Shown here: one piece after another, positions 1 through 64,000 of the stretch
Numbering within the stretch: the first letter of the stretch is position 1
Layout: every line of letters starts with the position of its first letter
Assembly (NCBI GenBank): GCA_963744795.1
Contig: CAVUVF010000018.1
Coordinates: forward strand, 347,530-411,529
Reading direction: 5' to 3'
DNA from: an uncultured Acidobacteriaceae bacterium
Lineage (GTDB): Bacteria > Acidobacteriota > Terriglobia > Bryobacterales > Bryobacteraceae
DNA: 64,000 bases
Position numbers and translations under genes: made by a program
Notes under the pieces: generated by a model
The model's input: the letters and a program-made list of their open reading frames with translations, nothing else
What the model was told of the DNA's origin: nothing
The model's database searches: none

Positions 1-953
1 TGGAGCGGCGTCGAGTGGCAGGGTAAAGAGAAACTCGACAATCAGCTCAGTGACATGCTGACCAGCCGCGGATTCACTTCGGTGGTGGATCTTGGCTCCG
101 ATCTTCGGGACACGGTCAGCTTGCGCCGGCGTATCGAAAGCGGTGAACTCAACGGGCCTTTCATTTACACGGCCGGCACAGCAATCTATCCCGAGAACGG
201 CGTGCCCTTTTACGTTCGTGAAACTGCGCCGCGCTTTATTCAGTGGTTACTGCCCCAGCCCGCAACACCGGAAGCCGCGGTGCGGGATGTGCGAAGAGAC
301 ATCGGAGCAGGTGCAGATGTCTTGAAGCTCTTCACGGGAGCCTACGTAGCAAGAGGAGAAAATCAAACCGATGCGCGTTGACATTGCCACTGCGGCTGTC
401 CAAACAGCACATGGGCATGGCCAGATCGCCTTTGCACATCCATCAAACATCGAGGGCGTAAAGGTGGTCCTGGCGAGCGGGGTAGATGTACTCGCTCACA
501 CTCCCGACACAACCGATGGAATCAGTGATGAGGTGATCGCCCGAATGGCCCGGCAGGCTTCCATGATTCCGACTCTCAAGATGTTCGGATCAACCGTTAC
601 GAAAAAGCCGGCCTATCTCCAACCCATCTACAACCTCGTCAGAGGCTTCAGAGCAGATGGCGGCAATTTGCTCTTCGGCACGGACGTGGGTTACATGACC
701 GATTACACCACCGAAGACGAATTTGACGCACTTGCCCAATGCGGCCTGGGATGCGGCCGACATACTCAGGATGCTCACAGTTGCGCCGGCGGCGCGAATG
801 GGTGTGGCAAACACAAAAGGAACGTTAACGCCCGGTAAGCTAGCCGACTTCGTCGTTCTTGGCTCCGACCCGGCGGCCAACATCGAGGCCTTTGCCGAAG
901 TCCGTGCCACGGTCAGAAGTGGCAGGATCCTCTGGCAGAAGGGCGGGGCGTGA
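1..953 (+). CDS. Amidohydrolase-family protein, 5' end outside the window; reading frame broken at about 375 and 730-840 in this assembly
   Basis: Frame 1 is open from nt 1. ORFs 55-381, 371-838 and 723-953 continue one another (GADVLKLFTGAYV / VDVLAHTPD...LLFGTDVGYM / AADILRMLTVAPA...PGKLADFVVL), the pattern of metal-dependent amidohydrolases. Confidence 0.7.
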
Positions 954-997
954 ACAGCCTGGATCCGGCAAATAAATACAAGGAACGGGACGGTCTG

Positions 998-2300
998 CTA
1001 ATGTGTTGCAAAGTAGAGGGCGACGGCTCGCTCCAGTTCCGCGTTCCCAACTTCCACTGATCGTTCCTCGTATCTACTGATCCAATGCAACATGCGGCAG
1101 ATATCTCCGGGGTAGCACGCTCGCAGGTGGCCGCCGCTCCGCAGTTTGCACAGTCGCCGCAGTTGCTCAGCGCTGTCCGGCTGCGACGGAATCTGCTGTT
1201 TTGTTGCTTCACGCTCAAAGATAAGGTCAAACGTCTGATCGTCTACATTGCCAACGTATACTTTGTTCGGGATGCGACGCAGAAAAGCTTCGTCAGCTAG
1301 ATCGTCCGGACGCAAGTTGGTGGAAAACACAAGCAGCAGTTCGAACGGAACTTCGAACTTTATTCCATAACTCAGAGCTCAGATAGTCCACGCGCCTGTC
1401 GAGCGGCGCCATCCAGCGGTTCAGCAGGTCGCGCGGAGAAAGCACTTGACGCCCGAAATCATCAATGATGAAAATGCCGTTGTTAGCCTTCACCTGAAGA
1501 GGCGCGACATAGGTCCCGGAACTGTCATCCAAACGCAGGTCGAGCATGCTTGAAACGAGTTCCCCTCCTGCTGTGATATGTGGTCTGCGGCACACAACCC
1601 AGCGCGGATCTAACTTGTGGTCGTCCGTCGGTAGCTCACGATGAACCACGGGGTCATACACAGTCATGATTTGCCCGTCGATTTCTACGGCGTATGGAAT
1701 GACTACGGCATCGTCATAAATGTGAATCAGGCGCTCGGAATAGCTGCTTTTGCCATTGCCGGTCGGGCCGTAAAGGAAAACGGATCGCTGCGAAACCAGT
1801 GCGGGTCCCAATTGATCGAGTAGTAAGTTACTCACAACAAGATCGCCGAGCGCGTTTCGCAGGGCAGCACGATTAACGAAAACGTTAGCCGCCTGCATTT
1901 TTACGGCGCGACTATATTCTTCGAGAGAAACCGGCGCCGGTCCCGTGTATCGCGAGACAGTGGAGCGTTCGGCTGCAAAATTTCGTCCCGCTTCTGTCAG
2001 AGCGAAAGAATAGTCCAGCCCGGTGGAGCCTTTGACCTCGACCAAGAGCTGTTTGCGCAATTGCTCGAACAAGATCTGAATTACAGGAGAGGACACCTTC
2101 ATCAATCGGGCCAGAGAGCGGAAGGAACTGACACCGCAAGCCCGAAGGTGACGAAGCATGAGATCGGAAAGCACCGAATGCGGAATCTTCAGTGCCTCGG
2201 TATCACGAGGGATGGAGGGATAGTAGGCGGGACGTCTCAAGTCGAAGGCGGAGTTCTCAGTCGGAGACTGGTCGAACGGTGCTTGGAAGCGGTTCATCAA
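998..2300 (-). CDS. AAA+ ATPase with N-terminal winged-helix-like region (function unknown), one frame break near 1300-1330
   Basis: Walker A LYGPTGNGKSS and Walker B IFIIDDFG. ORF 998-1330 continues the same protein (LLVFSTNLRPDDLADEAFLRRIP). Confidence 0.6.
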
Positions 2301-2543
2301 TTAATGTTTTTCGGTGACAAGTCGACCAAGCCCGTATCTGCAGGGCTCGCATGTTTTTAAGGTTGGCGGCGGAGGACAACCGAAACCACATCACCTACTC
2401 TGCGAACGATCTTAGACTGTGCGCGGCCTCAAAAAGGCATTTACCAGGAGAGGCGAGTACTAAGTACCGTGGCGTCGGAGTTACTATCTTCGGGTGTTCG
2501 CGGCGGTTGTGTCTAGTGAGTCACTGAATGCGCGTTAATCACC

Positions 2544-3790
2544 TTACTTTTTCCGCAGCTTTACGTCCCATTGGCCGCCTGGCAAAATCGGGAGCGACAC
2601 GACTGCACCGTGCGGGGCAGGATCGAATTTGTTTCGGACCTCAGATGAAAAGTGTAGATCCGCGTAGGGCATGAAGCGCCAGTTCCTGGGCACCCGAGTA
2701 CACATGATGAGCAAAGCCGCCATCGCGAGAACCTTTAGGGCGCGGTTCTGTCCGATGCCCGCGTACCAGAGCAGGCACCAGACAAACGCCAGCATGGGGA
2801 AGAACCAGTAACGCGTACCCCAGGCACCCGAGAGCGCCAACCATTGCGGCTGGTCGTAACTTGCCTGGGGAGTCATCATGGATCCCGCAAAAACAAGGAC
2901 TGCAAACGCGATGAACAGCTTCCATTCCAACCGGGCGCGGACGCAGCAATACAGGAGCAGGCCCACGCCAAGCGCCGTCAAAGAGAAGATGTAAAGATCA
3001 CTCCTCCGCAGAGCGCTGTTCATTCCGAACAGAGGTGCGAGAAAAATCTGGGCCACAAGAATGCGGCAGAGAAGATTGAAGGCTTGCCCCAAGTGGCATG
3101 GGGGCGCGCGTTTGCACGGCGGAACTGAGAAGGCTACTTCCCTGCAGACAGGGCTGCCGATCCCAGTAGTGTCACTACGGTGAGACGCCAACGTGTACAC
3201 GTTGTCTCCACCACAAAAGCAACGCGGCCGGAAAGAGCACTATGCAAAACGGACCGGTTAACCCGCATAACACGAGTACCGTTACGTCAAATGCTTTGGC
3301 CGACGCGCGATTCCGGTGGGCGCGCCAGCACAACCAGACAGGCGAGCAGCGCGAGATGCCACTGGGCTTCCGTGATACTTACGTTCAGTTCCGAGGTGTT
3401 CGGAAGTGCCAGGTAAGCTAGCGCCATCAGTACCCGAATGCGTAGTGGCGCCCAATTCGCTGCTGTTCGTGTAGAAACGAGAAAAACTGCTGGCGCAACT
3501 TGCAGCAAAAGACCGATCAGGTTCATGACCAGAGGCGCGTGCTGCAAGAGGGACTGCCAATGCCAACGCTGCCCCGAGCCTGGGGAGGGTTTGAAAGTAT
3601 CCCGTATGCGTCATGGTCAGCGCTCGTAGCCCAGCCGTAGTTGTAGGCGTCCGCAAACCAGTGTTTCCGTCTTCCGCAAAGAATTGCGGATTGAAGATAG
3701 CGTCCGGACGCCGCGAGATGAACGGCCAGAGCAGCAAGAACAGAGATTATGAGAAGGGAACGGGAAAGTAAAACCCGTGCTCATCCAGCC
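2544..3790 (-). CDS. Polytopic integral membrane protein, unknown function, several frame breaks; N-terminus uncertain
   Basis: ORFs 2544-3200, 3287-3547 and 3282-3737 are hydrophobic helix-rich and read on from one another (FFAEDGNT..., LIGLLLQVAPAVFLVS..., WFFPMLAFVWCLLWYAG). Confidence 0.4.
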
Positions 3791-3832
3791 ACTTGGCATT
3801 TGCGGATCGCGGCTGAACGTCTACGTAGTTTC

Positions 3833-5263
3833 TTATTGGGCCGGTGCTGCATTCAGACCGGATCGGGAAGCCTCGACGACTACCCAGGGATTCACGTTCA
3901 CGTCTTGCAGTACGCCAGATTGCCAGGCGTACTCTTTGTGAGCTTTCAGAAATTCCGCAGCATGGAACGCCAACCCGCATGGGTGGCCCATGCCCGCTGC
4001 GAAGGAGAGGCGTTCGGCCATCGCGGCATCGGCAACTTTGACCTCCGCTACGCCTGCCGGCCCGTAGGGATCTTGCCAGTCTTTTAGTCCGCGGCTCGAC
4101 TTGTCAATATGGCCGCAGATGGTGCGCTCATTCGGATCGATTTCTTTGGTGAGCGAGATCGTAGTGATCGGTTTCAAACTTCTTGCCCAACTCAACATCA
4201 ATCCGACCCTTGTTTTCGGCCATCAACTGATCCCACCGCCTGTGCCGAACCTCGTTCGGAGTATTGGGATCGTTTGCCGGAAAATCAGTCTCTTCTTTGA
4301 TCAGCTTCGGATTGATCGGAAAATTGGAACCAACGAAGTAACCGTCTGAGCTCTGGTCAAGGGTGACGTTCTTCAGCCCCAGTTCCAGGCGCGCAATCTT
4401 GTTCACCTTGCGGTCGCCCACGAGCCAGGTATTGGCGTACGCTCCGTTGTTGTTTTCTTTCATGATTCGCGCGAAATCTTCGATGGACTCCGAATATTGC
4501 ATTGCTTTGCGTGCCCGAACGAATTCCGGCGTGCCGCTTTGCCGGAATCCGAAGAAGCTGCCGATTGTCGTTTCGGTGATCATGATTCCGCTGTCATTGA
4601 TCCCGAAGTCATCGCCGCTGTGAATCAGGCCAGGCATTCCGTCCATGATGAAGTGATGACCCGCCGAGGGAGCTATGTCGAAGATGATGTTCCATCTCGT
4701 GCCGGTCAGGTAGTCGGTCCAATTGTTATGCCCGATGACGATTCGACCATCTTTGGTGTAACTACCCGTCGCGATAAATGCACTGCAGTGTTCAGGAGCG
4801 TGACTTGACCGGGACGCCTTTTGTCTCGAGATGTTTCGCCGCATCGTAGTAATAGGTGAATTCCATGTAGGCGTTCATCGTCACCAGGTCGAGAAAATCG
4901 AGCTTCGATCCATGTGCGTGAAGGCCATCAACAATGCCTTGTCAGTTCCTCACGATATTCATCAGTGAGCTTGGAGACGAAGAGCTTGTCGGAAATCGTC
5001 CGCATTTCTGCCCACGAGTGCTTCACTCCATGAGTAGTGCTCAGTTCGATCGCTTTCTTGCTGTCCTCGATCTCGGAAGCGAGAAGAGATCCATGTTGGA
5101 AGCCGATCGCCGATGGCGTTCCTTGTAAGTGGACGTAAATCCATCCGCTCTCGAGTTTTCTGAAGGCTCCGTTGAGACGCGGGTCGGGTTGGCCTTTTCC
5201 ATAGCTCATGCCTGCTGACGCGATAACAAAGGAGGCAAGAAAGCAGACATGGCAGACGCGCAA
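3833..5263 (-). CDS. Secreted Ntn-hydrolase of the C45 peptidase / phospholipase-B-like type, frame breaks near 4200 and 4850
   Basis: Signal peptide (MRVCHVCFLASFVIASAG). The sequence HCSAFIATGSYTKDGRIVIGHNNW fits an N-terminal Cys nucleophile context. Three ORFs (4928-5263, 4128-4844, 3833-4201) are collinear. Confidence 0.55.
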
Positions 5264-5314
5264 CCGGACGCATGGCTAGTTCCTCCGATTACAGCACAGG
5301 ATTCGGGAAGACCT

Positions 5315-7600
5315 TAGTGGCCGAGCGCTTTCAAGGCGGGATCGCGAACAGCGGGATCGGCGCTCATGCTGGCATGCTGGAAGTGTTCGCGCGCTTCCGC
5401 AGCGGCGCCCTGCGGGCCAAGATGTTGCCTAACCCGAGATGGGCTTCGTAAAAGTCAGGACGAAGACGAATGGCAGCGCGGTATTCCTCAGCCGCACGTT
5501 GCGGGTTGCCTTTTGCGGCCAATAAGTCCCCCAATTCGTTATGAGCCTCTGCCTGATTGGGATCCAGCCGTACCGTTGATTCCAGTTCTGATCGCGCGCC
5601 CTCGAAATCTGAGGTAATCTCGAGCAGCAACGCGTAGTGGTGATGGGCCTCGACGTAATTCGGGTCCAGTGCAAGGGCTTTGCGGAACTCATACTTTGCT
5701 TCCGCGATATCGGCGTGTCTGCCCGAGCAGATTGGCGAGATTGTGGTGAGCAAGCGCCAGATCCGGTTGAATCCGGATTGCCTCGCGAAAGCGAGATTCC
5801 GCGGCGGCCGCCGTCGCCCTTCGCAAGACTGACGAGACCCAGCAGATTCTGAGTCTCAGGCGAGGTCGGGGTCAAGCCTGGCCGCCTCCTGAAGAGGCGC
5901 TTCGGCGCTCTCGGCTTTTCCGCTCTGCAGGTAAGCGTTGCCCAGATTCGTCAGGAGAACCGGATCGAGTTCCCCTTGTCCTCTTTCCTCGTCAATCACG
6001 CGTGCCGCGTCGTCCGGTTTGCCTTCGGCAAACAGAGCCGCAACTAATCCCTTTACTGCGGGCGCGTAATGCGGCTGCACGCGTATTGCTTCTCGGAAAG
6101 CTGCGACAGCTTTCTCCGTTTCACCGGCCTTCGCGTAAGCATTGCCTAGTTCAGTTCGAGGCTGCGGTTTCCCGCTCTTGTCCTTTTCCAATGCTGCCCG
6201 TAGTCTTGGAATGCCGCCGTCCAGGTTTGCCGAGTCTTTCACTTGAGCAACGGCCACGTACAACTCATCGCCGCCTTTCACCTGAGGCGGGTAGTACGGC
6301 ACCACTTCTCCCCGGTATCCGTCCTTGCGGTCATCAGGCTCGGCGAGTTCGGCCAATAGGTTTCCGGATGGCTTCTGCCGCTGAATGAAGTGATCCGTCA
6401 TCACCGTATGCACAGCATCCTGGGAACGCCGTTTCGGCATATGGCAATCGAGACAACTGCTGGTTGCTCCGCTCATCTTTGCAACGTGACCCGAGTTGGA
6501 GTGGCATGTGCGGCAGACGGCAACGTAGTGCTCCTTAGCCGCCACGCCGCGAGGTATGTCGTGCGGATTGTGACAGGTGAGGCAGGTCATCTGCGATTCA
6601 CGAAAACAAGCCGATTGTCGAAGACGGTAAGCAGCGCCGGCAATTTCGAACCGATCGACACCGGGGCGAGGCTGCTGGTCAAAATGCAGCGCGTAATCCG
6701 GAAGCGGCTCGCCGGGCCGGTAAGAAAACACACCGCGATCGTATCTTCGGATCGAATAGGGCAGCGGACGGCTCGACGTCTCGAGGTGGCATTGCATGCA
6801 GACCTCCATCTGGCGGTCACGATCGAGCTTTGCGGGATTGACGATGGTGCGGCGAATTTCGTCGGGTTTCGCATGTCCGGACTGAACCAGAGCGACATGA
6901 GCGCTCCCCGGTCCATGACAACGCTGGCAATCAATGCCTTCCGGTAGATTGGCCGGAAAGACCGGCTTCGCGCCTGCTATGTCAGTGCCCGGCTTTACGG
7001 ACGGATAGCCGTTGTGGCAGGACATGCATTCGTATGGAATCGGACGGCGAAAATCGTCCTGGTCAGCCCGGTCGTATCCCGGGCTCATGGCCCAGTAGCC
7101 GTTCTTCTCTGCGTACCAACTGACGGGAAGTTCCTTTAGCTGTCCATCGGGAGTGCGGGACAGATACGTACGTGCATGATTGCCCGATCCGATGACGTAG
7201 TCGACGGGCTTCTCTAGAAGATTCGTCTCTTTCCCGTCCCATCCGATCTGGTGTCGGCGCTGCCAAAGCTTGCCGTCGTGCTCGGCCATCTCGTAGTAGC
7301 GATCGGAAGCTTTGTGGTAGAGCTTGGCGTGAGAACCAGACGCCGCGCCGTCCTTTTGGGGGTCGGCGCGATGAAAAGAGCGCCCCATCCCGGTCCGGCT
7401 GTATGTTTGTGCGACGTCGCGATGGCAGGTTGCACAAACGGCCGGATCAACGTAGACAGGACCGGCGGCTTTGGCCGCCGGTCCTGCAAGTGTCTGGTTG
7501 GGTTCGGCCCTTTTGCACGAAGAGCCGAGACCAACAACAAGGGCCAGTGCCGCGATTGCGGCTGTTCTAGACCGAGCGCTCAGAAGCGAAGACGGAGCGC
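5315..7600 (-). CDS. Multihaem (7 x CXXCH) cytochrome c fused to C-terminal TPR repeats, probable lipoprotein; frame breaks near 7575, 5860 and 5400
   Basis: Haem motifs are CATCH (upstream extension), CMSCH, CQRCH, CMQCH, CLTCH, CRTCH and CLDCH. The upstream in-frame extension reads AAIAALALVVGLGSSC, a lipobox-like sequence. TPR-like repeats span 5315-6200 (AYAKAGETEKAVAAFREAIRVQP..., NELGDLLAAKGNPQRAAEEYRAAIRLRPDF). Confidence 0.75.
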
Positions 7601-7608
7601 CATTTGCA

Positions 7609-10600
7609 TCAGACGAGGTTGATTAAGCTGCGTCGATATAACTCCGAATGTCGAATTCGCTGCTGTTGTGTATTCACGTTCGGCTGTCCAAACTGAACAC
7701 GATTGAAGAGGTTGAACGCTTCCGCTCGAAACTCCAGATTGAAGCGTTCAGTGATCGCTGTCCGTTTGAATATCGAGAAATCAAAGTTTGCGATACCGGG
7801 ACCGCGCAGGACAGGATCAGTTCTGCTTGCGTTTCCGAACGTGAAGGGCGCTGGCAAACTGAAGCACGACGTATTAAACCAGCCATTGATGCGGGATTGG
7901 GCAGAGCCGGAGACGGTCCGATCGCAGTTTGGCGCTACGTTCGGTCGCAATCCAGTATTGAAGCCCGTCGTATTCGGGGTGGCCGTAAATCCGAGAGGCA
8001 ATCCCAGCTGGAACGTCGTCAGACCCGTTGATGCCCCATCCGGAAACAAGTTTGTCGGTCAGGCCTGACGCACCAGATAGGAACATCCGGCCCTTGCCGA
8101 AGGGAAGGTCATAGACGTAGCTGATGACGAGCCGCTGGCGAGTATCAAAGCTGGATAAGCGCTTTTTCGGCCCGCAAGTTGTACCAGTTCTGAACACCGG
8201 CCACACCCGTTGGGACTATCCAGCCAGGTGGTGAGCGTCTCGGCATTCGAAAGGATCTTCGAGAAGGTATACGAACCGAGCAATGTGCCGCCCGACTTGA
8301 AGCGCTTCTCTGCTTTCACCTGGAGAGAATGATACGTGCTGTCGCCGCTGAAATCGGCCGGAGCAGAAAGGCTCAAGTATTGAGGATACGGCGAGAGCAA
8401 TTGACCCCGTCTGCACCGTGGGCAGCGAGAGCGCACCATAGGCGACTCGTCCGAGGAACGGATTCGGTACCTGGTCCCTGAGCGAGGTCCCGAGCGAGAA
8501 GTACTGGGGATTAATCTGGTTATATTGGCGTCCCTAACGGCAAGATGCATGCCGCGCAACCCCGCGTAGCCAGCCTCCAAGCGCGATATCGCCCGGAAGT
8601 TGATGTTGGACGGTGAAGTTCCACTGATAGGCATAGGAATTATTTGCCTGATACGGGTTGGCGCGGCCGCCCAGATTAGTTCCGAGGAAGTTCTGCTGAT
8701 AGCGGGGATCACGCCCCGGAGGAGGCGATAACCCCATTAGGTAGTGGATTGCTCAGAGTCGCCGAGTAGGTGACGAAGTTATCGAGCGAGCCGACAACGG
8801 GATTCTGGAACAGGTTGACCGGATTTCCGTTCGGACCCTGAGGGAAGGAAATTGTGGCGGGGCTTAAGAACATGCCGCCGCCGGTTCGAACCACGGTTTG
8901 ATCGACGACGCGGTAAGCGATTCCAACGCGCGGAGTGACATAGTGATACTTCTCGGGGTTCAGGCCCTCTTCCGGATGATTGGGGCTGGCGACCAGGTCG
9001 AATGCACCTCGAACAGGTTGCCCGTTCACAAGCACCCCGGTAAGAGCAGGGTTGGGTTCGCTGAAGTTGAACGTAGCCTGGCGGTTGTAGCGCTCGCGGT
9101 AGACGCCTGGAATCTCCCATCGTGCTCCCAGCGTGAGCGTAAGCTTCTTAGTTGCCTGCCAGGTATCCGTCACGAAGTAGCCCTGGTAATAGAGGGTCGT
9201 GAAGGTGAAGGATGAGGTCTGCACGCAGGCTGCTGTTATTCGGGATGCCGAGCAGGAACGAAGCTAAGCCGCTCCCCGTAGACCCGGAATTTAATGCATT
9301 CTGAGACGTAATCAGATTGTCGAAATTGTACATGCCGCCAGGGGTGTTGTTCTGGAAGTAATTCAGCTCGTTTTTGTGGATCTCGGCGCCGAACTTCCAG
9401 GTATGCTGCCCCTTGATCCAGGTGAAGGTCGGAGTCAGGGTATACGTATCATCTCTTCCGTAGAGAAGCCCGGTTGAGATCGCGTTGTAAGTGGGAGAGG
9501 TGATAGCTAAACTGGGGCATGGTGGTGGATGGGATCCAGTCCGTTGAGTACGAGGAACCTGTGAATAGTACGACGGGAAATCCGAGTGTGGCCGGATCGA
9601 GACCCAGCGTTCCCGGGATGCGGTCGTAGTCCCAACGGATGAAGCCCGCCCGGATATCGAAGATCATGGTCGGGTTCAAAACATACGTGTCGGCCAACAT
9701 GGCTTGTTGCGTGATGAAGTGCTCCGGAGAGTACGGATCGCCACTGCGCAAGCCGTTGCCGTACACGTCCACAGGAAGGTTGGCGGAAGTCCAGCGAGTA
9801 TAGCGGGCTAAGATGCGTTGTTTGTCGCTGAACTGATGGTCTCCGCGGATATTGTACTGATCGTTGTCGCCGCCCGGTGCTGGCGTTACGCGCAAAGTTG
9901 AAGTTGTTCGTGAAAGGCTGCCCGGGGTGTTTGGTGCGGCATAATACGGGAAACCCAATACTTTTGCTGCGACGGGATTGATACGCGAAGCGGGGATGAT
10001 GTTGCCAGGGAACTGAGTGCGCTGGACGGTTCCGCTTCCACAAGCCGGATTCCCATAAGCGCCGCATTGCGTCAGCGGATCGTAGATTGGAATCTGCTGT
10101 CCGGATGCGTTCAGGTAGCCCGAGAAATCGCCTCTTGCCTGTGCCGCGGTTGGGACTGTGTTGCTGAACAACACGCCCTGCCGCGCTCGAAACCCTTCAT
10201 AACCGAAGAAGAAGAATGTCTTATCTTTCTTGATCGGTCCGCCGATGTTCGCGCCGAATTGATTTTGCTTGAATGGCGCTTTCCCAGCGCCTGAACGGTT
10301 CGCGAAGAAGTTGGTTGCGTTCAGAACTGTGTTGCGGAAGTATTCATAAGCAGCTCCGTGAAACTCGTTGGTGCCGGATTTCGAGGTGATGTTGATCACA
10401 CCGCCGGTATAGCGGCCATACTCTGCCGTATTGTTATTGGTCTGAACACGAAACTCAGAGACAGTGTCCACCGATGGCACCAGGGCGACAATGTTTCCGT
10501 AAGTGATGTTCAATGGGACGCCGTCCAGAAACTGGGCGCTCTGATTCGCCGTACCGCCGCCAATTTGGTAGTTTCCTGCAGAGAACACGTTTTTCCCGGT

Positions 10601-11161
10601 TAGGTTTCCTTCTGAGGAACCTTGCGGAACGACGCCGGGCGCGACAATGGCCAAATTCAGCACGTTCCGTCCATTCAGTGGAAGTTCTTCAACCGCTCGG
10701 CTGCCCACTGCCTGGCTCAAAGATGCGTTTTCAGTCTGCAGCAGGGGAGCCGCAGAAGTGACTTCCACCTGCTGAGTCATGTCGCCGATCTGCATGGCTA
10801 CGTCGATACGCACGGCAGACTCAACCGCGACGGCGATTCCATCCCGCGTATAGCGTTTAAATCCCGACTGCTCTACATCAACTTTGTAGTTTCCTGGGAT
10901 CAGGTTGACGAAGCGGAAAGATCCGTCCTCAGAGCTCTCGGCTGTTCTCTGCTCTCCGGTCCCTGTATTGGTGACTGTCACTTTGGCGCCCTTGATCGTA
11001 GCGCCGGAAGCGTCTGTGACCGCCCCGACCATCGAGCCATAGAAACTCTGGCTTTTGAGTGAAATTGTGGCTAAAAACAGACAAGCCAAGAGCGACGCAA
11101 GACAGCTTGCGCCAGAACGAACTGCAACACGGCATACGTTACTTACCCCTTTAGACGACAT
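7609..11161 (-). CDS. TonB-dependent outer-membrane receptor with carboxypeptidase-regulatory-like N-terminal domain; at least 5 frame breaks
   Basis: Signal peptide from Met at 11161. CarbopepD_reg-like segment GAVTDASGATIKGAKVTVTNTGTGEQRTAESSEDGSFRFVNLIPGNYKV, plug LPLNGRNVLNL and C-terminal barrel FNLEFRAEAFNLFNRVQF. Collinear pieces are 9449-11227, 9148-9333, 8709-9224, 8059-8712, 7874-8206 and 7609-8049. Confidence 0.85.
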
Positions 11162-11252
11162 TGCGCAATTCGAAAAGCTCATTGCGCTGTTGCAGGGAAT
11201 CGTATCAATGAAGCTTTTGGCTGTCAATAGACAAAGTGGTTGGTCAGTCCGC

Positions 11253-12010
11253 TCATTGCGTTCGCTCGGACTCGTGCTGTTGGGCGATTGCCTGCGCCGC
11301 TAAATCCTCGATCCAGCCGAGCATGCGTGCGTGATGCGATCCTCGCCAGAAAATCCTGCGGCAATCGCGGCATTGGCTGAATTCGGTCTTGGTTTCCCGC
11401 GTATGAGGCGGAAGAAGGTGGGATACCTCGGCCTTGGAAACGGGATCGAGGAGACCATTGCATTCCATGCAGCGCTGAAACGGAGTGAAATGGGGCTGCA
11501 GTGCGAAACGCCTGGCCACTTCCCGAAGTTGCTCGTGCGGTTTCTGGCTGCGAACACAATATCCAATCTGCACTTCGCGCCGTTTCAGCAATCCCACATC
11601 TCGCGTCAGCAAAACACGCTGTTCCGCACTCGCGACGGCGGCGAGCTGGGGATCATCCGCGAACCGGTCGTACCAGGTGTCGAAACCGAGCATGCGAAGA
11701 TACGCCGCCAGCCGGCCCAAATGCCCATCCAGCACAAAGCGGACGTGTTCGATGTGAACTGGTTCCGTGTACGGGAACACTTGGATGTGATCGCCCGGCG
11801 CCACTTGCTGGGACAGTACAGCATCGTGTCCGTTCACCGTCACTGCGGCAACTTCGGTATGTGGAACCCCGATGCGACTCGATCAGATGCTTCAACGTGT
11901 CGGTAGATCCTGCCCCGGTTTCGAAATTCTGTGTTCCGCTTCTCGGCTGGGAGGAAATCATTCAGCTCGCCGTGAAGAACCGGAACCATACGGGTAGGGC
12001 GGCGGTCACC
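11253..12010 (-). CDS. Mut7-C RNase domain (DUF82, PIN-like) protein with N-terminal ubiquitin-like domain; frame breaks near 11840-11960
   Basis: FVLDGHLGRLAAYLRMLGFDT...LLTRD and the C-terminal Zn-ribbon CMECNG...CRDC are typical of Mut7-C. Upstream fragments read LNDFLPAEKRNTEF... and TLKHLIES... Confidence 0.7.
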
Positions 12011-12048
12011 TGAGTTCATTGTCCCGCGTCCGTGCCATGCGCCTGCTC

Positions 12049-12321
12049 TTAGCGAGTGATCCTGATCCTCTTGTGCGTTGAGGTCTGCCCGAAACGATTT
12101 GGACATTGCCCTTGCTGACGCCGAAGTAGCGAGACAACAAAGCCTCGCAGCTCTTCGTTCGCTTTGCCTTTCTCCGGGACCGCGGCTAGCTTGACCCGAA
12201 GGCTGCCGTCCTCTCCCAAGCCGAGGACTTCGCTCCGTGATGCACGAGTGCTGACTTTAACCGCGATGAGCAGTTCGCGTTCGCGAGCCAGCCTGTTTCG
12301 TAGATCGATGTCGCCAGGCAT
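12049..12321 (-). CDS. DUF167 (YggU-like) protein, C-terminal frame disturbed
   Basis: LIAVKVSTRASRSEVLG...LRVKLAAVPEKGKANEEL...TSTHKRIRI matches the DUF167 pattern. Confidence 0.6.
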   Translation of the reverse strand: MPGDIDLRNRLARERELLIAVKVSTRASRSEVLGLGEDGSLRVKLAAVPEKGKANEELRGFVVSLLRRQQGQCPNRFGQTSTHKRIRITR

Positions 12322-12329
12322 GTTCAGGA

Positions 12330-13106
12330 CAGGACTTAGCGAATTCAGCCCAGACCACCGTGTGGTCCGAAGCGGAAGGCGCTTTCCGCGGTTCGAGATC
12401 GACGTCTACCGGTCCGACAGTTCGCGGCAAGAGGCGCCAGTCACCAGAATGTGATCGATGCGCCAGCCCCAGTTATTCTGAAATGCATTACGAAAATAAT
12501 CCCAATACGTGTACTGAATGCGATCGGGATGAAGCTGCCGAAACGTGTCGGTGAATCCCCAACCAACTACTTCCTGAAATGCATTGCGGGCATCGATATG
12601 GAAATCGACATCGTTCACGCGGCGGTCTGGATGATAAACGTCGATCGGTTCCGGAGCGACGTTCAGGTCGCCCAGCCAGATCACCGGGTCTGAAGGGCTG
12701 AAAGTGTTCTTCGAGGTATTGCCGCATGCGACGGAACCACTCGAGCTTGTATTGGTATTTCTCCGATTTGATCGAATGTCCCTGGGGCACGTAAGTATTG
12801 ATGATCGTCACCCCTTCAATCGCAATTTGCAGGATACGGACGTCTTCGTTGTCGGGTCCGTCGTGGAACCCGTGTTTGACAGTATTTGGCGCGGTGCGGC
12901 TCAAGGTAGCCACCCCGTTGTACGCCTTCATGCCCGCGGAAGGTTGCGTGATAACCCGCTTCGCGGAACGTCTCGATCGGGAACTCGGAATCCTGGACTT
13001 TCGTTTCCTGCAGGCACATCACATCCGGTTTGTGTTGCTCGAGCCAGGCCAGCACAATAGGGAGGCGCTTGCGCAGCGAGTTTACGTTGTAGGTGGCGAT
13101 CTTCAT
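12330..13106 (-). CDS. xth: Exodeoxyribonuclease III, frame breaks near 12900, 12690 and 12410; 3' end approximate
   Basis: [15 protein letters not shown]...[28 protein letters not shown] and WRIDHILVT fall across ORFs 12816-13106, 12488-12931 and 12406-12684. Confidence 0.85.
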
Positions 13107-13223
13107 GTTGCAATAAGGTTATGGAACGGAGACGCTTCAATACTCTTTTGGGTGCCGCTGGAATTAGCGTAACGAGCACCGGGCGAGTTAGGCTCTCAAG
13201 CTCGCGGGAACGGTGAGCCTCAA

Positions 13224-13721
13224 GTGCTGCGGCTCAAAAGCAACGGATGGGTTCCGAATAACGAACGATTGCCCGTTCTCCTTTACCGGTCGGCGATTGA
13301 CAGCGGGAGTTCCGATCCAGCGTCGGCCTTTGAGGCGCTCTTCACAAAAAACGGCTGGCCGCCCCAATGGCGCGATGGCGTCTACGATTTTCATCACTTC
13401 CATTCGACCGCACACGAGGTGCTTGGTTTTGCTCGCGGGCATGCTCGCCTGATCCTGGGAGGCGAGAACGGTCACGAAGTCGAGGTAAGGGCTGGCGATG
13501 TCGCCCTGTTGCCTGCTGGCACCGGGCACTGCAAGATAGAGGCAAGCGCGGATTTCCTGGTGGTCGGCGCCTACCCGCCAGGTCAAAACTGGGATATCTG
13601 CCGGACGGCTCTCTCAAGCGAAGCCTTGCGGCGTATGCTGAATCTTCCGTTTCCCCATTCGGATCCGGTGGGCGGTTCTGGCGGCGCTCTCACCAATCTG
13701 TGGCACGAAACAAGCGGTTGA
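13224..13721 (+). CDS. Cupin-domain protein (YjlB-like)
   Basis: Intact 165-aa ORF with cupin core [11 protein letters not shown]...[12 protein letters not shown]. Confidence 0.65.
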
Positions 13722-13747
13722 TTATATGATGAGCCATTCGGTGCATC

Positions 13748-14493
13748 TTGAATTCACTTCGATTTCTTCAACCACTGGCTCTACTTGTTCTCGCATCCTC
13801 CTCCCTGGCGTTTGCCGTTGATATTCCTCCCCATGAGACTCCCATCGCCCTCTTCAACGGCGGCGATCTGAGCCAGTTCGATACGTTCCTGAAGACCAAG
13901 GGATTGAACTCCGATCCGGATCACGTGTTTAAGGTCGAGGACGGTGTCATTCACGTCTCGGGAACCGAGATGGGCTACATCATCACGAAGCGATCTTTCC
14001 AGCATTTCTATCTCAAGGCCGAATTCAAATGGGGCGAGGGCACCTTCCTGGAGAAAGTCGGGCAGGCTCGCGACAGCGGCATCCTTTTCCACATACAGGG
14101 GCCCGACAAGGTTTGGCCGCGCTCGGTCGAATTTCAGATTCAGGAAGGCGGAACGGGAGATTTCTGGATGACCGATGGTGCTGCGGTCACCGGAATGGAT
14201 GGAAAGCGAGTCACGGGACCAGCCGGCAAAGCAATACGGATCGATCGGATCGGTAAAGGCCCCTGGAAGGATGCAACCGGTTATCGTGATCCCGTTGGCG
14301 AGGTAGAAAAACCGCGCGGCGAATGGAACACTGGTGGAGTTGGTGACCGAGGGCAACGAGATCCGGCAATATGTGAACGGCAAACTCGCCAACAAGGGAA
14401 CGGATCCCTTTCCCGGCCGAAGGCAAGATTCTGTTCCAATCGGAAGGCGCCGAACTGTTCTTTCGGAACATCGAGATAGCTCCCTTGCGCTGA
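13748..14493 (+). CDS. Secreted DUF1080 (3-keto-disaccharide hydrolase-like) protein, frame break near 14340
   Basis: Signal peptide plus FKVEDGVIHVSG, FYLKAEFKW, SGILFH and EFQIQE. After a frame shift the C-terminus reads GKILFQSEGAELFFRNIEIAPLR, with the stop at 14491-14493. Confidence 0.75.
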
Positions 14494-14554
14494 GTCCGCG
14501 GTAGGCAGACACAGCAAGCTTACTCGTCGGCTCCTATGCTAGTTTGTGAGCTAA

Positions 14555-15234
14555 ATGCGTAATTTCACAGGGTGGACTACTAGTGTTCTCTTTGCAGCCG
14601 CTGCGGTTTGCTTGTACGCGCAAGCGCAGCCGGCGCAAGAGCCGCCTAAAACTGCTTTACAGCCGACGAAAGCCGAGGGAACTCCTCCGCGATCAGGACC
14701 AACCGAGTACCAGACGCACGCGAAGGTCGGCGACCTGACGATTGCGGCGGACTTTATGGGCCACTCCGTTCCGACGCCGGAAGCGACCCTATCGACAGAC
14801 GACTACGTTGTGGTGGAAACCGCGTTTTTCGGGCCGCCCAATGCGAAGCTCAAACTTTCGGTCGACGATTTCACGCTCCGCATCAACGGGAAAAAAAAGC
14901 CGCTCGCCAGCCAACCATCCGAGCTCGTTTTCAAGTCGCTGAAAGATCCGGAGTGGGCTCCGCCCGAACAGAAAGAGAAGAAGTCGAAGACCAGCTTTGG
15001 CGGCGGTGGAGATACGGATACAGTTCGGCCCAACTGCCGCCGAAGGTGCCGATTGAGCTTCGTCGCACCATGTCGCAACGTGTCGAAAAGGCCTCGTTGC
15101 CGCAAGGCGAACGCGCTCTACCGCAAGCTGGCTTGATTTTCTTCGATTACCACGGCAAGGTTGCGAGCATCCGTTCGCTCGAACTCGTCTATAAGGGACC
15201 GGCCGGCGAAGCGACCGTTACCCTCACGCCGTAA
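14555..15234 (+). CDS. Hypothetical secreted protein, frame break near 15000-15030
   Basis: Signal peptide (VLFAAAAVCLYAQA). ORFs 14555-15136 and 14953-15234 are collinear. No family recognised. Confidence 0.45.
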
Positions 15235-15244
15235 TCTCTGCTTC

Positions 15245-15749
15245 ATGCAAGATGCGAACTATTGGATCGACAGCCTGAAGCTCGAACCTCATCCGGAGGG
15301 CGGATTCTTTCGCGAAACATACAGGTCGCAGATGTCGCTCCCGAGATCTGCTCTTCCGCAATCCTTCGGGGGCGCCCGAAGCGCTTCAACCGCCATTTAC
15401 TTTCTCCTGCAAGGTGACGATTTCTCGGCCTTTCATCGCATCGCGTCCGACGAGATGTGGCACTTCTACGCCGGCAGCTCGTTATCGGTTCATGTCATTG
15501 ACTCCGAAGGTCAGTCGAGCGAGATTAAGCTGGGCCCGAACTTCGATCGATGGCGAGGTGTTTCAGGCGGTTGTGCCCGCGGGTTGCTGGTTCGGTTCTT
15601 GCCTCACCAAACCTGACACGTTCGCTTTGGTAGGTTGTACCGTGGCTCCCGGATTCGACTTCACCGATTTCGAGATGGCTGATCGATCTTCGCTACTGAC
15701 CGCGTATCCTCAACATTCGGCTCTGATCCGAAGGCTGACTCGCAAGTAG
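15245..15749 (+). CDS. DUF985 cupin-superfamily protein, frame break near 15560
   Basis: LEPHPEGGFFRETYRS, IYFLL...FHRI.SDEMWHFY and VGCTVAPGFDFTDFE are characteristic of DUF985. ATG at 15245. Confidence 0.75.
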
Positions 15750-15761
15750 AAGGAGATTGGC

Positions 15762-16130
15762 TTGACTGCCGAAGATTTCCGCCGGATTGCTTTGAGCTTT
15801 GAGGGTGCAGAGGAAAGTTCGCATATGGGTTCGCCTGATTTCCGTGTCGGGGGCCGCATCTTCGCAACCCTTGCTTCACAAGCGCAGGGATACGGAAACC
15901 TGATGTTCTCACCAGAACAGCAGAGCGATTTCGTGGCTGAACAGCCGGATGTGTTTCTGCCGGTTGCGGGAGGGTGGGGCAGAATGGGAGCTACCCATGT
16001 CTGCCTTGCCAAAGTCAACGAAGATGTTCTGAGAGGCGCTCTCGAGGCGGCCTGGAGATTACGCCGGAATAAAAACGTGCAGACGGGCAAGAAACTTCCT
16101 GGAACTGCAGGACGCCGCCCGAAGCGTTAG
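15762..16130 (+). CDS. MmcQ/YjbR-family protein
   Basis: Intact 122-aa ORF (TTG start) with ALSFEGAEESSHMGSPDFRVGGRIFATL, typical of YjbR. Confidence 0.65.
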   Translation: MTAEDFRRIALSFEGAEESSHMGSPDFRVGGRIFATLASQAQGYGNLMFSPEQQSDFVAEQPDVFLPVAGGWGRMGATHVCLAKVNEDVLRGALEAAWRLRRNKNVQTGKKLPGTAGRRPKR

Positions 16131-16378
16131 CTTCGACGCGTTTGCCGTAACCGGCCAATGAGAAACCACCGATGATTTTGGCGCGAGATGGCGATCTTAC
16201 GTTTCGCATCCCACACTCCGCTCACAAGCTGCATTCTGAACAAAAAACTTGGCGTTAGACGAGCCCGATCACGCAGATTTCACGCTTTAACAAAGTGAGG
16301 ACATGAAATGTGTCTTCGTGCGACGCTCACGTCAGCCTCTGAGTTCTGGCCCGTGCGTTCCCCTGAAAGGAGCTTCAA

Positions 16379-17206
16379 GTGTCATCGACTGCTCTCGTCT
16401 CCTCTAATTCGTATGTCCTCGCAACCGGTGCGGCGGCAGCTCGCCGGCTTCACGTGTTGCACAACATTTATTCGCCGGCAGGGAAGCGTATTCTCCTTCA
16501 GGCCGGACTCGCTGAAGGGATGAGGGTTGCTGACTTTGGTTGCGGAGTTGGTGTCGTCACTCAAATGCTCGCTCAGATCGTCGGGCCTTCTGGATCCGTC
16601 ACAGGCATCGATGTGAACGGAGCACAACTCGAACAGGCGGCCGAATTATGTGCTAAAGCAGGCCTCAAGAACACCCGGTTTGTGGAAGCCAGCGCGGAGT
16701 GCACGGGCTTGCCGCGAAACTCCTTCGATCTGGTCTACTGCCGCTTTCTGTTGCTGCACTTGCCTGACCCGGTCTCGTGTATTCGCGAGATGAAAGCAGT
16801 ACTCAAGCCCGGCGGAATCATCGTCGTTGAGGACGGTGATCTCACTTCCGCTACTAGCGTTCCGCGTGGCCCGAGTGATGCGTTTGCAAAGTTGTTCGGG
16901 CGACTCGGTGCCGCACGCGGATTGAACTACTCGCTAGCCACGAATCTGTATCATATGGTCAAAGCCGAAGGCTTTAATGCCGTTAACATCGAGATTCATC
17001 AGCCGGCCATCATTGACGGAGAGAATCGTTCGTTTTTAAAGTGGAGCGTTGAGGAAGCCGGACCGGCTTTGTCGGAGGCAAGAATCGCTTCTCCTGTTGA
17101 GCTCTCAGAAACGCTCGCTCAAATGCAATCGGCGGTCGACGACCCCAATGTGCTTATCCTTGCACCCCGTATGTCTATCGTTTGGGCTAGGAAGCCGAGC
17201 AACTGA
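16379..17206 (+). CDS. Class I SAM-dependent methyltransferase
   Basis: Intact 275-aa ORF. Motif I is VADFGCGVGV and the post-I/II region reads FDLVYCRFLLLHLPDP...LKPGG. Confidence 0.8.
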   Translation: MSSTALVSSNSYVLATGAAAARRLHVLHNIYSPAGKRILLQAGLAEGMRVADFGCGVGVVTQMLAQIVGPSGSVTGIDVNGAQLEQAAELCAKAGLKNTRFVEASAECTGLPRNSFDLVYCRFLLLHLPDPVSCIREMKAVLKPGGIIVVEDGDLTSATSVPRGPSDAFAKLFGRLGAARGLNYSLATNLYHMVKAEGFNAVNIEIHQPAIIDGENRSFLKWSVEEAGPALSEARIASPVELSETLAQMQSAVDDPNVLILAPRMSIVWARKPSN

Positions 17207-17285
17207 GGGCTGTAAGCAGTTCGATCGAGCCAACAGTCCCGCGAAACATTTGCTAGTTCCCACGGCACCACGCCTCCGGCCCTGG

Positions 17286-17308
17286 TCGCGACTTACCGGG
17301 TGTCGCGA
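17286..17308. terminator. GC-rich hairpin between convergent genes; possible bidirectional terminator
   Basis: TCGCGAC (17286-17292) pairs with GTCGCGA (17302-17308) around a 9-nt loop, followed by TTGATAATT. It lies between the stop of 16379-17206 (+) and the stop of 17363-18091 (-). Confidence 0.3.
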
Positions 17309-17362
17309 TTGATAATTATGCTTAGGTCTGCAAGCGCCGATGTGGGTAGACCAACCGGCGAC

Positions 17363-18091
17363 TCAAGCAATCCGCGTCAGATCACACGATGTACGTGCAA
17401 CGCCGCAATGCGGATCCCTATTCTTCAACTCAATCATGATTGCTTCAAACGGAATGTCCTGCAGATTGTCCTCTTTGTGCGTCACGGGGCCGCTGAACGA
17501 TGCATCGCCCGTCTTGTGCTTTGCCTCCTGAACCTTCCCGTCGGACGAAGTCATTCGAGTATCCTGATCGCTCAGATTCACAACAACACGATTCACTGTG
17601 TGCTCATGCTGGGGAACACCTGAATGTGCAGGCATCTTCACACGGACAACGCGTACCTGATCGTTTTCGAACTCCAAATGATAAGTTTTCGGCGCAACCT
17701 TGAGCGGGTCGAGAGCGCCCGTTTGTAGTTTGCCCGGCTTGCCCTCGTTCTTGAGCTCGACTTCGATGATAGTAAGCGGCTCGTCGCTCGTCACCTCAGA
17801 AGTGTGGCTGGCGACCGCCTTGTTGAATTGGACTTCTCCCTTCTTCAGCGTCACGGTTGTGGCCGTTCCACCTTCCGGCTTGATCTCCTGCGTGCCCTCC
17901 GAAAGGTAAACCATCACCCGGTTCAGCTTGTGAGCGTGCGGCGGGTTCTTGACGTGCGGCTTGTCGACTGCCTTCAGAACGCGAACTTGATCGTTGTCGA
18001 TAAGTGTCTGGGTCTGAGCCGGAAGAAGTGATGCAGCGAAGAAGAAGGGTAGAGCGGCGCAGACGGCTCTGGACGAACTTACTTTGGGCAT
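17363..18091 (-). CDS. Secreted protein made of two cupin-like repeats of about 95 aa
   Basis: Signal peptide. Repeat 1 is LIDNDQVRVLKAVDKPHVKNPPHAHKLNRVMVYL...IIEVELK. Repeat 2 is LEFENDQVRVVRVKMPAHSGVPQHEHTVNRVVVNL...IMIELK. Confidence 0.55.
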   Translation of the reverse strand: MPKVSSSRAVCAALPFFFAASLLPAQTQTLIDNDQVRVLKAVDKPHVKNPPHAHKLNRVMVYLSEGTQEIKPEGGTATTVTLKKGEVQFNKAVASHTSEVTSDEPLTIIEVELKNEGKPGKLQTGALDPLKVAPKTYHLEFENDQVRVVRVKMPAHSGVPQHEHTVNRVVVNLSDQDTRMTSSDGKVQEAKHKTGDASFSGPVTHKEDNLQDIPFEAIMIELKNRDPHCGVARTSCDLTRIA

Positions 18092-18133
18092 TCGTACAGC
18101 ATATATCCTTGCCGGACCAATGGCGCTGTTTAC

Positions 18134-19110
18134 TTAGCTGGCAAAGCTCCGTGCGAGACGGTCAGAAGCGGTCGGAGACGCCCATTCTCTTGTGACGCGC
18201 ACAGAAGCGGCTTCGAGCGCCATGACCACCACGGCAATCCACAACACATCAGCAAGAAACAGATGGATCATCTGCATCGCAATCGGGGCAAGAAGCGCGA
18301 GGTTTACGACGCCTGCAAGGATTTGCGCGAGCACGAGTACGATGACCCAAATGCCGGCTTTTCGAGAAGGAGTGTTTTCCTCTCCCTTCAGAAGACTGGT
18401 AGCAGCCCAGAGCAAAACTGCCGCCCCGGCCAGCGCCACCACCGGATGGAACAGTACGCAACCGTAACAGCATGCTCGACGCGCTCGAAAGATCCTGCTG
18501 TAAACCTGCGGCAAGCGAAGCCGAGGGAAACAATGTGTCGCCCAAGGCGGCAATGGCGCCAGTGATAGAAACCACGACCGACGCAACGATTGCGGCTTGG
18601 AACTTGCCGCTAAGCCTACGCCAGGGTGCAGTAGCCAAGCCAGTTCCCGCGAGCCACGCTGTGGTCGTTAGAGCACCCAGCAGAAGCATCGTGTTCGTCA
18701 GATGAGCGGAGAGGTAGATTGCGCGGCCCGCGGATTGATCATGAGCAACATACCGGAACAACACCAGTCCGGCTCCCAGAAGCGCCTCGATGAAGAGAAA
18801 GATCAATGACAAGCTCGCGTACCTTCGCACGCCGTGGCCCTTCGGGAAAGGAACGGAATGCCCAAACGCAAAGGAGGATTGCCCCGATCGTGTCAACGCT
18901 CGTCATCATGCGATGCGTAAACTCGATGGCCATAGGAGCAGCCATATGTTGTGGAATCACCTGGCCCGCACAGAATGGCCAATGGGCGCCGCAGCCATCG
19001 CCCGAGAACGATACGCGCACGTAAGCGCCCCAGAGGATGACGGGGATGTTAAAGGCCAACAGCGCCCATGCGAAGATCGCGAACCCCTTGCGTCCACTCG
19101 TCCTCGTCAT
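18134..19110 (-). CDS. ctaA: Haem A synthase (COX15/CtaA family), frame breaks near 18890 and 18590
   Basis: ILWGAYVRVSFSGDGCGAHWPFC, EFTHRMM and MQMIHLFLADVLW, with multiple TM helices across ORFs 18739-19110, 18249-18896 and 18134-18586. Confidence 0.75.
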
Positions 19111-19658
19111 TTTTCATTCGCCCGTAAACAAGCTACTTGCAGAATGGCTGCCGCGCTGCAAACTTCCGTGATCCGGTTATCAAGCACCATCTGCACCGCT
19201 TCTTTAAACGGCTTCCAAGCCACGGTAATATCCTCTTCCGGGTCGAGGTTCATGCTGGCCTCGCACGACAGGTCCGTAGCAAGGAATAGGGTTTGTACGT
19301 CGTTCGCAACACCGTTGCATACGTCCACAGCTCCCAGCCGGCGCCAATTCGTCGCGGTCACGCCGGTTTCTTCCACCAGCTCCCGCTTCGCTACTTCGAG
19401 CATATCCGTTTCGTGCGGATGAGAGCCGCCGCGCGGGATCTCCCACGAATAGCGGTCGACAGAGTAGCGCCATTGTCCGACCAGAACGATACGGTCCTCT
19501 CGATCGATAGCGACTACGCCTACCGACGGCCAGATCTCGATGACGCCATAGATTCCCGGGTTACCGTCCGGGCGAATCACCTGGTCTTCACGAACGCGGA
19601 TCCAGCGATTCTTATAAACCTCTCGCGAGGATTTCGTCTTCCAGGGACTAATGGGCAA
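19107..19658 (-). CDS. NUDIX hydrolase (ADP-ribose pyrophosphatase-like)
   Basis: Intact ORF with a Nudix box-like segment, GGSHPHETDMLEVAKRELVEETG. Its stop overlaps the ctaA start by 4 nt. Confidence 0.8.
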   Translation of the reverse strand: MPISPWKTKSSREVYKNRWIRVREDQVIRPDGNPGIYGVIEIWPSVGVVAIDREDRIVLVGQWRYSVDRYSWEIPRGGSHPHETDMLEVAKRELVEETGVTATNWRRLGAVDVCNGVANDVQTLFLATDLSCEASMNLDPEEDITVAWKPFKEAVQMVLDNRITEVCSAAAILQVACLRANEK

Positions 19659-19663
19659 AATGC

Positions 19664-20650
19664 TTATGCCGCTTCCTGACAGATGCCGCCGAGGACATCG
19701 AAATCAACGTTGCCACCCGAGATCAATACGCCTACCGACTTGATCTCGGACGGAAGTTTGCGGTGAAGCACCGCCGCAGCACCCACTGCGCCGCTTGGTT
19801 CAGCCACGATTTTCATCCTCGATAACAGGAACCTTACGGTCGCTTTGATCTCCTCTTCCGTTACGGTTAACACTTCCTGAACGAGATGCTGAACGATGGG
19901 AAATGTGATCTTCCCCGGAACAGGTGTCCGAAGGCCATCGGCAATCGTCGGCGGTGGCGCAATTTCAACCCTTTCTCCCCGCTGGAGGCTCTGATACCAA
20001 TCGTTTGCCACTTCAGGCTCAACCCCAAAGACCTTGATGCCGGGCCGCAGCTCTGCAGCCGCGATGAGAGTGCCCGAGAGCAGCCCGCCTCCTCCGAGGG
20101 GAACCGCAATGCCTTCGAGGTCCGGGTGCTCGCGCAGCAGTTCGAGCGCCGCTGTGCCCTGCCCGGCGATAACCCACGGATGATCGTAGGAAGGCAAAAC
20201 GACAGCGCCGGACTCTTTCGCTATGCGGGCTGCGATCTCTTCCCGGCTTTCTTTCTGCCGGTCGAAAAAGATGATTTTCGGACCGTAAGCCTGCGTTGAT
20301 TCCACCTTGGCTTTAGGCGCGTCGGTCGGCATCACGATGGTCGCCGCAACGTTCAGGTAAGCCGAAGCGATTGCGACCGCTTGCGCGTGATTACCGGAAG
20401 AAAAGGTGACCACACCGCGCTTCCGCTCCTCCGGACTCAATGCGAGAAGGAAGTTAGCAGCGCCCCTGATTTTGAACGCGCCGCCGCGCTGCAGGTTCTC
20501 ACATTTGAAGAAAGCTCGGCTCCCGGCCGCCTCATCAAACAGCCTTGAGGACAAGACGGGAGTCTTTCTTGCGAGCGGCTTGATGCGTTCCGCCGCTGCG
20601 AGAATGTCGTCGAATGTGACCGCCTGCTGGATTTCAGTGGAAGCTGTCAC
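19664..20650 (-). CDS. PLP-dependent threonine/serine ammonia-lyase (threonine dehydratase-like)
   Basis: Intact 328-aa ORF with the PLP-lysine context FKCENLQRGGAFKIRGA, SSGNHAQAVA and the Gly-rich loop PLGGGGLLSG. Confidence 0.85.
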   Translation of the reverse strand: MTASTEIQQAVTFDDILAAAERIKPLARKTPVLSSRLFDEAAGSRAFFKCENLQRGGAFKIRGAANFLLALSPEERKRGVVTFSSGNHAQAVAIASAYLNVAATIVMPTDAPKAKVESTQAYGPKIIFFDRQKESREEIAARIAKESGAVVLPSYDHPWVIAGQGTAALELLREHPDLEGIAVPLGGGGLLSGTLIAAAELRPGIKVFGVEPEVANDWYQSLQRGERVEIAPPPTIADGLRTPVPGKITFPIVQHLVQEVLTVTEEEIKATVRFLLSRMKIVAEPSGAVGAAAVLHRKLPSEIKSVGVLISGGNVDFDVLGGICQEAA

Positions 20651-21636
20651 GTTAGTAACCTGCCTTCTTGTCCACGACGTTCATGGAGTTCTTGTCCTTT
20701 GATGTAACGCCGGAAGTTGTCGACAAATGCCAGCACTGTGGAGTCCAGCCAATCTGGATTGCGAGTGCGGTCCGTGCAGTGAGGAGAAATCAGCACGTTT
20801 GGCATGTCCCATAAAGGCGAACTCTCGGGCAGCGGTTCGTGCTCGAAGACGTCGAGTGCTGCCGCAGCGATCTTCTTCGTCTGCAGTGCCCGGATGAGGG
20901 CCGCCTCGTCCACTACCGGTCCGCGCCCTACGTTGATGACGATCGAATTGGGTTTCATAGCAGCGAATTGGGCATCGCTCAACATGTGGTGCGTCTCGGG
21001 TGTCAGGGGAGCCGCGGCCACCAGCACGTCAAGCTCGGACAACATCTCATTCAGAGCCGATGAAGGAAAGATGCGATCCAGCAAGTGGATCGTCTGCGGA
21101 GCGCTCCGGATTTCGTCTGGTAGCGTAGATCTTCATGCCAAGAGGCTTGGCGAGCAAAGCGCACTCGCGGCCGATCTCGCCATAACCGACAATCCCCAGT
21201 ACTTTGTCTGGGAGCTGGTCGACCATAAAGTCGTCCCATCGCTTCGCCCGTCTGGCTCTCGACCAGCCGCCGGACTTCTTTGTAGAAGTAAAGCATTCCC
21301 AGCACGGCAAACTCGGCGAGAGGGCGCTTGAAAACGCCGCGCGCGTTTGTCACGATAATCGGACTGTCGATGAGCTCGGGAAAGAGGAGTTTCTCCACAC
21401 CCGCGGAAAGCGAATGGATCCAGCGTGCGTTTTTTACGAGCGGCCAGATATCGGCAAACGGAATCGCTCGCCCGACGATGCCCGAATACAGAACTATCTC
21501 TGCTTTCGCGGCATGTTCGGACAGGGACGCGACATCGTTCCCGATAACGAAATTGCCTTGATTCTTTGATCGGTTCGAGGTTTCTCAGCGCGTAGTGGTC
21601 GGGTGAGCAAACGACGAGCACGTTGGGTTTTGGCAT
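20647..21636 (-). CDS. D-isomer-specific 2-hydroxyacid dehydrogenase, at least 3 frame breaks
   Basis: NAD-binding GIVGYGEIGRE, NVGRGPVVDE and DVFEHEPLP...PNVLISPH across ORFs 21133-21636, 21051-21398, 21047-21310 and 20647-21084. Confidence 0.8.
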
Positions 21637-21728
21637 GGGCAGCGGGGACAGACCTCATTTTACGAAACCGAGCCCATTTGAGCCACGATTCGTAAGCTGT
21701 ATCTGGTAATTCGCCTTAAACTAGAAGT

Positions 21729-22370
21729 GTGGAACCTCGGTGTACCTGCGGCGCTATCCTGGTGGACGGCGCTCGTTTTTGCCATAAGTGCGGAAAGCCT
21801 CAGTTCGAAGAGGATGTCGTCCGCCTGAACGAGCTTGCGCAGGCCTCGGCTCCGGCCCAGGCGCCCCTGCAGCCGCCAACACTAGACAGCCCGCGGCCGC
21901 CGCTCGCTGGCATCTCTTTCCGGAATTCACGCGCGGTTGTAATCAGCCTCCTGGTCGCGGCAGGCGCCATGATCTGCTTTTTGCCCATCGCGCTCGTGGC
22001 TGCGCCGCTCTTTCCCATCTTCCTGTGCGGAGTAGGATTTGTGGCTGTTTACCTCTATCACCGTGGCGCTAAAGAGCCGCTCAGCACCAGCGCAGGGGCT
22101 CGGCTTGGTTGGATGACGGGTCTTTGGATCTTCCTCGTAACGGCCGTGTTGCTGGCCATGACTGCTCTTGTGATCGCCAGTCCAGCGGGTTGGGAACAAT
22201 TGCGGGCCGCCTGGTCGCAAGTGCCGCAAACAGCGAAGCTTCTGGATCTTTCCCAACACGATCTGCTCGTCCAGATGCTTGTCATGTTGCCCTTTTCCTT
22301 CCTGTTACTGACGATGCTGCCAGGCCTCGGAGGCATTTTAGGCGCGAAACTTTCTGCCCGCCGGCGCTAG
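21729..22370 (+). CDS. Zinc-ribbon membrane protein (hypothetical)
   Basis: GTG start. N-terminal CTCG...CHKCG zinc ribbon followed by 4-5 hydrophobic helices. Confidence 0.5.
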   Translation: MEPRCTCGAILVDGARFCHKCGKPQFEEDVVRLNELAQASAPAQAPLQPPTLDSPRPPLAGISFRNSRAVVISLLVAAGAMICFLPIALVAAPLFPIFLCGVGFVAVYLYHRGAKEPLSTSAGARLGWMTGLWIFLVTAVLLAMTALVIASPAGWEQLRAAWSQVPQTAKLLDLSQHDLLVQMLVMLPFSFLLLTMLPGLGGILGAKLSARRR

Positions 22371-22453
22371 TCCTTTAAGAGTCGGCGCAGTATTGACGGC
22401 GCCAGTCTCGCCCTGGGAACTCGGCTCCACTGCTACCCTGAATTCCGAGTCGA

Positions 22454-23400
22454 ATGAGTAAATCGATCCTGACATTGACGGTGAACCCGGCGCTTGACCG
22501 GATTGTTACTGTAGACCGGCTCGTTTTCGAAGATAGGGCTTACATCTTGTCTACGACCGAGGCTGCGGGCGGCCGGGGGATCAATGCGTCGCGTGTTTTG
22601 ACCAGTTTCGGCGCCCGGAATCTTGCAATTACTACGTCCGGCAGGGAAGTCGGAAGAAAGTTCGAAGAGCAGCTTGCGGCAGATAGCTTCGAGAAGGAGA
22701 TTGTGAAGATTCGGAGCAATATCCGAATCAACCTGACGATCTCTGATCGCCAGGGCCTCTCGGTGAAGCTCAACGAACTGGGACCAGCGCTCTCTAATCT
22801 GGAGCAGAACCGGATCGTCAAGACAGTCGAGAAGTTGCTCCCCGACTCTTCCTGGCTGATGCTATGCGGGAGTCTTCCGCCGGGCGTGGATTCTCATCTC
22901 TATACCAAGCTGATCCGACTGGCGGAGAAGCACGGCGTGGAGACCTTGCTCGATACGGACGGCGATCCTCTGCTGCATGGGCTCGAGGCTAAGCCGACCA
23001 TCGTTAAGCCGAATCAGTCCGAAGCAGAGCGGCTGTTGAATACGGCTCTGATCACGCGCTCTCAGACTCATCGATGCCGTCCAGCACATCAAAGCGCTCG
23101 GACCGAAGTCGGTCGTGCTTTCGCTCGGCAGCCGGGGCGTGATCGCCTCTACCTCGACGCGAAGGTATTCTCGAAGTAATTCCGCCCTCGATCGAAGCTG
23201 TTTCTCCGATCGGAGCCGGAGACGCTATGTCCGCCGCGATTGTCTGGGCCTTACAGAATGGAGAGTCATTTGGAGAGGCTTTGCGATGGGGAGTAGCGGC
23301 CGGCACGGCTGCTGCGAAGCTACCGGGCATCACGCTTGCCAACTCTTGCTCAGGCAAAGGAAGTCTACCCGCTTACGCAGCTGACGCGCATCATCGTCTA
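22454..23400 (+). CDS. 1-phosphofructokinase-family (PfkB) sugar kinase, frame breaks near 23060, 23180 and 23340
   Basis: LTLTVNPALDR, GGRGINASRV, KPNQSEAERL and PIGAGDAM. The reconstructed C-terminus AQAKEVYPLTQLTRIIV ends at TAG 23398-23400. Confidence 0.8.
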
Positions 23401-24117
23401 GTCGTACTTTTCGTAGATAATCTGCTTGCGCCCGAGCCCTTTCGCTTTTAGCTCGGCCCGGACCTCGTCGACCATCTCCTGCAATCCGCAGATGTAGACC
23501 TCTACCGTGTCGATTTCTTCAGGTGTACGCAGAGCCAAGGCTTCATCCAGGTGGCTCTGCACGCGCCCGGTTCTGCCGGTCCACGAACTGTCAGGACGCG
23601 TTACTGTCGGCATGAACTTGAAGTTGGGATATTGCTCGGCAAGTTTCTCGAACTCTTCGCGATAAAGCAGACCTTCGGGATAGCGCACGCCGAACAGAAG
23701 TGTCACGTGCGGGTGAGTTCTCGGCAGATGATCCAGAAGCATCGAGCGAAACGGCGCAACACCCGTTCCTGTTGCGACAAAAACCGCCCGGTGGCCCGGG
23801 TGCCGAAGCGTGAAGTAGCCGAGTGGCTCGCTGAATTCAACCTCATCCCCGGGTTTCAGCTCGAATAACTGGGGAGAGACCAAGCCGTCCGGCACACGAT
23901 TCAGGCAAAGCTCAAAGCGGTTGCCGTCGCGGGGAGAAGCAATCGAGTAAGCCCGCGTGATTTCTTTCGGACCTTTCTTCTCCACGACAGACACGAACTG
24001 GCCCGGCGTAAACGTCAGTTTGTCCGCGCCGATAACTTCAAATTCAAAATGATGGACCTCGGGCGCAAGTTCCGTTTGGCCGAGTAATCTAGCCTTCAGC
24101 GTTTCACCTCTACTCAT
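23398..24117 (-). CDS. Ferredoxin-NADP reductase-type FAD/NAD(P)-binding oxidoreductase
   Basis: Intact 239-aa ORF with FAD motif RAYSIAS and NAD(P) motif VATGTGVAPFRSM. Confidence 0.85.
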   Translation of the reverse strand: MSRGETLKARLLGQTELAPEVHHFEFEVIGADKLTFTPGQFVSVVEKKGPKEITRAYSIASPRDGNRFELCLNRVPDGLVSPQLFELKPGDEVEFSEPLGYFTLRHPGHRAVFVATGTGVAPFRSMLLDHLPRTHPHVTLLFGVRYPEGLLYREEFEKLAEQYPNFKFMPTVTRPDSSWTGRTGRVQSHLDEALALRTPEEIDTVEVYICGLQEMVDEVRAELKAKGLGRKQIIYEKYD

Positions 24118-24762
24118 ATGATGATGCTCGAAGTTTGCTCGGGGACTCGCTCCCGCTCGGGCGTCATGTGTCGCAGAAGGTCCATGAACAAGCGGCCGCG
24201 CGGCTTTCCATTCTGGTTTTGCTGGCCCAGCCTATGCAGAAATACGAGGATGGCCAGGATCTCGGAATTTCTGAGATCCGGGAACGTCTTCTCGCTCGTT
24301 TTCGTTCTTTCTGGTAATCGGCGAGTGAGGCGGTGAACAGGCGATGGATGCCGAGTGCAACAGTGCTTTCCGGGCGTGTTTCGTAGACCAGGCCGGATTC
24401 GAGCGTTCGGTGTGTCTGAATGAGCGCTTCGAGTACGGCTATAACGTCACTGTCGTTTGCGCCAGGGGTGCGCAGTGCGGCCTCGACGAGGGAATAAATG
24501 GAGAAAAGAAGCAGCTCCTCATGCGTCGCGGAGGAACTCTTCGGAGACGCGGATGTCGGGGTTGCTGATTTGCTCAATCTGCAACCTCAACGGGCTTTTC
24601 CCGCTTGTGAGCTTCTTGCAGATATTGGCAATTGAGTGGGCAAGTGAGGGAAACTTCTCGTTCGGTTCCGCAGCAGAGTGTGCAGATATCGCCGCTTACT
24701 GCAGGGCAGAAACGGCGGGCCCGACGCTTTTGGCAGATCTTACAGAGAACCGGCTCAGGCAT
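24114..24762 (-). CDS. Conserved hypothetical protein with Cys-rich N-terminus, at least 2-3 frame breaks
   Basis: N-terminus CKICQKRRARRFCP...CTLCCG...CPLNC, then HEELLLFSIYSLVEAAL. The reconstructed C-terminus ends with TGA overlapping the ATG of the FNR gene (ATGA at 24114-24117). Confidence 0.4.
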
Positions 24763-24842
24763 TCGCTATGAGTATTATCAATCGCGAATGCCCGAACAGA
24801 TCTCGCACTCACGCTAAAGCGTGAGGTTTAGCAGGCTTCAGT

Positions 24843-25478
24843 TTAGTAGTTCGGATACCACTTCGAGCCATCGAACACATCTCCATTTGCCTGCCCACAA
24901 CTGCGGTAGACGCAGCCGCGATGTTTCCGGTCGTCGTCGTGGTCCAAGCTCCGTCTGGAATCAGAACAAGGCAGCCGGTGAAGGCGGTTCCGCTGACCGT
25001 GATGCTCGGGACCGTTATGGTTGAGATCGCCGTTGTTCCAGTAACGTGAGTCATGCCGCTCGTCGGAGCAATAGTTGCCGCGGAAGCGATGGCCGTTCCC
25101 ACGCTCCGCTTCACCAGGTTGGAATTAAGGTTGCCGTACGCGTCAGCCATATTCCAGCCCCACCACTGCAGCGTGCCGTTCACGCTGTTCGTGCCGGGAC
25201 CGATCTGCGCTGCGTTGGCCATGCCGCTGGCCATCTGAGCGCCAGCGCCAAGGCAGGTCAGGTTGCTACCGGTCAGAGTAGGCGACTGACAGGCAAATGC
25301 ACCCAGGGCTGTGTTGTTCGAACCGGTTGTGAAGCCTTGTCCCGCTCCGTTTCCGAAGAAGGTGTTCTTGTCGCCGGTTTGCGCATAGCCGGCTTTGACA
25401 CCGAACGCCGTGTTGTAGTGGCCGGGAACACCGCCGAAGGTTGAACTCGGGCTGAGGAATTGCGAATACTGCGTCGCC
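24843..25478 (-). CDS. Tail-fibre / Hep_Hag-like Gly-Asn-Thr-Ala repeat protein, no signal peptide, frame break near 24900
   Basis: MATQYSQF...NTAFGVKAGYAQTGDKNTFFGNGAGQGFTTGSNNTALGAFA. The reconstructed C-terminus is ANGDVFDGSKWYPNY, with the stop at 24843-24845. Confidence 0.45.
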
Positions 25479-25497
25479 ATGTTTCCGGCACCCGGTA

Positions 25498-27603
25498 TCA
25501 CCCATCAGCAGTGGCGGCGCGCCTTTCAACAACCGATGCTCCAGGACGTAGTCGTAGTAAAGGTGGCCCTTATCGTTGGGATGCACCCCGTCCGCGGCCA
25601 TGAGGCCGAGGGTATTCGCCGAAGTATACGAACCCCAAAGCTCGCTGATCGAAATGAAGGCTGCATTGTTCGAAACAGCCAATGACTGCTCGGCCGAAAC
25701 GAGCTGCGACCATGTGAACTGAGCGTTCACGGCGGGCGTCTGGTTCACTGTGTTCGGCTGGTTCTCGTCCACAATCAGAATCGAAGGCGACGGAGATGAC
25801 AGACCGGCGAGATACGTCAGAAGGTTCTGCATGTTCGACGTGTACGTCGACAAGCGCTTCGTTGTTGCCCGCGTGAAAGTCGTTGACGCCGAGCGACACG
25901 ATAGCGAGTTGGATTCCACCTGGTATGACGTTCAGGAAGGCATTCTCAGTAGCAGGCGCCGAACCGAAAGCTTCGCTTCTTGCCCCGGCAACTGCGACGT
26001 TGTGCACGCGAACACCAGTGGAGCCGATGGTCCATTCGGCACCGTAGACGTAGCATTTACCCGTTGCGGTCGGAGTGATCGTCAGTGTGTGGCTGCCGAA
26101 CGCAGCTTGCGGCGAAGGTCGTCTTCACGGCCTGCAGGGTCGCGGACGTTGTCGCAGGAGTGGTGCCCGCGACAGTTCCGTCGATTGATACTGTGCACGC
26201 GCCGCTATCCGGTGCGCTCTGCGTATAAACGTTGACCTTGTCTCCATCCATGGCCATCAACCCCAGAGTGTTTCGCAGTACCCGTTGCCGAAAAGAGGTG
26301 ATTGAAAGGGCTAATGCCGGTTTGCAGTGGCCCGAGGTTCGAACCGCCTTCTGTCCAGGTTCCGGTCTGTGTCCAGGCTCCGACGCCGTAATACACGGGA
26401 ATGATTCCGGATCCGCCGTTGCCGAACAGCGTGTGGAGGTGCAGAGCGAGTTGCTGAGCCCAGGAATTGTAAAACTTCCCGCCATTACTGACAGTTCCGA
26501 GACCCTGCGCAATGGAGTCGCCGACAATCGCAACGTTGACGACCTGGGTACTGGCGCTGCGAAGAGCGGAAAACCAGGTGGCCAAAACGGGATCGGAGAG
26601 ATCAACAAACGGTGCTCCCGAAGCAGTAACGCCGAGAAGTTGGTTCGGACCTAAGCTCGACTTCTGCACGCTCGAAGCAATGGCATTGGCTTGGGCCGTG
26701 GTTGCCGCTCCGGCGGGGTCACTAGCTGCGATGGCAGCAGCTTGAGCCGCGGCTGCCGCGCCGGCAGCGTCGAAGTCGGACACCGGGTGCGTGCTGGCCG
26801 ATCCCAGCCCAAGATTTGTTCTGACGGCCGCCGCATTCGAGGCGTATTCGCTCAGGTTATTGGCCGGGTTCGCAGGCGTGAAGCCCAAAGCAGCTTGTTT
26901 CGAATTGAAAGCTGTCCAATCCGTTTTGGAGAGCAATCCATTGGTTGTGCCGCTCGCGCTCGGGAGACCGTTGATTGCGGCCGTAGCTGCGCCGGCGGCG
27001 TCGAAGTCGGTTGTCGGATGCGTGCTTGCAGACCCGAGTCCTAGAGTTGGTCCGCACTGCTGCAGCATTCGACGGCATACTCACTTAAGATTGTTCGCCG
27101 GATTCGCAGGCGTAAAGCCAAGTGGCGACTGCTTACCGTTGAAAGCGATCCAGTCATTCTTCGAAAGCAACCCGGTTGTGGTGGCGCTTGCATTGGGGAT
27201 GGCGGCCACAGCGGCTGCCGCCGCACCGGCGGGATCGTACCCGGTTGTTGAGGTAGCCGGAGCCGCAACGAGTTGCGAAAGCTGAGTGACATCAGCGCCG
27301 GCCGGTACACGCCAGGTAGAGTTCGAAGCTTCGCCTCCGCTCATCAGGAGTACGTTGTACACATAATCCGGCGTTGTCGGACGGTATCAACGAAGTGGAG
27401 ATCATTCCGTTGGCGACAGGTACCGTCTTCTGAGAGCCCTGGACCAATTTGCCGGAATTATCCAGGAACGAGTGCCAGCTAATGAAAACCTGGCCCACAG
27501 ATACCTGGGTTCCTTTGCTGTTGACAGCCGGCACGTTGATGTTGACGGTCTGGGCGGCTAGTCCGAAGCAGACCGAGAGAAGTAGTGCGAAAATGCGCAC
27601 CAT
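25498..27603 (-). CDS. Secreted protein: N-terminal Ig-like region, tail-fibre-type repeats and an SGNH/GDSL hydrolase domain; at least 5 frame breaks; 3' end uncertain
   Basis: Signal peptide MVRIFALLLSVCFGLAAQ. Repeats contain GLLSK(N/T)DW(I/T)AFN(G/S)KQ. SGNH block I is VAIVGDSIAQG and block V is DGVHPNDKGH. Pieces are 27292-27603, 27081-27362, 26205-27068, 26057-26608, 25570-26007 and 25266-25919. Confidence 0.6.
26700..27260 (-). repeat. Diverged in-frame tandem repeats of about 230 bp inside the tail-fibre/SGNH gene
   Basis: The block at about 27091-27200 resembles the block at about 26861-26970 (offset about 230 nt). Both encode ...GLLSK-DW-AFN-KQ-LGFTPANPANNL-EYA. A third, partial unit begins GLGSASTHPVSDFDAAGAAAA. 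Confidence 0.6.
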
Positions 27604-28006
27604 GCGTTTCCTCCTTGTTCAGCGAAATTCTGTAGTCGAAGGGGTTGTCTTCCTCACGTCGCGAGGAAGGGGGGAAGGATCTCGACTTTCGTTAAAAATG
27701 AACCACAGGAGTGAGCAGCGAGTCTGGCCGAGTACCTGACTTCGCTCAGCAAAATCATGGGTTTACATTATTCTGCGATTTGTGACTGACGTTCAGCGGA
27801 TGCAACCGGGCTCAGCGCTTTCAAACCCGGCGGCCGGCTATCATCAAAGAAGAGCCGATGCAGAGAGTGGACCTTTACATCAAGGTTGAAGTAGTTTTGG
27901 ACGAAGAATGAAACCGCCGGAGCGTGTCGCTGCAGAGATCTGCCGGCAGATCGAGAAACTGTACGTATGTCCGATCGGCAGAACTCTCGAACGTACAAAC
28001 GCGAGA

Positions 28007-29126
28007 TTAGGCGATCTGGACCAGTTCTTTGTAGGTCCGCAGCAGATAAGAATCGGTCATTCCCGCCACGTAGTCACATACGACACGATGCACGGGCGTC
28101 TCTTCCAGACGTTCGCGATGGCCCGAGGACATTCGTTCGGGGTGTTCGAGGAAGTACTCGAAAAGTAAGCGGAGCTTATCGACTGCCGCACTACGGTCCT
28201 CGATGAATTGCGCGTAGGAGTAGACCCGGTTGACCAGGAGCGATCTCATTTGAGCGTTAATCGCTTCTGCCTCTGGCGTCATTCGTGCCAGACGGTAATC
28301 AAGGGACCTTACATCCGCGACCGTTTCAACCCCGGCCGCGTTCGCCGCTTCTGCCGTACCTTGGACCAGCCCGCTGACTAGCAAATTCATCAAGTGGCGC
28401 TGGATCTCCCAGAATCGGATATGTTCCGGTGCTCCGGGAAACTGACTTTCTGCCGTTTCCGCCAGTTCGGCGAAGATCGGCATCGATTCTCCGATCTGCT
28501 CCATCGAGAACAGTCCCGTCGAGAACGAGTCGTCGATATCGGCCGTGTTGTAGGCGATCTCGTCCGCCAAGTCGATGAGTTGAGCCTCGAGAGGCGGGCG
28601 CTGCCCGGGTAGTAGCTCCTGAAGCTCCGATTTCGGAGTTCGGGTCGAGCTCGCGTGAGTGCTTCACGATGCCCTCGCGTACCTCGAAGGTCAGGTTCAG
28701 ACCATCGAAGCGCGGATATCGTCGTTCCAGGTGATCGACAATCCGGAGAGCGTGCCGGTTGTGCTCAAAAGAGCTTCCGAACCGGCGCATCTGGCGGTCT
28801 AGTTCCCGCTCGCCGACATGCGCGAACGGCGGATGCCCGAGATCATGAGCGAGTGCGAGCGCCTCAGTGTATTCTTCGTTCAATTCGAGCGCAGAACATA
28901 CAGTTCGGGCAACCTGAGAGACCTCGATCGAGTGGGTTAGCCGATTACGGAAGTGATCACACAGGCCCGTCGCAAAGACTTGCGTCTTGCCTTCCAGGCG
29001 GCGAAAGGCGCGCGAATGGATGATACGATCGCGATCGCGCTGAAAATCATTCCGGAAAGGGTGCGCTGGTTCGGGAAACTGCCTCCCACGGAGATTCGCC
29101 GGACCCAGACGAAGTCGGCCGAGCAT
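28007..29126 (-). CDS. dgt: dGTP triphosphohydrolase-like HD-domain protein, frame break near 28570-28620
   Basis: [60 protein letters not shown] and [10 protein letters not shown]. Confidence 0.85.
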
Positions 29127-29132
29127 TATCCC

Positions 29133-29830
29133 CTATTTGGTCTGGGATGCGAGTTGTTCGACAGCGCGCGCAGTAGCAGGCGTTTGATTAGGGCCTCTCA
29201 AGGATTGAAGCAGCTTCTTCGCTTCAGCGGGGTTTGTGCTCTCGAGAGATTGCGCGAGAAGCAATTGCGCCTGTGATTTGGAAACGAGGTCGGTTGGTTT
29301 ATTTACAACGTCGCGCAGCAGCGATTGAGCTTCACTCTGACGATTTTGGCCGGAAAGCAACTGAGATAAAGCAATCTTCGCAAGCGCGGAACGGTTTACC
29401 GTTCTCCGAAGCAACTGCTCGCAGATCAGCTTCTGCACTCTTTGCATCGCCCGTTTGGGCTTTCAGAATTCCGACATAATAGCGGGCGATCCGTCCTTCC
29501 TCGTCGCCGTTATATTTAGCGGCCACCTCGCTGAACGCTTTCAGGGATGCTTTATTCTTCTCGTCTTGGGTAGAGAACGTTTTGCCCACCGAGGCGGTGC
29601 CGACGGGGGCTTCGTAAACAGCGAATGCCGTCTGCAGGTCATCCCGTCGCTGTTCCCGGCGGATAAGAGGAGTACCACAGACCAAGACCCACCAAAATCA
29701 ATACCACTCCGGCGACAATCACCCACCGGATTAGTTTCTCCCTGTGCGAGGAGGCGTAGGAGAGAACACCAGAGACGTTGTCGGAAAATGCGTCGTGCTG
29801 GAGTTGCTCCTTTAATTCATGACGGGTCAA
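29133..29830 (-). CDS. Membrane-anchored TPR protein (YfgM-like), frame breaks near 29650 and 29440
   Basis: N-terminal TM helix WVIVAGVVLILVGLGLW followed by TPR-like helices across ORFs 29639-29830, 29332-29685 and 29133-29447. Confidence 0.55.
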
Positions 29831-29908
29831 AACTGAACTGCAGCCTTTCTATAAGGGGAACCATCCGTAGCGTAGCATAAAGAACGCCCTGGACTGGACC
29901 CCGAAGGG

Positions 29909-30633
29909 CTAGCCTCGGACGTCGGCGAGGTCTCGCCTGATCGCGAATTTCACCAAACCGGCGACGTCGTGAATATCGAGCTTCCGCATCAGGCTGGAGC
30001 GATAGGTGTCGACCGTTTTGGGGCTGAGCGCCAAGCGCGCTGCGATTTCCTTTGCTCGCACGCCATCCACCAGAAGGGAAAAGACCTGGAACTCGCGGCT
30101 GCTGAGCGCTTCGAGAGGATCTTCCTCGCGTCCGTCCGGCATTCTCGCTGAACAGTGAGGTTACCTCGATTTGCGGGGAGACATAGATTCCACCCTGCGT
30201 GAACTGGCTGAGAGCGTCGGACATCTGTTCCGGGGTGGAAGTTTTCAGGACGTACCCACATGCGCCAGTCCGCAGCACCTCGAGCACGGTTTTACGATCT
30301 TTTCTGACCGATAGCACCGCGCAACGGGTACGAAGATCCTTTTTCTCTGACCCGCCGGATGACTTCTGTCACCGCAAGGTCAGACAAACCAAGGTCCAGA
30401 AGCGCGATCGCCGGTTGCAGGCGTTCGATCTCATGGAGCGCCCCTTCGGCCGTGCCGACCTGAGATACAACTCGGAAGCCGCTGAGAGCATTGCAGAGAG
30501 CCGAAAGACCTTCGCGCACCAGCGTCAGTTCGTCGGCGAGTAAAAGTTCAACTTCCGGCGGCTCAGACGGCTGTAACGAGATCGGCTGAGGTGTAGAGCC
30601 GGGAATTGGGAAGATTGAAGTTGACGTTGACAC
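29909..30633 (-). CDS. Response regulator, NarL/FixJ (LuxR HTH) family, frame breaks near 30300 and 30140
   Basis: Receiver domain LLLADELTLVREGL...ALLDLGLSD and LuxR HTH LSSREFQVFSLLVDGVRAKEIAARLALSPKTVDTYRSSLMRKL. Confidence 0.8.
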
Positions 30634-30715
30634 GCTTGTTGCTAGAGAAGTGTGTCGAAACGTCTACTTGTCTCATCCAGCCCCAATCCAAAGGCTCTAA
30701 CCCATCCGAAAACGC

Positions 30716-31066
30716 CTAGGCGAAGCTGCGAACGGCTTCCGCTTCGTCGTCAAACACCTCAAAAACCGTGTAGAGCTTCGTAATCTGCAGCAGATCCTTC
30801 ACTCGCTTTGAGAGCCCGACTAATTTGAGCTGTCCGCCGCTGTTCGTCACGGTAGTAAAGCCGGACACCATCTCTCCGATACCGGAACTGTCGATGTAAG
30901 AAACGTCGCTCAAGTTCAACAGAACCTTCTTGTTGCCCTTGCTGACAATATCCCGGATGGTCTCGCGAAAATCGCTGGCTCCTTCACCTAAAGTGATCCT
31001 TCCAGCAGCATCGATAACGGCGACATCGCCAACCTGACGGGATGTCAATTTAACACTCACCTGCAC
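30716..31066 (-). CDS. STAS-domain anti-sigma-factor antagonist
   Basis: Intact 116-aa ORF. LNLSDVSYIDSSGIGEMV contains the conserved phosphorylatable Ser context. Confidence 0.85.
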   Translation of the reverse strand: MQVSVKLTSRQVGDVAVIDAAGRITLGEGASDFRETIRDIVSKGNKKVLLNLSDVSYIDSSGIGEMVSGFTTVTNSGGQLKLVGLSKRVKDLLQITKLYTVFEVFDDEAEAVRSFA

Positions 31067-31090
31067 TCCTCCTCTGCAATTTCAACGTAC

Positions 31091-31531
31091 TCACGCCTGA
31101 GCCCGGTTTTTCACGAGCCGTACTTCCGTTCCAGAGCCCGGACGGCTGTTAAGACTGAATTCATCGACAAACGTTCTCGTCAGTAGAAGCCCCCGACCCG
31201 ACTGGCGCATAAGATTTTCAGGAGCAAGCGGATCGGGCAATGAATCGGGATCGAAACCCGAACCCTCGTCCCGTATCGTGACAACGACGCGCTCCGGAGA
31301 ACGTTCGATATCTAGATGCACTTTCTTGTCCTGGCTGTATCGGTTCCCGTGTACAACCGCATTCACCATGCACTCGCGAACGGCCATGCCGAAGTGCACG
31401 AGTTCATCCTCATCCAATCCCAGGGATTGAGCCTTCCGCAGTGCCAATTCCTCGGCCTTGTCGACACTCTCCAGCGCCGAGTTCAGCGTCTCGTGGGTCT
31501 CATCCATTTTGCTGCTCTCGCATCGTGTCAT
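31091..31531 (-). CDS. Anti-sigma regulatory factor, Ser/Thr protein kinase (RsbW/SpoIIAB-like)
   Basis: Intact 146-aa ORF with an HATPase_c pattern: ECMVNAVVHGN, IRDEGSGFD, GRGLLL. Confidence 0.85.
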   Translation of the reverse strand: MTRCESSKMDETHETLNSALESVDKAEELALRKAQSLGLDEDELVHFGMAVRECMVNAVVHGNRYSQDKKVHLDIERSPERVVVTIRDEGSGFDPDSLPDPLAPENLMRQSGRGLLLTRTFVDEFSLNSRPGSGTEVRLVKNRAQA

Positions 31532-31715
31532 ACACGCTCGACGTGTGGCTCAAGGCTTGGCTGCCGCGACACCGAATGGCCACGATAAAACAGTAACTCT
31601 ATGAAAGTCAATGGTTTCTTGGAAAAACCAGTAGAGTTGGGGTACTGATAACAAACCGCATGCGGGAGACTTGCCAGGATACCAAGTGCCCGCCTTCCAG
31701 GTACTGAGCACGACC

Positions 31716-33824
31716 TTAGACGTTGCTTTCGCGGCCGCAGAACGTCTGGCCAGAACGGGCAAGTTCAACGAGTAGTGGCGCGGGTGCCCACAAATCGGAA
31801 CCAAACCGTTCTTCAAAGCCCTGGATTTTTTCGAGTACCGAATTGAGCCCCTCTAGATCCGCCCAGAACATCGGGCCGCCGCGCCAGGCAGGAAAACCAT
31901 AGCCGTGAACGAACACGACATCGATGTCTGACGCCCGTTGGGCCGTGCCCTCGGCAAGCACTCGGGCACCCTCGTTGACCAGACTGCAGATACAGCGGTC
32001 CACGATCTCCTCCCGGCTGATTCGACGTGGCGTCGAGCCCGGCTTCCGCGGCCGCTCGCTCCGCCAGCGAAGTGAGTTGTGAATTCGGCCGCGGTTTCCG
32101 GTCGCTCCCGTACTCCGACCAGCCGAGACCTGTTTTCTGTCCGAAATGGCCAGCATCGTAAAGTGCTTCCAAAACGCATCGAGCGTCGTACACCGGGCGG
32201 ATCCATCTGGCGGAACTGGTCTTCGATGTGGCGCGAGACGTCAATCCCTATGAGGTCGTCGACGGCCAGTGGGCCCATACTCATCCCGAACTGGACGAGC
32301 GCCTCGTTTACTTCTTCAACCGACGCGCCTTCCTCGACCAGAAATCTGGCTTCTCTCAGGTAGGGCCGGAAAATACGGTTCCCGATGAAACCAGGCCGAT
32401 TTCCGGCTAGAACCGCGATTTTGCCAAGCCGCTTGCCCAGAGACATGCATGTGGCGGTCACGCCGGGGTCGGTCTCGGCGCCGGGGACGACCTCCACGAG
32501 ACGCATGACATTTGCCGGGCTGAAAAAGTGAAGACCGATCGTTTTCTCCGATCGGCCGCTGCCCGAGGCAATCGCGTTTACGTCCAAGCTTGAGGTATTG
32601 GTGGCAAGAATGCAGTCCGGGCGGGCGGCTTTACCCAAGTCTTCCATCACCGCCTGTTTGACCGGAAGATTCTCAAAGACCGCCTCGACCACCAGGTCGA
32701 CCTGGTCAAAACCGCTGAAATCCGTTTGCGGGCGAATGCTTGCCAGGCGATTCTGGGCCACCTCCGGCGTCAGCCGATTCTTTGCTACAGCGCGGTCGAA
32801 ATTCGCTCGAATGTTCGCCATTCCCCGACCGAGCGCTTCGTTCGAAACTTCTTTGAGCAAAACCGGGAATCCGGACTGGGCGAAGGCGGTCGCGATCCCG
32901 GATCCCATCGTGCCGGCGCCCACGACGGCCACGCTACGCACCTCGTAGGCCTTCTCCTTGCCTGCTAAAGCCGGGACCTTGGCCGCGTTTCTTTCGCCAA
33001 AAAACAGGTGGATCAGCCCTTTCGATTCGCCGGAACGGAGGCACTGTTCGAAAAGCTCGGCTTCCCGCTGGACGCCGTTCGTCGAAAGAAAGCTCAGTGC
33101 TTGCCCATATCGCCTCCAGCGCGGCAGCAGGCGCTCGGGAGGGCCGAGCCTGTTCGACCCGCGCCTGAAGTGCTTCCAGCTTTTCGGCTTCACCCGGTCC
33201 GAACTTCGCGACGCGTTCGCGTGTTTTAACTGCCGTTTGCGCTGCTATCTCCCGTGCGAATCGGACCGCCTCATCCAGCAAAGCGCCTTCAATCACACGG
33301 TCAACGAGTCCGCAACTCAGTGCTTCTCGAGCACTGATCTGGCGACCTTCGATGCACATCTCCGCTGCCCGGACGGGTCCGACTAAACGGGGAAGCCGCT
33401 GAGTTCCTCCTGCGCCTGGAATGAGCCCTAGCTTCACCTCTGGCATGCCAAGTTGAGCGGTGGGAACTGCCAGGCGGTAATGCCCGCACATCGCGGTTTC
33501 GAGACCCCCGCCGAGCGCAGCCCCATGAATGGCCATGACAATCGGCTTGGGAGAGTCTTCAATCGCCTGCAAGGAGGGAAGGAGGTTCAACGGCGGAGCT
33601 TGCCCGGCGGCAATCCGGGCCAGTTCCCGAATGTCTGCGCCGGCGATGAAGGTATTGCCGGATCCGAGGACCACGATTGATCGGACGGAAGCGTTTGCGT
33701 TCAGATCGAGAACGGCGGAAGCAAGGCTCTCGGCGACTCTGGAACTCAGCGCATTGACAGGTGGGTTGTTGATCGCGATGACGCCAACGTCATCCTGCAA
33801 ACTCACTCGAACGAGTTCGTTCAT
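31716..33824 (-). CDS. Bifunctional enoyl-CoA hydratase / 3-hydroxyacyl-CoA dehydrogenase (FadB/FadJ-like), at least 3 frame breaks
   Basis: Crotonase region INNPPVNAL...FIAGADI...AIHGAALGGGLE and the HAD Rossmann fold VAVVGAGTMGSGIA...HFFSPANVMRLVEVV, with the C-terminal domain in ORFs 31813-32244 and 31716-32156. Confidence 0.85.
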
Positions 33825-33848
33825 CCGGTGCGGGACTCGATCTCGAGT

Positions 33849-34763
33849 TTATTCTCCGCGAAGCGGAACCGGGGCTTCCGGTAATTCCTCTTCACCCATC
33901 CCGTACCGCGAACGTCCTCGCCGCTCGCGATTTCCGCCCGGCCACTCGATCCTCAAATCACGGCAGACTTCGTCAAGCATGTCGAGCGTGGTTGACCTTT
34001 TCTCCATTGCGAACGCCGTAATGAGCAGATTGTCGCAAAGCAGGTTGATCAGGCGAGGGATTCCCCGGGATCTCACGTAAATTTCGTCCAGAACATCGAG
34101 CGGAAACACCGTCTGGTTCGGCATGCCGGCCCGGGCGAGTCTCGTTTCGATGTACGCGATCACTTCGTCAGGTGAAAGAGGGTCGAGCGTGCAGCGGAGT
34201 ACAATGCGCTGTTTCAACTGACGAAGATTGGAGGCGTCCAGCTTGCGGTCGAGTTCCGGCTGACCGGCCAGGATGATCTGCAGCAGCTTGCCGTGCCGGT
34301 TTTCCAGGTTGCCCAGTAATCGAATTTCTTCCAGTACTTCCCAGTCCAGGTTATGCGCTTCGTCCACGATCAGAGCGGTGGTTCTGCCGCGCTCAGCCTG
34401 TTGAATGAGCAGGGAGTTAAGGGCGAACAGCACTTCGGGCTTCGATTTCCGGTCGCATTGAAGGTCGAAATCGAAGGCCATCATCTCGAAAAATTGTTCC
34501 GGAGTAAGACGGGAATTGAAGATAAACGCAAACTCAATGCGTTGCGATTCCAGGTAATCCCGCAAACACTCGAGCATGGTTGTCTTGCCGGTTCCGACTT
34601 CGCCCGACAGTACGATGAAACCTTTCCGGCCTCGTACGCCGTAGATAAGATTTGCTAGTGCTTCCTCATGCTGAGGACTACGGTAGAGAAACTCCGGATC
34701 CGGACTGATTTCGAACGGGTTCTCGGCAAATCCGAAATACGCGTTATAGATCGCGCTTTGCAT
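33849..34763 (-). CDS. ExeA-like AAA+ ATPase (AAA_22; resembles PEP-CTERM/XrtA-associated ATPase, TIGR03015-like)
   Basis: Intact 304-aa ORF with FGFAENPFEISPDPEFLY, Walker A SGEVGTGKTT, Walker B LIVDEAHNL, ILAGQPEL and RGIPRLINLLCD. Confidence 0.8.
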   Translation of the reverse strand: MQSAIYNAYFGFAENPFEISPDPEFLYRSPQHEEALANLIYGVRGRKGFIVLSGEVGTGKTTMLECLRDYLESQRIEFAFIFNSRLTPEQFFEMMAFDFDLQCDRKSKPEVLFALNSLLIQQAERGRTTALIVDEAHNLDWEVLEEIRLLGNLENRHGKLLQIILAGQPELDRKLDASNLRQLKQRIVLRCTLDPLSPDEVIAYIETRLARAGMPNQTVFPLDVLDEIYVRSRGIPRLINLLCDNLLITAFAMEKRSTTLDMLDEVCRDLRIEWPGGNRERRGRSRYGMGEEELPEAPVPLRGE

Positions 34764-34869
34764 GTCTGATTAAACTCAACGAGCCGTGGAAAGGTACAGC
34801 GGCGTCTTACGAACCCCCGACACTCCCATCATAGAGGAATATCGGCAGTTCAGCCCCTAAGCTTTACCC

Positions 34870-36012
34870 TTAGGCGTCGAACTGAGCAATCGCCCAACCG
34901 GCCAAACTGGCTGGCTGCCCGCCTTTGAACACCACGCGGCGGGTTTTGGGAAAGATAGCGCCCTCGCGAAGTCCTCGACTCAAGCGCCGGAACCGTCCGG
35001 AGAATTTTCCGGAACGAATCCTGTTCGGTTTCGAGATAAGCGGATTTCGATACGAACCCACCGCCCCAGCCGAGGCAGAGCAAACAGCTGAGAGACGCCT
35101 CTCTGGCCTTGGCGAGTTCCTCCCGTAAGCGACTGACGGTGTTGACAATTCCGGAAAGCCCTGCGGTTTCGGCATAACGCCCCTGCGCCTCGATTTGGGC
35201 TTCGGCGAAGTCATTCGCCGCGTCCACGATCATCTTCGGGCTCGGCACGGAACGCCAGCCCAAAGCGCGCGCAATTTCCTGATTTTCGAGGAAGCTCCGT
35301 TCCTGCCAGGTGCCGGTGAACGAAGTACCCGGCGTAGCCATTTCCGCGAACAGAGGTGTGGCGTCGGACATTCGCTGGGGAGGGACGCTGCCCCTTCCGG
35401 TTACTTTCCAGGAGAGTTGGGGTTTCCCCCCTGCGCTGCGTTGACCGAGGCGGTCCGGGTTAAAAAGACCTTGAACGCTCCGTGCGGAATCGGCTCGCTA
35501 TCCGAGAGGGAAACTACTTTCGTCTGACTGGCGCCAGCGGAGCTTTCGGCTGCTTCGCTCACCCGGCGTGGCAAACGATCGTTCTCAAGGGACGACGCCA
35601 TGCGATCAATGGTGGCCTGGGACCAACGCGAATGCACCAATCCCGAGCGCAGAGCGCCTTTGAGGGCCGAAGCGGGGAGATAAGCCCCCCGGTAGCTGGA
35701 AGCAAATGTCGGAATAAATAGTACTTCCGAAGGCGTGGCGTTCCAAATGGCGGTGGAGTCCGCGTGCTCGAACGGAATTCGACGTTGCGAAAAATTCTGA
35801 GCAAAGCCGCCCCACGAGGCGAAATCCAGCTTGGTGGCTTTCCGTAATTGGTTCAGGTAGCCCTCTAGTCGGGGACCTCGCGCCAGCAATTTGAAAATCC
35901 TGTTTTGATCGAGTACGTTGACCTGGTCCTTCCAGACCATGTAATCGATCGGGGACAACGCGCGCCCGTCCCCGACGAGCAGTGGCGTAAGCGCGGTGAC
36001 TTTATACTTCAT
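34870..36012 (-). CDS. csm5: Type III-A CRISPR RAMP protein Csm5, frame breaks near 35420 and 34980
   Basis: N-terminus MKYKVTALTPLLVGDGRALSPIDYMVWKDQVNVLD, PASALKGALRS, Gly-rich loop LGWGGGFVSKS, and after a frame shift FPKTRRVVFKGGQPASLAGWAIAQFDA. Its ATG at 36012 overlaps the preceding coding frames. Confidence 0.8.
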
Positions 36013-37435
36013 CGTTACCCTGCCCAGTGTCCTCGGTCGTTTCCTTCGCTCCCTCTTCGGCGACGGTCCCCTCGGTTGTTTGCTCGACTTGCTCCGCCGT
36101 TGTTTCCGGCTCTGGAGCCGCCGACGGTCTCGCCAGCGTCGGCCGGCAACTGCTCCGGCTCCTGGCTCACGTCCAATTCGGCTTCGGCGGAGAGCGTCGG
36201 AACTTCAATCTCGCCGGCCGATTCGGACCGCTCTGATTGGGAAACGGCCGCGGTCGGCGGCTCGCACGGCGATAACGTTTCCGGCTCCTCTGCGCGTGCC
36301 TGCTCCCTCAGGAGTATCGGAAAGCGCAGTCTGCGGCGTCGTTTCCACTGCCCCTCTCCAGCGCGTGGGTGCCTCGGCGAACGGGAGCTTGCAGGTGAGG
36401 GCGAAGCCCGCACGGTAAACGGGATGAGAGAAGTTTTCCGGGGCCACGTCGACCGCAACCCCGACCGGTTCGTCTCGTACGGCCAGCACGGAACCTTCGG
36501 CGATCATCCGCAGCGCCTTTTTCGCAGCTCCGCTTCCCGCCCGGCTATCTACGTGTCCGTTTCGAGAGGTCAGCTGATAATCGCCGCTGCTCCAATCGAC
36601 GGAATCTTTGGGCCCCGGGGAATAGAGAGAAAGGAGCCAAAACAAAGGGGCCTGTTCACTTTCGGTTCCGGGCTCGGGCCCGCCGTCCGACGCTCCCGCG
36701 ACTTTGGGAAGGAGCAGCCTGGGCCAGGATCCGCTTTCGAATTCAGGGGCGGCCGTTTGTCCCCAGCCACTGCTCCGACGGCCTCCGAAACCCGTATCGG
36801 CGAGCAGCCGGAAGGCTCCGCGCACTCGTTCTCCCCACGTTGCTTCCGCGTTCTCATCCGCAAAACGCGCAACACCCCAGAGGCCCGCGCCGTTCTCGAA
36901 TTCGATGCACGCGATACTGCGCGCCGTCCCTGACGTTTCGCTTAAGCGGTCGACCCCGGCACTCGTCCGACTCGAATAACGAAACGGGCTTGTGCTCGGG
37001 CGGTCGCGCCGCAAGAGGCATCCGCTCTCTCCATCAACGATCCACTGGTCCGCCAATAGAGGCTGTGACAACAGCAGCGACTCGGTTAACGGACAACGGG
37101 ACGTACTGCGCCGCCGCCCAACGCATCTTGGACAGAAACACCGGACTTGGGCTGGTCAGCAAAGAGGCCGGAGGCGGCCACACGGTAGCCGGAGGCGGAG
37201 CAAACAGCGTGTCCCCTTGAAACGGAAACAATGAACTGAAGACAACCGCCGGAGTCGGACTGAGCGCTGTCGCTTCGAGCCACTCCGAAAGCAAGTCGAG
37301 GTGCTGCATGGCGAGCGTGACCGCTGAATACAGGCGGTCGCTTCGAAATGCGCTCTCGACTTGCCCTTGACCGATTCCAACTCCGCAGCGCCACGGTCCG
37401 AGCGGACGCAAGCGGATAACGACAGCCGGCTGCAT
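36004..37435 (-). CDS. csm4: Type III-A CRISPR RAMP protein Csm4 (Cas5 family) plus an acidic low-complexity C-terminal tail; frame breaks near 37090 and in 36110-36400. The core may end at 36205.
   Basis: N-terminus RLRPLGPWRCG...AFRSDRLYSAVTLAM and Gly-rich loop LLADTGFGGRRSSGWGQ. The ATG at 37435 abuts the csm3 stop (TAAATG). The tail reads EEPETLSPCEPP...EIEVPTLSAEAELDVSQEPEQLPADAGETVGG, then PEPETTAEQVEQTTEGTVAEEGAKETTEDTGQGNDEV. Confidence 0.75.
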
Positions 37436-38272
37436 TTAGGCCAGTTTTTCTCCGAAGTCGTCGGCAGCGACGAGTTGCTGCAAGGCTGCCAGTTCCGCGC
37501 CTGAAACAAGCGTGCTCTCGCTCGCTCCCTTCCCGTAGTAATCCTTGCTGCGCCAGGAAAGAGTCAGCGAGCCGAACGAGATGCGTCCGCTTCCCCGGCT
37601 GCCGCCCCCGCCGAGCGAATCGTCTTCGAGCAAGCGAAGCGCCTCGGGGATCCGCGCCACCAGCGGTTTGTCTTCCGGACACAGTACATCGAGAACCATG
37701 CGGAACCGGAATCGTGCGCCGGCGGGAACACGCTCGAGGGTGCGCGGATTCGCCTGAGACGTAATGCGATCGACGGCGTTCTCGCTCTTCACTTCGGTGA
37801 GTTCGTCATCCAGGTTTTCGCGCATCTGCTGCGTGATGCTGTCGAGAACCAGGGGCGAGTCGTAGACCGTGAGGCGTGCCGGCGTGGCAGCGGCCGATTC
37901 CGAGGCTTCACCACCAGACACTTTCTCCACGCGCGCGGGGCTTCGGCCAAAAAGGAGACACACTTCGTCGTCCGGCCGATCGCTCTGGTGGATGCGTACT
38001 TCCTGTCCGCGTCGTTTCGACACGTAAACAAGTTCATTCGGTACGGTGAGCCCAAGCGATTGCTCGAGCAGGCTGCGCAAACGCCCGCGAAGTGAACTGC
38101 CCGGAATGTAGGGTACGCCGAACGCATCTTTGACTACGGGATTGTCGGCGCCGCCGATTTCGAGCGACCCTTTACCGGCGCCGATATGGAGGCCGGTCTG
38201 GCACTGAATCTCGCCTTCGAGAATCAGCTTTCCAAGGAACGTCAGTTGCGTTCCTGCAGTATGAGAACTCAT
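37436..38272 (-). CDS. csm3: Type III-A CRISPR RAMP protein Csm3 (Cas7 backbone subunit)
   Basis: Intact 278-aa ORF with GLHIGAG, IGGADNPVVKD (Asp43 at the expected catalytic position), IPGSSLRGRLRS, LLFGR, TEVKSENAVDR and LGGGGSRGSGRISF. Confidence 0.9.
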   Translation of the reverse strand: MSSHTAGTQLTFLGKLILEGEIQCQTGLHIGAGKGSLEIGGADNPVVKDAFGVPYIPGSSLRGRLRSLLEQSLGLTVPNELVYVSKRRGQEVRIHQSDRPDDEVCLLFGRSPARVEKVSGGEASESAAATPARLTVYDSPLVLDSITQQMRENLDDELTEVKSENAVDRITSQANPRTLERVPAGARFRFRMVLDVLCPEDKPLVARIPEALRLLEDDSLGGGGSRGSGRISFGSLTLSWRSKDYYGKGASESTLVSGAELAALQQLVAADDFGEKLA

Positions 38273-38311
38273 GCTTTCTTTTCCTGTTCAATGGCCTCTT
38301 GGTCGTAGGCT

Positions 38312-38848
38312 CTATTCGTTGTAAGCAATGATGGCCTCGAACAGGTCACGGAACCGTTCGTAGCCGCGCGTATCGTTTTTGCGTGTGACCTGAAGCAATA
38401 GACGTTCGAGAGCATCGAGACTGCGGAGCGAGTGCCGCGCAATGGTGTACGCAAGACGCGCGCGCACCATCACGAACTCGTGTTGCCGTTCCGATTCGGG
38501 GGTTCGGGTTGCTCGCCGTACGGCATTGTAGAGACGCCGAAGCTGACTCTTTGTGCCGGAATCCATGTCGCGCATTCTGCTGACAACGACGTGCGCCTGA
38601 TTGTCCAGATAGAGACTATCGGAGATCAGCTTTTCGAGATCGATTTCGGGCGGTCCCTCGGGTCTGCGGTCACCGCCGCCCGGCCGGCCTCCTCCTCCAC
38701 GATTCTCGCGTCCGCGATCGCCCCGGCCTTCTCCGGATCCGCGTTCGTTGCCGCCGCGAGGACCTCCGCCGCCGGGCCGGCCTTCGCGTGGAGGCCGCGA
38801 TTCGCCCGAACGCCGCTCGTCGCCCTTCTTTTCTTCAGTTTCTGCCAT
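38312..38848 (-). CDS. csm2: Type III-A small subunit Csm2 (Cas11) with an Arg/Gly-rich N-terminal extension
   Basis: The C-terminal 105 aa or so fit Csm2: TKSQLRRLYNAV, ARLAYTIAR, FRDLFEAIIAYNE. The SD-like GGAAGGTGAT lies 4 nt before ATG 38848, so the GTG at 38857 given by the ORF track is a less likely start. The first 70 aa or so are RG/RGG-rich. Confidence 0.8.
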   Translation of the reverse strand: MAETEEKKGDERRSGESRPPREGRPGGGGPRGGNERGSGEGRGDRGRENRGGGGRPGGGDRRPEGPPEIDLEKLISDSLYLDNQAHVVVSRMRDMDSGTKSQLRRLYNAVRRATRTPESERQHEFVMVRARLAYTIARHSLRSLDALERLLLQVTRKNDTRGYERFRDLFEAIIAYNE

Positions 38849-38872
38849 CTGAATCACCTTCCGTCGAGAGCA

Positions 38873-40336
38873 CTAAACGCTCTCGCCTGCTGCCAATCGC
38901 GCCCACTCCAGACCAACACGCCCCGATGGGCGTAGCTTCACCGCGTTTGTTCTTTTACCGATCAAGCTGTTGATCACCGCGTTGCGCACATTGTTTACTT
39001 CTTTCCCTCGCGACTGAGGGATAACCCTGGCGAGCCGCATATAGGTCCGCCACGGCTTGTCGACCCGGGCCGCCTTTCTACGCGGGGAGCGAACGGCCGT
39101 GCCCTCGCGATAGACCGAGGCCAGATCATAGATGTATTGCGGCGGATATCCGAAATCGCGAACGAGTCTGACCAGGCTCGACTTCAATTCCTCCGCGTCG
39201 ACCAAGCGCTTCCACTCGAGAGTTCTGCCGAAAAGCGAGAATGTCCCCGGTTCCGTGGCCTTTGCCTGTCGCAACTGCGAAATGGCCGTTTGTAACACGG
39301 CGCCGATGGCTTCGCTGCCCTCGGGAGCGATGGCCAAAGACATACTGATGGTTTTGCCCTCGAAAGCCGACGCAGCCTGTACGTTCTCGCCGGCAAACTT
39401 GTCGAACAGTCGCTGAAGCTCACGCGCGAGCAGAAGCAGGGCGTCCCAGGAGCCCACGACCGCAAAGTCGTCGCCGCCGAGATAGACCACCGTCACTTTG
39501 CGCCAGAAATCCGGGAGTGTGCCGAGCAACGAAAGCTCACCGGCGAAAAACTCCTTGAACATGACGGAGAGATGAATGTGTTCTTCGGCCGTCCCGGCGC
39601 TTCGGAGCAGCGCGTCGAAGTTATCGACATCCCCGATCAGGATTCCCCATCGCGCTCTGCCGTCCGCTCTCTCTGCCAGTTGCTGCAACGCCAGGACCTG
39701 GCCCTCGTCGCTCATCGCCGTCCGGCGCGGGAACACAACCGCATCTTCAGTAAGGCTCGATTGCTCCTTGAGAGGCCATGAATACTGGCTTCCTTCCCAC
39801 TGGAGTTCCCCTGGGCGTTCAGAAGACCAGCCCACGCTCGACGCTGATACGACTCCTGCGGCAAATTGCGAGAAATAAGACGATACCGACTTCCCATCCT
39901 CGGTTGCAGACAGAAATGCAGTTACACTCGCTTCCCTGGACAGCGGTGCCGATCGAAAAGTAGATAGCGCATCATCCAGCCGCTTCCGCACTACCGGCCA
40001 CGCACCCAGATCCTCCGTGCTTGCCCAGATCAGCCGAAGATGATCCCCGGAAATGTCCGAAACCGCAGTTGCTGCGCGATTCAATAGTTCGTTGGCGCGG
40101 GGAAGATCTTCTTCCGTCAGAACCAGAAGAAACTGCTCGGAGCTTGCCGAGCCAAGGAGCATGCGAGATAGCTTCAGCTCGGCGAGGAGCGCACGCGGCA
40201 AGACTTCGCAGAAGAGACTGAGCCACGCGCACCGGCCCCGGAAGCTCAAAAGGGGGTCTTCATTGATCGCGGGCTCGGCAGCGAGAAAGTCGTTTCCACC
40301 AATCAGGTGGGCTTGCAAAAAGACCTGCAGCGACAT
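38873..40336 (-). CDS. cas10: Minimal Cas10 (Csm1-like) with GGDD cyclase palm and no HD domain
   Basis: Intact 487-aa ORF. GGDD (YLGGDDFAVVG) is encoded at 39467-39478. Palm Asp box WGILIGDVDNF, and a C-terminal helical D4-like region. It heads the csm2-csm5 operon. An in-frame TAA at 40451-40453 and the divergent gene at 40579 exclude a hidden N-terminal HD domain. Confidence 0.8.
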   Translation of the reverse strand: MSLQVFLQAHLIGGNDFLAAEPAINEDPLLSFRGRCAWLSLFCEVLPRALLAELKLSRMLLGSASSEQFLLVLTEEDLPRANELLNRAATAVSDISGDHLRLIWASTEDLGAWPVVRKRLDDALSTFRSAPLSREASVTAFLSATEDGKSVSSYFSQFAAGVVSASSVGWSSERPGELQWEGSQYSWPLKEQSSLTEDAVVFPRRTAMSDEGQVLALQQLAERADGRARWGILIGDVDNFDALLRSAGTAEEHIHLSVMFKEFFAGELSLLGTLPDFWRKVTVVYLGGDDFAVVGSWDALLLLARELQRLFDKFAGENVQAASAFEGKTISMSLAIAPEGSEAIGAVLQTAISQLRQAKATEPGTFSLFGRTLEWKRLVDAEELKSSLVRLVRDFGYPPQYIYDLASVYREGTAVRSPRRKAARVDKPWRTYMRLARVIPQSRGKEVNNVRNAVINSLIGKRTNAVKLRPSGRVGLEWARLAAGESV

Positions 40337-40578
40337 TGGAGAGGGATGGGCGCGCGCAAAACGAGCGGAATATGCGTTGTTAAGCGAGAACGCTATCAGC
40401 CTAGCACAGTGATGAAACCGGTCAGCTCGGCAGAGCTTTTGTTGCTTCGCTTACTTTTGACATCGGGTACAGTGGCAGTTCCAGGGCGCCCCAAGTGATC
40501 TCTCGATCGGGAACGTCTCAGCCAAAATCCCGCCCTAGCCGTCGCGTCCATGCATGGTCTGACCTCTATGCTTGAGAA

Positions 40579-41328
40579 ATGATCGTTTTTGTCACAGGAG
40601 CAACGTCGGGCTATGGGCGGGCTACCGCCCAGGCATTTATTCGGAGCGGCGCCAAAGTAGTCGGAACCGGGCGGCGCGGGGACAGGCTGCAAGAACTCAA
40701 GAAGGAATCGGGCGACAACTTTCTTCCTTTGAGCTTCGATGTCAGTAAGCGTGCCGAGGTGGAATCAGCCATCGCGAGCCTTCCGGAAGGATTTCGCGAA
40801 GTGGATGTGCTGGTTAACAATGCTGGCGGCGCACTTGGCCTCGATCCCGCTCAGACCGCCGATCTGAATGACTGGGACGCGATGGTCGACATCAACATCA
40901 AAGGAGTGATGTACTGCACGCGGCTGCTCCTCCCTGGAATGGTCGAGCGAAAACGTGGGCACATCATCAATCTCGGATCTGTCGCTGCTGAATTCCCGTA
41001 CCCGGGCGGCAACGTCTACGGCGCGGTGAAAGCCTTTGTGCACCAGTTCAGTTACAACTTGCGTTCCGATCTGCTCGGTACAGGCATTCGCGTCACTGAC
41101 ATTCAACCCGGACTGACCTCGGATACGGAATTCTCGAAGGTCCGGTTTAAAGGCGACGAGGAAAAAGCCGCAGCCATTTACAAGGGCGTCAAGGCTCTAA
41201 GCGCCGACGATGTCGCTGACGCGATCCATTGGGTAGCTACACGTCCGCAACACGTCAACATCAACGTGGTCCAGATGATGGCGACAGCGCAGGCGTGGGG
41301 ACCGTTCGCGATCCACCGCCAGAGCTAG
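40579..41328 (+). CDS. SDR-family NAD(P)-dependent oxidoreductase (YdfG-like)
   Basis: Intact 249-aa ORF with VTGATSGYG, NNAG and catalytic YGAVK. Confidence 0.9.
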   Translation: MIVFVTGATSGYGRATAQAFIRSGAKVVGTGRRGDRLQELKKESGDNFLPLSFDVSKRAEVESAIASLPEGFREVDVLVNNAGGALGLDPAQTADLNDWDAMVDINIKGVMYCTRLLLPGMVERKRGHIINLGSVAAEFPYPGGNVYGAVKAFVHQFSYNLRSDLLGTGIRVTDIQPGLTSDTEFSKVRFKGDEEKAAAIYKGVKALSADDVADAIHWVATRPQHVNINVVQMMATAQAWGPFAIHRQS

Positions 41329-41347
41329 ACACGCTCCGGGCAGCGTG

Positions 41348-42354
41348 CTAGATACCGCGTTGTGGCCGATAGCCCGGCCGGGCGCGTACCTTGTATTTCT
41401 TCATTGCTTCCGGGAGCAGCTCGATGTGCAGTTTCCGGAAGCCCTCGTTCGGATTCGGTTGCGGATAGTACGTGACGGTGTAGCTGTTGCCCAAGTCCTC
41501 GCGGATTGACTCGAACGCTTCTACCTGCTTCTGCCAGGTCTTGGCGAAGTAGCTCTTTCCACCCGTGCTGTTAGAAATCCGTTTGAAGATGCCGCTCGAG
41601 ATGGGATCCTTCGTGACCTCATTCGTCGAGATCACATATATCGGGATACCTTCGTCCTCGGCTACGGCCCGGACATCGTCAGGAGCAACCATGCTTGCGT
41701 TATCCGGCCCGTTCGAAAAGACTATGACTACTTTGCGCCCGGGTACTTTTGCCGCATCGCGCAGAGTCAGAAGCAAGCAGTTGTACAGCGCCGAGTCGTC
41801 GCCCGCTACCGCTTTTCGCAAGCCCGAGATGGCAAGTGCGCGATCCCGATTGAGTGAAACAGCCCGGTTCAGGTTGCGGCTGTACGTGTAAACGGCAATC
41901 GAATCGGCGCGGTCCAGACCGCGGATGAAGTCAGCGATCGCGTCCGAAGCGTACACGAATCCGCGATACATATAGTTGCTGGTATCGAAAAGGACGAAAA
42001 CGTTCGTTCCCGTGGCTTCAGACCGAAGATCCACTACTCGTCCGCCCCCTCCGTCTCCCGGGTCGCCGGCGCGCAGAGGCCGCGTTTCTCCCGTTTCGAG
42101 CACCTGGACCGGTGTGCGGTTACCTTCCGCGAACGTGGCGAGCTTCTGATTGATATCGTCCTCGTAAATCTTGAAATCCTTGGGCTTGAGCCCGTTGACG
42201 TATTTGCCTTTCGTATCCGTAACGGCAAAGCTCAGCACGACCATGTCCACCTTCACGTGGAATGTGGTCTGGTCCTGCTCTTGCGCATAGAGCCACGCAC
42301 CTGCCATTCCAAGCAGTACGGCAGTAGCAATAAGGGTGCGAACAGTTTTACTCA
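41348..42354 (-). CDS. VWA-domain protein of the acidobacterial VWFA type (TIGR03436-like), secreted
   Basis: GTG at 42354 gives the signal peptide VSKTVRTLIATAVLLGMAGAWLYAQ. The sequence then reads FHVKVDMVVLSFAVTDTKGKYVNGLKPKDFKIYEDD, with the VWA/MIDAS region VFVLFDTSNYM. The longer ORF reaching 42547 overlaps the upstream gene. Confidence 0.8.
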
Positions 42355-42365
42355 CAGTTTCCTTT

Positions 42366-45300
42366 TCAGTTCCCGGACGGCCGCGAAACCGAAGCTCTCT
42401 CGCTCTGGTGTCTGATGTTATTACCCGTCGTCTGTAATGACCGCAAAATTGCCGGCCAGTCTTCAAGATGAGTCGCGAAGATATTTTCGATCGTCGAACG
42501 ATTCCACTCGGGAATATAGGTCTCAAGCGCACCCACCGGCGTAGCAATTTCGTCGGCTAGCGCAGCATAGTACAAGTTGTTTGACTCCCACGTTTCGGCA
42601 AGTATCCGGCTCGAGTACCCCATAAGAGCCGGGAACGTTCGGAGCATGAGAAGGCCGGGCGTGTAGGAATGAGTTAAGGTCGGCTTTGGCGTTCCGAAAA
42701 CGCGGCCGATGGCTTCGGGCGAAACAGAGCTTGCATTCTGTTCTTTCACCGCGGCGATCTGGCGGGACGCTAGATCCGGGGCGACATTTGCCAGAGCGGG
42801 ATCTTCTCCGAGCGCGTAAAGAATCGCGGTTGGCACCTCCGCAATCACTTTAGAAAAGCTTTCCGACTGCAGGTGATCTCCCAGCCATTCCACTCGCCCC
42901 GGAGTCGAGTACCGCTTGTACGCGTCCATCACGGGAGCCTGAACGGCAGGATCAAGGGCAGCAGCCGCAATGAGATTCTTGCCGCGTTGAACGTTGAGAG
43001 CAACCCATCGAAGTTGCTCCGGTTTGACGTTGCGCCACCGGTTGATGGTGACGTTCGCAATCATCTGCGGGACAAGATCAGCCCAGATCAAAGCTTGTTC
43101 GCGGGTGGGGCTTAGAAAGTTCTGTTCGGCTTCGGCAATCGCATACGGGAGAGAAACCAGCGATCCAATCAGCCTTCCGCCCGCGCTGACGGGCCATCCC
43201 CCGCTGGACACTTCGGTATTCCGCCATGCCGCGGGTGAACTCTCCGGGCCGACAAAGTCATGAGCCCGGACAAACTGCGGATTCGTCAGGAGCAACTGAG
43301 CGCCGGACGGCGCGTAATAGCTGTACAGCAGGCCAACAAGAGAGTCGCGAAGGAAAGGAACGAGAGCGTCCTTCATCTCCCGCTTCTCCGAACCTCTTAG
43401 CATCCGCTCCAGGTTGAATTTGCGTTCCTGTTCGATATGACGATTGCTCCAATACCCGAGCGAGAACGAATTTTTCTCGTCTTGAGACAGAGATCCGCGC
43501 GCCGCCTCCGATTCCTCCAAGCGTTCGAGCTGGTCGGTGACGCTCTTCATCGTCTTGGCATCGACGCTGCCCTTCTTCTCGGCTAGAGCGAAGAGGCTGT
43601 CGACCGGAATGAGCCGCTGGGAATCGAATACCCGCAGGAACGTATCGGTCGGTGATGCCGGGCCGTTTCCCCCTGAACTGCGGAGCGGGCCGATCAGGAC
43701 TTCCGTAATCTGCTTTTGCCGCGAGCCGCCAGCCGAAGCGCCTGATGCGGAAGCAAGCAACAGATCGATCCCTGATTTCCCGGCGTCGAATAAGTCGCCT
43801 TGTGCGCGTATGTGGGCGAACGGAGTGATCAGCTTCGTGAAAACCGTATCTCTCGATCCGAGCGCGATCGCGTCCCGATGGGAAAGGATCCGGAAAAGCT
43901 CTGTGTTGGCCTGGAAGATACCGAGAGTGTCTGCGCGAAGAAGTACGTCCCGTATGGAGTTAATGTCGCTCGCGGTATCAAGGTAACGATTGATAGCCGC
44001 CTCAGACAGGAACGGTGAGTCCGCAAACAACGGATACTGTGCTCCGTACGCCCGGAAGCTGCTCACCATCCGCGAAGCGAGCGCTGGAGACATCGGCGCA
44101 GTTCGGGCGCGATCCACGTCGCTCAGTGTGAGGAATATCCGGAGCGGCTCATTCTCCACTGTTTTCCGGCTTAATGCGAAAAGCGCCTCGAGTACATCGT
44201 CGTTCGACCGCCACGACGTTGCAGATCGAGTGAGCTTGCCATCGTACTTCCCATGCGGATGTTTGATGAAAAGGTTTTTCCAGACGTCGATGTTCCCGGG
44301 GATATGCGGTTGTCCATTCGGGTCGATCCGCAGCGAGGTTGTCAGCAGCATCAGTTCGGTGCTCGAGCGGAAAACCGGACGCGCAGGACCGGGCGTCGTG
44401 ATCTTTCCTCGTAGCGCATCGTAGAAGCGGCGCAGCCGCTCCGGCTGAGTCAGATACGCGGCCGTTGGTCCGCTGATGCGGGACAGAGCATCGAAATAGC
44501 TGGCAGCCCAACCGTCATCGGTGGCCAGCAGCTTCTCATAGAAGGCGCCCGCATTCGACGGAGAAGTTCCCACCAGACTGCCCCAGGTCCGAGCCGGGCC
44601 TGGCACGACGGCTGCTCCGTTCTGGATCTGAAACATACCTCCGTAAAAATCGAGAACACCGGCGTACAGTTTCAGCCTCGGTGCAGGCATCTGCTTCCGG
44701 AGCGCTTCGGCCGTGGCGCGATCTATATGAGACAAGCCGAGATAGAGGCGGCAAAGTGAAGGGTCAGACAGGAACGCATCGATAAACTCCGGCTGATTTG
44801 TGCGGCCCAGAGCACTCATCCAGTAATCGGAGCCGTACAGGACGGGAATCTGCGTCGGCGCGTACGGAAATTCGAATTTGCGGTTGGCCCGCAGGTCCTG
44901 TTCGAGTTGCGCGATGGGAAATCCCGAGTCAACCGTCAGGAACGCTTTGGTCGGGTTCACCGTCTCGAGCACAATGTCGCCTCCGCAGGATCCGCGCATC
45001 CGATATCCGAGCGCCTTCAGAAGGGCGCCGGTCTGCTCGCTGTCGCATTGAGGGATGACGATCGTACGGGTGTTGCCTGTCAGGCTCTGGATTTCTCTGG
45101 CCTGCGCCAGATAGCGCACAACCAGGCGAAGATATTCGGTCTGTTGAAGCGCCTCGTTGCCCGAGGCCTCATAACCATTCGTGACGATATTTCTGGCCAG
45201 GGCCGGAAGCAGTTCTTCCGGAGCGAGATCCGGCGAAAGGGCCGCCATGCGCGCGAACGACGAGAGCGGACCCGGAATAGAGATCATCTTTGCCTGTGCC

Positions 45301-45691
45301 GGCTTTCGCTGGCTTAGCCGGTGGGCGAAGGTTGGTGCCGCCGGCCTCGCGATAGCGGCTTAAGATCAGCGGTAAGATCGGCTTCTCTGCCGTCGATGTA
45401 GTCGTCGAGCACGACTTGGCGGAGAGCTTGCTGCCGCCGTGCCGGATCGCTCTCGCCTTCCGCCCATTTCAGGTACGCCTGACGGCTTTCCCGAATCCCA
45501 TGGCGCTCCAGAAACTCCGCGAGAGCCTCTGCGCCGCCTGTGTTGCCGGCCGTACCCGTGCTTTGCTCGAGCAACGCTCGAGCTCCGCTCAAGTCACCGC
45601 TCGCCTCTCGTTCCAGCGCCTGTGCTGCTCAGGCTTGCGGTCGTGTCGGCCAGAACTGGCGAAACAAAAAGGAACGTAATACAGGTCAGAA
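42366..45691 (-). CDS. Large (about 1100 aa) conserved hypothetical secreted protein. 42366-45287 is intact; the N-terminal 130 aa or so are reconstructed across 2 frame breaks.
   Basis: Intact 973-aa ORF with no family I recognise. Upstream fragments on the same strand are 45314-45592 and a signal-peptide-like start MVTVLTCITFLFVSPVLA (ATG 45689-45691). Confidence 0.5.
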
Positions 45692-45840
45692 CCGTCACCA
45701 TTAACGGCGTCCCAGACCTGCGATTTACCCGTAGGCTCACTGCAGTCACGCTTGCCCCCAACTAGGTTTCTTACTCTAGCATTGCTGCATCGAGAACGGG
45801 GAGGCAAGAACTCTCAGGACGCAGTTGCATCCGTAAGATT

Positions 45841-45859
45841 TACAAGCTGTTTACAAGTT
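45841..45859. promoter_or_regulatory. Direct repeat TTTACAAG-N3-TTTACAAG in a divergent intergenic region; candidate regulator-binding site
   Basis: TTTACAAG occurs at 45841-45848 and 45852-45859 (11-bp periodicity), between the start of the large minus-strand gene and the ATG at 45924. Confidence 0.25.
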
Positions 45860-45923
45860 GCTTGCGTTCGGCCTGTTTCTAGACGGCGGACTGCGGCACG
45901 GAATCTGGTGATAACGTATCGCC

Positions 45924-46402
45924 ATGGCACTCTCCGACGACCTCAGAAAGCAACTTCGGGCGCTGAGCGACGACGAGAAAAAAAGTGCTGGCGAGGAAAT
46001 TCTAAACGGTTTACCGCTTGCCGCTCACGACGATTTGCTTAAAGCAAGGCTCGCGGCGCTGTTCACCGAAAAGTCGCAAATCGACAAAACGAATCAAGAG
46101 TGTTCTGGGGAGCGTCGCTTCGGTCACGGACGAGAACCTGCGTATGGCATACAAAGAGTACAGCGATGAATTACGGCACTTCAGCACGGTACGCTCGGCA
46201 CTAACAACATTCCTGCTACCGTCGCGTTGGCCGCATTATCGGCGTACTTCAACAGAAGTCAAAGCCATCCGTTCTTAATTGCGGCAGCATTGGCATTTGG
46301 AGTAATGGCGGTTGCGGTTTGTATAAGTTCTCCCGGCGGACGTCGAAAGCCTATCTGCGCCGCGAACGTATCTGGACGTACTTTGCAACCGGTACCCAAT
46401 AA
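45924..46402 (+). CDS. Hypothetical protein with a soluble N-terminus and two predicted TM helices, at least 3 frame breaks
   Basis: MALSDDLRKQLRALSDDEKK..., then ENLRMAYKEYSDELRHFSTVRSALTTFLLP, then LAALSAYFNRSQSHPFLIAAALAFGVMAVAVC, then YKFSRRTSKAYLRRERIW. The stop is at 46400-46402 in the reconstructed frame. Confidence 0.35.
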
Positions 46403-46517
46403 CGGGCTTGGACGCCCCGGACTATCCGGGGAAACTTCAGGTCGTCGGTGCAATGCTATCGGACCTGACGAATCACTTTCTTTGGATCCTTTTGGTCCTG
46501 ATTGTCTTGGCTTTCTG

Positions 46518-47414
46518 CTATCGAGATTCGCTGGGACAGTTTCTGCCCGTGCTGCCCAGACTGCGCAATAAGAAATCGGAGACTCTCGGATTCCGTTCGC
46601 GGGCCGTTTTTAAGCCGTCGCCCGCTGGACCTCGCCAGCATTCGATTTTGCAGACGGCCTTCTGCTCCGGCATGAGAAAGACGCAGCCGAGAACCAGCAG
46701 TCCCAATGCGATCCACTGAGTCAGCGAGAACGGGCCCACCAGCGATTGTTCGTGTTCGCGGAAAAATTCGATGATAAAGCGCGCAATCGAGTAGAGAACC
46801 AGATAAAGCCCGATGATCTCTCCGTTTTTCGCGGAAGAAGACTGAAATCGCCGATACAGGAAAGCAAAAATCAGAAGGTCGGCCGCGGATTCATAGAGCT
46901 GGACTGGATGCAAAGTCTTATCCAGCGGAACAGGAGCGGCGAAATCGGAGCGGAACCGCACTCCCCATGGCAAACTGCATTCTGTTCCCCAGCAGCATCC
47001 GGCAGCAAAGCAGCCCAACCTCCCGACCGCTTGACCGAGTGCAATGCCCGGCGCGAAGCAATCCATCGTGGCAAACAGCGGGAGTGATTCTTTGCGGATA
47101 TACCAGGCGGCAAAAAGCAACGCCACAATCAGTCCGCCATGGAACACGCCCGCCGCCTGCAGAGTCTCAAGCGTGAAGATCTCGCCAGGATTTCGCAGGT
47201 AGGTCGGCAAATCAAACAGGAACATGAAGAGCTTCGCGCCAATGATACCGGCCATGGCGCAATAAACCGCGAGATTGACAACCTTTTCGGACGGCAGACC
47301 ACTTCGCCGCGCAAGCCGGAGCGTGACGGTAAGGGCGAGGAGAAAGCCAAGCGCTACCAGAACCCCATACGTCGGGATGAAGAACGATCCGAAGCTGATT
47401 AGTTTGGGATACAC
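46518..47414 (-). CDS. lgt: Prolipoprotein diacylglyceryl transferase; the C-terminal 40 aa or so look unnatural, so a frame error is possible
   Basis: FFIPTYGVLVALGF, GRLGCFAAGCCWG, HPVQLYES and ARFIIEFFRE. GTG start at 47414. Confidence 0.85.
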   Translation of the reverse strand: MYPKLISFGSFFIPTYGVLVALGFLLALTVTLRLARRSGLPSEKVVNLAVYCAMAGIIGAKLFMFLFDLPTYLRNPGEIFTLETLQAAGVFHGGLIVALLFAAWYIRKESLPLFATMDCFAPGIALGQAVGRLGCFAAGCCWGTECSLPWGVRFRSDFAAPVPLDKTLHPVQLYESAADLLIFAFLYRRFQSSSAKNGEIIGLYLVLYSIARFIIEFFREHEQSLVGPFSLTQWIALGLLVLGCVFLMPEQKAVCKIECWRGPAGDGLKTARERNPRVSDFLLRSLGSTGRNCPSESR

Positions 47415-47418
47415 AGCG

Positions 47419-47949
47419 CTATCTCCAGGCCTTTAGCGTCTCTTTCCGATTCGTCTGGCCGGGGCGGAACAGCGTGTCGAGCACGAGACAAGCGGCCCCG
47501 ACGGTAATGGCGCTGTCCGCGACATTAAACGCCGGGAAACTCCAGCCGCCGTGAAACACCTCAATGAAGTCGGTTACCGTTCCATGCATGATGCGGTCGT
47601 AAAGATTGCCGCCCGCGCCGCCCAGAATGGCCCCAAGAGCAAGAAAGTTGACCAGTTGCTTCGTCCGTCACACTGCGGATCCAGAGAGCAGCCACAACAA
47701 GACACATGACGAGAAAGGAGACACCTATTAGGATGAGTCCCCGGAACGCCGGGTTGCCATCCGCCAGAACTCCGAATGCAGCGCCCGGATTCTCAACGTG
47801 AACAATGCGCAAGAAATCCGGAATCACCGGAATATTGTCGAACGGGCTTAAGCCGTGCTGGATGTACAACTTGGTCAGGCGGTCGAGCACGACTACCGCA
47901 GCGCTCAAAGCCAGCGCCCAAACCCGCTTCGTGGTCAATGGATTTGCCA
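47419..47949 (-). CDS. lspA: Lipoprotein signal peptidase II, frame break near 47640
   Basis: [30 protein letters not shown] and [14 protein letters not shown]. The GTG at 47947-47949 lies 2 nt after the ileS stop. Confidence 0.8.
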
Positions 47950-47951
47950 CG

Positions 47952-50772
47952 ATTAGCTGAGGAAGTCCGGCAGTACCGCTGCACACCGGGCGCAAACAGT
48001 CGGGAAATCGGAGTTGCTTCCGACATCCGTCGTGTAGCGCCAGCATCGCTCGCACCGGTCGCCTCGGGCGCGTTCCACTTTCACCGTCAGTTCCTGGCGT
48101 TTGACCGAGCGCAAGAGTCACGTCGGAGGTGATGAACCACATCGGCAGTTCGTCCCTGAAACGTTGCAGCAGCAGAAATTGTTCTTCGCCGGCTTCGAGA
48201 TGAACGGTCGCTTCGAGCGAAGATCCGATCACCTTGTCTTCGCGCGCGCTGTCGAGTGCTTTCAAGACGCGTTCGCGAATCGGGAAGCAGCCGCTCCCAC
48301 TCGGCTGCGAGTTCGCGCTGCTTTGGAGTGAACCCAGCCGTCAGATCTTCCGGATTCGGGAAGTAGTCAATGTGAACGCTTGAAGCCGCCGTGCGGTCGA
48401 ACTTCATATAGCCCCAAACCTCCTCGCATGTGAACGACAGGATCGGGGCGAGCAGTCGAACAAGCGCTGCATTCATCCGGTACAGCGCTGTTTGAGCACT
48501 CCGGCGTAGCGGCGAATTCGGTCCCGCCGTGTAGAGGCGGTCTTTCGAAACGTCTACGAACAGCGAACTGATGTCAGTGATCGCGAAATCGTACACGGCC
48601 CGATAGACCTTGTGGAATGCGTACTCCTGATAGTGAGCGAGGCAGCTCTTCACCAGCTCTTCCGTCCGCGCCAGCATCCAGACGTCAAGCGGGGTCAGCT
48701 CTCCCGCGGCAACCTGATCGGTGGCAGGATTGAAGTCCGAAAGATTTCCCAGCATGTACCGGAAGGTGTTCCGGAGTTTCCGGTAGGCTTCCGAAAGCCG
48801 CGTGAGGATGACGTCGGAAAGCCGAACGTCTTCGGTGAAATCAACGGAGGCAACCCAAAGCCGGAGGAGATCGGCACCGTACTGCTTTACGATTTTCTCG
48901 GGTTCGATCGTGTTGCCGAGCGACTTGGACATGGCCCGGCCTTCGGCATCGAGCGTCCAGCCGTGTGTCGCGCATTCGCGATAAGGCGCTCCGCCGCGCA
49001 GGCCAACGCCGATCAGCAGTGAACTATGGAACCAGCCGCGATATTGGTCGCCGCCTTCGATGTACATGTCCGACGGCCAAGGCAGGCCGTTTTCGGGCGG
49101 TCAGAACCGCAAGATGGCTGGATCCCGAATCAAACCAAACGTCAAGAATGTCGTTTTCGCGCCGGAAATTCGTGCCGCCGCACTTTTGCACGCGCAGCCT
49201 TCACCCATCAATTCGCTGATCGTTTCCGAATACCAAACGTCCGCGGTCTTCTCGCGGAACTTTGCGACCACCCTTTCCAGAACGCTCTTGTCCGTGAAGG
49301 GCTCGCCGCAGCCTTCGCAGTAGAAAACAATGATCGGAACGCCCCAAACGCGTTGCCGCGAGATGCACCAGTCGGGCCGAACCGCAATCATGTTCGAGAT
49401 GCGTTCCTCGCCCCATTCGGGATGCCACTTTACGGTTTTGATCGCTTCGAGCGCACGGGTTCGTAGCGTCTCCCGATCCATGCCGATGAACCACTGCTCC
49501 GTGGCTCGGAAGATGACAGGATTATGGCAGCGCCAGCAGTGTGGATAGCTATGTTCTATCCGGACTTGGGACGCAAGCGCTCCGTGCTCCTCGAGCAGCC
49601 GGATCGACGATCGGGTTGATCTCCCAAACCGTTTTGCCGATCAGTTCTTCGGGCAACACGCCAGAAGCCCCTTCGGCGCGGAAGATGCGACCCGAGGCAT
49701 CGACCGGACAATAGACGGGAAGCCCATATCGCTGTCCGATAACGAAGTCTTCCTGACCATGTCCGGGCGCAGTGTGTACGGCTCCGGTGCCCTGTTCGAG
49801 CGTGACGTGGTCGCCCAGAAGGCCAAGCGAATCTCTGTCGAGGAACGGATGCCGGAAAACGGCGCCTTCGAGCCTTGTGCCAGGAAAACGAGCGACGACC
49901 GTCTTATCCCAGCCGAGCGCTTCTGATACCTGGTCGAGCAAGCCTTCGGCGACAATCGTCAGGCCTTGCGGCGTGTCTACAACCACGTATTCGAACTTCG
50001 GATTGAAACTGATCGCAAGGTTTGCCGGGATGGTCCAGGGCGTGGTTGTCCAGATCAGGCAGTAAACTTCGCGCCCGGCCAGGCTCGGATCCAATGCTGC
50101 CGGATCTGAAGTAAGCCGGAAACGGACATAGATGGACGGACTGGTGTGATTCTCGTATTCGACTTCCGCTTCGGCAAGAGCTGTGCGGTCTTTGATGCAC
50201 CAGTGCACCGGCTTCAGACCCTTGTACACATATCCGCTATGCAGAAAGTCCACGAACGCCTGAGCGATGACTGCCTCATACTCGGCGCTCATCGTCAGGT
50301 ACGGATTGTCCCAGCGGCCGAGCACTCCCAGCCGTTTGAACTCCCGCCGGTGGATGTTGACGAAATTGGATGCGTAGGTCCGGCACTCGGCGCGGATCTG
50401 TGCAGCGCTCATCGACGCTTTGCGTTTTCCGAGTTCCTGATCGACTTTGAATTCGATGGGCAACCCATGGCAATCCCAGCCCGGCACATAAGGAGCATCG
50501 AAGCCAGCCATGCTCTTCGACTTCACGATGAAGTCTTTCAGGATCTTGTTGAACGCTGTGCCGAGGTGGATATTTCCGTTTGCGTAGGGAGGTCCATCGT
50601 GCAGAACATACTGCTTTTTTCCCTGTCGGGCTTCCCGAATGCGCTGATAAAGGCCAGTGTTCTCCCACTGCTCGAGCAGCTTGGGTTCGAGCACGGGCAA
50701 GTTTGCCTTCATCGGAAATGAAGTTTTCGGTAGGTTGACCGTCTTCTTCAGGTCAACGGAAGTTGCATCCAT
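47952..50772 (-). CDS. ileS: Isoleucine--tRNA ligase, at least 4 frame breaks (about 49520, 49090, 48270 and 48050)
   Basis: HIGH region [28 protein letters not shown] region [10 protein letters not shown] and a C-terminal Zn-finger CARCAAV. Pieces are 49549-50772, 49101-49494, 48087-49067 and 47561-48265. Confidence 0.9.
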
Positions 50773-50827
50773 GGAGTACTTTAATGGTAACGAACGAAAG
50801 CAGCCCGGAACTGATCCGGAATGTCGT

Positions 50828-51137
50828 ATGTCAACGATCCATCAAAATCGTGACCGGCCTATCATCACTGCGGGATCCCGAGATCTTGAGCGGCACGCCG
50901 TGTTTCTATGGCACCCGCGTTCCCTTCAAGAATCTCCTGGATTACCTGGAAACAGGCGAAATCTGGACGCGTTTCTGGACGATTTCCCCTGGCCGAAGCG
51001 GAAGGTTTCGACGTCCTGATCACCTAGACAAGAATGTTGCCTATCAAGAGAATCTTAAAGGTCTACGCATCGCGATACTCGCCATCGTTGCGGAGTCTAA
51101 CAAGCTCGACCCCTACGTCCACAGGTTCCCACGCTGA
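50828..51137 (+). pseudogene. Degraded toxin-antitoxin-like remnant: a DUF433 segment run together with the C-terminal half of a DUF5615/PIN-like protein
   Basis: The DUF433 signature IITADPEILSGTPCFYGTRVPFKNLLDYLETGE...LDAFLDDFP is split over two frames. It is followed by AEAEGFDVLIT/LDKNVAYQENLKGLRIAILAI. No complete partner ORF is present. Confidence 0.45.
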
Positions 51138-51230
51138 TGGAGGCTCTGAGCAACATCACACTGGGCGCAAGCTCTGCAATTGACCTAATCCCAGCTGCCT
51201 TCTTGCACGATTCCAGCGAATCGCGAAACG

Positions 51231-54200
51231 CTATCCCAGCGCCACCAACTCACTGCTTCGTGCCCCAATGTGACGCAGGCACCGGTTAATCCAGAGTTTC
51301 GTCAGCTTTTCCTGAGCGCCGTTTTGGGAAAGCCGTGACCGCAAGCTGCCGAACTCCACGTGATCAAGCGGTTGATCCTGGTTGAAGCATGAGAACACAA
51401 CCGTCTCTTTGCCCGTTACCGGATCTTTATGCATCTGGAGGCACTGAGCACAGATTTCCTTCATCATGCACTGCATCGGCGAGTTGATGCTTCCGATGGC
51501 ATGGTGATCGGGCTTGAGATAGGGCCGCAATACCTAGTGGCGCGCCTGCTGAACGGCCTTCATCATCCCGTCGGAGCCGATGACGATCAGCCGATCTACC
51601 GAATTCAGCGGGATTTCCGGTTCACCGAGCTCACCTCGGCCGTAAGCGGCCATCGCTTCCACGATGTTGCCCACGAACGCGCTGTCTTGCACTCGATCCG
51701 GAGTGAATCCCGGTGCTTCGTCGCAGACCCAGATCACGACATCGGCCGCTTTTTCGATCTCTTCCACCTTATAGCGATCGATGATCTTCTTGTAACCGGC
51801 AAAGTAAACTACGCGCGATCCAGCAGCACGCAGTTTCTGTCCGATCGAGAAGAGAACCGCATTGCCCAAACCGCCGCCGGCCAGGAGTACCGTTTCCTGT
51901 TCCGGTGTTTCGGTCGGCGTACCTGTCGGGCCCATGAGCACGACGGGTTCACCGGGCTTCAACATGGCGCAAAGATCTGAGGAACCACCCATCTCAAGAA
52001 CGATGGTCGACAGCAGACCCTTCTCCAAATCCACAGAGGCGCCCGTGAGTGCCAGTCCCTCCATGGCGAGAACAGTTGAGTCAGTGCGTGCCGCCAACGC
52101 TTCGTAGTTCTGCAAGCCGGTAGAATTGCCCCGGCTTGAAGGCCCTTGCGGCGATGGGTGCGCGAACGATGATCTCGACAATGTTGGGGGTGAGGCGCAC
52201 TACATCCTCAACACGGGGTCGGAGTTCGTCGTTCAACCGCGCGAGCAACTCTTGCGGCGACGAGGCTCTGTCTTCGGCAGATTCGAAAGTACGCGTGAAA
52301 CAACGGGGTATCCTCGTTTTGCGCTCCCCATTGCCTTCACCACGTTGCCCGAAAACGAAGGATGCAGATCGCCAAAGAAACTGACGGCCCGGCCATCCGT
52401 CTGCCGTGAGACAAGAACGTAGGTCGACGTGGGTTTCGAAATGCGCTCCGGCCGGACGGGGTTCCCTTCCTCATCGATGCGCCTGGAAATAACGTCCGTC
52501 AAGCGTGAAGTTCGCCTCGTCCTCACGCGCCAGAACCGTATTCGGCTGAGTGCCGGCAGCAACCAGAATGCTTCGGGCCGGAAGTGTGACAAATTCTCCC
52601 GTCGGCAACAACTGACCGGTGGCTTCGTCAAGGCGTTGCTTCTCTAAACGGATGGCTCGGGCACTGCCGGCTTCGTCGATTTCGACTTCTTGCGGCGAGA
52701 GACATTCGGCAAATTTCACGCCCTCTTCAAAAGCCTTCGCGACTTCCTCATGGTTCAGCGTGTAGCTCGGTGCGTCGATCAGCCGCCGCCGGTACGCAAT
52801 GGTTGAACCACCCCAGGAATCCAGAAGCTTGTTGATCTCCGGAGCGCGACCTTCGCGTGCAGCCGCCGCCCGTTCAGCCCGGATCTGCCGGCGCATGGTC
52901 GAGAAACTCCGTCGCGATCTCGGCGTCTTCTGCATTCCACTTCGACAGAACGGCGCGCTCGCCAATTTCGGCAACCAGTAGTTCGTAGCGCTTCAGGAAC
53001 TTCTCGACCTGCACGACGTAGTAGGCGAGAGACTCGGTCGCGGTGTCGACCGCGGTTAAACCACCGCCTATAACCACGATCGGCATACGGATCTGCAGGT
53101 TTGCCAGGGATTCGAATTTCGCCGCGCCGGTTAGTTGCAACGCCATCAGGAAGTCCGAAGCTTGTCGAACGCCTCGTACCAGGCCGTTCTTCATTGGAAT
53201 GACGGTCGGACGCCCGGCTCCTGCGCAAAGCGCAATGTGGTCGAATCCCATTTCGAACGCACTTTCGACCGTCAGCGTTCCGCCGAAGCGAACTCCGCCG
53301 AACATCGCAAACTCGCCACGCCGTTCAAGCAGCAGCCGAATAATCTTGAGGAAGTTCTTGTTCCAGCGGACGGTGATGCCGTATTCTGCAACTCCGCCGA
53401 AACCAGCCATGACTCGCTCGTCGAGCCGCTCGTAAATCTCAGTTACGTCGCGGATCGGCTTGAACGGAACGCGCTGCCCATAGGCGTCCACACCCGAGAT
53501 GTCGGAAGGCAGCGGCTCCAGCTTCAGGCCGTCGACTGCGGCCACGGTATGGCCGTCGTTCATCAAGTGGTGAGAAAGGGTGAACCCGGCTGGTCCCAGG
53601 CCAACGACCAGAACCTTGTGTCCGGTGGCGGTGCGCGGGAACGGACGGGAGATATTCAGCGGATTCCAACGAGTCAGCAGGCTGTAGATCTCGAATCCCC
53701 AAGTCAGCTCAAGAACGTCTTTCAACGATCGCGTCTCAACCTGCGGGAATGTCTACGGGATCCTGCTTCTGGAAAATGCACGACTTCATGCAGTCGTTGC
53801 AGATTCGGTGGCCTGTCGCGGCGCACATCGGATTGTCGATCGTGACGATCGCCAAAGCGCCAATGGGGTTGCCCGCGCCTTTCGCCACGTTCATCTCCGA
53901 AATCTTTTCGTCAAGAGGGCATCCGGCAAGCGGAACCCCGAACACGCTCGATTTGAATGCGCCGTTCTTTTCCTTTCAGACCGGTCGAGCAGCTGTCCTT
54001 GCCCTGGTTGTGGCATTTGATGCAGTAGTTTGCCTGATCGAGCGCGCCGGTGAGATCCGTCCCGGGATCGGTAAGCTGAAAACCTTCGCGAACACGCCAG
54101 TGCTTGCTGTCGAACTGAAGCCGAACGAGTCCGTCTGTCGGCGACCGCTTCTGCCGGCACCAGGTGGTGCGGATCAAGCTTGTGAGGAACTTTGAACAGG

Positions 54201-54779
54201 ACGCTCGATCGATGCTTTGCTTTGCCCTGCGGCGAAAGCGTTGCCCAGGCGGCGTAGCGATGCCGCCAGCTGCAATTGAGCGGCGTATTCCGTTTCGTTT
54301 TCCAGCCAGCGGGATACCTGCGTCGCGAAGCTGAGATCCGTCAGCGGCTCCTGCAGCAGCGTTTCGAGTTCGGGAGCGAGGGCGTAGCCGTCGATTTCGC
54401 TTGCTTTTTCTTCGGTGTACCCGGTAATTGCCTTGCGCTGAACAAACCGGCGCTTGACCGCGTAAATCGGCGCGAGCGCAGAGTGACGCGCTCGCAGTCT
54501 GTCCAATTCTGGCTGTATGCCGAAGAAGTTGCCCAGAAAGTCTTCGAGGTAAGGTGCGACCTCGAGGATCAGGGTCGAGTGAGCCTTCGGAGCTAAAGAA
54601 CCTGGATTTTCCCGTGCAGCCAGAAGCGAATCCCGGAGCGCCGGGGCGGTCTGGCCCAGATCCTCGAGGAATAGGTCGTCCAGCCGTCGCAATTGATCGG
54701 TCCGGTAAAGATCCTCAAACGCGAAGCCAAATGGCAATACGAGACTTGAACGAACTTGGTCTTTGGTCAACTGTTCCAC
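51231..54779 (-). CDS. Large fused oxidoreductase: N-terminal unknown domain, Cys clusters, a GltD-like FAD/NAD(P) domain and a C-terminal PyrK-like ferredoxin-reductase module; at least 7 frame breaks
   Basis: KVLVVGLGPAGF (dinucleotide fold), VVIGGGLTAVD, the Cys clusters CIKCHNQGKDSC and CAATGHRICNDCMKSC, the PyrK-like GQFYRL...LLAGGGLGNAVLF, and the terminal 2Fe-2S-like CMMKEICAQC...FSC. Confidence 0.7.
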
Positions 54780-54960
54780 GAAATTGTCAGATCCTCAAGC
54801 TCTGAGTCGGACCGAATCTTTAGCGGAAAGATGGTGGACTCTGCGGGAGTTGCTTGGGTGCACTCCTATTTTCGCAGATCCGAGCCGATCTCGTGACTGT
54901 TGGGGCGTTCAGGGGCGAGATTTGGGCTTTGGACGTGGAAAATCCGATATCGTAATAAGG

Positions 54961-55758
54961 ATGGAGCTTGAGCGCTCAATACTGCGCAAGGTCGGTGAGG
55001 CGATAAGCCGGTTCAAAATGATCCGTGACGGCGACTATGTTGCCGTCGGCGTTTCCGGTGGAAAGGACTCGCTGACGCTGCTCGAGGCCCTGCTGCTTCT
55101 TCAGAAACGGGCGCCCATCAATTTCCGCGTTAGTGCTTTTACCGTCGAACAGGGCAAATTCCTCCGTCCGATTCATCCGGTCGGCGAATATCTTCGAAGT
55201 CGAGGCATCGATTGGGTTTACATCGAAGACGAGCCCTCGCTCGACCTCCTGGAACAGCAGCCCGACCACGGATGTGACGTTTGCAGCCGGTTTCGCCGTC
55301 GCGCTGTGTATGACATCGCCAGGAAGATGGGTGCGAATGTCGTGGCACTGGGCCATACCGCCGACGATTTTTGCGAAGCCTTTCTCCGCAATTCGATGTT
55401 TACCGGGAGAATTAGCGCACTTCCTCCCGTTACCTGGTCCAAGAAACGCGAATTTCGCCTCATCCGGCCCCTGGTATACGTGACGGAAGACCAGACCTCG
55501 GCCTTTGCGGAGAGCTTGGGCGCGCCGGTCATCCCGTGCGGTTGCTCCCAAAAAACCGGCACGGTGCGAAATACGTTGCGCAGCTTCTTCTCGGAGATCG
55601 AGAAGGATCACCCTTTCTTGAAAGAGACGTTGATCTCAGCGATGGGAAATGTCGAGTTGAGCCGGTTGCTTGATCCCAGATACTGGACGTCGACGAATCC
55701 GCGGCCGAGCCGCGAACCCGAACCATCCCGAGACACACTTATCCCGCTTACGGTTTAG
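54961..55758 (+). CDS. ttcA: tRNA 2-thiocytidine biosynthesis PP-loop ATPase TtcA
   Basis: PP-loop VGVSGGKDS, HGCDVCSRFRR, LGHTADD and PCGCS. ATG 54961 follows AAGG. The ORF-track start at 54763 overlaps the divergent gene. Confidence 0.85.
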   Translation: MELERSILRKVGEAISRFKMIRDGDYVAVGVSGGKDSLTLLEALLLLQKRAPINFRVSAFTVEQGKFLRPIHPVGEYLRSRGIDWVYIEDEPSLDLLEQQPDHGCDVCSRFRRRAVYDIARKMGANVVALGHTADDFCEAFLRNSMFTGRISALPPVTWSKKREFRLIRPLVYVTEDQTSAFAESLGAPVIPCGCSQKTGTVRNTLRSFFSEIEKDHPFLKETLISAMGNVELSRLLDPRYWTSTNPRPSREPEPSRDTLIPLTV

Positions 55759-55785
55759 CCGACCTGTAAAATAGACGTTCTTCTT

Positions 55786-57554
55786 ATGGCTGCCGAGTTG
55801 GTTGTCGTCAACGGATCATCCGCTGGCACGCGCCACGACCTCACCAAGGGCGAGTTCTTCATCGGCCGATCGCCGTCTTCAAAGATCGTGATCAATGAAC
55901 CGGAAGTCGGCTGGCGGCATTGTCAGATCCGGCAGCATGAGCGGCCGCTTTCTGATCACAGATCTTCGAAGTTCGATCGGAACTTACGTGAACGGAATGC
56001 GATCTGCGGAGCGCTGGCTTGTCCGATCGCGACCAGATCGGGGTCGGCAAAACCATCCTGATGTTTCGCTCGGGCGAGGAGGCGAAAGAGGAGCGAGCTC
56101 CGGCTCGGCGCGAGCGACGTGAAGCCGGTGTTGTTGGCGTCCTGTTCGCTTGTTTTTCTGTTTCGCGCTCTGGCGGCCAGTTCGGCGAACGGTCAAAGCA
56201 GGCTTCTCCAGAACCAGATTATCCGTCTCGTGTCGGATCTGATCCCGGTAGATGCCGGGTATCTCGTTCTCGGGCTCAACCTTGCAAGCGTTATCGACCA
56301 ATACGAAAGCTGAATGGCCTGGGAGCCGGTGAGCTTGGAAAGGCCGGCCTCGCGAGGATCGCCGAAGAGGGTGCGTTCGAAGATTCTCAAACCGGCATGA
56401 TCGGCGTTCCGCTGTATCTCGCGAACGTCCTTGGCGGGGCATTGCTTTTGCAGACTAAAGCGAGCGAGCGCGAGCGGCTACCCGCTCATCTGGAGACTCT
56501 GACGGCCATTGCTTCTCTTGCTTCCATCGGGTTCGAAGCGAATCGGGAAGTAGAAAACCTGAAAGTGGAGAAGGCGCTTCTCGAGGAGCGGATTGGCGTA
56601 CCGAACGGGATCGTCGGCAACAGCCCTCCCATTCGGCGCCTGTTGACACTCATCGACCGTGTTGCTCCGCGAGATTCGACTGTCTTAATCACGGGCGAGA
56701 GCGGGACGGGCAAGGAATTGATTGCACGAGCCCTCCACCAAGGCAGCGACCGCCGCGATCATCACTTCATTGCGGTCAATTGCGCGGCACTGAGCGAGAA
56801 CCTCTTCGAGAGCGAGTTGTTCGGTCACGAGAAGGGAGCGTTCACCGGTGCCATCGCGCTCAAGAAGGGCCGATTCGAACTTGCGGAAGGCGGCACAATC
56901 TTCCTGGATGAAGTGGGCGAATTGGCGCTGCCGCTTCAAGCCAAGCTGCTGCGCGTTCTGCAACAGCGGGAATTTGAGCGCGTTGGAGGCACGCAGGTGC
57001 ACAGTCTCGATATCCGCGTGATCGCCGCAACAAATCGGGATCTGCAGGAAGATGTTCGCGAAGGCAAATTCCGAGAAGATCTGCTCTATCGGCTGAACGT
57101 AGTCACGCTGGAGTCGCCTCCGCTGCGGGACCGCAAAGAGGATATTCCGATCCTGGCACGCTATTTCCTCGAGAGCTCGGCGAAGCGCTGCAAGCGACAG
57201 GTGGAAGGGGTCTCGAAAGAGGCCGAAGAAATCCTGATGCAGTATTCCTGGCCGGGCAACGTGCGCGAACTCGAAAACGCAATGGAACGTGCCGTTGTGC
57301 TTGGCGTGTCCGATGCCGTTCTACCCGAAGATCTGCCCGAAGCAATGCTGGAATCTGCACCACGCGAATCAGGCGCGAAGTATCATTCCTCTCTCGGCCA
57401 GGCAAAGCGTGAAGCGATCTTGGATGCCTATGTCCAGGGCGGCGGCGACTACAAACAGGCGGCCCGTCTGTTGGGTCTCCATCCCAATTACCTTCTGCGC
57501 CTGGTTCGAAACCTGAACTTGCGCGACGAAATCAATCGCCGCTTAGGCGAGTAA
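55786..57554 (+). CDS. Sigma-54-dependent transcriptional activator with N-terminal FHA and central GAF-like domains, about 3 frame breaks in 55930-56330
   Basis: FHA region [25 protein letters not shown]...[17 protein letters not shown]+ module with [14 protein letters not shown] and DEVGEL. C-terminal Fis-type [22 protein letters not shown]. Confidence 0.85.
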
Positions 57555-57617
57555 CGAACGGCGGCCATGCCACTGGCTTGAAGGCGACTCCTGCAGATGC
57601 GAAGGCACAGACGCGTC

Positions 57618-58368
57618 TCACTTAGTGCCGATATGAAGCGCCGCTATGCCACCGGTCAGAAACTGGTATTCGGCGCGTGCGAACCCGGCAGATCGCATCA
57701 TGTCCGCAAGCGCGGGCGCCTTAGGGAATTTTCGTATCGAAGACGGCAAATAGGTGTAAGCTTCTCGCGAACCTGACACGATTGTTCCAATGATCGGCAG
57801 GATCACTCGCGAGTAGAATCCATATCCCAGCCTCACCAGAAAGTTGGATGGATGAGAAAACTCCAGGATTGCAATCTGCCCTCCCGGTTTCAACACCCGG
57901 AGTAGCTCAGCCAAGCCCGATTCGTAGTTAGCCAGGTTTCGAAATCCGAACGCGATCGCAACGCAATCAAGTTCACCATCTGCGAACGGCAGCGTAAGTG
58001 CATCAGCTTCGAGGAGAGCCGGCAGGATGCCTTTACGCTGCGTTTTCTTGTGCGCTGCGGTCAGCATGGGATGGCAGAAGTCGGCTCCGATCACTTGCGC
58101 TTTGGCTCCGACGTTGAAATCGAGGTAAACGTCCCCCGTACCGCAGCACAAATCCAGCACCACGGCATCAGGATTGTCGAGAGCCCATCTGACTTTCTGA
58201 ACCAGTGCCTTGCGCCATCCTGCGATCGATGTTGAACGAAAGCAGATGGTTAAGGAAGTCATATCGCGGCGCAATGCCGGCGAACATGCGCTCTACCCAC
58301 GCGGATGCCTGCTTCTCATCTGAAGCGCCGGGAGGAGTCGTTCCGCTAGGGACAGCAGTGGACTTCAT
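57618..58368 (-). CDS. ubiE: Demethylmenaquinone / ubiquinone C-methyltransferase (UbiE/MenG), frame break near 58230
   Basis: MFAGIAPRYDFLNHLLSF, VLDLCCGTGD, LKPGG and the C-terminus GGIAALHIGTK. Confidence 0.85.
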
Positions 58369-59442
58369 TGCAACGTGTTCACAATCGCTTGTCTTGACGT
58401 TGGACTGATCGACATCGGACACAATCTTCACCGTGCCGATCCCCGTGGCAAGCACAAAGTGGACTTTGCCTCCGAGTGTCTTCTTGTCCTTCGCAAGTCT
58501 TGCAATGAGATTCTCCGGCTTCAAATCCGCGATGGAAGGGATCGGTCCGTAGCTGCGAATCGTTGTCTCGATTGCTGCGCAGTCCTCTTTCGACAATAGG
58601 CCGGTGAGAAACGAAAGTTCGGTAGCGGCGAGCATGCCCCAGGCAATCGCTTCTCCATGGAGCAGCCGGGTATATTCGGTTTCGGCTTCAATGGCGTGTC
58701 CGATCGTGTGACCGAAGTTCAAGATCCTGCGGAGGTCGCCTTCCTTTTCGTCCGCTGAGACAACATCGACTTTTACGCGAACGGCCCCGGCTACGAGCGA
58801 GTCCACCAACTCCGGATTCGTCGCCGAGAATGTCGACGCGGCGCCGGGCAAAGTGGCCAAAAGACTTCAGGATCGCGAATGACTCCACATTTCAGGACCT
58901 CAAATAACCCGGCGCGGTACTCGCGTTCCGGAAGCGTCGAGAGAAAGTCGGGATCAATCAACACCGCCAGCGGCTGATGAAAACTTCCGATCAGGTTTTT
59001 GCCGCTGCGAAGATTGACGCCTGTTTTGCCGCCGGTTGCCGCATCTACCTGGGCCAAGAGCGTCGTCGGAATCTGCAAGACGGGAATGCCGCGCATGAAG
59101 ATAGCCGCGAGGAAGCCGCCCATATCCGTTACGATCCCACCGCCGAAACCAATTACAATACTGGTCCGGTCAGCGCCCCGCTCCGACATCTCTTCCGCGA
59201 GCCTCTCGAGGTTGGCCAGCCGCTTGTTACTTTCGCCACCTTCGAACCGAAGAACTTCGTACTCGCCCGGTTCGAATTGACCGCTGATGACCTTTCCGTG
59301 TAAGTCGCCAAACGTCGTCCGTTGTCAGGACGAACAGCTTGCCGTGCCGCCCGGGGAGATATTCACGAATGCGCCCGCTGATCCCGCGCTCAATGACGTT
59401 CGGGTAGCTACACTGCGAGGTTCTAACCTCAAAGACGGGCAT
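58365..59442 (-). CDS. aroB: 3-dehydroquinate synthase, about 3 frame breaks
   Basis: GGGIVTDMGGFLAA, DAATGGKTGVNL and FGHTIGHAIE. The reconstructed C-terminus AIVNTLQ ends in TGA overlapping the ubiE ATG (ATGA at 58365-58368). Confidence 0.85.
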
Positions 59443-59459
59443 TTGATCGTTGTACCATT

Positions 59460-61032
59460 GTGATTATTAAGGCCCCTACGCAGCGGATTGAGACGGATTT
59501 TGTTGTTGTGGGGGCGGGCGTAGCTGGATTACGTGCCACGGCGGAACTCGCCCAGTCGGGTCGCGTACTGGTCATCGCAAAAGACTCGCTTCAGGAATCT
59601 TCTTCCGAATACGCTCAGGGCGGGATTGCGGTCGCATTAAGCGACGATGACGAGCTTGAGCTGCATGAACAAGACACGATCGTCGCGGGTGACGGGCTTT
59701 GCGACATCGAAGCTGTAAGAACTCTGGTAGAAGAAGGTCCCTCAGCCATCGAACAACTGATCGAATGGGGAACCGCCTTCGACCGGCAAGGGCGATGAGC
59801 TTCTCTTTGCGCGAGAAGGGGCCCACAGCCGCAACCGCGTTCTGCATGCGCACGGCGACTCCACAGGCCGGGAAATTGTTCGCAGCTTGGGCCAGCACGC
59901 CAGCTCACTCGACAACGTGACTTTTCACAGTTTTGCGGCGCTCGTGGACCTCATCGTTTCTGACGGGCAGGTGATCGGCATAACGGCCCTGGACGGAAGA
60001 ACCGGCGAACGCGTGCAAATCTTCGCTCGCGGAACCTTGCTGGCGACTGGCGGCTTGGGCCGAGTGTTTGCGAACACCACAAATCCAGACGTTGCGACGG
60101 GCGACGGTGTTGCTTGCGCTTACCGGGCTGGAGCTGGGATCGCGGACATCGAATTCGTACAGTTCCATCCCACTGCGCTTTATCTTCCTGGTGCTCCGCG
60201 ATTTCTGTTAAGCGAGGCTCTTCGCGGAGAAGGTGCATACCTTCGCAACGGACGCGGAGAGCGTTTCATGTTCCGCTACCATCCGCTTGGCGGAACTCGC
60301 GCCTCGGGATGTTGTTTCGCGAGCGATTGTCGCCGAGATGCGCGCGAACAATGACGAAAGCGCGTTTCTCGATTTGACGCATTTGCCGGCCGGCTTTGTC
60401 CGTGATCGATTCCCTCGTATCTACGAGACGTGTTTCAAGCATGGAATCGATCTTGCGAGCACGCCCGCTCCGGTGCGCCCCGCGGCTCATTACGCCATGG
60501 GCGGCATTCGAACGGACCTGTTCGGCCAAACTGATCTTCCGCGACTCTTTGCGGCGGGCGAGGCGGCCTGCACGGGCGTTCATGGCGCAAACAGGCTGGC
60601 AAGTAATTCTCTCCTGGAAGCCGTTGTGTTTGGCGCGCGCGCGGGGCGGAGGATGCAGAGATCTTTCGGCGATTTCGCCCACAGATGTTCCCGAAGCCGC
60701 AGATTCTGATCCCGCAGATTTCAGAAAGTGACCTGCGCGAGCTGACCTGGAATGGATGCGGAATTCTTCGGAGCCAATCCGGGCTGTCTGCCGTGCTGAA
60801 CGAAATACAAAGCCGAATTTTGAAACCAAGCGCCACCGTCGGGCGCCCAGAACTTGAGTTGCGAAATATGCAGCAGGTGGGTTGGTTGATCGCTCGGGCT
60901 GCTCTAGCTCGCGAAGAGAGTCGTGGGGGACACTTCCGCGAAGACTTTCCTCAGAAATCGATGCAGTTCGAGAAACACTCGCTGATTCACCAATCGGCCG
61001 GACCGTTCGAGGCTCAGCTCCATTTTGTTTAG
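59460..61032 (+). CDS. nadB: L-aspartate oxidase, about 3 frame breaks
   Basis: GTG start, [50 protein letters not shown] and [10 protein letters not shown]. Confidence 0.9.
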
Positions 61033-62242
61033 CACTGACCGCCGCCCTTCGCGCTTTATGTTTGGCATGGCGTTACTGCTATTCGCTGTGCCGCTTCATC
61101 AATCGAGTCCGCTCGCTGCGTTGTGGACCACTCCGGCTATTCTCGTCGCTTCACTCCTGATCACATGGGGTGCGGAATCCGCGCAGTTCTTCGTTGCTCA
61201 GGGCTTTGCTCTGGCAATTCTGGCCTGGATGCAGACGCTTCCTGAGTTCGCGGTCGAAGCCGTTCTGGCGTGGAAGGCACAAACCGAGCTCCTTCTCGCG
61301 AATTTAACTGGTGCGCTTCGGCTGCTGACAGGGTTGGCATGGCCCATGATCTATGCCACAGCCGGATTCGTTCATCACCGGCGCACCGGGCATCATCTCC
61401 GTTCCATCGATCTTCAGCCTCACCACAGCGTCGAGGTCATCGGTTTAACACTGCCGCTTCTTTACGTCACTTTTATCTGGTGGAAGGCGAGCCTCACCGT
61501 TTACGACGGGATCGTTCTGGTGTTTCTTTATGCCGCGTACCTGATGCTGCTGACCAAACTTCCGCCTGAAAAGGATGAAGGAATTGAGGATCTGGAGGCG
61601 GTGCCACGAGCGATTGCTTTGGCTCCGCGCGGCAAGAGAATTGCCGGCATCCTGGGATGTTTTCTCGGCGGCGGCGTCATCATTTACTTCACGGCCGAGC
61701 CCTTTCTGGGAAGCCTGGTTCCGTTGCAACAGCTATCGGCATTCCGAGCTTCATCGTGATTCAGTGGCTTGCGCCGATTATTTCTGAATTTCCGGAGTTG
61801 CTCTCTACGTTTTACTTTGCACGCCAGGAAGTCAAAGCGCCCGTTGGCTTGATGAATATTGCGTCAAGCAACATCAACCAGTGGACTCTGCTGGTCGCCA
61901 TGTTGCCCGTTGTGCTTTCGCTCGGTAGAGGTGAAGTAACCGCGCTGCAGTTCGACGCGCAGCAAAGTGTTGAACTTGCGCTCACACTTAGCCAAAGTGT
62001 TCTGGCCCTCATGTTCCTGTTCAACATGAGGTTTGCATGGTGGGAGGCTGCGGCGATGTTTGTACTGTTCGCGGCGCAGTTCGTTCTGCCGGAGTTTTTC
62101 GGCAGAGCAGGCAAAGCTCTGGATCTGCTATGCGTTCCTGGCTTGGAGCGCGGCTGAACTGCTGATTCTTCTGTTCAGAGGAAAAACGCCGGAGGCGTTG
62201 AAGAGCTTCTCCGAAGTGTGGAGAGCGCACGTCAGGAGTTAG
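61025..62242 (+). CDS. Ca2+/cation antiporter (CaCA)-family membrane protein, 2 frame breaks; start uncertain
   Basis: Multiple TM helices and two alpha-repeat-like segments (TLPEFAVEAV... and PIISEFPELLST...) across ORFs 61025-61759, 61657-62157 and 62033-62242. Confidence 0.6.
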
Positions 62243-62589
62243 GCGTTGCCGAAGTTGATCAGAGCCACACCGAAGATGATCATCAGCAAGCCGCCCACTT
62301 TCGAAAGCGTGAACCGCTCGCCGAAGAAAAGACGAGCCCAAAGCATCGCCCAGATGTAGCCAAGCGAGACCATCGGGTACAGCACAGTAAGCTGCGCGCC
62401 CGGTTGGCCCACTCCCATCATGTAGAACACGCTCGAGAACAGGTAAAGAACAATGCCTACGAGCAGCCAGTAATTCGAAAGCAGCCGGCCGATTCCGCCG
62501 TTCATGTGCTCTGCGCCAAGCTTAAGAAACACCGCGCCGAATGAGCCGATGAAGGAGCTGACAAGGATCAGGAGGACAGCCGTGTTCAT
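62239..62589 (-). CDS. Small 4-TM EamA/SMR-like (DMT superfamily) transporter subunit
   Basis: Intact 116-aa ORF of four hydrophobic helices, paired with a paralogue immediately upstream. Confidence 0.65.
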   Translation of the reverse strand: MNTAVLLILVSSFIGSFGAVFLKLGAEHMNGGIGRLLSNYWLLVGIVLYLFSSVFYMMGVGQPGAQLTVLYPMVSLGYIWAMLWARLFFGERFTLSKVGGLLMIIFGVALINFGNA

Positions 62590-62606
62590 GTGCCATCACG
62601 TTCGCT

Positions 62607-63021
62607 CTACTTCTTCAGTCCGAGTACGGAGACGCCGCCGACAATGAATGCGATTCCGATACTGCGGAAGAAGTTCATGTGCTCATCGGCAAGGAGAAAC
62701 AGCGAAAGCACCGTCACCCAAACGTAGGTCAACGCGATGATCGGGTACAAGACGCGACAGTTCGCGGCCCTTCAAGGCTAAGGCCATCAGGAACGTGTTA
62801 ACGCCGTAAAGACAATAGCCCGCGAACAGCCTGACGTTCTTGAGCACTCCGAGAAAGAAGCTCACGATGAGTGCCGGGCTTCTGAACACGTCGGCCAGAC
62901 TGACGTGACTTCCGACCTGGGACGATCCTGTTTTCATCAGGATCTGCGCTGCCGCCCCAATCAACGTGCAGGAGAAGACCAGGAGAAATGCCTGCTTCGC
63001 TTCACTCTTCGGCTTGGTCAA
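62607..63021 (-). CDS. Small 4-TM EamA/SMR-like transporter subunit (paralogue), frame break near 62740
   Basis: TTG start, LLVFSCTLIGAAAQILMK. After a frame shift it reads IIALTYVWVTVLSLFLLADEHMNFFRSIGIAFIVGGVSVLGLKK, with the stop at 62607-62609. Confidence 0.55.
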
Positions 63022-63164
63022 CTACCCGCGGGTGCTTCGAGCACGGTGGGCGACGTCAAACGTACGCATCCTGAAGCATAATCTCTCCTATTTTACGGCA
63101 TGTAGGATTATCATGGCCAGATTAACGGCTCCCTAGTAATTTCGATGGGGCCTATCAGAACCCA

Positions 63165-64000
63165 ATGCAATCTTACCTTAAGCGGTTCCTCTGGGCCGCC
63201 CTTTGCTTGCTCGCCGCCCTTGCTCTTGGAACCATAGCCGTCACTCGAGGGGAACCCGTCAACAGCCTGTGGCTTATAGCGGCAGCCGCTTCTTTCTTTA
63301 TTCTTGGGTTTCGCTTCTACGGGCGCTTTCTCTCGCAGTGCGGGTATTTGGGCTCGACGACAGGCGGGCCACTCCGGCCGAACGACTTCGTGATGGCCAG
63401 GATTTCGAGCCTACAAACAAATGGATTCTGTTCGGTCACCACTTTGCCGCGATTGCGGGCCCGGGGCCACTTGTCGGTCCCACACTGGCGGCTCAGTTTG
63501 GTTATCTTCCCGGCGTGCTGTGGATTCTGATCGGCGCTGTGCTGGCAGGAGCGGTTCAGGACTTCATCATTCTTTTCTGTTCGATGCGGCGCGACGGAAA
63601 AACCTTGGGACAGATTGCGCGCGATGAGATTGGCAACGTCGCTGGCTTCGTTTCGCTACTAACGGTTCTGTCGATCATGGTCGTTCTGCTTGCGGTGGTG
63701 GCCTTAGTCGTTGTGAACGCTCTGCGGGGCAGCCCTTGGGGCACGTTCACGATTGCAGCGACCATGCCGATGGCAGTGCTGATGGGCCTGTATCTGCGAT
63801 ACGTGAGGCCAGGCAAAGTTCTGGAGTGTTCCGTGCTTGGATTTGGGCTGGTTTTGCTGAGCATCGTCGGTGGAAGCGCCATTGCGACCTCCCAGCCATT
63901 GCACCCTGGTTCACTCTGGGCGGTGTTGCGCTCGCAATCGCGATCGTTATTTACGGGTTCTTCGCCAGTGCCTTGCCGGTGTGGCTGCTGCTTGCTCCGA
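63165..64000 (+). CDS. cstA: Carbon starvation protein A, 3' end outside the window, at least 2 frame breaks
   Basis: WILFGHHFAAIAGPGPLVGPTLAAQFGYLPG and ILFCSMRRDGKTLGQIA are hallmark CstA segments. Confidence 0.85.

Follow-up and report, generated by a model that had tools for sequence, protein, structure and literature searches.

Within the window (the whole 64-kb stretch of DNA that was analysed), positions 34870-40336 of the minus strand carry five genes in the order cas10-csm2-csm3-csm4-csm5 (Table 1), an assignment on which Pfam, NCBIfam, PADLOC and a fold search agree. The distance between cas10 and csm2 is 15 nt if csm2 starts at a GTG and 24 nt if it starts at the ATG, and the csm4 ATG is directly abutted by the csm3 stop codon. 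A preliminary description of this DNA had named the same genes at these positions, with the same gaps, abutting stop and csm5 start, all of which were confirmed. Its gene order and typing stood, but it had missed the frameshifts in csm4 and csm5, the lack of an HD domain in the short Cas10 and an ExeA/GspA-like ATPase gene beside the operon. The profile searches identified the five proteins as Csm/Cas10 family members, and on these matches a type III-A-like Csm effector is the correct typing of the operon.

Table 1. Position and main characteristics of the features at the csm locus.
Feature	Coordinates	Strand	Characteristics
cas10 promoter and structured leader	40337..40408	-	extended -10 TGTGCTAGGCT at 40398-40408; 5' UTR of ~55 nt
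cas10 (csm1-like)	38873..40336	-	487 aa, short form
csm2 (Cas11 small subunit)	38312..38857	-	181 aa
csm3 (Cas7 backbone RNase)	37436..38272	-	278 aa; catalytic Asp within GGADNPVV
csm4 (Cas5)	36015..37435	-	three reading frames; acidic low-complexity C-terminal tail
csm5 (Cas7-like cap subunit)	34870..36012	-	ATG at 36012; stop TAA at 34872-34870
csm5-ATPase spacer motif	34828..34850	-	consensus AATTGCCGAT-N8-TATGAT
ExeA/GspA-like AAA+ (AAA_22) ATPase	33849..34763	-	304 aa; between csm5 and a fadB-like gene

Composition of the Csm proteins

Csm3 scored 200 bits with TIGR02582 (cutoff 90), and the catalytic Asp is matched in its alignment to solved Csm3 structures (E=1.7e-41). The motif around this residue is unchanged even in distant loci, and the catalytic RNase Asp was found in 138 of 138 loci. 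Csm2 was recognized by PF03750 Csm2_III-A (39.7 bits, cutoff 24.8) and by TIGR01870 (41.5 bits, cutoff 30.6). It is composed of a G/R-rich low-complexity N-terminal stretch of ~70 aa followed by a highly conserved helical domain of 112 aa; the tblastn matches are confined to this C-terminal domain, which shows 87-97% identity in both clades, and a low-complexity extension of 66-137 aa is present on all four translated Csm2 proteins of the family. The two pieces of Csm4 gave 28.5 and, for the larger one, 87.9 bits with TIGR01903 (cutoff 55), and PF17953 Csm4_C gave 57.4 bits. For Csm5, PADLOC matched two pieces (E=6e-13 and 2e-7), and the first of them scored 35.3 bits with TIGR01899, slightly below the cutoff of 38.3.

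Comparison by tblastn and DNA alignment revealed 1-nt indels in csm4 near 37089 and 36284. The csm5 gene is divided into three segments by two further 1-nt indels, of which one lies in a G6 run near 35428 and the other near 34983. Other genes of the window are broken as well: fadB carries three frameshifts and a class I aminoacyl-tRNA synthetase gene lies in three pieces. In the close relative L001, which is outside the long-contig MFD bins, csm4 is one intact ORF of 480 aa, and csm5 (382 aa) and fadB are also intact. Because the essential tRNA synthetase gene and fadB are split too and the close relative is intact, the frameshifts of csm4 and csm5 are probably assembly or sequencing artefacts, and the operon is probably an intact member of a reduced Csm effector family derived from type III-A.

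From the N- to the C-terminus, Cas10 comprises a palm1-like region, a palm2 domain in which YLGGDDFAVVG contains the GGDD motif, and a helical domain. The protein matched PF22335 Cas10-Cmr2_palm2 with 61.5 bits and remained below the Csm1 equivalog cutoff of TIGR02578 (126.5 bits vs. 170), with a match to positions 484-730 only of the 753 in the model. When the AF2 structural model of Cas10 (pLDDT 71, pTM 0.76) was compared with the PDB by Foldseek, the top 50 matches were all type III-A Csm1 proteins, found with a probability of 1.0 and a TMq of 0.5-0.68 against chains of 616-801 residues. Cas10 is ~270-300 residues shorter than the solved Csm1 structures, and its first residues, MSLQVFL, lead straight into the palm1-like region; since this N-terminus is invariant among relatives, the start can be taken as real. 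No HD nuclease domain was matched by the Pfam and NCBIfam profiles, and no four-cysteine zinc finger was found among the conserved Cas10 residues. An HD domain is carried by Cas10 in ~65% of III-A systems and is thus typical, not obligatory.

The short form recurs among homologues. A search of 1.84 billion representatives yielded ~20 full-length clusters (at 50% identity) of ~470-495 aa scoring 290-770 bits, whereas canonical Csm1 proteins of ~780 aa reached merely ~90-109 bits. The best 120 of 2286 word-indexed homologues were mostly 483-527 aa long, with a few partial sequences. Among 157 family members the cyclase motif was GGDD in 132, GGDE, GGED or GGEE in 13 and degenerate in 12, so that 92% retain it, a feature shared with ordinary signalling systems. 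Nine of the loci with a degenerate motif had sufficient flank, and each of them retains csm3, csm5 and the ATPase gene; the persistence of the entire operon in dead-motif lineages suggests that the nucleotide output of Cas10 is dispensable.

Surroundings of the operon

The preliminary description had seen neither an array nor cas6, cas1, cas2, csm6/csx1 or CARF/SAVED genes in the window, and both observations held. No array-like repeats were found in the 64 kb by TRF or by a k-mer scan sensitive enough to pick up a planted 4-repeat control, no exact 16-mers recurred at a spacing of 45-110 nt, and Rfam, including its CRISPR direct-repeat families, gave no match. PADLOC analysis of the rest of the window, as 92 stop-to-stop ORF pieces, detected no Cas6, Cas1, Cas2, Csm6 or Csx1. 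Its sole 'CARF' match, RtcR_PspF2 (55992-57554), was rejected as a sigma-54 AAA+ activator with an FHA-like upstream piece and no CARF or RtcR Pfam domain. The same holds for related loci: 166 of them, comprising 2.35 Mb (1.56 Mb and 0.79 Mb), contained no array, three candidates being in-frame coding tandem repeats, and cas6, cas1/2 and CARF/SAVED genes were absent by PADLOC from their 141 recurrent neighbour ORF families. These negative results cover the 64-kb window and the 166 loci, that is, a part of each genome.

The flanks consist of ordinary chromosomal genes, as described before, and kinases, permeases, an SDR and a thiolase are neighbours in related loci. The gene next to csm5 encodes an ATPase matching PF13401 (92.7 bits) and TIGR03015, the model of the XrtA/PEP-CTERM-associated ATPase (293 bits). 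We did not assign it to the latter, as the score is below the equivalog cutoff of 324.5 and the immediate neighbours are csm5 and fadB; no exosortase was present among 25 of the 64 Pfam families of the window. The ATPase gene adjoins csm5 in 66 of 80 genome loci and in 12 of the 24 second-set loci with enough flank, including the distant L081 and L086. Alignment of 66 csm5-ATPase spacers (~100-150 nt) revealed a conserved block (Table 1), probably the promoter or operator of the ATPase gene itself. The ATPase may be an accessory partner of the Csm complex; considering that the adjacency was seen in only half of the second set and that the gene has its own upstream motif, it is possibly just a syntenic neighbour.

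The promoter and leader of cas10 were seen in 80 of 80 aligned sequences, and a comparable extended -10 lies upstream of cas10 in distant loci. In most relatives the 5' UTR contains two hairpins and terminates in CGCTACGACC, while the window's own clade has a degenerate second hairpin. Pairing in hairpin P2 amounts to 94.8%, with compensatory changes at five of six pairs, and its covariation score exceeded those of 500 out of 500 shuffles and of every slid control. The leader has no Rfam match, and no complement to it was found in the window or within 10 kb (79 loci). The first ~30 nt of cas10 show unusually high conservation of synonymous sites, e.g., CAA at 99%.

Distribution and inheritance of the family

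Our survey covered 166 related loci, with synteny scored on the first 80 genome loci, and revealed the same array-less synteny across Bryobacterales genomes. The 80 loci share one chromosomal neighbourhood and come exclusively from Bryobacterales or less precisely named Acidobacteriota; related records named to family or order level all belong to Bryobacteraceae or Bryobacterales. The genes csm2-5 were present in 72-76 of the 80 loci, the absences falling mostly at the ends of contigs or stored stretches, and the SDR gene was found in 52 and the vWA and 973-aa neighbours in 47. Over 28 loci, the pairwise distances of Cas10 correlate with the distances obtained for the 973-aa protein, a non-Cas neighbour (r=0.83, Mantel p=0.001). 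The mean p-distances were 0.17 for Csm3 (~83% identity), 0.18 for the ATPase, 0.34 for Cas10 and 0.33 for the 973-aa protein. Searches of 72,556 plasmids and of 50,697 phage records gave no member of the family.

On the sequence comparisons, purifying selection acts on the operon family-wide. The loci recovered suggest that the operon is a vertically inherited chromosomal gene set of Bryobacterales and not a mobile defence island. For a complete genome of this order, the 9.9-Mb genome of Ca. Solibacter usitatus, no CRISPRs are recorded; the organism reportedly has cas genes, the numbering of which fits the operon described here, a link drawn from the numbering only. The preliminary description had called an effector without its own guide source unusual. 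This view needs revision in one respect, since it is not unusual for type III loci in general to lack a neighbouring array or Cas6 (PMC12669027, PMC11229360); the peculiar feature here is the order-wide vertical conservation together with slow evolution.

Relation to known systems and possible role

The III-A Csm complexes of Staphylococcus epidermidis, Streptococcus thermophilus and Thermococcus onnurineus have an identical gene order. The likeness extends to the equivalog match and catalytic Asp of Csm3, to recognisable Csm2, Csm4 and Csm5, and to a Cas10 model that superposes on solved Csm1 structures with GGDD kept. In contrast to these systems, the Bryobacterales Cas10 has 487 aa instead of ~750-800 aa and lacks both HD and the conserved four-cysteine zinc finger, Csm2 is extended at its N-terminus by a low-complexity stretch, Csm4 ends in an acidic tail, and the loci are without array, cas6, csm6 and cas1/2. 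The operon is moreover slow-evolving, vertically inherited and often located beside the ExeA-like ATPase gene.

Reductive evolution, with no adaptation module and no CARF/SAVED ancillary genes, is shared with types III-G and III-H, of which III-G also has no array (PMC12669027). In those types, found in Sulfolobales or other archaea, the cyclase is inactivated, the HD nuclease is apparently active and the catalytic Asp of Cas7 is not conserved; their predicted activity is DNA cleavage (PMC12669027). The Bryobacterales family shows the reverse pattern and belongs to neither: HD is absent, the cyclase is mostly intact and the Cas7 Asp is invariant, and RNA is therefore the predicted target. Cyclase-positive, HD-negative loci without effectors account for 133 of 1113 type III loci, and the genomes in which they occur tend to carry several loci of this type (Hoikkala et al., 2024, PMC11229360); the present family differs from them as a single coherent, order-specific clade with conserved synteny. 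We found no description of this clade in the literature searched.

A loss of the nuclease arm and adaptation genes, with guide-dependent target binding retained, also characterizes exapted effectors, i.e., Tn7-like CASTs (I-F3, I-B2, V-K) and type IV systems. The adjacent AAA+ ATPase is, we presume, broadly akin to TnsC/TniB. Unlike these exapted systems, the csm locus has no transposase, TniQ or mobile-element context, is chromosomal and vertically inherited and retains the RNase site, and its ATPase is linked by adjacency only.

The preliminary description had raised two readings, a distant array used in trans and a non-defence regulatory role. Taken on balance, the reading that we favour, at even odds, is that the operon encodes a host-fixed RNA-guided RNase that receives its guide from elsewhere and is probably not a conventional defence module. 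An array-less operon vertically inherited as a conserved chromosomal set suggests that it is kept for the host's own use. Csm3, Csm4, Csm5, Csm2 and Cas10 would assemble around a guide RNA encoded elsewhere, possibly a non-CRISPR RNA, and the complex, lacking a DNase arm, would bind complementary transcripts, with cleavage at the Csm3 sites. Its Cas10 palm would in most lineages retain the ability to produce a nucleotide signal; the neighbouring ATPase is a possible partner. The role would be RNA-guided RNA surveillance or regulation in the service of the host, independent of a linked, fast-turnover CRISPR array.

The strongest competing explanation, which we consider possible without favouring it, is an ordinary antiviral III-A effector whose arrays, Cas6 and cyclic-oligoadenylate-activated CARF/SAVED effectors are located elsewhere in the genome. 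Most type III systems rely on a Cas6 supplied in trans, and many of their loci have no arrays (PMC12669027), the provision of arrays, Cas6 and CARF/SAVED effectors in trans is frequent (PMC12669027, PMC11229360), and the 133 loci of comparable make-up often share a genome with several type III loci (PMC11229360). GGDD is intact here and in most relatives, as is the Csm3 Asp. On the other hand, none of the 166 loci has an adjacent array or a recurrent accessory gene, distances that track those of a neighbour, order-wide synteny and slow evolution are atypical for defence genes, and the operon is retained despite a dead cyclase motif. The cas genes reported without CRISPR in Ca. Solibacter usitatus, linked by gene numbering only, point the same way.

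A guide supplied by the operon's own transcript is very unlikely. The hairpin and CGCUACGAC upstream of the cas10 ATG would then represent a lone repeat with an 8-nt tag, and the next 30-35 nt, i.e., the end of the leader and the first cas10 codons, a fixed guide or an autoregulatory binding site. The end of the Thermus CRISPR repeat is AUUGCGAC, which the stem-loop followed by ...CGAC resembles; the covariation of P2 supports the hairpin, and the conserved synonymous sites at the start of cas10 would fit such a guide. Yet in the window's clade the hairpin and the tag are both degenerate, distant clades that keep the operon lack them, neither a complementary target nor an Rfam CRISPR-repeat match was detected in the searches above, and a regulatory 5' UTR accounts for the same data. 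Least credible of all is the view that the operon is what remains, in decay, of a CRISPR-Cas system that was lost, and that csm4 and csm5 have already become pseudogenes: two frameshifts in each gene, the missing array and accessory genes, and a related locus with cas10 alone (L085) would agree with it, but frameshifts occur across the whole window, L001 has the genes intact, and purifying selection acts across the family with an invariant catalytic Asp.

The reading of a host-fixed RNA-guided RNase can be carried further, to a proposal that we regard as speculative and rather unlikely as it stands: an order-wide domestication, in which an array-less Csm complex with one or a few fixed non-CRISPR guides would cleave or mask specific transcripts of the host or of resident elements as a housekeeping regulator, perhaps acting with the ExeA-like ATPase. 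The low-complexity tails of Csm2 and Csm4 may contribute to this function, and in the boldest version the guide would be the operon's own structured mRNA leader. If domestication were true, an entire bacterial order would carry a domesticated type III CRISPR effector.

Typing of the operon and its short Cas10

Profile searches identified the products of all five genes. The window Cas10 matched PF22335 (61.5 bits), Csm2 matched PF03750 (39.7 bits) and TIGR01870 (41.5 bits), Csm3 scored 200 bits against TIGR02582 (cutoff 90), and Csm4 matched PF17953 (57.4 bits) and TIGR01903 (87.9 bits), while Csm5, read in two pieces, was recognized by PADLOC with E-values of 6e-13 and 2e-7. The type III-A-like Csm typing of the preliminary description is thus borne out by these Pfam, TIGR and PADLOC matches. 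Its gene junctions are also correct: the cas10-csm2 gap, given as 15-24 nt, measures 15 nt or 24 nt according to which start codon is taken, the csm3 stop lies directly against the csm4 ATG, and csm5 starts at 36012, with its stop at 34870. The operon contains every gene of a Csm effector complex; it is of type III-A ancestry, and its Cas10 lacks an HD domain. Features of the operon and its surroundings are listed in the table.

Features of the csm operon and its neighbourhood (window coordinates)
Feature	Position	Strand	Details
cas10 through csm5, five co-directional genes	34870-40336	-	profile searches
ExeA/GspA-like AAA_22 ATPase, 304 aa	33849-34763	-	between csm5 and fadB; TIGR03015, 293 bits vs. 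cutoff of 324.5
conserved motif AATTGCCGAT-N8-TATGAT	34828-34850	-	csm5-ATPase spacer; 66 loci
csm2 low-complexity N-terminus	38648-38857	-	
conserved promoter and structured leader	40337-40408	-	conserved stretch of ~75 nt, leader ~65 nt; just upstream of the cas10 ATG; 80/80 aligned sequences (L001-L080)
acidobacterial vWA protein	41348-42355	-	
973-aa protein	42366-45287	-	no Pfam domain

Cas10 of the window is only 487 aa long, and its N-terminus, MSLQVFL, is invariant among relatives, so the start is real. The curated Csm1 model covers the protein at model positions 484-730 only, with a score (126.5 bits) under the equivalog cutoff of 170. An AlphaFold model (pLDDT 71, pTM 0.76) retrieved nothing but type III-A Csm1 structures among its top 50 PDB matches (probability 1.0), with TMq values of 0.5-0.68 against Csm1 chains of 616-801 residues. 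The absent portion is the N-terminal HD nuclease domain. For the short form, 2286 word-indexed homologues were found, the best 120 of which are mostly 483-527 aa long, with a few partial ones. A profile search of 1.84 billion representatives yielded about 20 full-length Cas10 clusters (50% identity) of ~470-495 aa at 290-770 bits, whereas canonical Csm1 (~780 aa) reached only ~90-109 bits. As the short-Cas10 clusters stand clearly apart from Csm1, they form an old, distinct clade and do not reflect a recent truncation. In the metagenomic locus L085 (9284-12080) the short cas10 remains alone in its usual upstream context, a sulfatase gene taking the place of csm2-csm5 and the ATPase gene; here the operon is lost and a solo Cas10 is left.

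Searches for an array and accessory genes

No array was detected in the window by any of the approaches used. Tandem Repeats Finder (TRF) returned nothing array-like, a k-mer scan that did recover a planted four-repeat array was empty, no exact 16-mer recurred at array-like spacing, and Rfam, CRISPR repeat families included, gave no match at either threshold. In the 92 ORF pieces making up the rest of the window, PADLOC found no Cas6, Cas1, Cas2, Csm6 or Csx1. Together these searches uphold the earlier observation that the 64 kb hold neither an array nor these genes. One PADLOC match, to RtcR_PspF2 ("CARF_AAA_HTH", E = 1.5e-110), was rejected as a CARF protein: the gene at 55992-57554 (+) encodes a sigma-54 activator matched in its AAA+ and HTH parts only, and over the wider region (55759-57554, +) the N-terminal or upstream piece is FHA-like and a CARF Pfam domain is absent. 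Such a sigma-54/FHA activator is a trap for automated CARF calls. Elsewhere in the window, and not adjoining the operon, we observed a dGTPase-like protein (PADLOC E = 8e-59), two "mad2" matches, a protein with a Mut7-C RNase domain, CstA and five outer-membrane beta-barrel pieces.

The array scan was equally negative in relatives, both in 1.56 Mb comprising 80 genome loci and the window and in 0.79 Mb from 86 more loci. Candidates in L081, L085 and L155 proved to be coding, in-frame tandem repeats with TRF periods of 39, 45 and 48, each divisible by three, and one in L029 lies within the coding sequence of the csm4 tail. Among 141 recurrent neighbour ORF families, PADLOC found no Cas6, Cas1, Cas2, Csm6, Csx1, CARF or SAVED protein. 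An array is therefore absent from every related locus, and Cas accessory proteins from the recurrent neighbour families. Because array, Cas6 and adaptation module were all not found in the DNA searched, the operon falls short of the definition of a full CRISPR-Cas system.

These absences bear on whether the operon serves ordinary defence, with arrays, Cas6 and effectors supplied in trans. In most type III systems Cas6 apparently acts in trans, and arrays are missing from many type III loci (PMC12669027). In addition, a 2024 survey found 133 of 1113 type III loci to be cyclase-positive, HD-negative and effector-less, and inter-locus sharing was proposed for such loci (PMC11229360). Both reports favour supply in trans, which we consider a real possibility, albeit one that falls short of being probable.

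Conservation and descent of the operon

A scan of one genome per species gave 127 places encoding a relative, and the best 80 were fetched. All of these 80 belong to Acidobacteriota, and those named to family or order level are without exception Bryobacteraceae or Bryobacterales. Chromosomes seen to carry the operon include OZ255847.1, OZ255821.1, OZ255713.1, OZ255834.1 and OY969780.1, each of them complete. The genes csm2-csm5 follow cas10 in conserved order in 72-76 of the 80 loci, gaps falling mostly at contig or stored-stretch ends. Upstream, a divergent SDR gene is present in 52/80, and the vWA protein and the 973-aa protein lie farther out in 47/80; gene content downstream of the ATPase is variable in this set. 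At least 554 more relatives came from metagenomes, among them a second large clade (44-51% Cas10 identity), and where the flank sufficed csm3 was found in 50/51 and csm5 in 25/26 metagenome loci. When four more distant representative clusters were looked up, two had the same six genes, one ran off the contig after csm5 and one had cas10 alone. The Pfam-less upstream protein (973-1123 aa) of the window shares 50% identity with that of a distant locus, and it accompanies vWA upstream of cas10 also in L081 (1056-5495), L085 (4701-9097) and a few metagenome loci; this neighbourhood may reflect either old synteny or a link in function. The operon occurs on each of two contigs of one MAG (L033 and L035, MFD09603.bin.2.283), with equal Cas10, Csm2 and Csm3 identities to the window, which represents either a duplication or binning or assembly redundancy.

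Distances were compared across 28 loci with all genes intact. Cas10 and the neighbouring 973-aa protein have correlated pairwise distances (r = 0.83, Mantel p = 0.001), a relation at least as strong as that between vWA and the 973-aa protein (r = 0.55). By mean p-distance, Csm3 (0.17) and the ATPase (0.18) varied least, followed by vWA (0.22) and the 973-aa protein (0.33), with Cas10 and Csm5 both at 0.34. Csm3 is still 65-73% identical in loci with Cas10 at 35-43%, and tblastn matches confined to the 112-aa C-terminal domain of Csm2 show 87-97% identity in both clades. No member of the short-Cas10 family was found among 72,556 plasmids and 50,697 phage records, and a mobile-element origin was rejected on this basis. 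Recurrent neighbours encode histidine kinases, LytTR regulators, MacB/FtsX permeases, a CLC channel, a thiolase and an SDR, all of an ordinary chromosomal kind, in agreement with the earlier view that the flanks are core metabolism genes and not an obvious defence island. The survey of related Acidobacteriota extended the array-less arrangement to 166 loci; synteny is order-wide, conservation is strong, and Cas10 distances track those of a neighbouring non-Cas gene.

The ATPase gene lies directly after csm5 in 66/80 genome loci and is adjacent in only 12/24 second-set loci with enough flank, so that adjacency is strong in the former and partial in the latter. By this adjacency the ATPase is a candidate partner of the Csm complex. 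Its AF2 model (pLDDT 51.5) was too poor for a fold search, and no sequence relative was found in the PDB. As the spacing of the motif between csm5 and the ATPase gene is unlike a standard -35/-10 pair, the motif may represent an operator or else a promoter of non-standard type.

The cas10 leader opens with an extended -10, TGTGTTAGCCT (TGTGCTAGGCT in the window, at 40398-40408), followed by two hairpins, and closes with CGCTACGACC. In the second hairpin, P2, pairing reaches 94.8% and 5/6 pairs show compensatory changes; its covariation score was higher than in 500/500 shuffles and in every slid control. The window's own clade has a degenerate P2, and distant loci have a similar -10 before cas10 with hairpins absent. 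Over the first ~30 nt of cas10, conservation at synonymous sites is unusually high. The leader matched no Rfam family. Conceivably, the hairpin and the terminal CGAC could function as a solitary repeat plus tag, the leader serving as guide; yet no complementary target turned up in the window or, for 79 loci, within 10 kb, and outside one clade the element is not conserved, so this was set aside as having a low probability.

Two frameshifts each in csm4 (three frames, shifts near 37089 and 36284) and csm5 (three segments, with shifts near 34983 and, within six consecutive G, near 35428) could suggest a decaying remnant of a lost CRISPR-Cas system. However, single-base frameshifts occur over the whole length of the window, which breaks into ~100 non-overlapping ORF pieces; three more shifts spread the fadB-like gene (31722-33824) over four frames, and another gene of the window, for a class I aminoacyl-tRNA synthetase, is split into three pieces. 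In L001, a close relative (Cas10 85% identical) from outside the long-contig MFD bins, csm4 (480 aa), csm5 (382 aa) and fadB (701 aa) are intact. Because of this window-wide spread and the intact genes of L001, we infer assembly errors, probably from long reads, and not operon decay; pseudogene status of csm4 and csm5 was rejected as the main reading, and a remnant is very improbable.

Predicted activities and possible role

The catalytic Asp of Csm3 lies within GLHIGAGKGSLEIGGADNPVVKD, falls at the catalytic position when aligned to solved Csm3 proteins and is kept in 138/138 loci. The Cas10 motif is GGDD in 132/157 and GGDE, GGED or GGEE in 13/157, and it is degenerate in the other 12 (GGDG in six, AGDG in two, GGNS, GGDN, EGEG and GGND in one each); in 14 cluster representatives aligned to the window Cas10, SNDG, GVAG, GASD or GLGE also occur. 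All nine degenerate-motif loci with enough flank keep csm3, csm5 and the ATPase. With the Asp invariant and the operon retained in these loci, predicted RNA cleavage is the universally conserved activity of the family, while predicted nucleotide signalling is usually kept yet dispensable; judging by the sequences, there is no DNase arm. This pattern is opposite to that of types III-G and III-H, with inactivated cyclase, active HD and a Cas7 without the catalytic Asp (PMC12669027). All four family Csm2 proteins translated have a 66-137 aa low-complexity N-terminal extension, acidic and Pro-rich, then Arg/Gly/Pro-rich. Csm4 has an acidic tail of ~135 aa (window ~36015-36400) in the window's clade only, which in some loci consists of in-frame tandem repeats (loci considered for both: window, L082, L083, L086, L155, L029).

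Most likely, the operon still works like a Csm RNA-targeting complex. The complex would assemble on guide RNA encoded elsewhere and then cut complementary RNA, the output of the Cas10 cyclase would be secondary, and the module would serve the host independently of a linked, fast-evolving array. A host-fixed, probably non-canonical role is a reading to which we give an even chance, and we would class the operon as a new, lineage-fixed type III-A variant in preference to an isolated oddity.

We found no description of a short-Cas10 Csm family of Bryobacterales in PMC12669027, PMC11229360 or a wider literature search. The complete 9.9-Mb genome of Ca. Solibacter usitatus (order Bryobacterales) is reported to have "orphan" cas genes and no CRISPRs. 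Their numbering fits csm genes in a six-gene cluster (Acid_0891-Acid_0896) whose divergent Cas10 would have escaped annotation, a possible link by numbering only; no mention of these locus tags was found in other papers, and a homologue search seeded from a distant clade returned MAG names only. To our knowledge, exaptation of CRISPR effectors for non-defence functions is well documented only with transposon or plasmid recruiters (CASTs, type IV). Unlike those, the Bryobacterales operon is chromosomal and vertically inherited.

The compact Cas10 and the very conserved Csm3/Csm2 core offer material for biochemistry, and cultured Solibacter, Bryobacter and Paludibaculum are possible genetic hosts, provided that the operon is present in them. 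This makes directly testable the long-standing question of whether class 1 effectors can function with non-CRISPR guides. Even if arrays are used in trans, a defence effector behaving like a core gene would still be unusual. A type III effector carried as a slowly evolving vertical operon of an abundant soil order, with array, Cas6, DNase arm and known signalling target all missing beside it, would be a candidate case of RNA-guided RNA targeting domesticated by the host.

Follow-up and report, generated by a model that had tools for sequence, protein, structure and literature searches.

A conserved, charge-balanced Arg/Gly-rich N-terminal tail on the Csm2 (Cas11) subunit of a reduced type III-A-like module in Bryobacterales

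The closest described counterparts of the protein reported here are the canonical Csm2 (Cas11) small subunits of T. onnurineus (PDB 6MUR/6O7H/6IQW) and S. epidermidis, which belong to the same Pfam/TIGR family, occupy the same cas10-csm3 position and share a core of ~110 aa, predicted to be helical in the protein reported here, with the T/S-x-x-Q-[IL]-R...Y motif of the target-RNA-contacting helix. Csm2 contacts the backbone of the target RNA (PMC10289348). Entire S. epidermidis complexes can be recovered through a His tag placed at the N-terminus of Csm2 (PMC9762709), which shows that this end of the protein is exposed after assembly. Many canonical Csm2 proteins also have a short unstructured basic N-terminal tail, and in the S. 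epidermidis protein a 13-aa stretch at this end is predicted to lack structure. Another subunit of the same complex, Csm5, requires a predicted disordered region (IDR2) to recruit PNPase and raise its activity (PMC9762709). Types III-G, III-H and IV-B resemble the module described below in having a reduced Cas10 and neither an adaptation module nor a nearby array, and the complexes of type IV-B, which include a Cas11 filament, associate with non-CRISPR RNA (PMC12669027, PMC7937560).

In the window (the whole 64-kb stretch of DNA that was analysed), we found an operon with the gene order cas10-csm2-csm3-csm4-csm5, which is also the order at every related locus with room for it. Its features are:

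38873..40336, minus strand: truncated cas10/csm1, 487 aa, with domain B, palm2 (GGDD) and the C-terminal domain but no HD or palm1 (Pfam, TIGR02578, BLASTP)
38857..38862, minus strand: SD-like GGAAGG, 8 nt upstream of the ATG at 38848; an AAGG/GAAAGGA element is at the same position in 70 of 76 orthologous loci
38312..38848, minus strand: csm2 (cas11) gene, 178 aa plus stop (translation, PF03750 and TIGR01870 matches)
38645..38848, minus strand: predicted disordered, Arg/Gly-rich polyampholyte N-terminal tail of Csm2, residues 1-68 (composition, AF2 coil, conservation, dN/dS)
38777..38797, minus strand: short motif SRPPREGR within the tail, residues 18-24; RPPRE occurs in 51/76 tails and RP.RE in 58/76, the most divergent lineages included
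38315..38644, minus strand: Csm2 core, predicted to be helical, 110 aa, IDLEKL...AYNE (conservation, AF2 helices, alignment with T. onnurineus Csm2 6mur_B)
37436..38272, minus strand: csm3 (cas7), 278 aa, with the catalytic-loop Asp kept in GGADNPVVKD (TIGR02582 at 200 bits)
36005..37435, minus strand: csm4 (cas5), split over four reading frames in the window and intact in relatives (tblastn frames)
34850..36012, minus strand: csm5, its mid-part out of frame in the window with indels near 35428 and 34982; intact in relatives, at 368-380 aa
33849..34763, minus strand: AAA_22 ATPase gene, a conserved downstream neighbour (TIGR03015 at 293 bits, below the cut-off of 324.5)

The effector encoded here is a reduced one. 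Pfam recognised palm2 and, weakly, Csm1_B in the window Cas10 and returned no PF01966 match, the TIGR02578 match was limited to model positions 484-730 of 753, and BLASTP aligned residues 201-486 to 493-767 of a canonical 775-aa Cas10 and nothing more; Cas10 orthologues are 461-478 aa long. The palm2 cyclase motif reads YLGGDDF in the window, and across loci GGDD was present in 53 and GGED/GGEE/GGDE in 8, with 22 unmatched by the pattern used. GGADNPVVKD or a close variant was found in Csm3 at 81 of 83 loci, where its Asp is equated with D32 of SeCsm3 by motif position alone. Csm4 of relatives is 459-501 aa long and usually ends in an acidic Pro/Glu-rich tail with a median length of 77 aa and a net charge of -19. 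The AAA_22 ATPase, which lies downstream of csm5 in 65 loci, resembles the PEP-CTERM-system ATPase at a score under that family's cut-off, and a promoter-like element conserved in the intergenic spacer before its gene suggests that it has its own transcript. The frameshifts of csm4, csm5 and fadB in the window look like assembly errors; they are unlikely to mark true pseudogenes, being single-base events absent from close relatives, and all three genes are intact in locus L002, while L001 has a split cas10 instead.

No CRISPR array was detected in the window by TRF, direct-repeat and k-mer scans, nor within ±10 kb at 82 related loci (1.54 Mb in total), where the one 'array-like' match, at L082, proved to be a coding repeat within the acidic tail of csm4. 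Searches by tblastn across loci gave no cas6 near the module and, with limited sensitivity, no csm6/Csx1; loci L001, L002 and L085 contained no Pfam-annotated CARF gene, and an Rfam scan of the window gave no match. Set against the definition of type III-A, the module retains GGDD in palm2 and the Csm3 catalytic Asp; a Cas10 with HD and two palm domains is missing, and neither a nearby array with Cas6 nor a Csm6/Csx1 effector was found. It also differs from types III-G and III-H, since its subunits are clearly Csm2-5 by HMM and it mostly keeps the Csm3 catalytic Asp and the Cas10 GGDD while having lost HD, the opposite of the pattern in those types. The 2025 classification mentions no variant from Bryobacterales or Acidobacteriota. 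We found the module in at least 579 species genomes, and it evolves at housekeeping-like rates. Its carriers include the cultured isolate KBS 96 (locus L035) and the genomes OZ255847.1, OZ244565.1 and KB906767.1. The operon is very probably a reduced type III-A-like effector inherited throughout the soil order Bryobacterales, that is, a lineage-wide variant module.

The ORF at 38312..38848 on the minus strand encodes the Csm2/Cas11 small subunit of type III-A. Pfam Csm2_III-A (PF03750) covers residues 81-176 (E 9e-10, 39.8 bits against a cut-off of 24.8), TIGR01870 covers residues 99-177 (41.5 bits against 30.6), and the PADLOC Csm2 models match the L002 orthologue. Translation of window positions 38312-38857 (minus strand) gives MAETEEKKGDERRSGESRPPREGRPGGGGPRGGNERGSGEGRGDRGRENRGGGGRPGGGDRRPEGPPE, followed by IDLEKL... 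and the Csm2 core. These matches and the translation bear out the initial annotation, which had read an Arg/Gly-rich N-terminal extension on Csm2/Cas11 within 38633-38848; that range is correct, and we set the junction between tail and core at 38645, just before IDLEKL. The gene starts at an ATG at 38848-38846, and the sole other in-frame start before the core is a GTG at 38857, three codons upstream and not conserved. As had also been claimed, the stretch of the window sequence from the ATG to the core has no further in-frame start. The core is always exactly 110 aa long, with 74 invariant columns and a median pairwise identity of 94% among 76 genomes, which is unusually conserved compared with canonical Csm2. 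Its TKSQLRRLY helix motif is conserved and aligns with the RNA-contacting helix of ToCsm2. AF2 modelled five helices over residues 71-177 at a pLDDT of only 50-67 from a shallow alignment (mean pLDDT 50 for the whole protein). An opposite-strand ORF at 38432..38935 (plus strand) is unsupported, lying antisense to a strongly selected gene.

The 68-aa tail of the window protein contains 22 Gly, 14 Arg, 11-12 Glu and 8 Pro (32% Gly, 21% Arg). The shares in the typical tail of ~70 aa are close to 27% for Gly, 21% for Arg, 21% for Asp+Glu and 12% for Pro. Its fraction of charged residues is 0.44 and its net charge is about +2 (0 with IDLE counted), or +0.03 per residue. The charges are finely interleaved and almost exactly balanced, with Arg flanked by Asp/Glu every few residues. 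Tail kappa is 0.03-0.08 (about 0.04) compared with 0.144±0.053 for shuffles, so that the charges are mixed better than random. In the 76 orthologues, the median number of hydrophobic residues per tail is 2 and aromatics are nearly absent; net charge is +2 in 62 of the 76 (SD 0.54), though the number of charged residues spans 20-41. The earlier prediction that the extension is disordered agrees with a normalised hydropathy of 0.258 against a disorder boundary of 0.424 and with an AF2 coil over residues 1-70 at pLDDT 38-44, the AF2 model being weak support given its low overall confidence. The tail is thus a well-mixed R/G/D/E/P polyampholyte, predicted to be intrinsically disordered, and differs from the cationic RGG box of the classical kind. 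Among plausible ORFs in the 1.54 Mb of related DNA, no other had the same composition. Read by eye, the tail has no regular collagen-like G-X-Y periodicity.

The comparison with eukaryotic RGG proteins drawn in the initial annotation holds in part. An RGG/RG domain is defined by di- or tri-RGG or tri-RG repeats with spacers of 0-4 residues, motif definitions that are reportedly those of Thandapani 2013. The window tail contains 2 RGG, 5 RG and 4 GR, and it falls under this definition as tri-RG alone, through the pattern RG-x4-RG-x1-RG-x3-RG at residues 36-51 (RG at 36, 42, 45 and 50); its two RGG triplets, at 31 and 50, are 19 residues apart and too distant for di-RGG. Gly/Arg richness, disorder and multivalency are further likenesses to eukaryotic RGG/RG domains and to the Arg-rich mixed-charge domains (R-MCDs) reportedly described by Greig 2020, and the alternation of R with D/E resembles RD/RE mixed-charge domains. 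What does not carry over is the cationic character: the tail is a charge-balanced polyampholyte with conserved motifs and a net charge of about zero rather than strongly positive. It also has two RGG triplets only and belongs to a bacterial protein.

We found no description of an Arg/Gly-rich Csm2 N-terminal tail in the literature, in agreement with the initial annotation. The feature is nevertheless not confined to this locus or lineage, as shorter and apparently unstudied Arg-rich tails are widespread among ordinary Csm2 proteins. In type III-A these N-terminal tails are often 28-37 aa long, canonical III-A loci (with HD-Cas10, Cas6, Csm6 and Cas2) encode Csm2 with Arg/Gly/Asn/Gln-rich tails of 28-53 aa, and the T. 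onnurineus tail, HGGYGRGGYGRQDRP, is aligned by HMMER with the end of the window tail. The Bryobacterales tail exceeds canonical ones two- to threefold in length (45-92 aa and more versus 13-37 aa), and it is far richer in Gly and Pro, charge-balanced by interleaved Asp/Glu, and marked by conserved motifs. It is a lengthened form of the Arg-rich tails that many ordinary Csm2 proteins have at smaller size. We also detected N-terminal cold-shock domains on five Csm2 proteins (P0224, P0303, P0320, P0338 and P0340; scores of 42-54 bits, cut-off 27), one of them in a type III-A operon, and found no description of such fusions in the literature. The cold-shock domain is an OB fold that binds ssRNA and ssDNA, so the accessory module at this same N-terminal position is folded, whereas the tail here is predicted to be disordered. 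Because ordinary Csm2 proteins carry Arg-rich tails and others carry cold-shock domains at the same place, the Csm2 N-terminus looks like a recurrent attachment site for nucleic-acid-binding appendages. The Csm2 of P0129 carries an Ala/Pro/Glu-rich segment like that of the L074 and L085 proteins.

Conservation of the extension in orthologues, which the initial annotation had proposed as a check, was complete: the tail is kept in 76/76 full-length orthologues from Bryobacterales genomes, at lengths of 45-92 aa, and 75 of the 76 have a conserved ATG giving 'M[AP][EDQ]'. Short motifs are conserved along it, namely MAExEEKK (N-terminal MAExEEKKxEERR), RPPRE and GDRRxEGPPEID, while the mid-tail varies freely in length through gain and loss of G[DE]RG-like units. 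The indels that distinguish the tail from those of relatives add up to multiples of three and preserve the frame; read in frame +2, the tail is interrupted by stops in 70 of 76 orthologues. Tail dN/dS is 0.00-0.06 in close pairs at dS of about 0.7-1.3 (median 0.17 in random pairs), and between the window and L003 we counted 30 synonymous and 0 non-synonymous changes. From these patterns, the tail is almost certainly real, translated and selected, as had been supposed of its translation. Purifying selection on it is about as strict as on many folded domains, with charge held at +2 while length and charged residues nearly double. The 50%-identity representative library contained many chimeric or frameshifted members and was of little use for judging tails.

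That the tail is an artefact or neutral junk, through a frame error, an untranslated tract with the true start downstream, or a tolerated GC-rich repeat expansion, might be suspected from the frame disruptions in the neighbouring csm4, csm5 and fadB and from gene callers having cut some orthologues to an internal Met, but it has a negligible probability. The same ORF, 98-99% identical in its Csm2 product, is present in independent short-read assemblies, which together with the in-frame indels and very low dN/dS rules out the frame error that the initial annotation had named as grounds for refutation; purifying selection is strong, and the ATG and SD-like element are conserved with no internal start in the window. 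The 'tail-less' calls are themselves artefacts: P0126 and P0127 were truncated to an internal Met, and at L085 the called csm2 start lies 125 codons downstream of an in-frame ATG that has an SD-like GAAGGAG. For the function of a genuine tail, we tentatively favour that of a flexible RNA-contacting arm. The tails of the several Csm2 copies in the minor filament would extend into solvent, where their Arg/Gly units could bind the target transcript and its flanking parts, or the guide, weakly, multivalently and without sequence preference; such contacts would raise capture rate and dwell time, and the interleaved acidic residues, perhaps with the acidic Csm4 tail, would keep binding weak and reversible so that the arms do not stick to bulk nucleic acid. 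The tail has only two RGG triplets, however, and being near-neutral with Arg flanked by Asp/Glu it should bind RNA non-specifically more weakly than RGG boxes do; a dN/dS of about 0.03 and the MAExEEKK and RPPRE motifs appear more typical of a partner-docking disordered region. The overall best explanation, mechanism included, stays somewhat short of probable because the mechanism is its weakest part.

Those last features lead to a rather unlikely but substantial alternative, that the motifs MAExEEKKxEERR, RPPRE and GDRRxEGPPE bind a specific protein, such as the degradosome or one of the housekeeping RNases, the AAA ATPase encoded next to the operon, or a different Csm subunit. Low dN/dS over the whole tail and motifs kept in the most divergent lineages point this way, as do a Cas10 without HD and palm1, no CARF effector found nearby, and an ATPase gene after the operon in 65 loci; if true, partner recruitment would supply the effector activity missing from an HD-less, Csm6-less module. 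Its precedent is the binding of PNPase through IDR2 of S. epidermidis Csm5 (PMC9762709), a type III-A subunit in which a segment that is also charged and predicted to be disordered has a proven accessory role, although IDR2 is a Lys-rich internal loop of 11-46 aa on another subunit and not homologous to the Csm2 tail. The proposed partners are candidates alone, the ATPase is missing from some loci and apparently has its own promoter-like element, and the free variation in mid-tail length is easier to reconcile with a spacer or valency role than with one docking site. Less probable still is that the arms bind the acidic C-terminal tail of Csm4 as a nucleic-acid mimic, gating the RNA groove or the Csm2 copy number until a target displaces it. 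Both tails occur in most loci, with the Csm4 tail as long and acidic as noted above, and in L074 and L085, where Csm4 has no acidic tail, Csm2 has an extra Ala/Pro/Glu-rich acidic N-terminal segment; L056 and L063 nevertheless have neither, the lengths of the two tails are uncorrelated (Spearman 0.11, p 0.42), canonical systems have Arg-rich Csm2 tails with no acidic Csm4 tail, and an almost neutral Csm2 tail (+2) would give weak net attraction. We consider it quite improbable that multivalent R/G mixed-charge tails bring the complex, as driver or client, into RNA-protein condensates such as degradosome bodies: the tri-RG pattern, the abundance of Gly and Arg and the multiple copies in each complex would suit this role, and the acidic Csm4 tail could support complex coacervation, but aromatics are almost absent, and under the Das-Pappu and Lin-Chan frameworks well-mixed charge with a net charge near zero is said to give an expanded coil with weak phase separation by itself, as would be predicted for a tail with kappa of about 0.04.

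The small subunit is the best-conserved protein of this module, whereas Cas11 is usually treated as a poorly conserved helical spacer. If the Csm2 N-terminus is a site for accessory elements, this would be an unstudied general rule, one that could matter for engineering type III RNA-detection tools. A more far-reaching and doubtful idea is that the operon is an exapted array-less, HD-less type III-A effector, vertically inherited as a core RNA-surveillance or regulatory machine rather than for conventional defence, which might work via complementary disordered tails on Csm2 and Csm4 that bring in RNA-decay enzymes of the host or direct the complex to RNA-protein assemblies. With its HD-less Cas10, no array, cas6 or csm6 found nearby, and its presence across so many species, we suggest that the module is a candidate exapted CRISPR effector in a group of soil bacteria that ranks among the most abundant.

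We found that csm2, which lies intact in the window and is untouched by the indel disruptions that affect its neighbours, encodes a protein whose first 68 residues, MAETEEKKGDERRSGESRPPREGRPGGGGPRGGNERGSGEGRGDRGRENRGGGGRPGGGDRRPEGPPE, are identical on translation to those read in the initial annotation. Matches to Pfam Csm2_III-A and TIGR01870 are confined to residues 81-177. As that annotation had also noted, a Shine-Dalgarno-like element precedes the ATG and no methionine separates the tail from the core. We read the element as GGAAGG, 8 nt upstream, and place the next methionine at residue 92, within the helical core; ahead of the core, translation could otherwise begin in frame only at a GTG three codons upstream of the ATG. 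A 167-aa ORF on the plus strand (38432-38935), antisense to csm2 and to the end of cas10, is unsupported and most likely arises as a side effect of GC-rich coding on the opposite strand.

Features in the window and in related loci (L-numbers)
Window, ATG 38848 to stop codon 38312-38314, minus strand: csm2 ORF, 178 aa by translation
Window 38873-40336; L002 8559-9944; L085 4176-5612: cas10, reduced form
Window 36005-37435: csm4, in four frames, single-base shifts
Window ~36005-36305; L002 12420-12898; L001 ~12500-12799: Csm4 acidic tail
Window 34850-36012: csm5, middle part frameshifted by indels near 35428 and 34982
Window ~34764-34849; L002 14031-14174: csm5-ATPase spacer, conserved element
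Window 33849-34763: AAA_22 ATPase, downstream of csm5 in 65 loci
Window 31716-33824: fadB-like gene, in four frames, single-base shifts
L085 5626-6342: csm2 with acidic N-terminal segment
L088 2177-2737: cold-shock-domain-Csm2 fusion, in other type III-A operon

Several lines of evidence, the strongest of them codon analysis, show that the tail is translated and that selection acts on it. Among 5.8 billion protein clusters searched, 5729 matched; the best 120, many labelled Csm2 from Bryobacteraceae MAGs, are all 173-198 aa long and all keep the tail. At least 579 GTDB species representatives encode a relative, and the 80 loci we fetched, including isolate KBS 96 and a Candidatus Solibacter MAG, are all labelled Bryobacteraceae, Bryobacterales, Terriglobia or Acidobacteriaceae. 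Among 76 full-length csm2 genes, the tail is 45-92 aa long (median 69), with the frame kept in every length difference, while the core is exactly 110 aa in all 76. The ATG is conserved and opens M-[AP]-[EDQ] in 75 of the 76, and an AAGG/GAAAGGA element precedes it in 70. Between the window and relative L003, tail codons show 30 synonymous and no non-synonymous differences; ten close pairs gave tail dN/dS of 0.00-0.06 at dS of about 0.7-1.3, and medians for random pairs were 0.17 in the tail and 0.03 in the core. The initial proposal that the extension is translated is upheld, and orthologues share it. Two apparently tail-less cluster members, P0126 and P0127, are gene-call artefacts: P0127 is the csm2 of locus L085 shortened by gene callers to an internal Met, where the frame in fact extends 125 codons further upstream to an ATG accompanied by GAAGGAG. 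No second plausible ORF of tail-like composition was found in 1.54 Mb of related DNA.

The tail had been described as RGG-like, and this holds for a disordered Arg/Gly-rich sequence but not for a classical cationic RGG box. Median composition across the 76 tails is G 27%, R 21%, D+E 21% and P 12%, with a median of two hydrophobic residues per tail; the commonest dipeptides (RG, GG, GP, DR, GD, GR) reflect G[DE]RG-like units. The window tail contains 22 Gly, 14 Arg, 15-16 Asp+Glu and 8 Pro, with a charged fraction of 0.44 and a net charge of about +2. Although charged residues vary from 20 to 41 per tail, 62 of 76 tails have a net charge of +2 and 10 of +1 (range 0 to +4, SD 0.54), a pattern we give as description and not as a formal test, because the sequences are related. 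Charges are more evenly mixed than by chance: kappa, a measure of charge segregation, is 0.047 in the window tail versus 0.144±0.053 in shuffles, 0.7% of which were as low, and 0.03-0.08 in all 76 tails. Conserved motifs include an N-terminal MAExEEKKxEERR, RPPRE (51/76 tails, the most divergent lineages included) and GDRRxEGPPEID at the junction with the core. Normalised hydropathy (0.258) lies far below the order/disorder boundary of 0.424, and AF2, at low overall confidence, placed residues 1-70 in coil (pLDDT 38-44) followed by five helices. The tail is disordered by composition, and its sequence, the balance of its charges and their mixing are all under strong constraint.

The window and all related loci large enough to hold it share the gene order cas10-csm2-csm3-csm4-csm5. 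Cas10 of this module (461-487 aa) retains domain B, palm2 and the C-terminal domain, and lacks HD and palm1; its palm2 GGDD is kept in most loci (GGED, GGEE or GGDE in eight), as is the Csm3 catalytic-loop Asp in 81 of 83. Unlike canonical Csm4 (320-330 aa), that of most Bryobacterales lineages has an acidic, Pro/Glu-rich disordered end (median 77 aa, maximum 231, net charge about -19). The single-base disruptions of csm4, csm5 and fadB in the window are absent from close relatives; because L002 has all three genes unbroken, and in L001 it is cas10 that is split, they are probably assembly indel errors and not pseudogenes. At locus L019 (~8588-10534), a single ORF runs through cas10 and csm2 without an intervening stop, either a natural Cas10-Csm2 fusion or an assembly error. 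The ATPase downstream resembles a PEP-CTERM-system ATPase, scoring just under the TIGR03015 cut-off, and the spacer before it carries a conserved element, TTGG.A...GAATTGCCGATAAG...CAGTATGATGG, that is promoter-like in appearance.

With a core-only query, the Bryobacterales family formed a tight clade (at least 55% identity), with ordinary Csm2 next at 28-48%. A profile built from ordinary Csm2 proteins recovered 120 further sequences, most of which begin with a tail of 28-37 aa enriched in Arg, Asn, Gln and Gly (e.g., MGQHQRGNRNSQQGRNRGSQHGDNR); of 131 in total, 46 have at least 15 aa before the core with G+R of at least 35%. In five (P0224, P0303, P0320, P0338 and P0340) a cold-shock (OB) domain is fused to the N-terminal side of the core instead. 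The ordinary Csm2 proteins sit in canonical type III-A loci, with HD-Cas10 of 745-775 aa, untailed Csm4, Cas6, a CARF protein and Cas2. The start of Thermococcus onnurineus Csm2, the nearest solved structure (...HGGYGRGGYGRQDRPQVDASRLFGE), was aligned by HMMER with the end of the Bryobacterales tail, and the 13-aa N-terminus of S. epidermidis Csm2 is predicted to be unstructured, its function stated as unknown (PMC6468305). Csm2 proteins thus widely share a flexible N-terminus rich in Arg, a feature so far undiscussed, and the Bryobacterales tail is its longest, most Gly-rich and charge-balanced form. Tail-bearing proteins are already in databases, annotated simply as Csm2. Literature searches, which took in the CRISPR-Cas classification of 2025 and a survey of Acidobacteriota genomics, found no description of such a tail on Csm2 or Cas11, in line with the initial annotation, or of the Bryobacterales module; nor did the literature searched describe cold-shock-domain-Csm2 fusions.

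We tentatively favour a flexible arm that would contact RNA, because Csm2 is the subunit lying along the target RNA (PMC10289348), the assembled complex leaves its N-terminus exposed (PMC9762709), and evolution has repeatedly placed nucleic-acid-binding elements there, in the form of cold-shock domains as well as Arg-rich tails. A more specific role is indicated by the near-neutral charge and the conserved motifs. In the main rival reading, the tail would recruit a protein partner much as a disordered region of Csm5 binds PNPase (PMC9762709); this is attractive for a module without HD or Csm6, though on balance we consider it rather unlikely. Electrostatic pairing with the acidic Csm4 tail seems less probable still. 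It is suggested by L074 and L085, where the Csm4 acidic tail is missing and the Csm2 tail has ~40-80 additional N-terminal residues, acidic and rich in Ala, Pro and Glu, but exceptions exist and the lengths of the two tails do not co-vary. A similar acidic segment is present in cluster member P0129. Condensate formation is very improbable given the very low kappa and the want of aromatic residues.

The module as a whole evolves slowly, at least as slowly as the adjoining fadB: identity to L002 is ~95% for the Csm2 core, ~85% for Csm3, ~65% for Cas10 and ~70% for Csm5, compared with 55-77% for the housekeeping FadB. Neither the 64-kb window nor the ±10 kb examined at 82 loci yielded a CRISPR array, cas6, cas1/cas2 or csm6/csx1. 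Together with its slow evolution and its spread across so many species-level genomes, this raises the possibility that the Bryobacterales module has been exapted, or that its guides come from elsewhere in the genome.

Follow-up and report, generated by a model that had tools for sequence, protein, structure and literature searches.

What does a Cas10 protein do when it retains the cyclase palm of the type III large subunit, lacks both the HD nuclease and the zinc finger, and is encoded at a locus where no receptor for its signal can be recognized? This question is raised by a 487-aa protein encoded in a stretch of 64,000 nucleotides from an uncultured Acidobacteriaceae bacterium, which was analyzed as a whole and is hereafter called the window. 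An earlier note on this DNA had described an intact minimal Cas10, had considered nucleotide cyclase chemistry plausible, and had seen a functional puzzle in the lack of a nearby effector responsive to cyclic oligoadenylate (cOA).

A short Cas10 at the head of a csm operon

The gene and the domains of its product are arranged as follows.

38873..40336, minus strand: cas10/csm1, short form, 487 aa, ATG start, heading the csm operon
39950..40327, minus strand: Palm1 (aa 4–129)
aa 130–225: Cys-free linker
aa 226–365: Palm2, containing GDVD and GGDD
aa 366–487: D4 helical domain

As had been claimed, the reading frame is intact. It includes the box GILIGDVDNF (aa 231–240), with GDVD at aa 235–238 (nt 39623–39634), and GGDD at aa 287–290 (nt 39467–39478). 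The protein has four His residues, no HD dipeptide and, in agreement with the first reading, only two Cys residues, C36 and C43, both located in helix 1 of Palm1. The argument that no room is left for a missed HD domain also holds: an in-frame TAA at 40451–40453 lies 39 codons upstream of the cas10 ATG, and a divergent SDR gene begins at 40579. Moreover, when the first 265 aa of nine full-length Csm1 proteins were used in tblastn and profile searches of the 64-kb window, neither an HD-coding remnant nor an upstream segment to which the gene could be fused emerged. Truncation through a sequencing or assembly error was considered and is ruled out by the missing remnant and by the same length and start in hundreds of relatives from independent assemblies. 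The observation of a minimal Cas10 ORF devoid of HD domain and zinc finger is confirmed.

Several profile and fold comparisons bear on the identity of this protein. The Pfam family Cas10-Cmr2_palm2 (PF22335) matches it at 1.2e-16 and 61.5 bits (cut-off 27), and TIGR02578 at E 1.4e-36 and 126.5 bits, below the equivalog cut-off of 170. Palm1 is matched weakly by Pfam Csm1_B (0.0045), and sequence matches in the PDB are confined to the Palm2 of Csm1. In the AlphaFold model, computed from 146 sequences (pLDDT 86.7), Palm1 adopts a beta-alpha-beta-beta-alpha-beta-alpha fold with a pLDDT of about 90, and the D4 region forms helices at aa 375–483; this run replaced an earlier one with 23 sequences, in which the N-terminus was poor and mostly helical (pLDDT 73). 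The structural comparison proposed in the earlier note returned Csm1 for all of the best 50 Foldseek matches, with TMq values of up to 0.74 to solved structures. An hhalign comparison with nine Csm1 proteins of full length (probability 100, E 1e-44) aligns aa 6–484 with Csm1 residues 271–780; Palm1 falls on Csm1 271–400, and the colinearity extends through D4 to the end of Csm1, the terminal W..A/E motif included.

Of the features that mark Csm1, the short protein presents Palm2 with GGDD, the Palm1 fold and D4; it is without the Palm1 acceptor motifs, the Cys4 treble clef and the HD domain, and falls short of the TIGR02578 cut-off. Four Cys residues that are invariant in full-length Csm1 (C423, C426, C437 and C440) align to a Cys-less stretch, so that a linker without Cys stands in for the treble clef. 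The HD nuclease domain at the N-terminus is missing altogether. Such a domain occurs in 65% of III-A Cas10s and is therefore typical rather than defining. The first description of a Cas10 that keeps its cyclase palm without HD domain and zinc finger is supported by Pfam, hhalign and Foldseek alike, and the evidence supports a Cas10/Csm1 reduced to the polymerase/cyclase core.

The neighboring genes are listed below.

40579..41328, plus strand: SDR gene (YdfG-like), divergent, bounding the locus
38312..38848, minus strand: csm2 (Cas11 small subunit); Pfam Csm2_III-A 9e-10, TIGR01870 above cut-off
37436..38272, minus strand: csm3 (Cas7 backbone RNase); TIGR02582 200 bits, cut-off 90
36015..37435, minus strand: csm4 (Cas5), in at least three frames in the window, with shifts near 37088–37091 and 36290
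34870..36012, minus strand: csm5 (Cas7-like), split over three frames in the window by shifts near 35428 and 34983
33849..34763, minus strand: ExeA/GspA-like AAA_22 ATPase, 304 aa; Pfam AAA_22 3e-26, TIGR03015 293 bits, below the cut-off of 324.5

The operon has the order cas10-csm2-csm3-csm4-csm5. The NCBIfam cut-offs are exceeded for TIGR01870, TIGR02582 and TIGR01903, TIGR01899 is matched by the csm5 fragments, the PADLOC models for Csm2–5 match the operon genes, and Csm3 and Csm5 are encoded by separate genes. The true start of csm2 is the ATG at 38848, with GGAAGG ahead of it. Csm2 combines a variable, disordered, low-complexity N-terminal extension rich in Arg and Gly with a C-terminal part of 115 aa whose conservation in the family exceeds 90%; Csm4 ends in a variable acidic/Pro-rich tail. 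The catalytic Asp of Csm3 (GGADNPV, within the target RNA cleavage motif GGADNPVVKD) is invariant in 75 loci.

The broken frames of csm4 and csm5, along with the lack of an array in the window, could be taken to indicate a decaying III-A remnant, in which cas10 is 5'-truncated and both other genes are frameshifted pseudogenes. This is very improbable, given that the same short Cas10 is accompanied by intact csm4 (359–587 aa) and csm5 (about 380 aa) in 70 related loci. Once frame-corrected, the fragments in the window contain no stops and show dN/dS values of 0.07–0.09 (csm4) and 0.02–0.06 (csm5, a range shared by csm3). In addition, the genes for IleRS, a FadB-like protein, a dGTPase, LspA and a 1100-aa protein are split in the window as well. 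As IleRS and other core genes are affected too, sequencing error is the most likely cause of the csm4 and csm5 frameshifts; the clearest uncompensated indels in the window fall within short runs, for example GGGGGG, TT and AA. Pseudogenization was rejected as the main reading of the locus on account of the intact relatives, the low dN/dS and the split core genes.

On the upstream side, the SDR gene adjoins cas10 in 39 of 78 loci of clade 1 of the family. Downstream, the ATPase adjoins csm5 in 66 of 69 loci of clade 1 and in 12 of 30 of clade 2. A clade-2 locus whose flanks differ encodes an ATPase of 71% identity, and a PDB sequence search with the ATPase gave zero matches. The ATPase was considered as an obligate sixth subunit or effector, a role that is not established in view of the clade-2 adjacency, a promoter-like conserved intergenic motif of its own and its slower evolution compared with the csm genes.

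Two conserved non-coding features precede cas10.

40398..40408, minus strand: extended -10-like element TGTGCTAGGCT (TGnTAGGCT); upstream of cas10, no other non-coding block is as conserved
40337..40397, minus strand: 5' leader of the csm operon, comprising two stem-loops (RNAalifold and pair counts) and no obvious Shine-Dalgarno sequence

The -10-like element reads TGTGYTAGYCT in all clade-1 loci, irrespective of the upstream gene, and TGnTACAGT, TGGTACATT or TGCTAAAGT is found at the equivalent position in clade 2. It is probably a promoter; a simple sigma-70 scan upstream of cas10 returned no -35/-10 pair. In an RNAalifold analysis of 74 loci, hairpin 2 of the leader is 95% paired, with compensatory changes in six out of six pairs and a covariation score reached by none of 500 shuffles; pairing in hairpin 1 amounts to 69%. 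The subclade of the window has a shortened stem-loop 2. An Rfam search of the locus gave nothing meaningful, the single match (E 0.34) being spurious. Since the extended -10 box with a short leader behind it is also present in clade 2, a promoter with a structured 5'UTR is the simplest reading. That the block is a solitary CRISPR-repeat-like element, made up of a hairpin and a conserved CGCYACGACC tail, is kept as speculation only.

Palm2 and the altered acceptor pocket

Across the 146 sequences, D236, D238 and S257 are 100% conserved, G288 is invariant too, and position 285 is Tyr in 128 of them. A larger set retains GGDD in 86 of 118 clade-1 and 114 of 132 clade-2 sequences, with GGED or GGDE in a further 19 and 2, respectively. 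The two acidic residues of the motif are retained in about 88% of members, despite divergence to 45% identity. The residues of Palm2 that by homology bind the metals and the donor ATP (D236, D238, S257, Y285 and GGDD) are conserved, and the degenerate palm active site that the earlier note had envisaged is not found in the profile alignment of Palm2. A non-acidic residue occurs in GGDD in 13 of 118 clade-1 (about 11%) and 16 of 132 clade-2 sequences (12%). As about 3% of Cas10s in general are predicted to be inactive (PMC12669027), these fractions suggest that catalysis is not indispensable everywhere in the family.

In the Csm1 of L. lactis, the acceptor ATP is bound by Asp253, Ser277 and Tyr304 of Palm1 (PMC11417356), whose equivalents in the Cas10 of the window are His10, Cys36 and Ser63. 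The Asp position is occupied by Gln in most of clade 1 and by Lys in clade 2, and the Ser position by Ser in clade 2. In place of GGGHF the window protein has SSEQF, most clade-1 sequences have SAEQF and clade 2 carries GGGQF. Each of the Palm1 motifs tested (the Asp of GGDxSGIQ, the Ser of GRS and the aromatic residue before GGGHF) is missing from the window protein. The cyclase competence proposed at the outset is therefore upheld as far as the donor and catalytic residues of Palm2 are concerned, and is weakened by the three replaced acceptor residues; it is plausible rather than shown. The same applies to the synthesis of a nucleotide signal, the product of which is uncertain: with the acceptor site remodeled (Asp to His, Gln or Lys, Ser to Cys, Tyr to Ser), it may not be the standard cyclic oligoadenylate.

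The replaced residues would also fit a signal-dead scaffold, in which Cas10 only holds Csm4 and the 5' end of the crRNA, and RNA cleavage or binding by Csm3 is the sole action. GGDD would in this case be kept for folding or by recent ancestry. The family-wide replacement of the Palm1 acceptor residues, the loss of an acidic GGDD residue in 11–12% of members with the rest of the protein conserved, and the lack of a linked receptor gene all speak for it. However, the invariance of D236, D238, S257 and G288, the prevalence of Tyr at position 285 and the acidic pair kept in the great majority of members are hard to explain without catalysis, so that the scaffold is an improbable account of the protein.

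Conservation, missing partners and possible roles

More than 250 near-full-length relatives of 470–500 aa were found, with identities down to about 45%; among the relatives listed (at least 240), almost all have 470–510 aa and the same MS(L/V)Q start. All taxon-labeled relatives belong to the Bryobacteraceae or to another Acidobacteriota lineage. The dN/dS of Cas10 is 0.06–0.09, compared with 0.02–0.06 for the neighboring SDR and VWA genes, and Cas10 distances follow those of the flanking core genes (Pearson r 0.62–0.85). Judged by substitution ratios, the genes of the csm operon are under strong purifying selection. In clade 1, synteny with core genes (IleRS-LspA-Lgt...SDR) is conserved, and the operons of clade 2 occupy many different genomic contexts.

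Neither the 64-kb window nor 163 related loci examined with 10 kb to each side (2.4 Mb) yielded a CRISPR array. Two apparent repeats in related loci were rejected, one being a coding low-complexity repeat and the other a 45-bp tandem repeat. The same 163 loci contain no cas6, cas1/2 or CARF/SAVED gene, and ORF clustering identified no cas6-like family common to them; across contexts, only the five csm genes and the ATPase are shared. Pfam scans of 30 of the larger ORFs lying between about 16 and 62 kb of the window found no CARF, SAVED or further cas gene, so that the lack of a visible cOA-responsive effector nearby, as first described, is borne out by these scans and by the ORF clusters. The first reading had overlooked that arrays and cas6 are absent across the related loci, that strong purifying selection keeps the genes conserved throughout the family, and that the sequence of the window is of poor quality.

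The puzzle that this absence was said to pose stands in part. A recognizable HD domain is present in only 39% of Cas10s, 133 of 1113 loci carry no effector at all, and type III loci that are effector-less, HD-less and cyclase-positive have been described, with the use of components in trans proposed for them (PMC11229360). Because HD-less Cas10s and effector-less loci are already a recognized class, a cyclase without an effector is not new. What is new here is the missing zinc finger, the missing arrays and the maintenance across a whole bacterial family; nothing specific on an acidobacterial truncated Cas10 or an orphan Csm family was found in the literature.

The reading that we favor, with roughly an even chance of being correct, is a functional reduced Cas10 acting as the large subunit of a stand-alone Csm ribonucleoprotein derived from III-A, with guide RNA and receptor provided in trans. 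Bryobacteraceae would keep the complex (Cas10-Csm2-Csm3-Csm4-Csm5) as a five-gene chromosomal operon. It would bind a guide RNA and base-pair with a target RNA, which Csm3 would cut, and target binding would activate Palm2 to produce a nucleotide signal rather than to elicit DNA cleavage. As neither is linked in the 163 loci, guide RNA and signal receptor would have to come from elsewhere in the genome, a supply in trans that has precedents in other type III loci. Several observations sit uneasily with this reading. Guide RNA, array, Cas6 and receptor are all absent from the sampled loci, and an array-dependent defense module is not expected at a conserved chromosomal position, evolving like a core gene across a family. 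Furthermore, the non-acidic GGDD residues in 11–12% of members, the acceptor residues that are not conserved (Asp253, Ser277 and Tyr304 in L. lactis) and the TIGR02578 score under its cut-off (126.5 against 170 bits) have to be accommodated.

In a rival reading, the Csm complex has been domesticated by the Bryobacteraceae and exapted outside defense. It would then load non-CRISPR cellular or heterogeneous RNA and serve in RNA surveillance or regulation, any Cas10 signal would go to a receptor not recognizable as CRISPR-associated, and the leader could be an autoregulatory site or a source of guides. This is a possibility of tentative standing. Array, cas6, adaptation gene and effector are absent from the 163 loci, clade 1 is syntenic with core genes that the operon resembles in dN/dS and divergence, and the family is large, with all labeled members acidobacterial. 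The conserved putative promoter and covarying leader hairpin, the unusual disordered tails of Csm2 and Csm4 and the remodeled acceptor pocket are consistent with such a role, for which the assembly of type IV-B complexes on non-CRISPR RNA offers a precedent by analogy (PMC7937560). On the other hand, this support is negative and contextual, the absence of arrays covering the 10-kb flanks of the loci. Clade-2 operons occur in varied contexts, like mobile defense genes, and both GGDD and the catalytic Asp of Csm3 have been preserved, which is what ordinary interference complexes show. The analysis brought up no candidate gene for a guide RNA, and a regulatory element of the 5'UTR is the simplest explanation of the leader hairpin. 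A related proposal, a III-A effector domesticated by the Bryobacteraceae that is array-independent and vertically inherited, uses non-CRISPR RNA, makes a non-canonical nucleotide signal at its remodeled two-palm site and serves a housekeeping or stress function instead of adaptive immunity, is rather unlikely. Its RNA might come from the structured leader of its own operon or from other cellular transcripts.

Should the system prove array-independent, it would be the first case of a bacterial family in which a type III effector complex is fixed on the chromosome as an RNA-guided machine of non-adaptive kind, and the smallest natural two-palm Cas10 would be defined. If, as in the favored reading, arrays and receptors act in trans, the family would be a well-populated and strongly constrained test case of sharing between loci. 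The minimal Cas10 could be used to dissect the roles of the HD domain and the zinc finger and to engineer compact type III sensors, and its altered acceptor pocket would be a natural experiment comparable to the Cas10s that make SAM-AMP.

Comparison with known systems

Canonical III-A Csm1 proteins (T. onnurineus 6MUR/4UW2, L. lactis 9ASH and S. thermophilus 6IG0) are the best structural and profile matches of the Cas10 of the window, with which they share the Palm1-Palm2-D4 order, the GDVD...S...Y.GGDD constellation of Palm2 and an operon with Csm2–5. Unlike them, the window protein is without the first 260 aa or so (HD nuclease and linker) and the four-Cys zinc finger, GGDxSGIQ of Palm1 is lost family-wide, GGGHF is also lost in the clade of the window, and the operon has no linked array, Cas6 or Csm6. 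Another HD-less Csm1, P0259 (527 aa, locus L167), likewise begins at Palm1 and is followed by csm2; it keeps GGDVSGIQ, GGGHF and the CxxC...CxxC zinc finger and is about 29% identical to the window protein.

The HD-less Cas10s of III-B and III-D (Cmr2 of T. thermophilus, for example) and the 133 loci classed as "no effector" by Hoikkala et al. 2024 (PMC11229360) also combine a cyclase motif with no HD domain and no recognizable effector. The III-B and III-D proteins come from typed CRISPR-Cas loci in a Cmr or III-D context and generally keep the zinc finger, whereas the window Cas10 has about 490 aa and III-A (Csm) partners, with arrays absent from all sampled loci. Type IV-B Csf complexes (PMC7937560) form a Csm-like Cas7/Cas11 filament on non-CRISPR RNA without an array or RNA-processing subunit; they have no Cas10 and no cyclase, and as the homology is remote, the likeness is one of functional analogy only.

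[quoted passage not shown] In III-G as in III-H the cyclase is inactivated or lost, the HD domain is retained and the Cas7 aspartates are not conserved, and III-I has lost the N-terminal cyclase domain and carries a Cas7-11i fusion. The system of the window has no such fusion and has lost the HD domain, while both Palm2 and the catalytic Asp of Csm3 have been kept.

A short Cas10 built from two palm domains

The cas10 gene is the first of a co-directional five-gene csm operon, whose features are listed here together with its closest neighbors.

Features of the csm locus
40337-40408, minus strand: -10-like box and apparently structured 5' leader (alignment of 74 loci)
38873-40336, minus strand: cas10/csm1, intact ORF with ATG start, 487 aa
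38312-38848, minus strand: csm2
37436-38272, minus strand: csm3
about 36015-37435, minus strand: csm4
34870-36012, minus strand: csm5
33849-34763, minus strand: ExeA/GspA-like AAA_22 ATPase, downstream of csm5
41348-42547, minus strand: VWA-domain protein

An earlier note had described this Cas10 as a minimal protein that keeps the cyclase palm and lacks the HD nuclease and the zinc finger. Each of its factual elements is correct, since the checks of reading frame, motifs, cysteines, stop codon, SDR gene and HD remnants agree: the 487-aa ORF is intact, the Asp box GILIGDVDNF lies at aa 231-240 and GGDD at aa 287-290 (nt 39467-39478), the four histidines include no HD dipeptide, only two cysteines (C36 and C43) are present, an in-frame TAA (40451-40453) lies 39 codons upstream of the ATG, and a divergent SDR/YdfG-like gene begins at 40579. 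The note had also allowed for a lost fusion to an upstream HD-encoding segment; BLAST and profile HMM searches with the first 265 residues of nine full-length Csm1 proteins found no HD-coding remnant beyond background in the 64-kb window, whatever the frame.

Pfam places the second palm domain (Palm2) at aa 230-361 (1.2e-16) and gives a weak match to Csm1 domain B at aa 31-91, and TIGR02578 (Csm1) scores 126.5 bits, below its cut-off of 170, over profile positions 484-730 of 753. The structure prediction and Foldseek comparison proposed in the note were carried out. A confident AlphaFold2 model (pLDDT 86.7, pTM 0.88), built from 146 family sequences, has a beta-alpha-beta-beta-alpha-beta-alpha palm fold at aa 4-129, which a linker, disordered in part, connects to a second palm at about aa 226-365; the domain at the C-terminus is helical. 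The model's top 50 Foldseek matches in the PDB are type III-A Csm1 chains only (E down to 4e-19; query-normalised TM-score up to 0.74). In a profile-profile alignment with the nine full-length Csm1 proteins (probability 100, E 1.1e-44), residues 6-484 are colinear with Csm1 271-780, and the HD-bearing first ~260 residues of Csm1 have no counterpart. The invariant zinc-finger cysteines of Csm1 (C423, C426, C437 and C440) fall between the palms, in a stretch that aligns poorly and in which the Cas10 of the window contains no Cys. Together, these four lines of evidence define the architecture as Palm1, a Cys-free linker, Palm2 and a C-terminal helical domain (D4), and both absences claimed earlier hold.

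Among 5.8 billion proteins searched, at least 120 are relatives that share 60-94% identity, nearly all of them 483-510 aa long; among the matches listed, most are annotated as Csm1 or "Cas10/Cmr2 second palm domain-containing protein", and those with NCBI names belong to Bryobacteraceae or other Acidobacteriota. Scanning 50%-identity representatives exhaustively with HMMER revealed a second layer of short proteins (457-494 aa, 36-47% identity), below which rank full-length Csm1 proteins (737-810 aa, 26-34% identity) that cover the window protein only from about residue 195 onward. Queries from the second layer recovered at least 120 more proteins of about 480 aa, whose few taxon labels are all Bryobacteraceae. 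The first layer, which includes the window, is termed clade 1 and the second clade 2. With one genome scanned per GTDB species, a clade-1 relative occurs in 127 species-level genomes, and all 80 retained clade-1 loci come from Bryobacteraceae, Bryobacterales or Terriglobia MAGs. The short Cas10 is thus a real, conserved protein and not a truncation.

All five csm genes are strongly constrained, with strongly purifying selection on cas10 (dN/dS 0.06-0.09 in seven pairs; 0.08 between the window and L003, a related locus gathered for comparison) as on its partners (Csm3, 0.02-0.06); for SDR and VWA, which flank the operon, the range is 0.02-0.06. Between pairs of loci, the Cas10 distance correlates with the distance of flanking core genes (Pearson r 0.62-0.85) as strongly as with that of the other operon genes, in keeping with inheritance together with the chromosome. 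A decaying locus is very improbable. In the window csm4 is spread over at least three reading frames and csm5 over three; the frame-corrected fragments contain no stops, give dN/dS of 0.02-0.09 against L003, and belong to genes that about 70 other loci carry intact. These frameshifts are most simply explained as assembly errors of the type seen in long-read assemblies. IleRS (pieces at 48087-49067 and 49549-50772), a FadB-like enoyl-CoA hydratase/3-hydroxyacyl-CoA dehydrogenase (31716-33824), a dGTPase-like HD protein (28007-29126), LspA (47440-47896) and a ~1100-aa protein (42384-45622) are likewise split, and the indels that are most clearly uncompensated fall within short runs. Because the window appears to stem from an indel-prone assembly, pseudogene calls in it need caution; cas10 itself is free of frameshifts.

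Donor and acceptor sides of the predicted cyclase site

Residue roles were taken from L. lactis Csm1 (PMC11417356). In Palm2, D236 and D238 are the equivalents of Asp520 and its neighbor, S257 of Ser546 and Y285 of Tyr572, and G287-G288-D289-D290 includes the Asp577 equivalent. All 146 family sequences have D236, D238 and S257, and 128 have Tyr at the Y285 position, so scored on the alignment, as the note had advised, the donor/catalytic side is conserved and not degenerate. The acceptor side in Palm1, in contrast, is not conserved: His10 stands in place of the Mg-binding Asp253 (most of clade 1 has Gln there and clade 2 Lys), Cys36 in place of the adenine-binding Ser277 (Ser in most of clade 2) and Ser63 in place of Tyr304, and the GGGHF turn reads SSEQF (SAEQF in most of clade 1, GGGQF in clade 2). 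The earlier view that cyclase chemistry is plausible stands, with the replaced Palm1 residues as a qualification. Judged from these residues, nucleotidyl-transfer chemistry is very probably kept, and neither ATP as acceptor nor cyclic oligoadenylate (cOA) as product can be assumed. Acceptor-site changes reportedly alter the product in SAM-AMP-making Cas10s.

Across 258 near-full-length members, exact GGDD is found in 86 of 118 clade-1 and 114 of 132 clade-2 sequences, and GGED or GGDE in a further 19 and 2. A non-acidic residue occurs in 13 clade-1 (11%) and 16 clade-2 (12%) sequences (GGDG, GGDN, AGDG, GGQD, GGND, GASD, GLGE), with the remainder of the protein conserved. This share exceeds the predicted inactive fraction among Cas10s at large, roughly 3% (PMC12669027), and suggests repeated loss of catalysis in some lineages of the family. 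A catalytically silent scaffold is nevertheless an improbable reading of the window protein.

An operon without CRISPR arrays

All of 75 loci keep the catalytic Asp of Csm3 (GGADNPV), and the module is a Csm-type effector whose Cas7 backbone is RNase-competent and whose Cas10 has lost its DNase domain and zinc finger and kept the Palm2 catalytic center. At its N-terminus Csm2 is extended by 70-90 disordered, RGG-like residues rich in Arg, Gly and Glu (38650-38848), a feature atypical of Cas11, and Csm4 has an acidic Pro-rich C-terminal tail (about 36015-36370), atypical of Cas5 and very variable in length between species (Csm4 total 359-587 aa).

No CRISPR array is present in the 64-kb window. 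Pfam scans of 30 of its larger ORFs (between about 16 and 62 kb) returned housekeeping and regulatory genes only (IleRS, LspA, Lgt, cysteine synthase, NUDIX, dGTPase, FadB-like, an anti-sigma module and a sigma-54 activator), with no cas1, cas2, cas6 or signal-receptor domain of the CARF or SAVED type, in line with the earlier remark that no cOA effector is visible nearby. A k-mer scan for spaced repeats likewise found no array in 163 non-redundant related loci (up to 10 kb each side, 2.4 Mb total). Two matches were rejected: one is low-complexity coding sequence repeated within csm4, the other a perfect tandem array of a 45-bp unit (3.8 copies, zero spacers) at L108:19460-19628, at a contig end in that related locus and some 8 kb downstream of cas10.

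When 2100 ORFs from these loci were clustered all against all, only Cas10 and Csm2 to Csm5 recurred across contexts, joined in a subset of loci by the ATPase. Clade 1 keeps the order IleRS, LspA, Lgt, ~1100-aa protein, VWA, SDR, csm operon, ATPase; the flanks in clade 2 are very diverse. The ATPase adjoins csm5 in 66 of 69 clade-1 and 12 of 30 clade-2 loci, including entirely different flanks, evolves more slowly than the csm genes, scores just below the cut-off of TIGR03015 (PEP-CTERM-associated ATPase) and has its own conserved promoter-like motif, TTGCCGAT.AT...TATGATGGGAG, within the intergenic region 34764-34869. It is a frequent neighbor of unproven relevance. The ~1100-aa protein (42366-45287, minus strand; 973-1130 aa) has no Pfam match, and its pairing with the VWA gene upstream of the SDR/csm block is kept in most clade-1 genomes. 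A partner-switching module (30292-31531, minus strand; anti-sigma-factor-like HATPase_c_2 kinase, STAS anti-anti-sigma, response-regulator receiver fragment) lies a few kb downstream of the csm locus; no link to the operon was seen in other loci.

Directly upstream of cas10, every clade-1 locus, whatever its upstream gene, carries a conserved block: TGTGYTAGYCTGA, a first stem-loop, GCCCGC-loop-GCGGGC, CGCYACGACC, 7-10 nt and the ATG. Clade 2 has TGnTACAGT, TGGTACATT or TGCTAAAGT, and then a short leader. Because clade 2 also has the box followed by a short leader, the common element reads best as an extended -10 promoter. The second clade-1 stem-loop is 95% paired with compensatory changes in 6 of 6 pairs, which indicates a structured leader. 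No Shine-Dalgarno sequence is evident in it, and the first ~30 nt of cas10 are unusually conserved at the nucleotide level. The stem-loop with its conserved tail also resembles a single CRISPR repeat, a likeness treated as speculation.

Our leading reading, which we hold with even confidence, is that the Csm complex would sense and cleave RNA under RNA guidance, with a nucleotide signal as the sole output of Cas10 and with guide RNAs and signal receptor encoded elsewhere, as proposed for 133 loci of complete genomes that are cyclase-positive but have neither an effector nor an HD domain (PMC11229360). A domesticated, array-independent operon, by analogy with type IV-B complexes, which form on non-CRISPR RNA (PMC7937560), is less likely but is the main rival: arrays and Cas6 are wholly absent from the 163 loci, the operon evolves like core genes, clade-1 synteny is conserved and the acceptor pocket is remodelled. 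However, clade-2 contexts are diverse and the support is purely negative.

Relation to known type III systems

The puzzle raised in the note, a cyclase-positive Cas10 without effector, is one already recognised in the literature. What is new is a type III-A-derived, array-less, stand-alone module with a minimal Cas10 that lacks HD domain and zinc finger, and whose labelled carriers are Bryobacteraceae or other Acidobacteriota. No description of this family was found in a 2025 classification paper (PMC12669027) or in the wider literature; the Zenodo data of that paper may list it. With array-less conservation across the family, the guide source and the signal target become directly testable questions.

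HD-less Cas10s such as the present one are common: a recognisable HD domain is found in 39% of all Cas10s and 65% of III-A Cas10s (PMC11229360). A 527-aa HD-less Csm1 in the csm operon of another metagenome (L167:202-1785) also begins at Palm1; unlike the window Cas10, it keeps GGDVSGIQ, GGGHF and a CxxC...CxxC zinc finger. Since it is unrelated to the window family, the HD domain has been lost more than once among III-A-like Cas10s.
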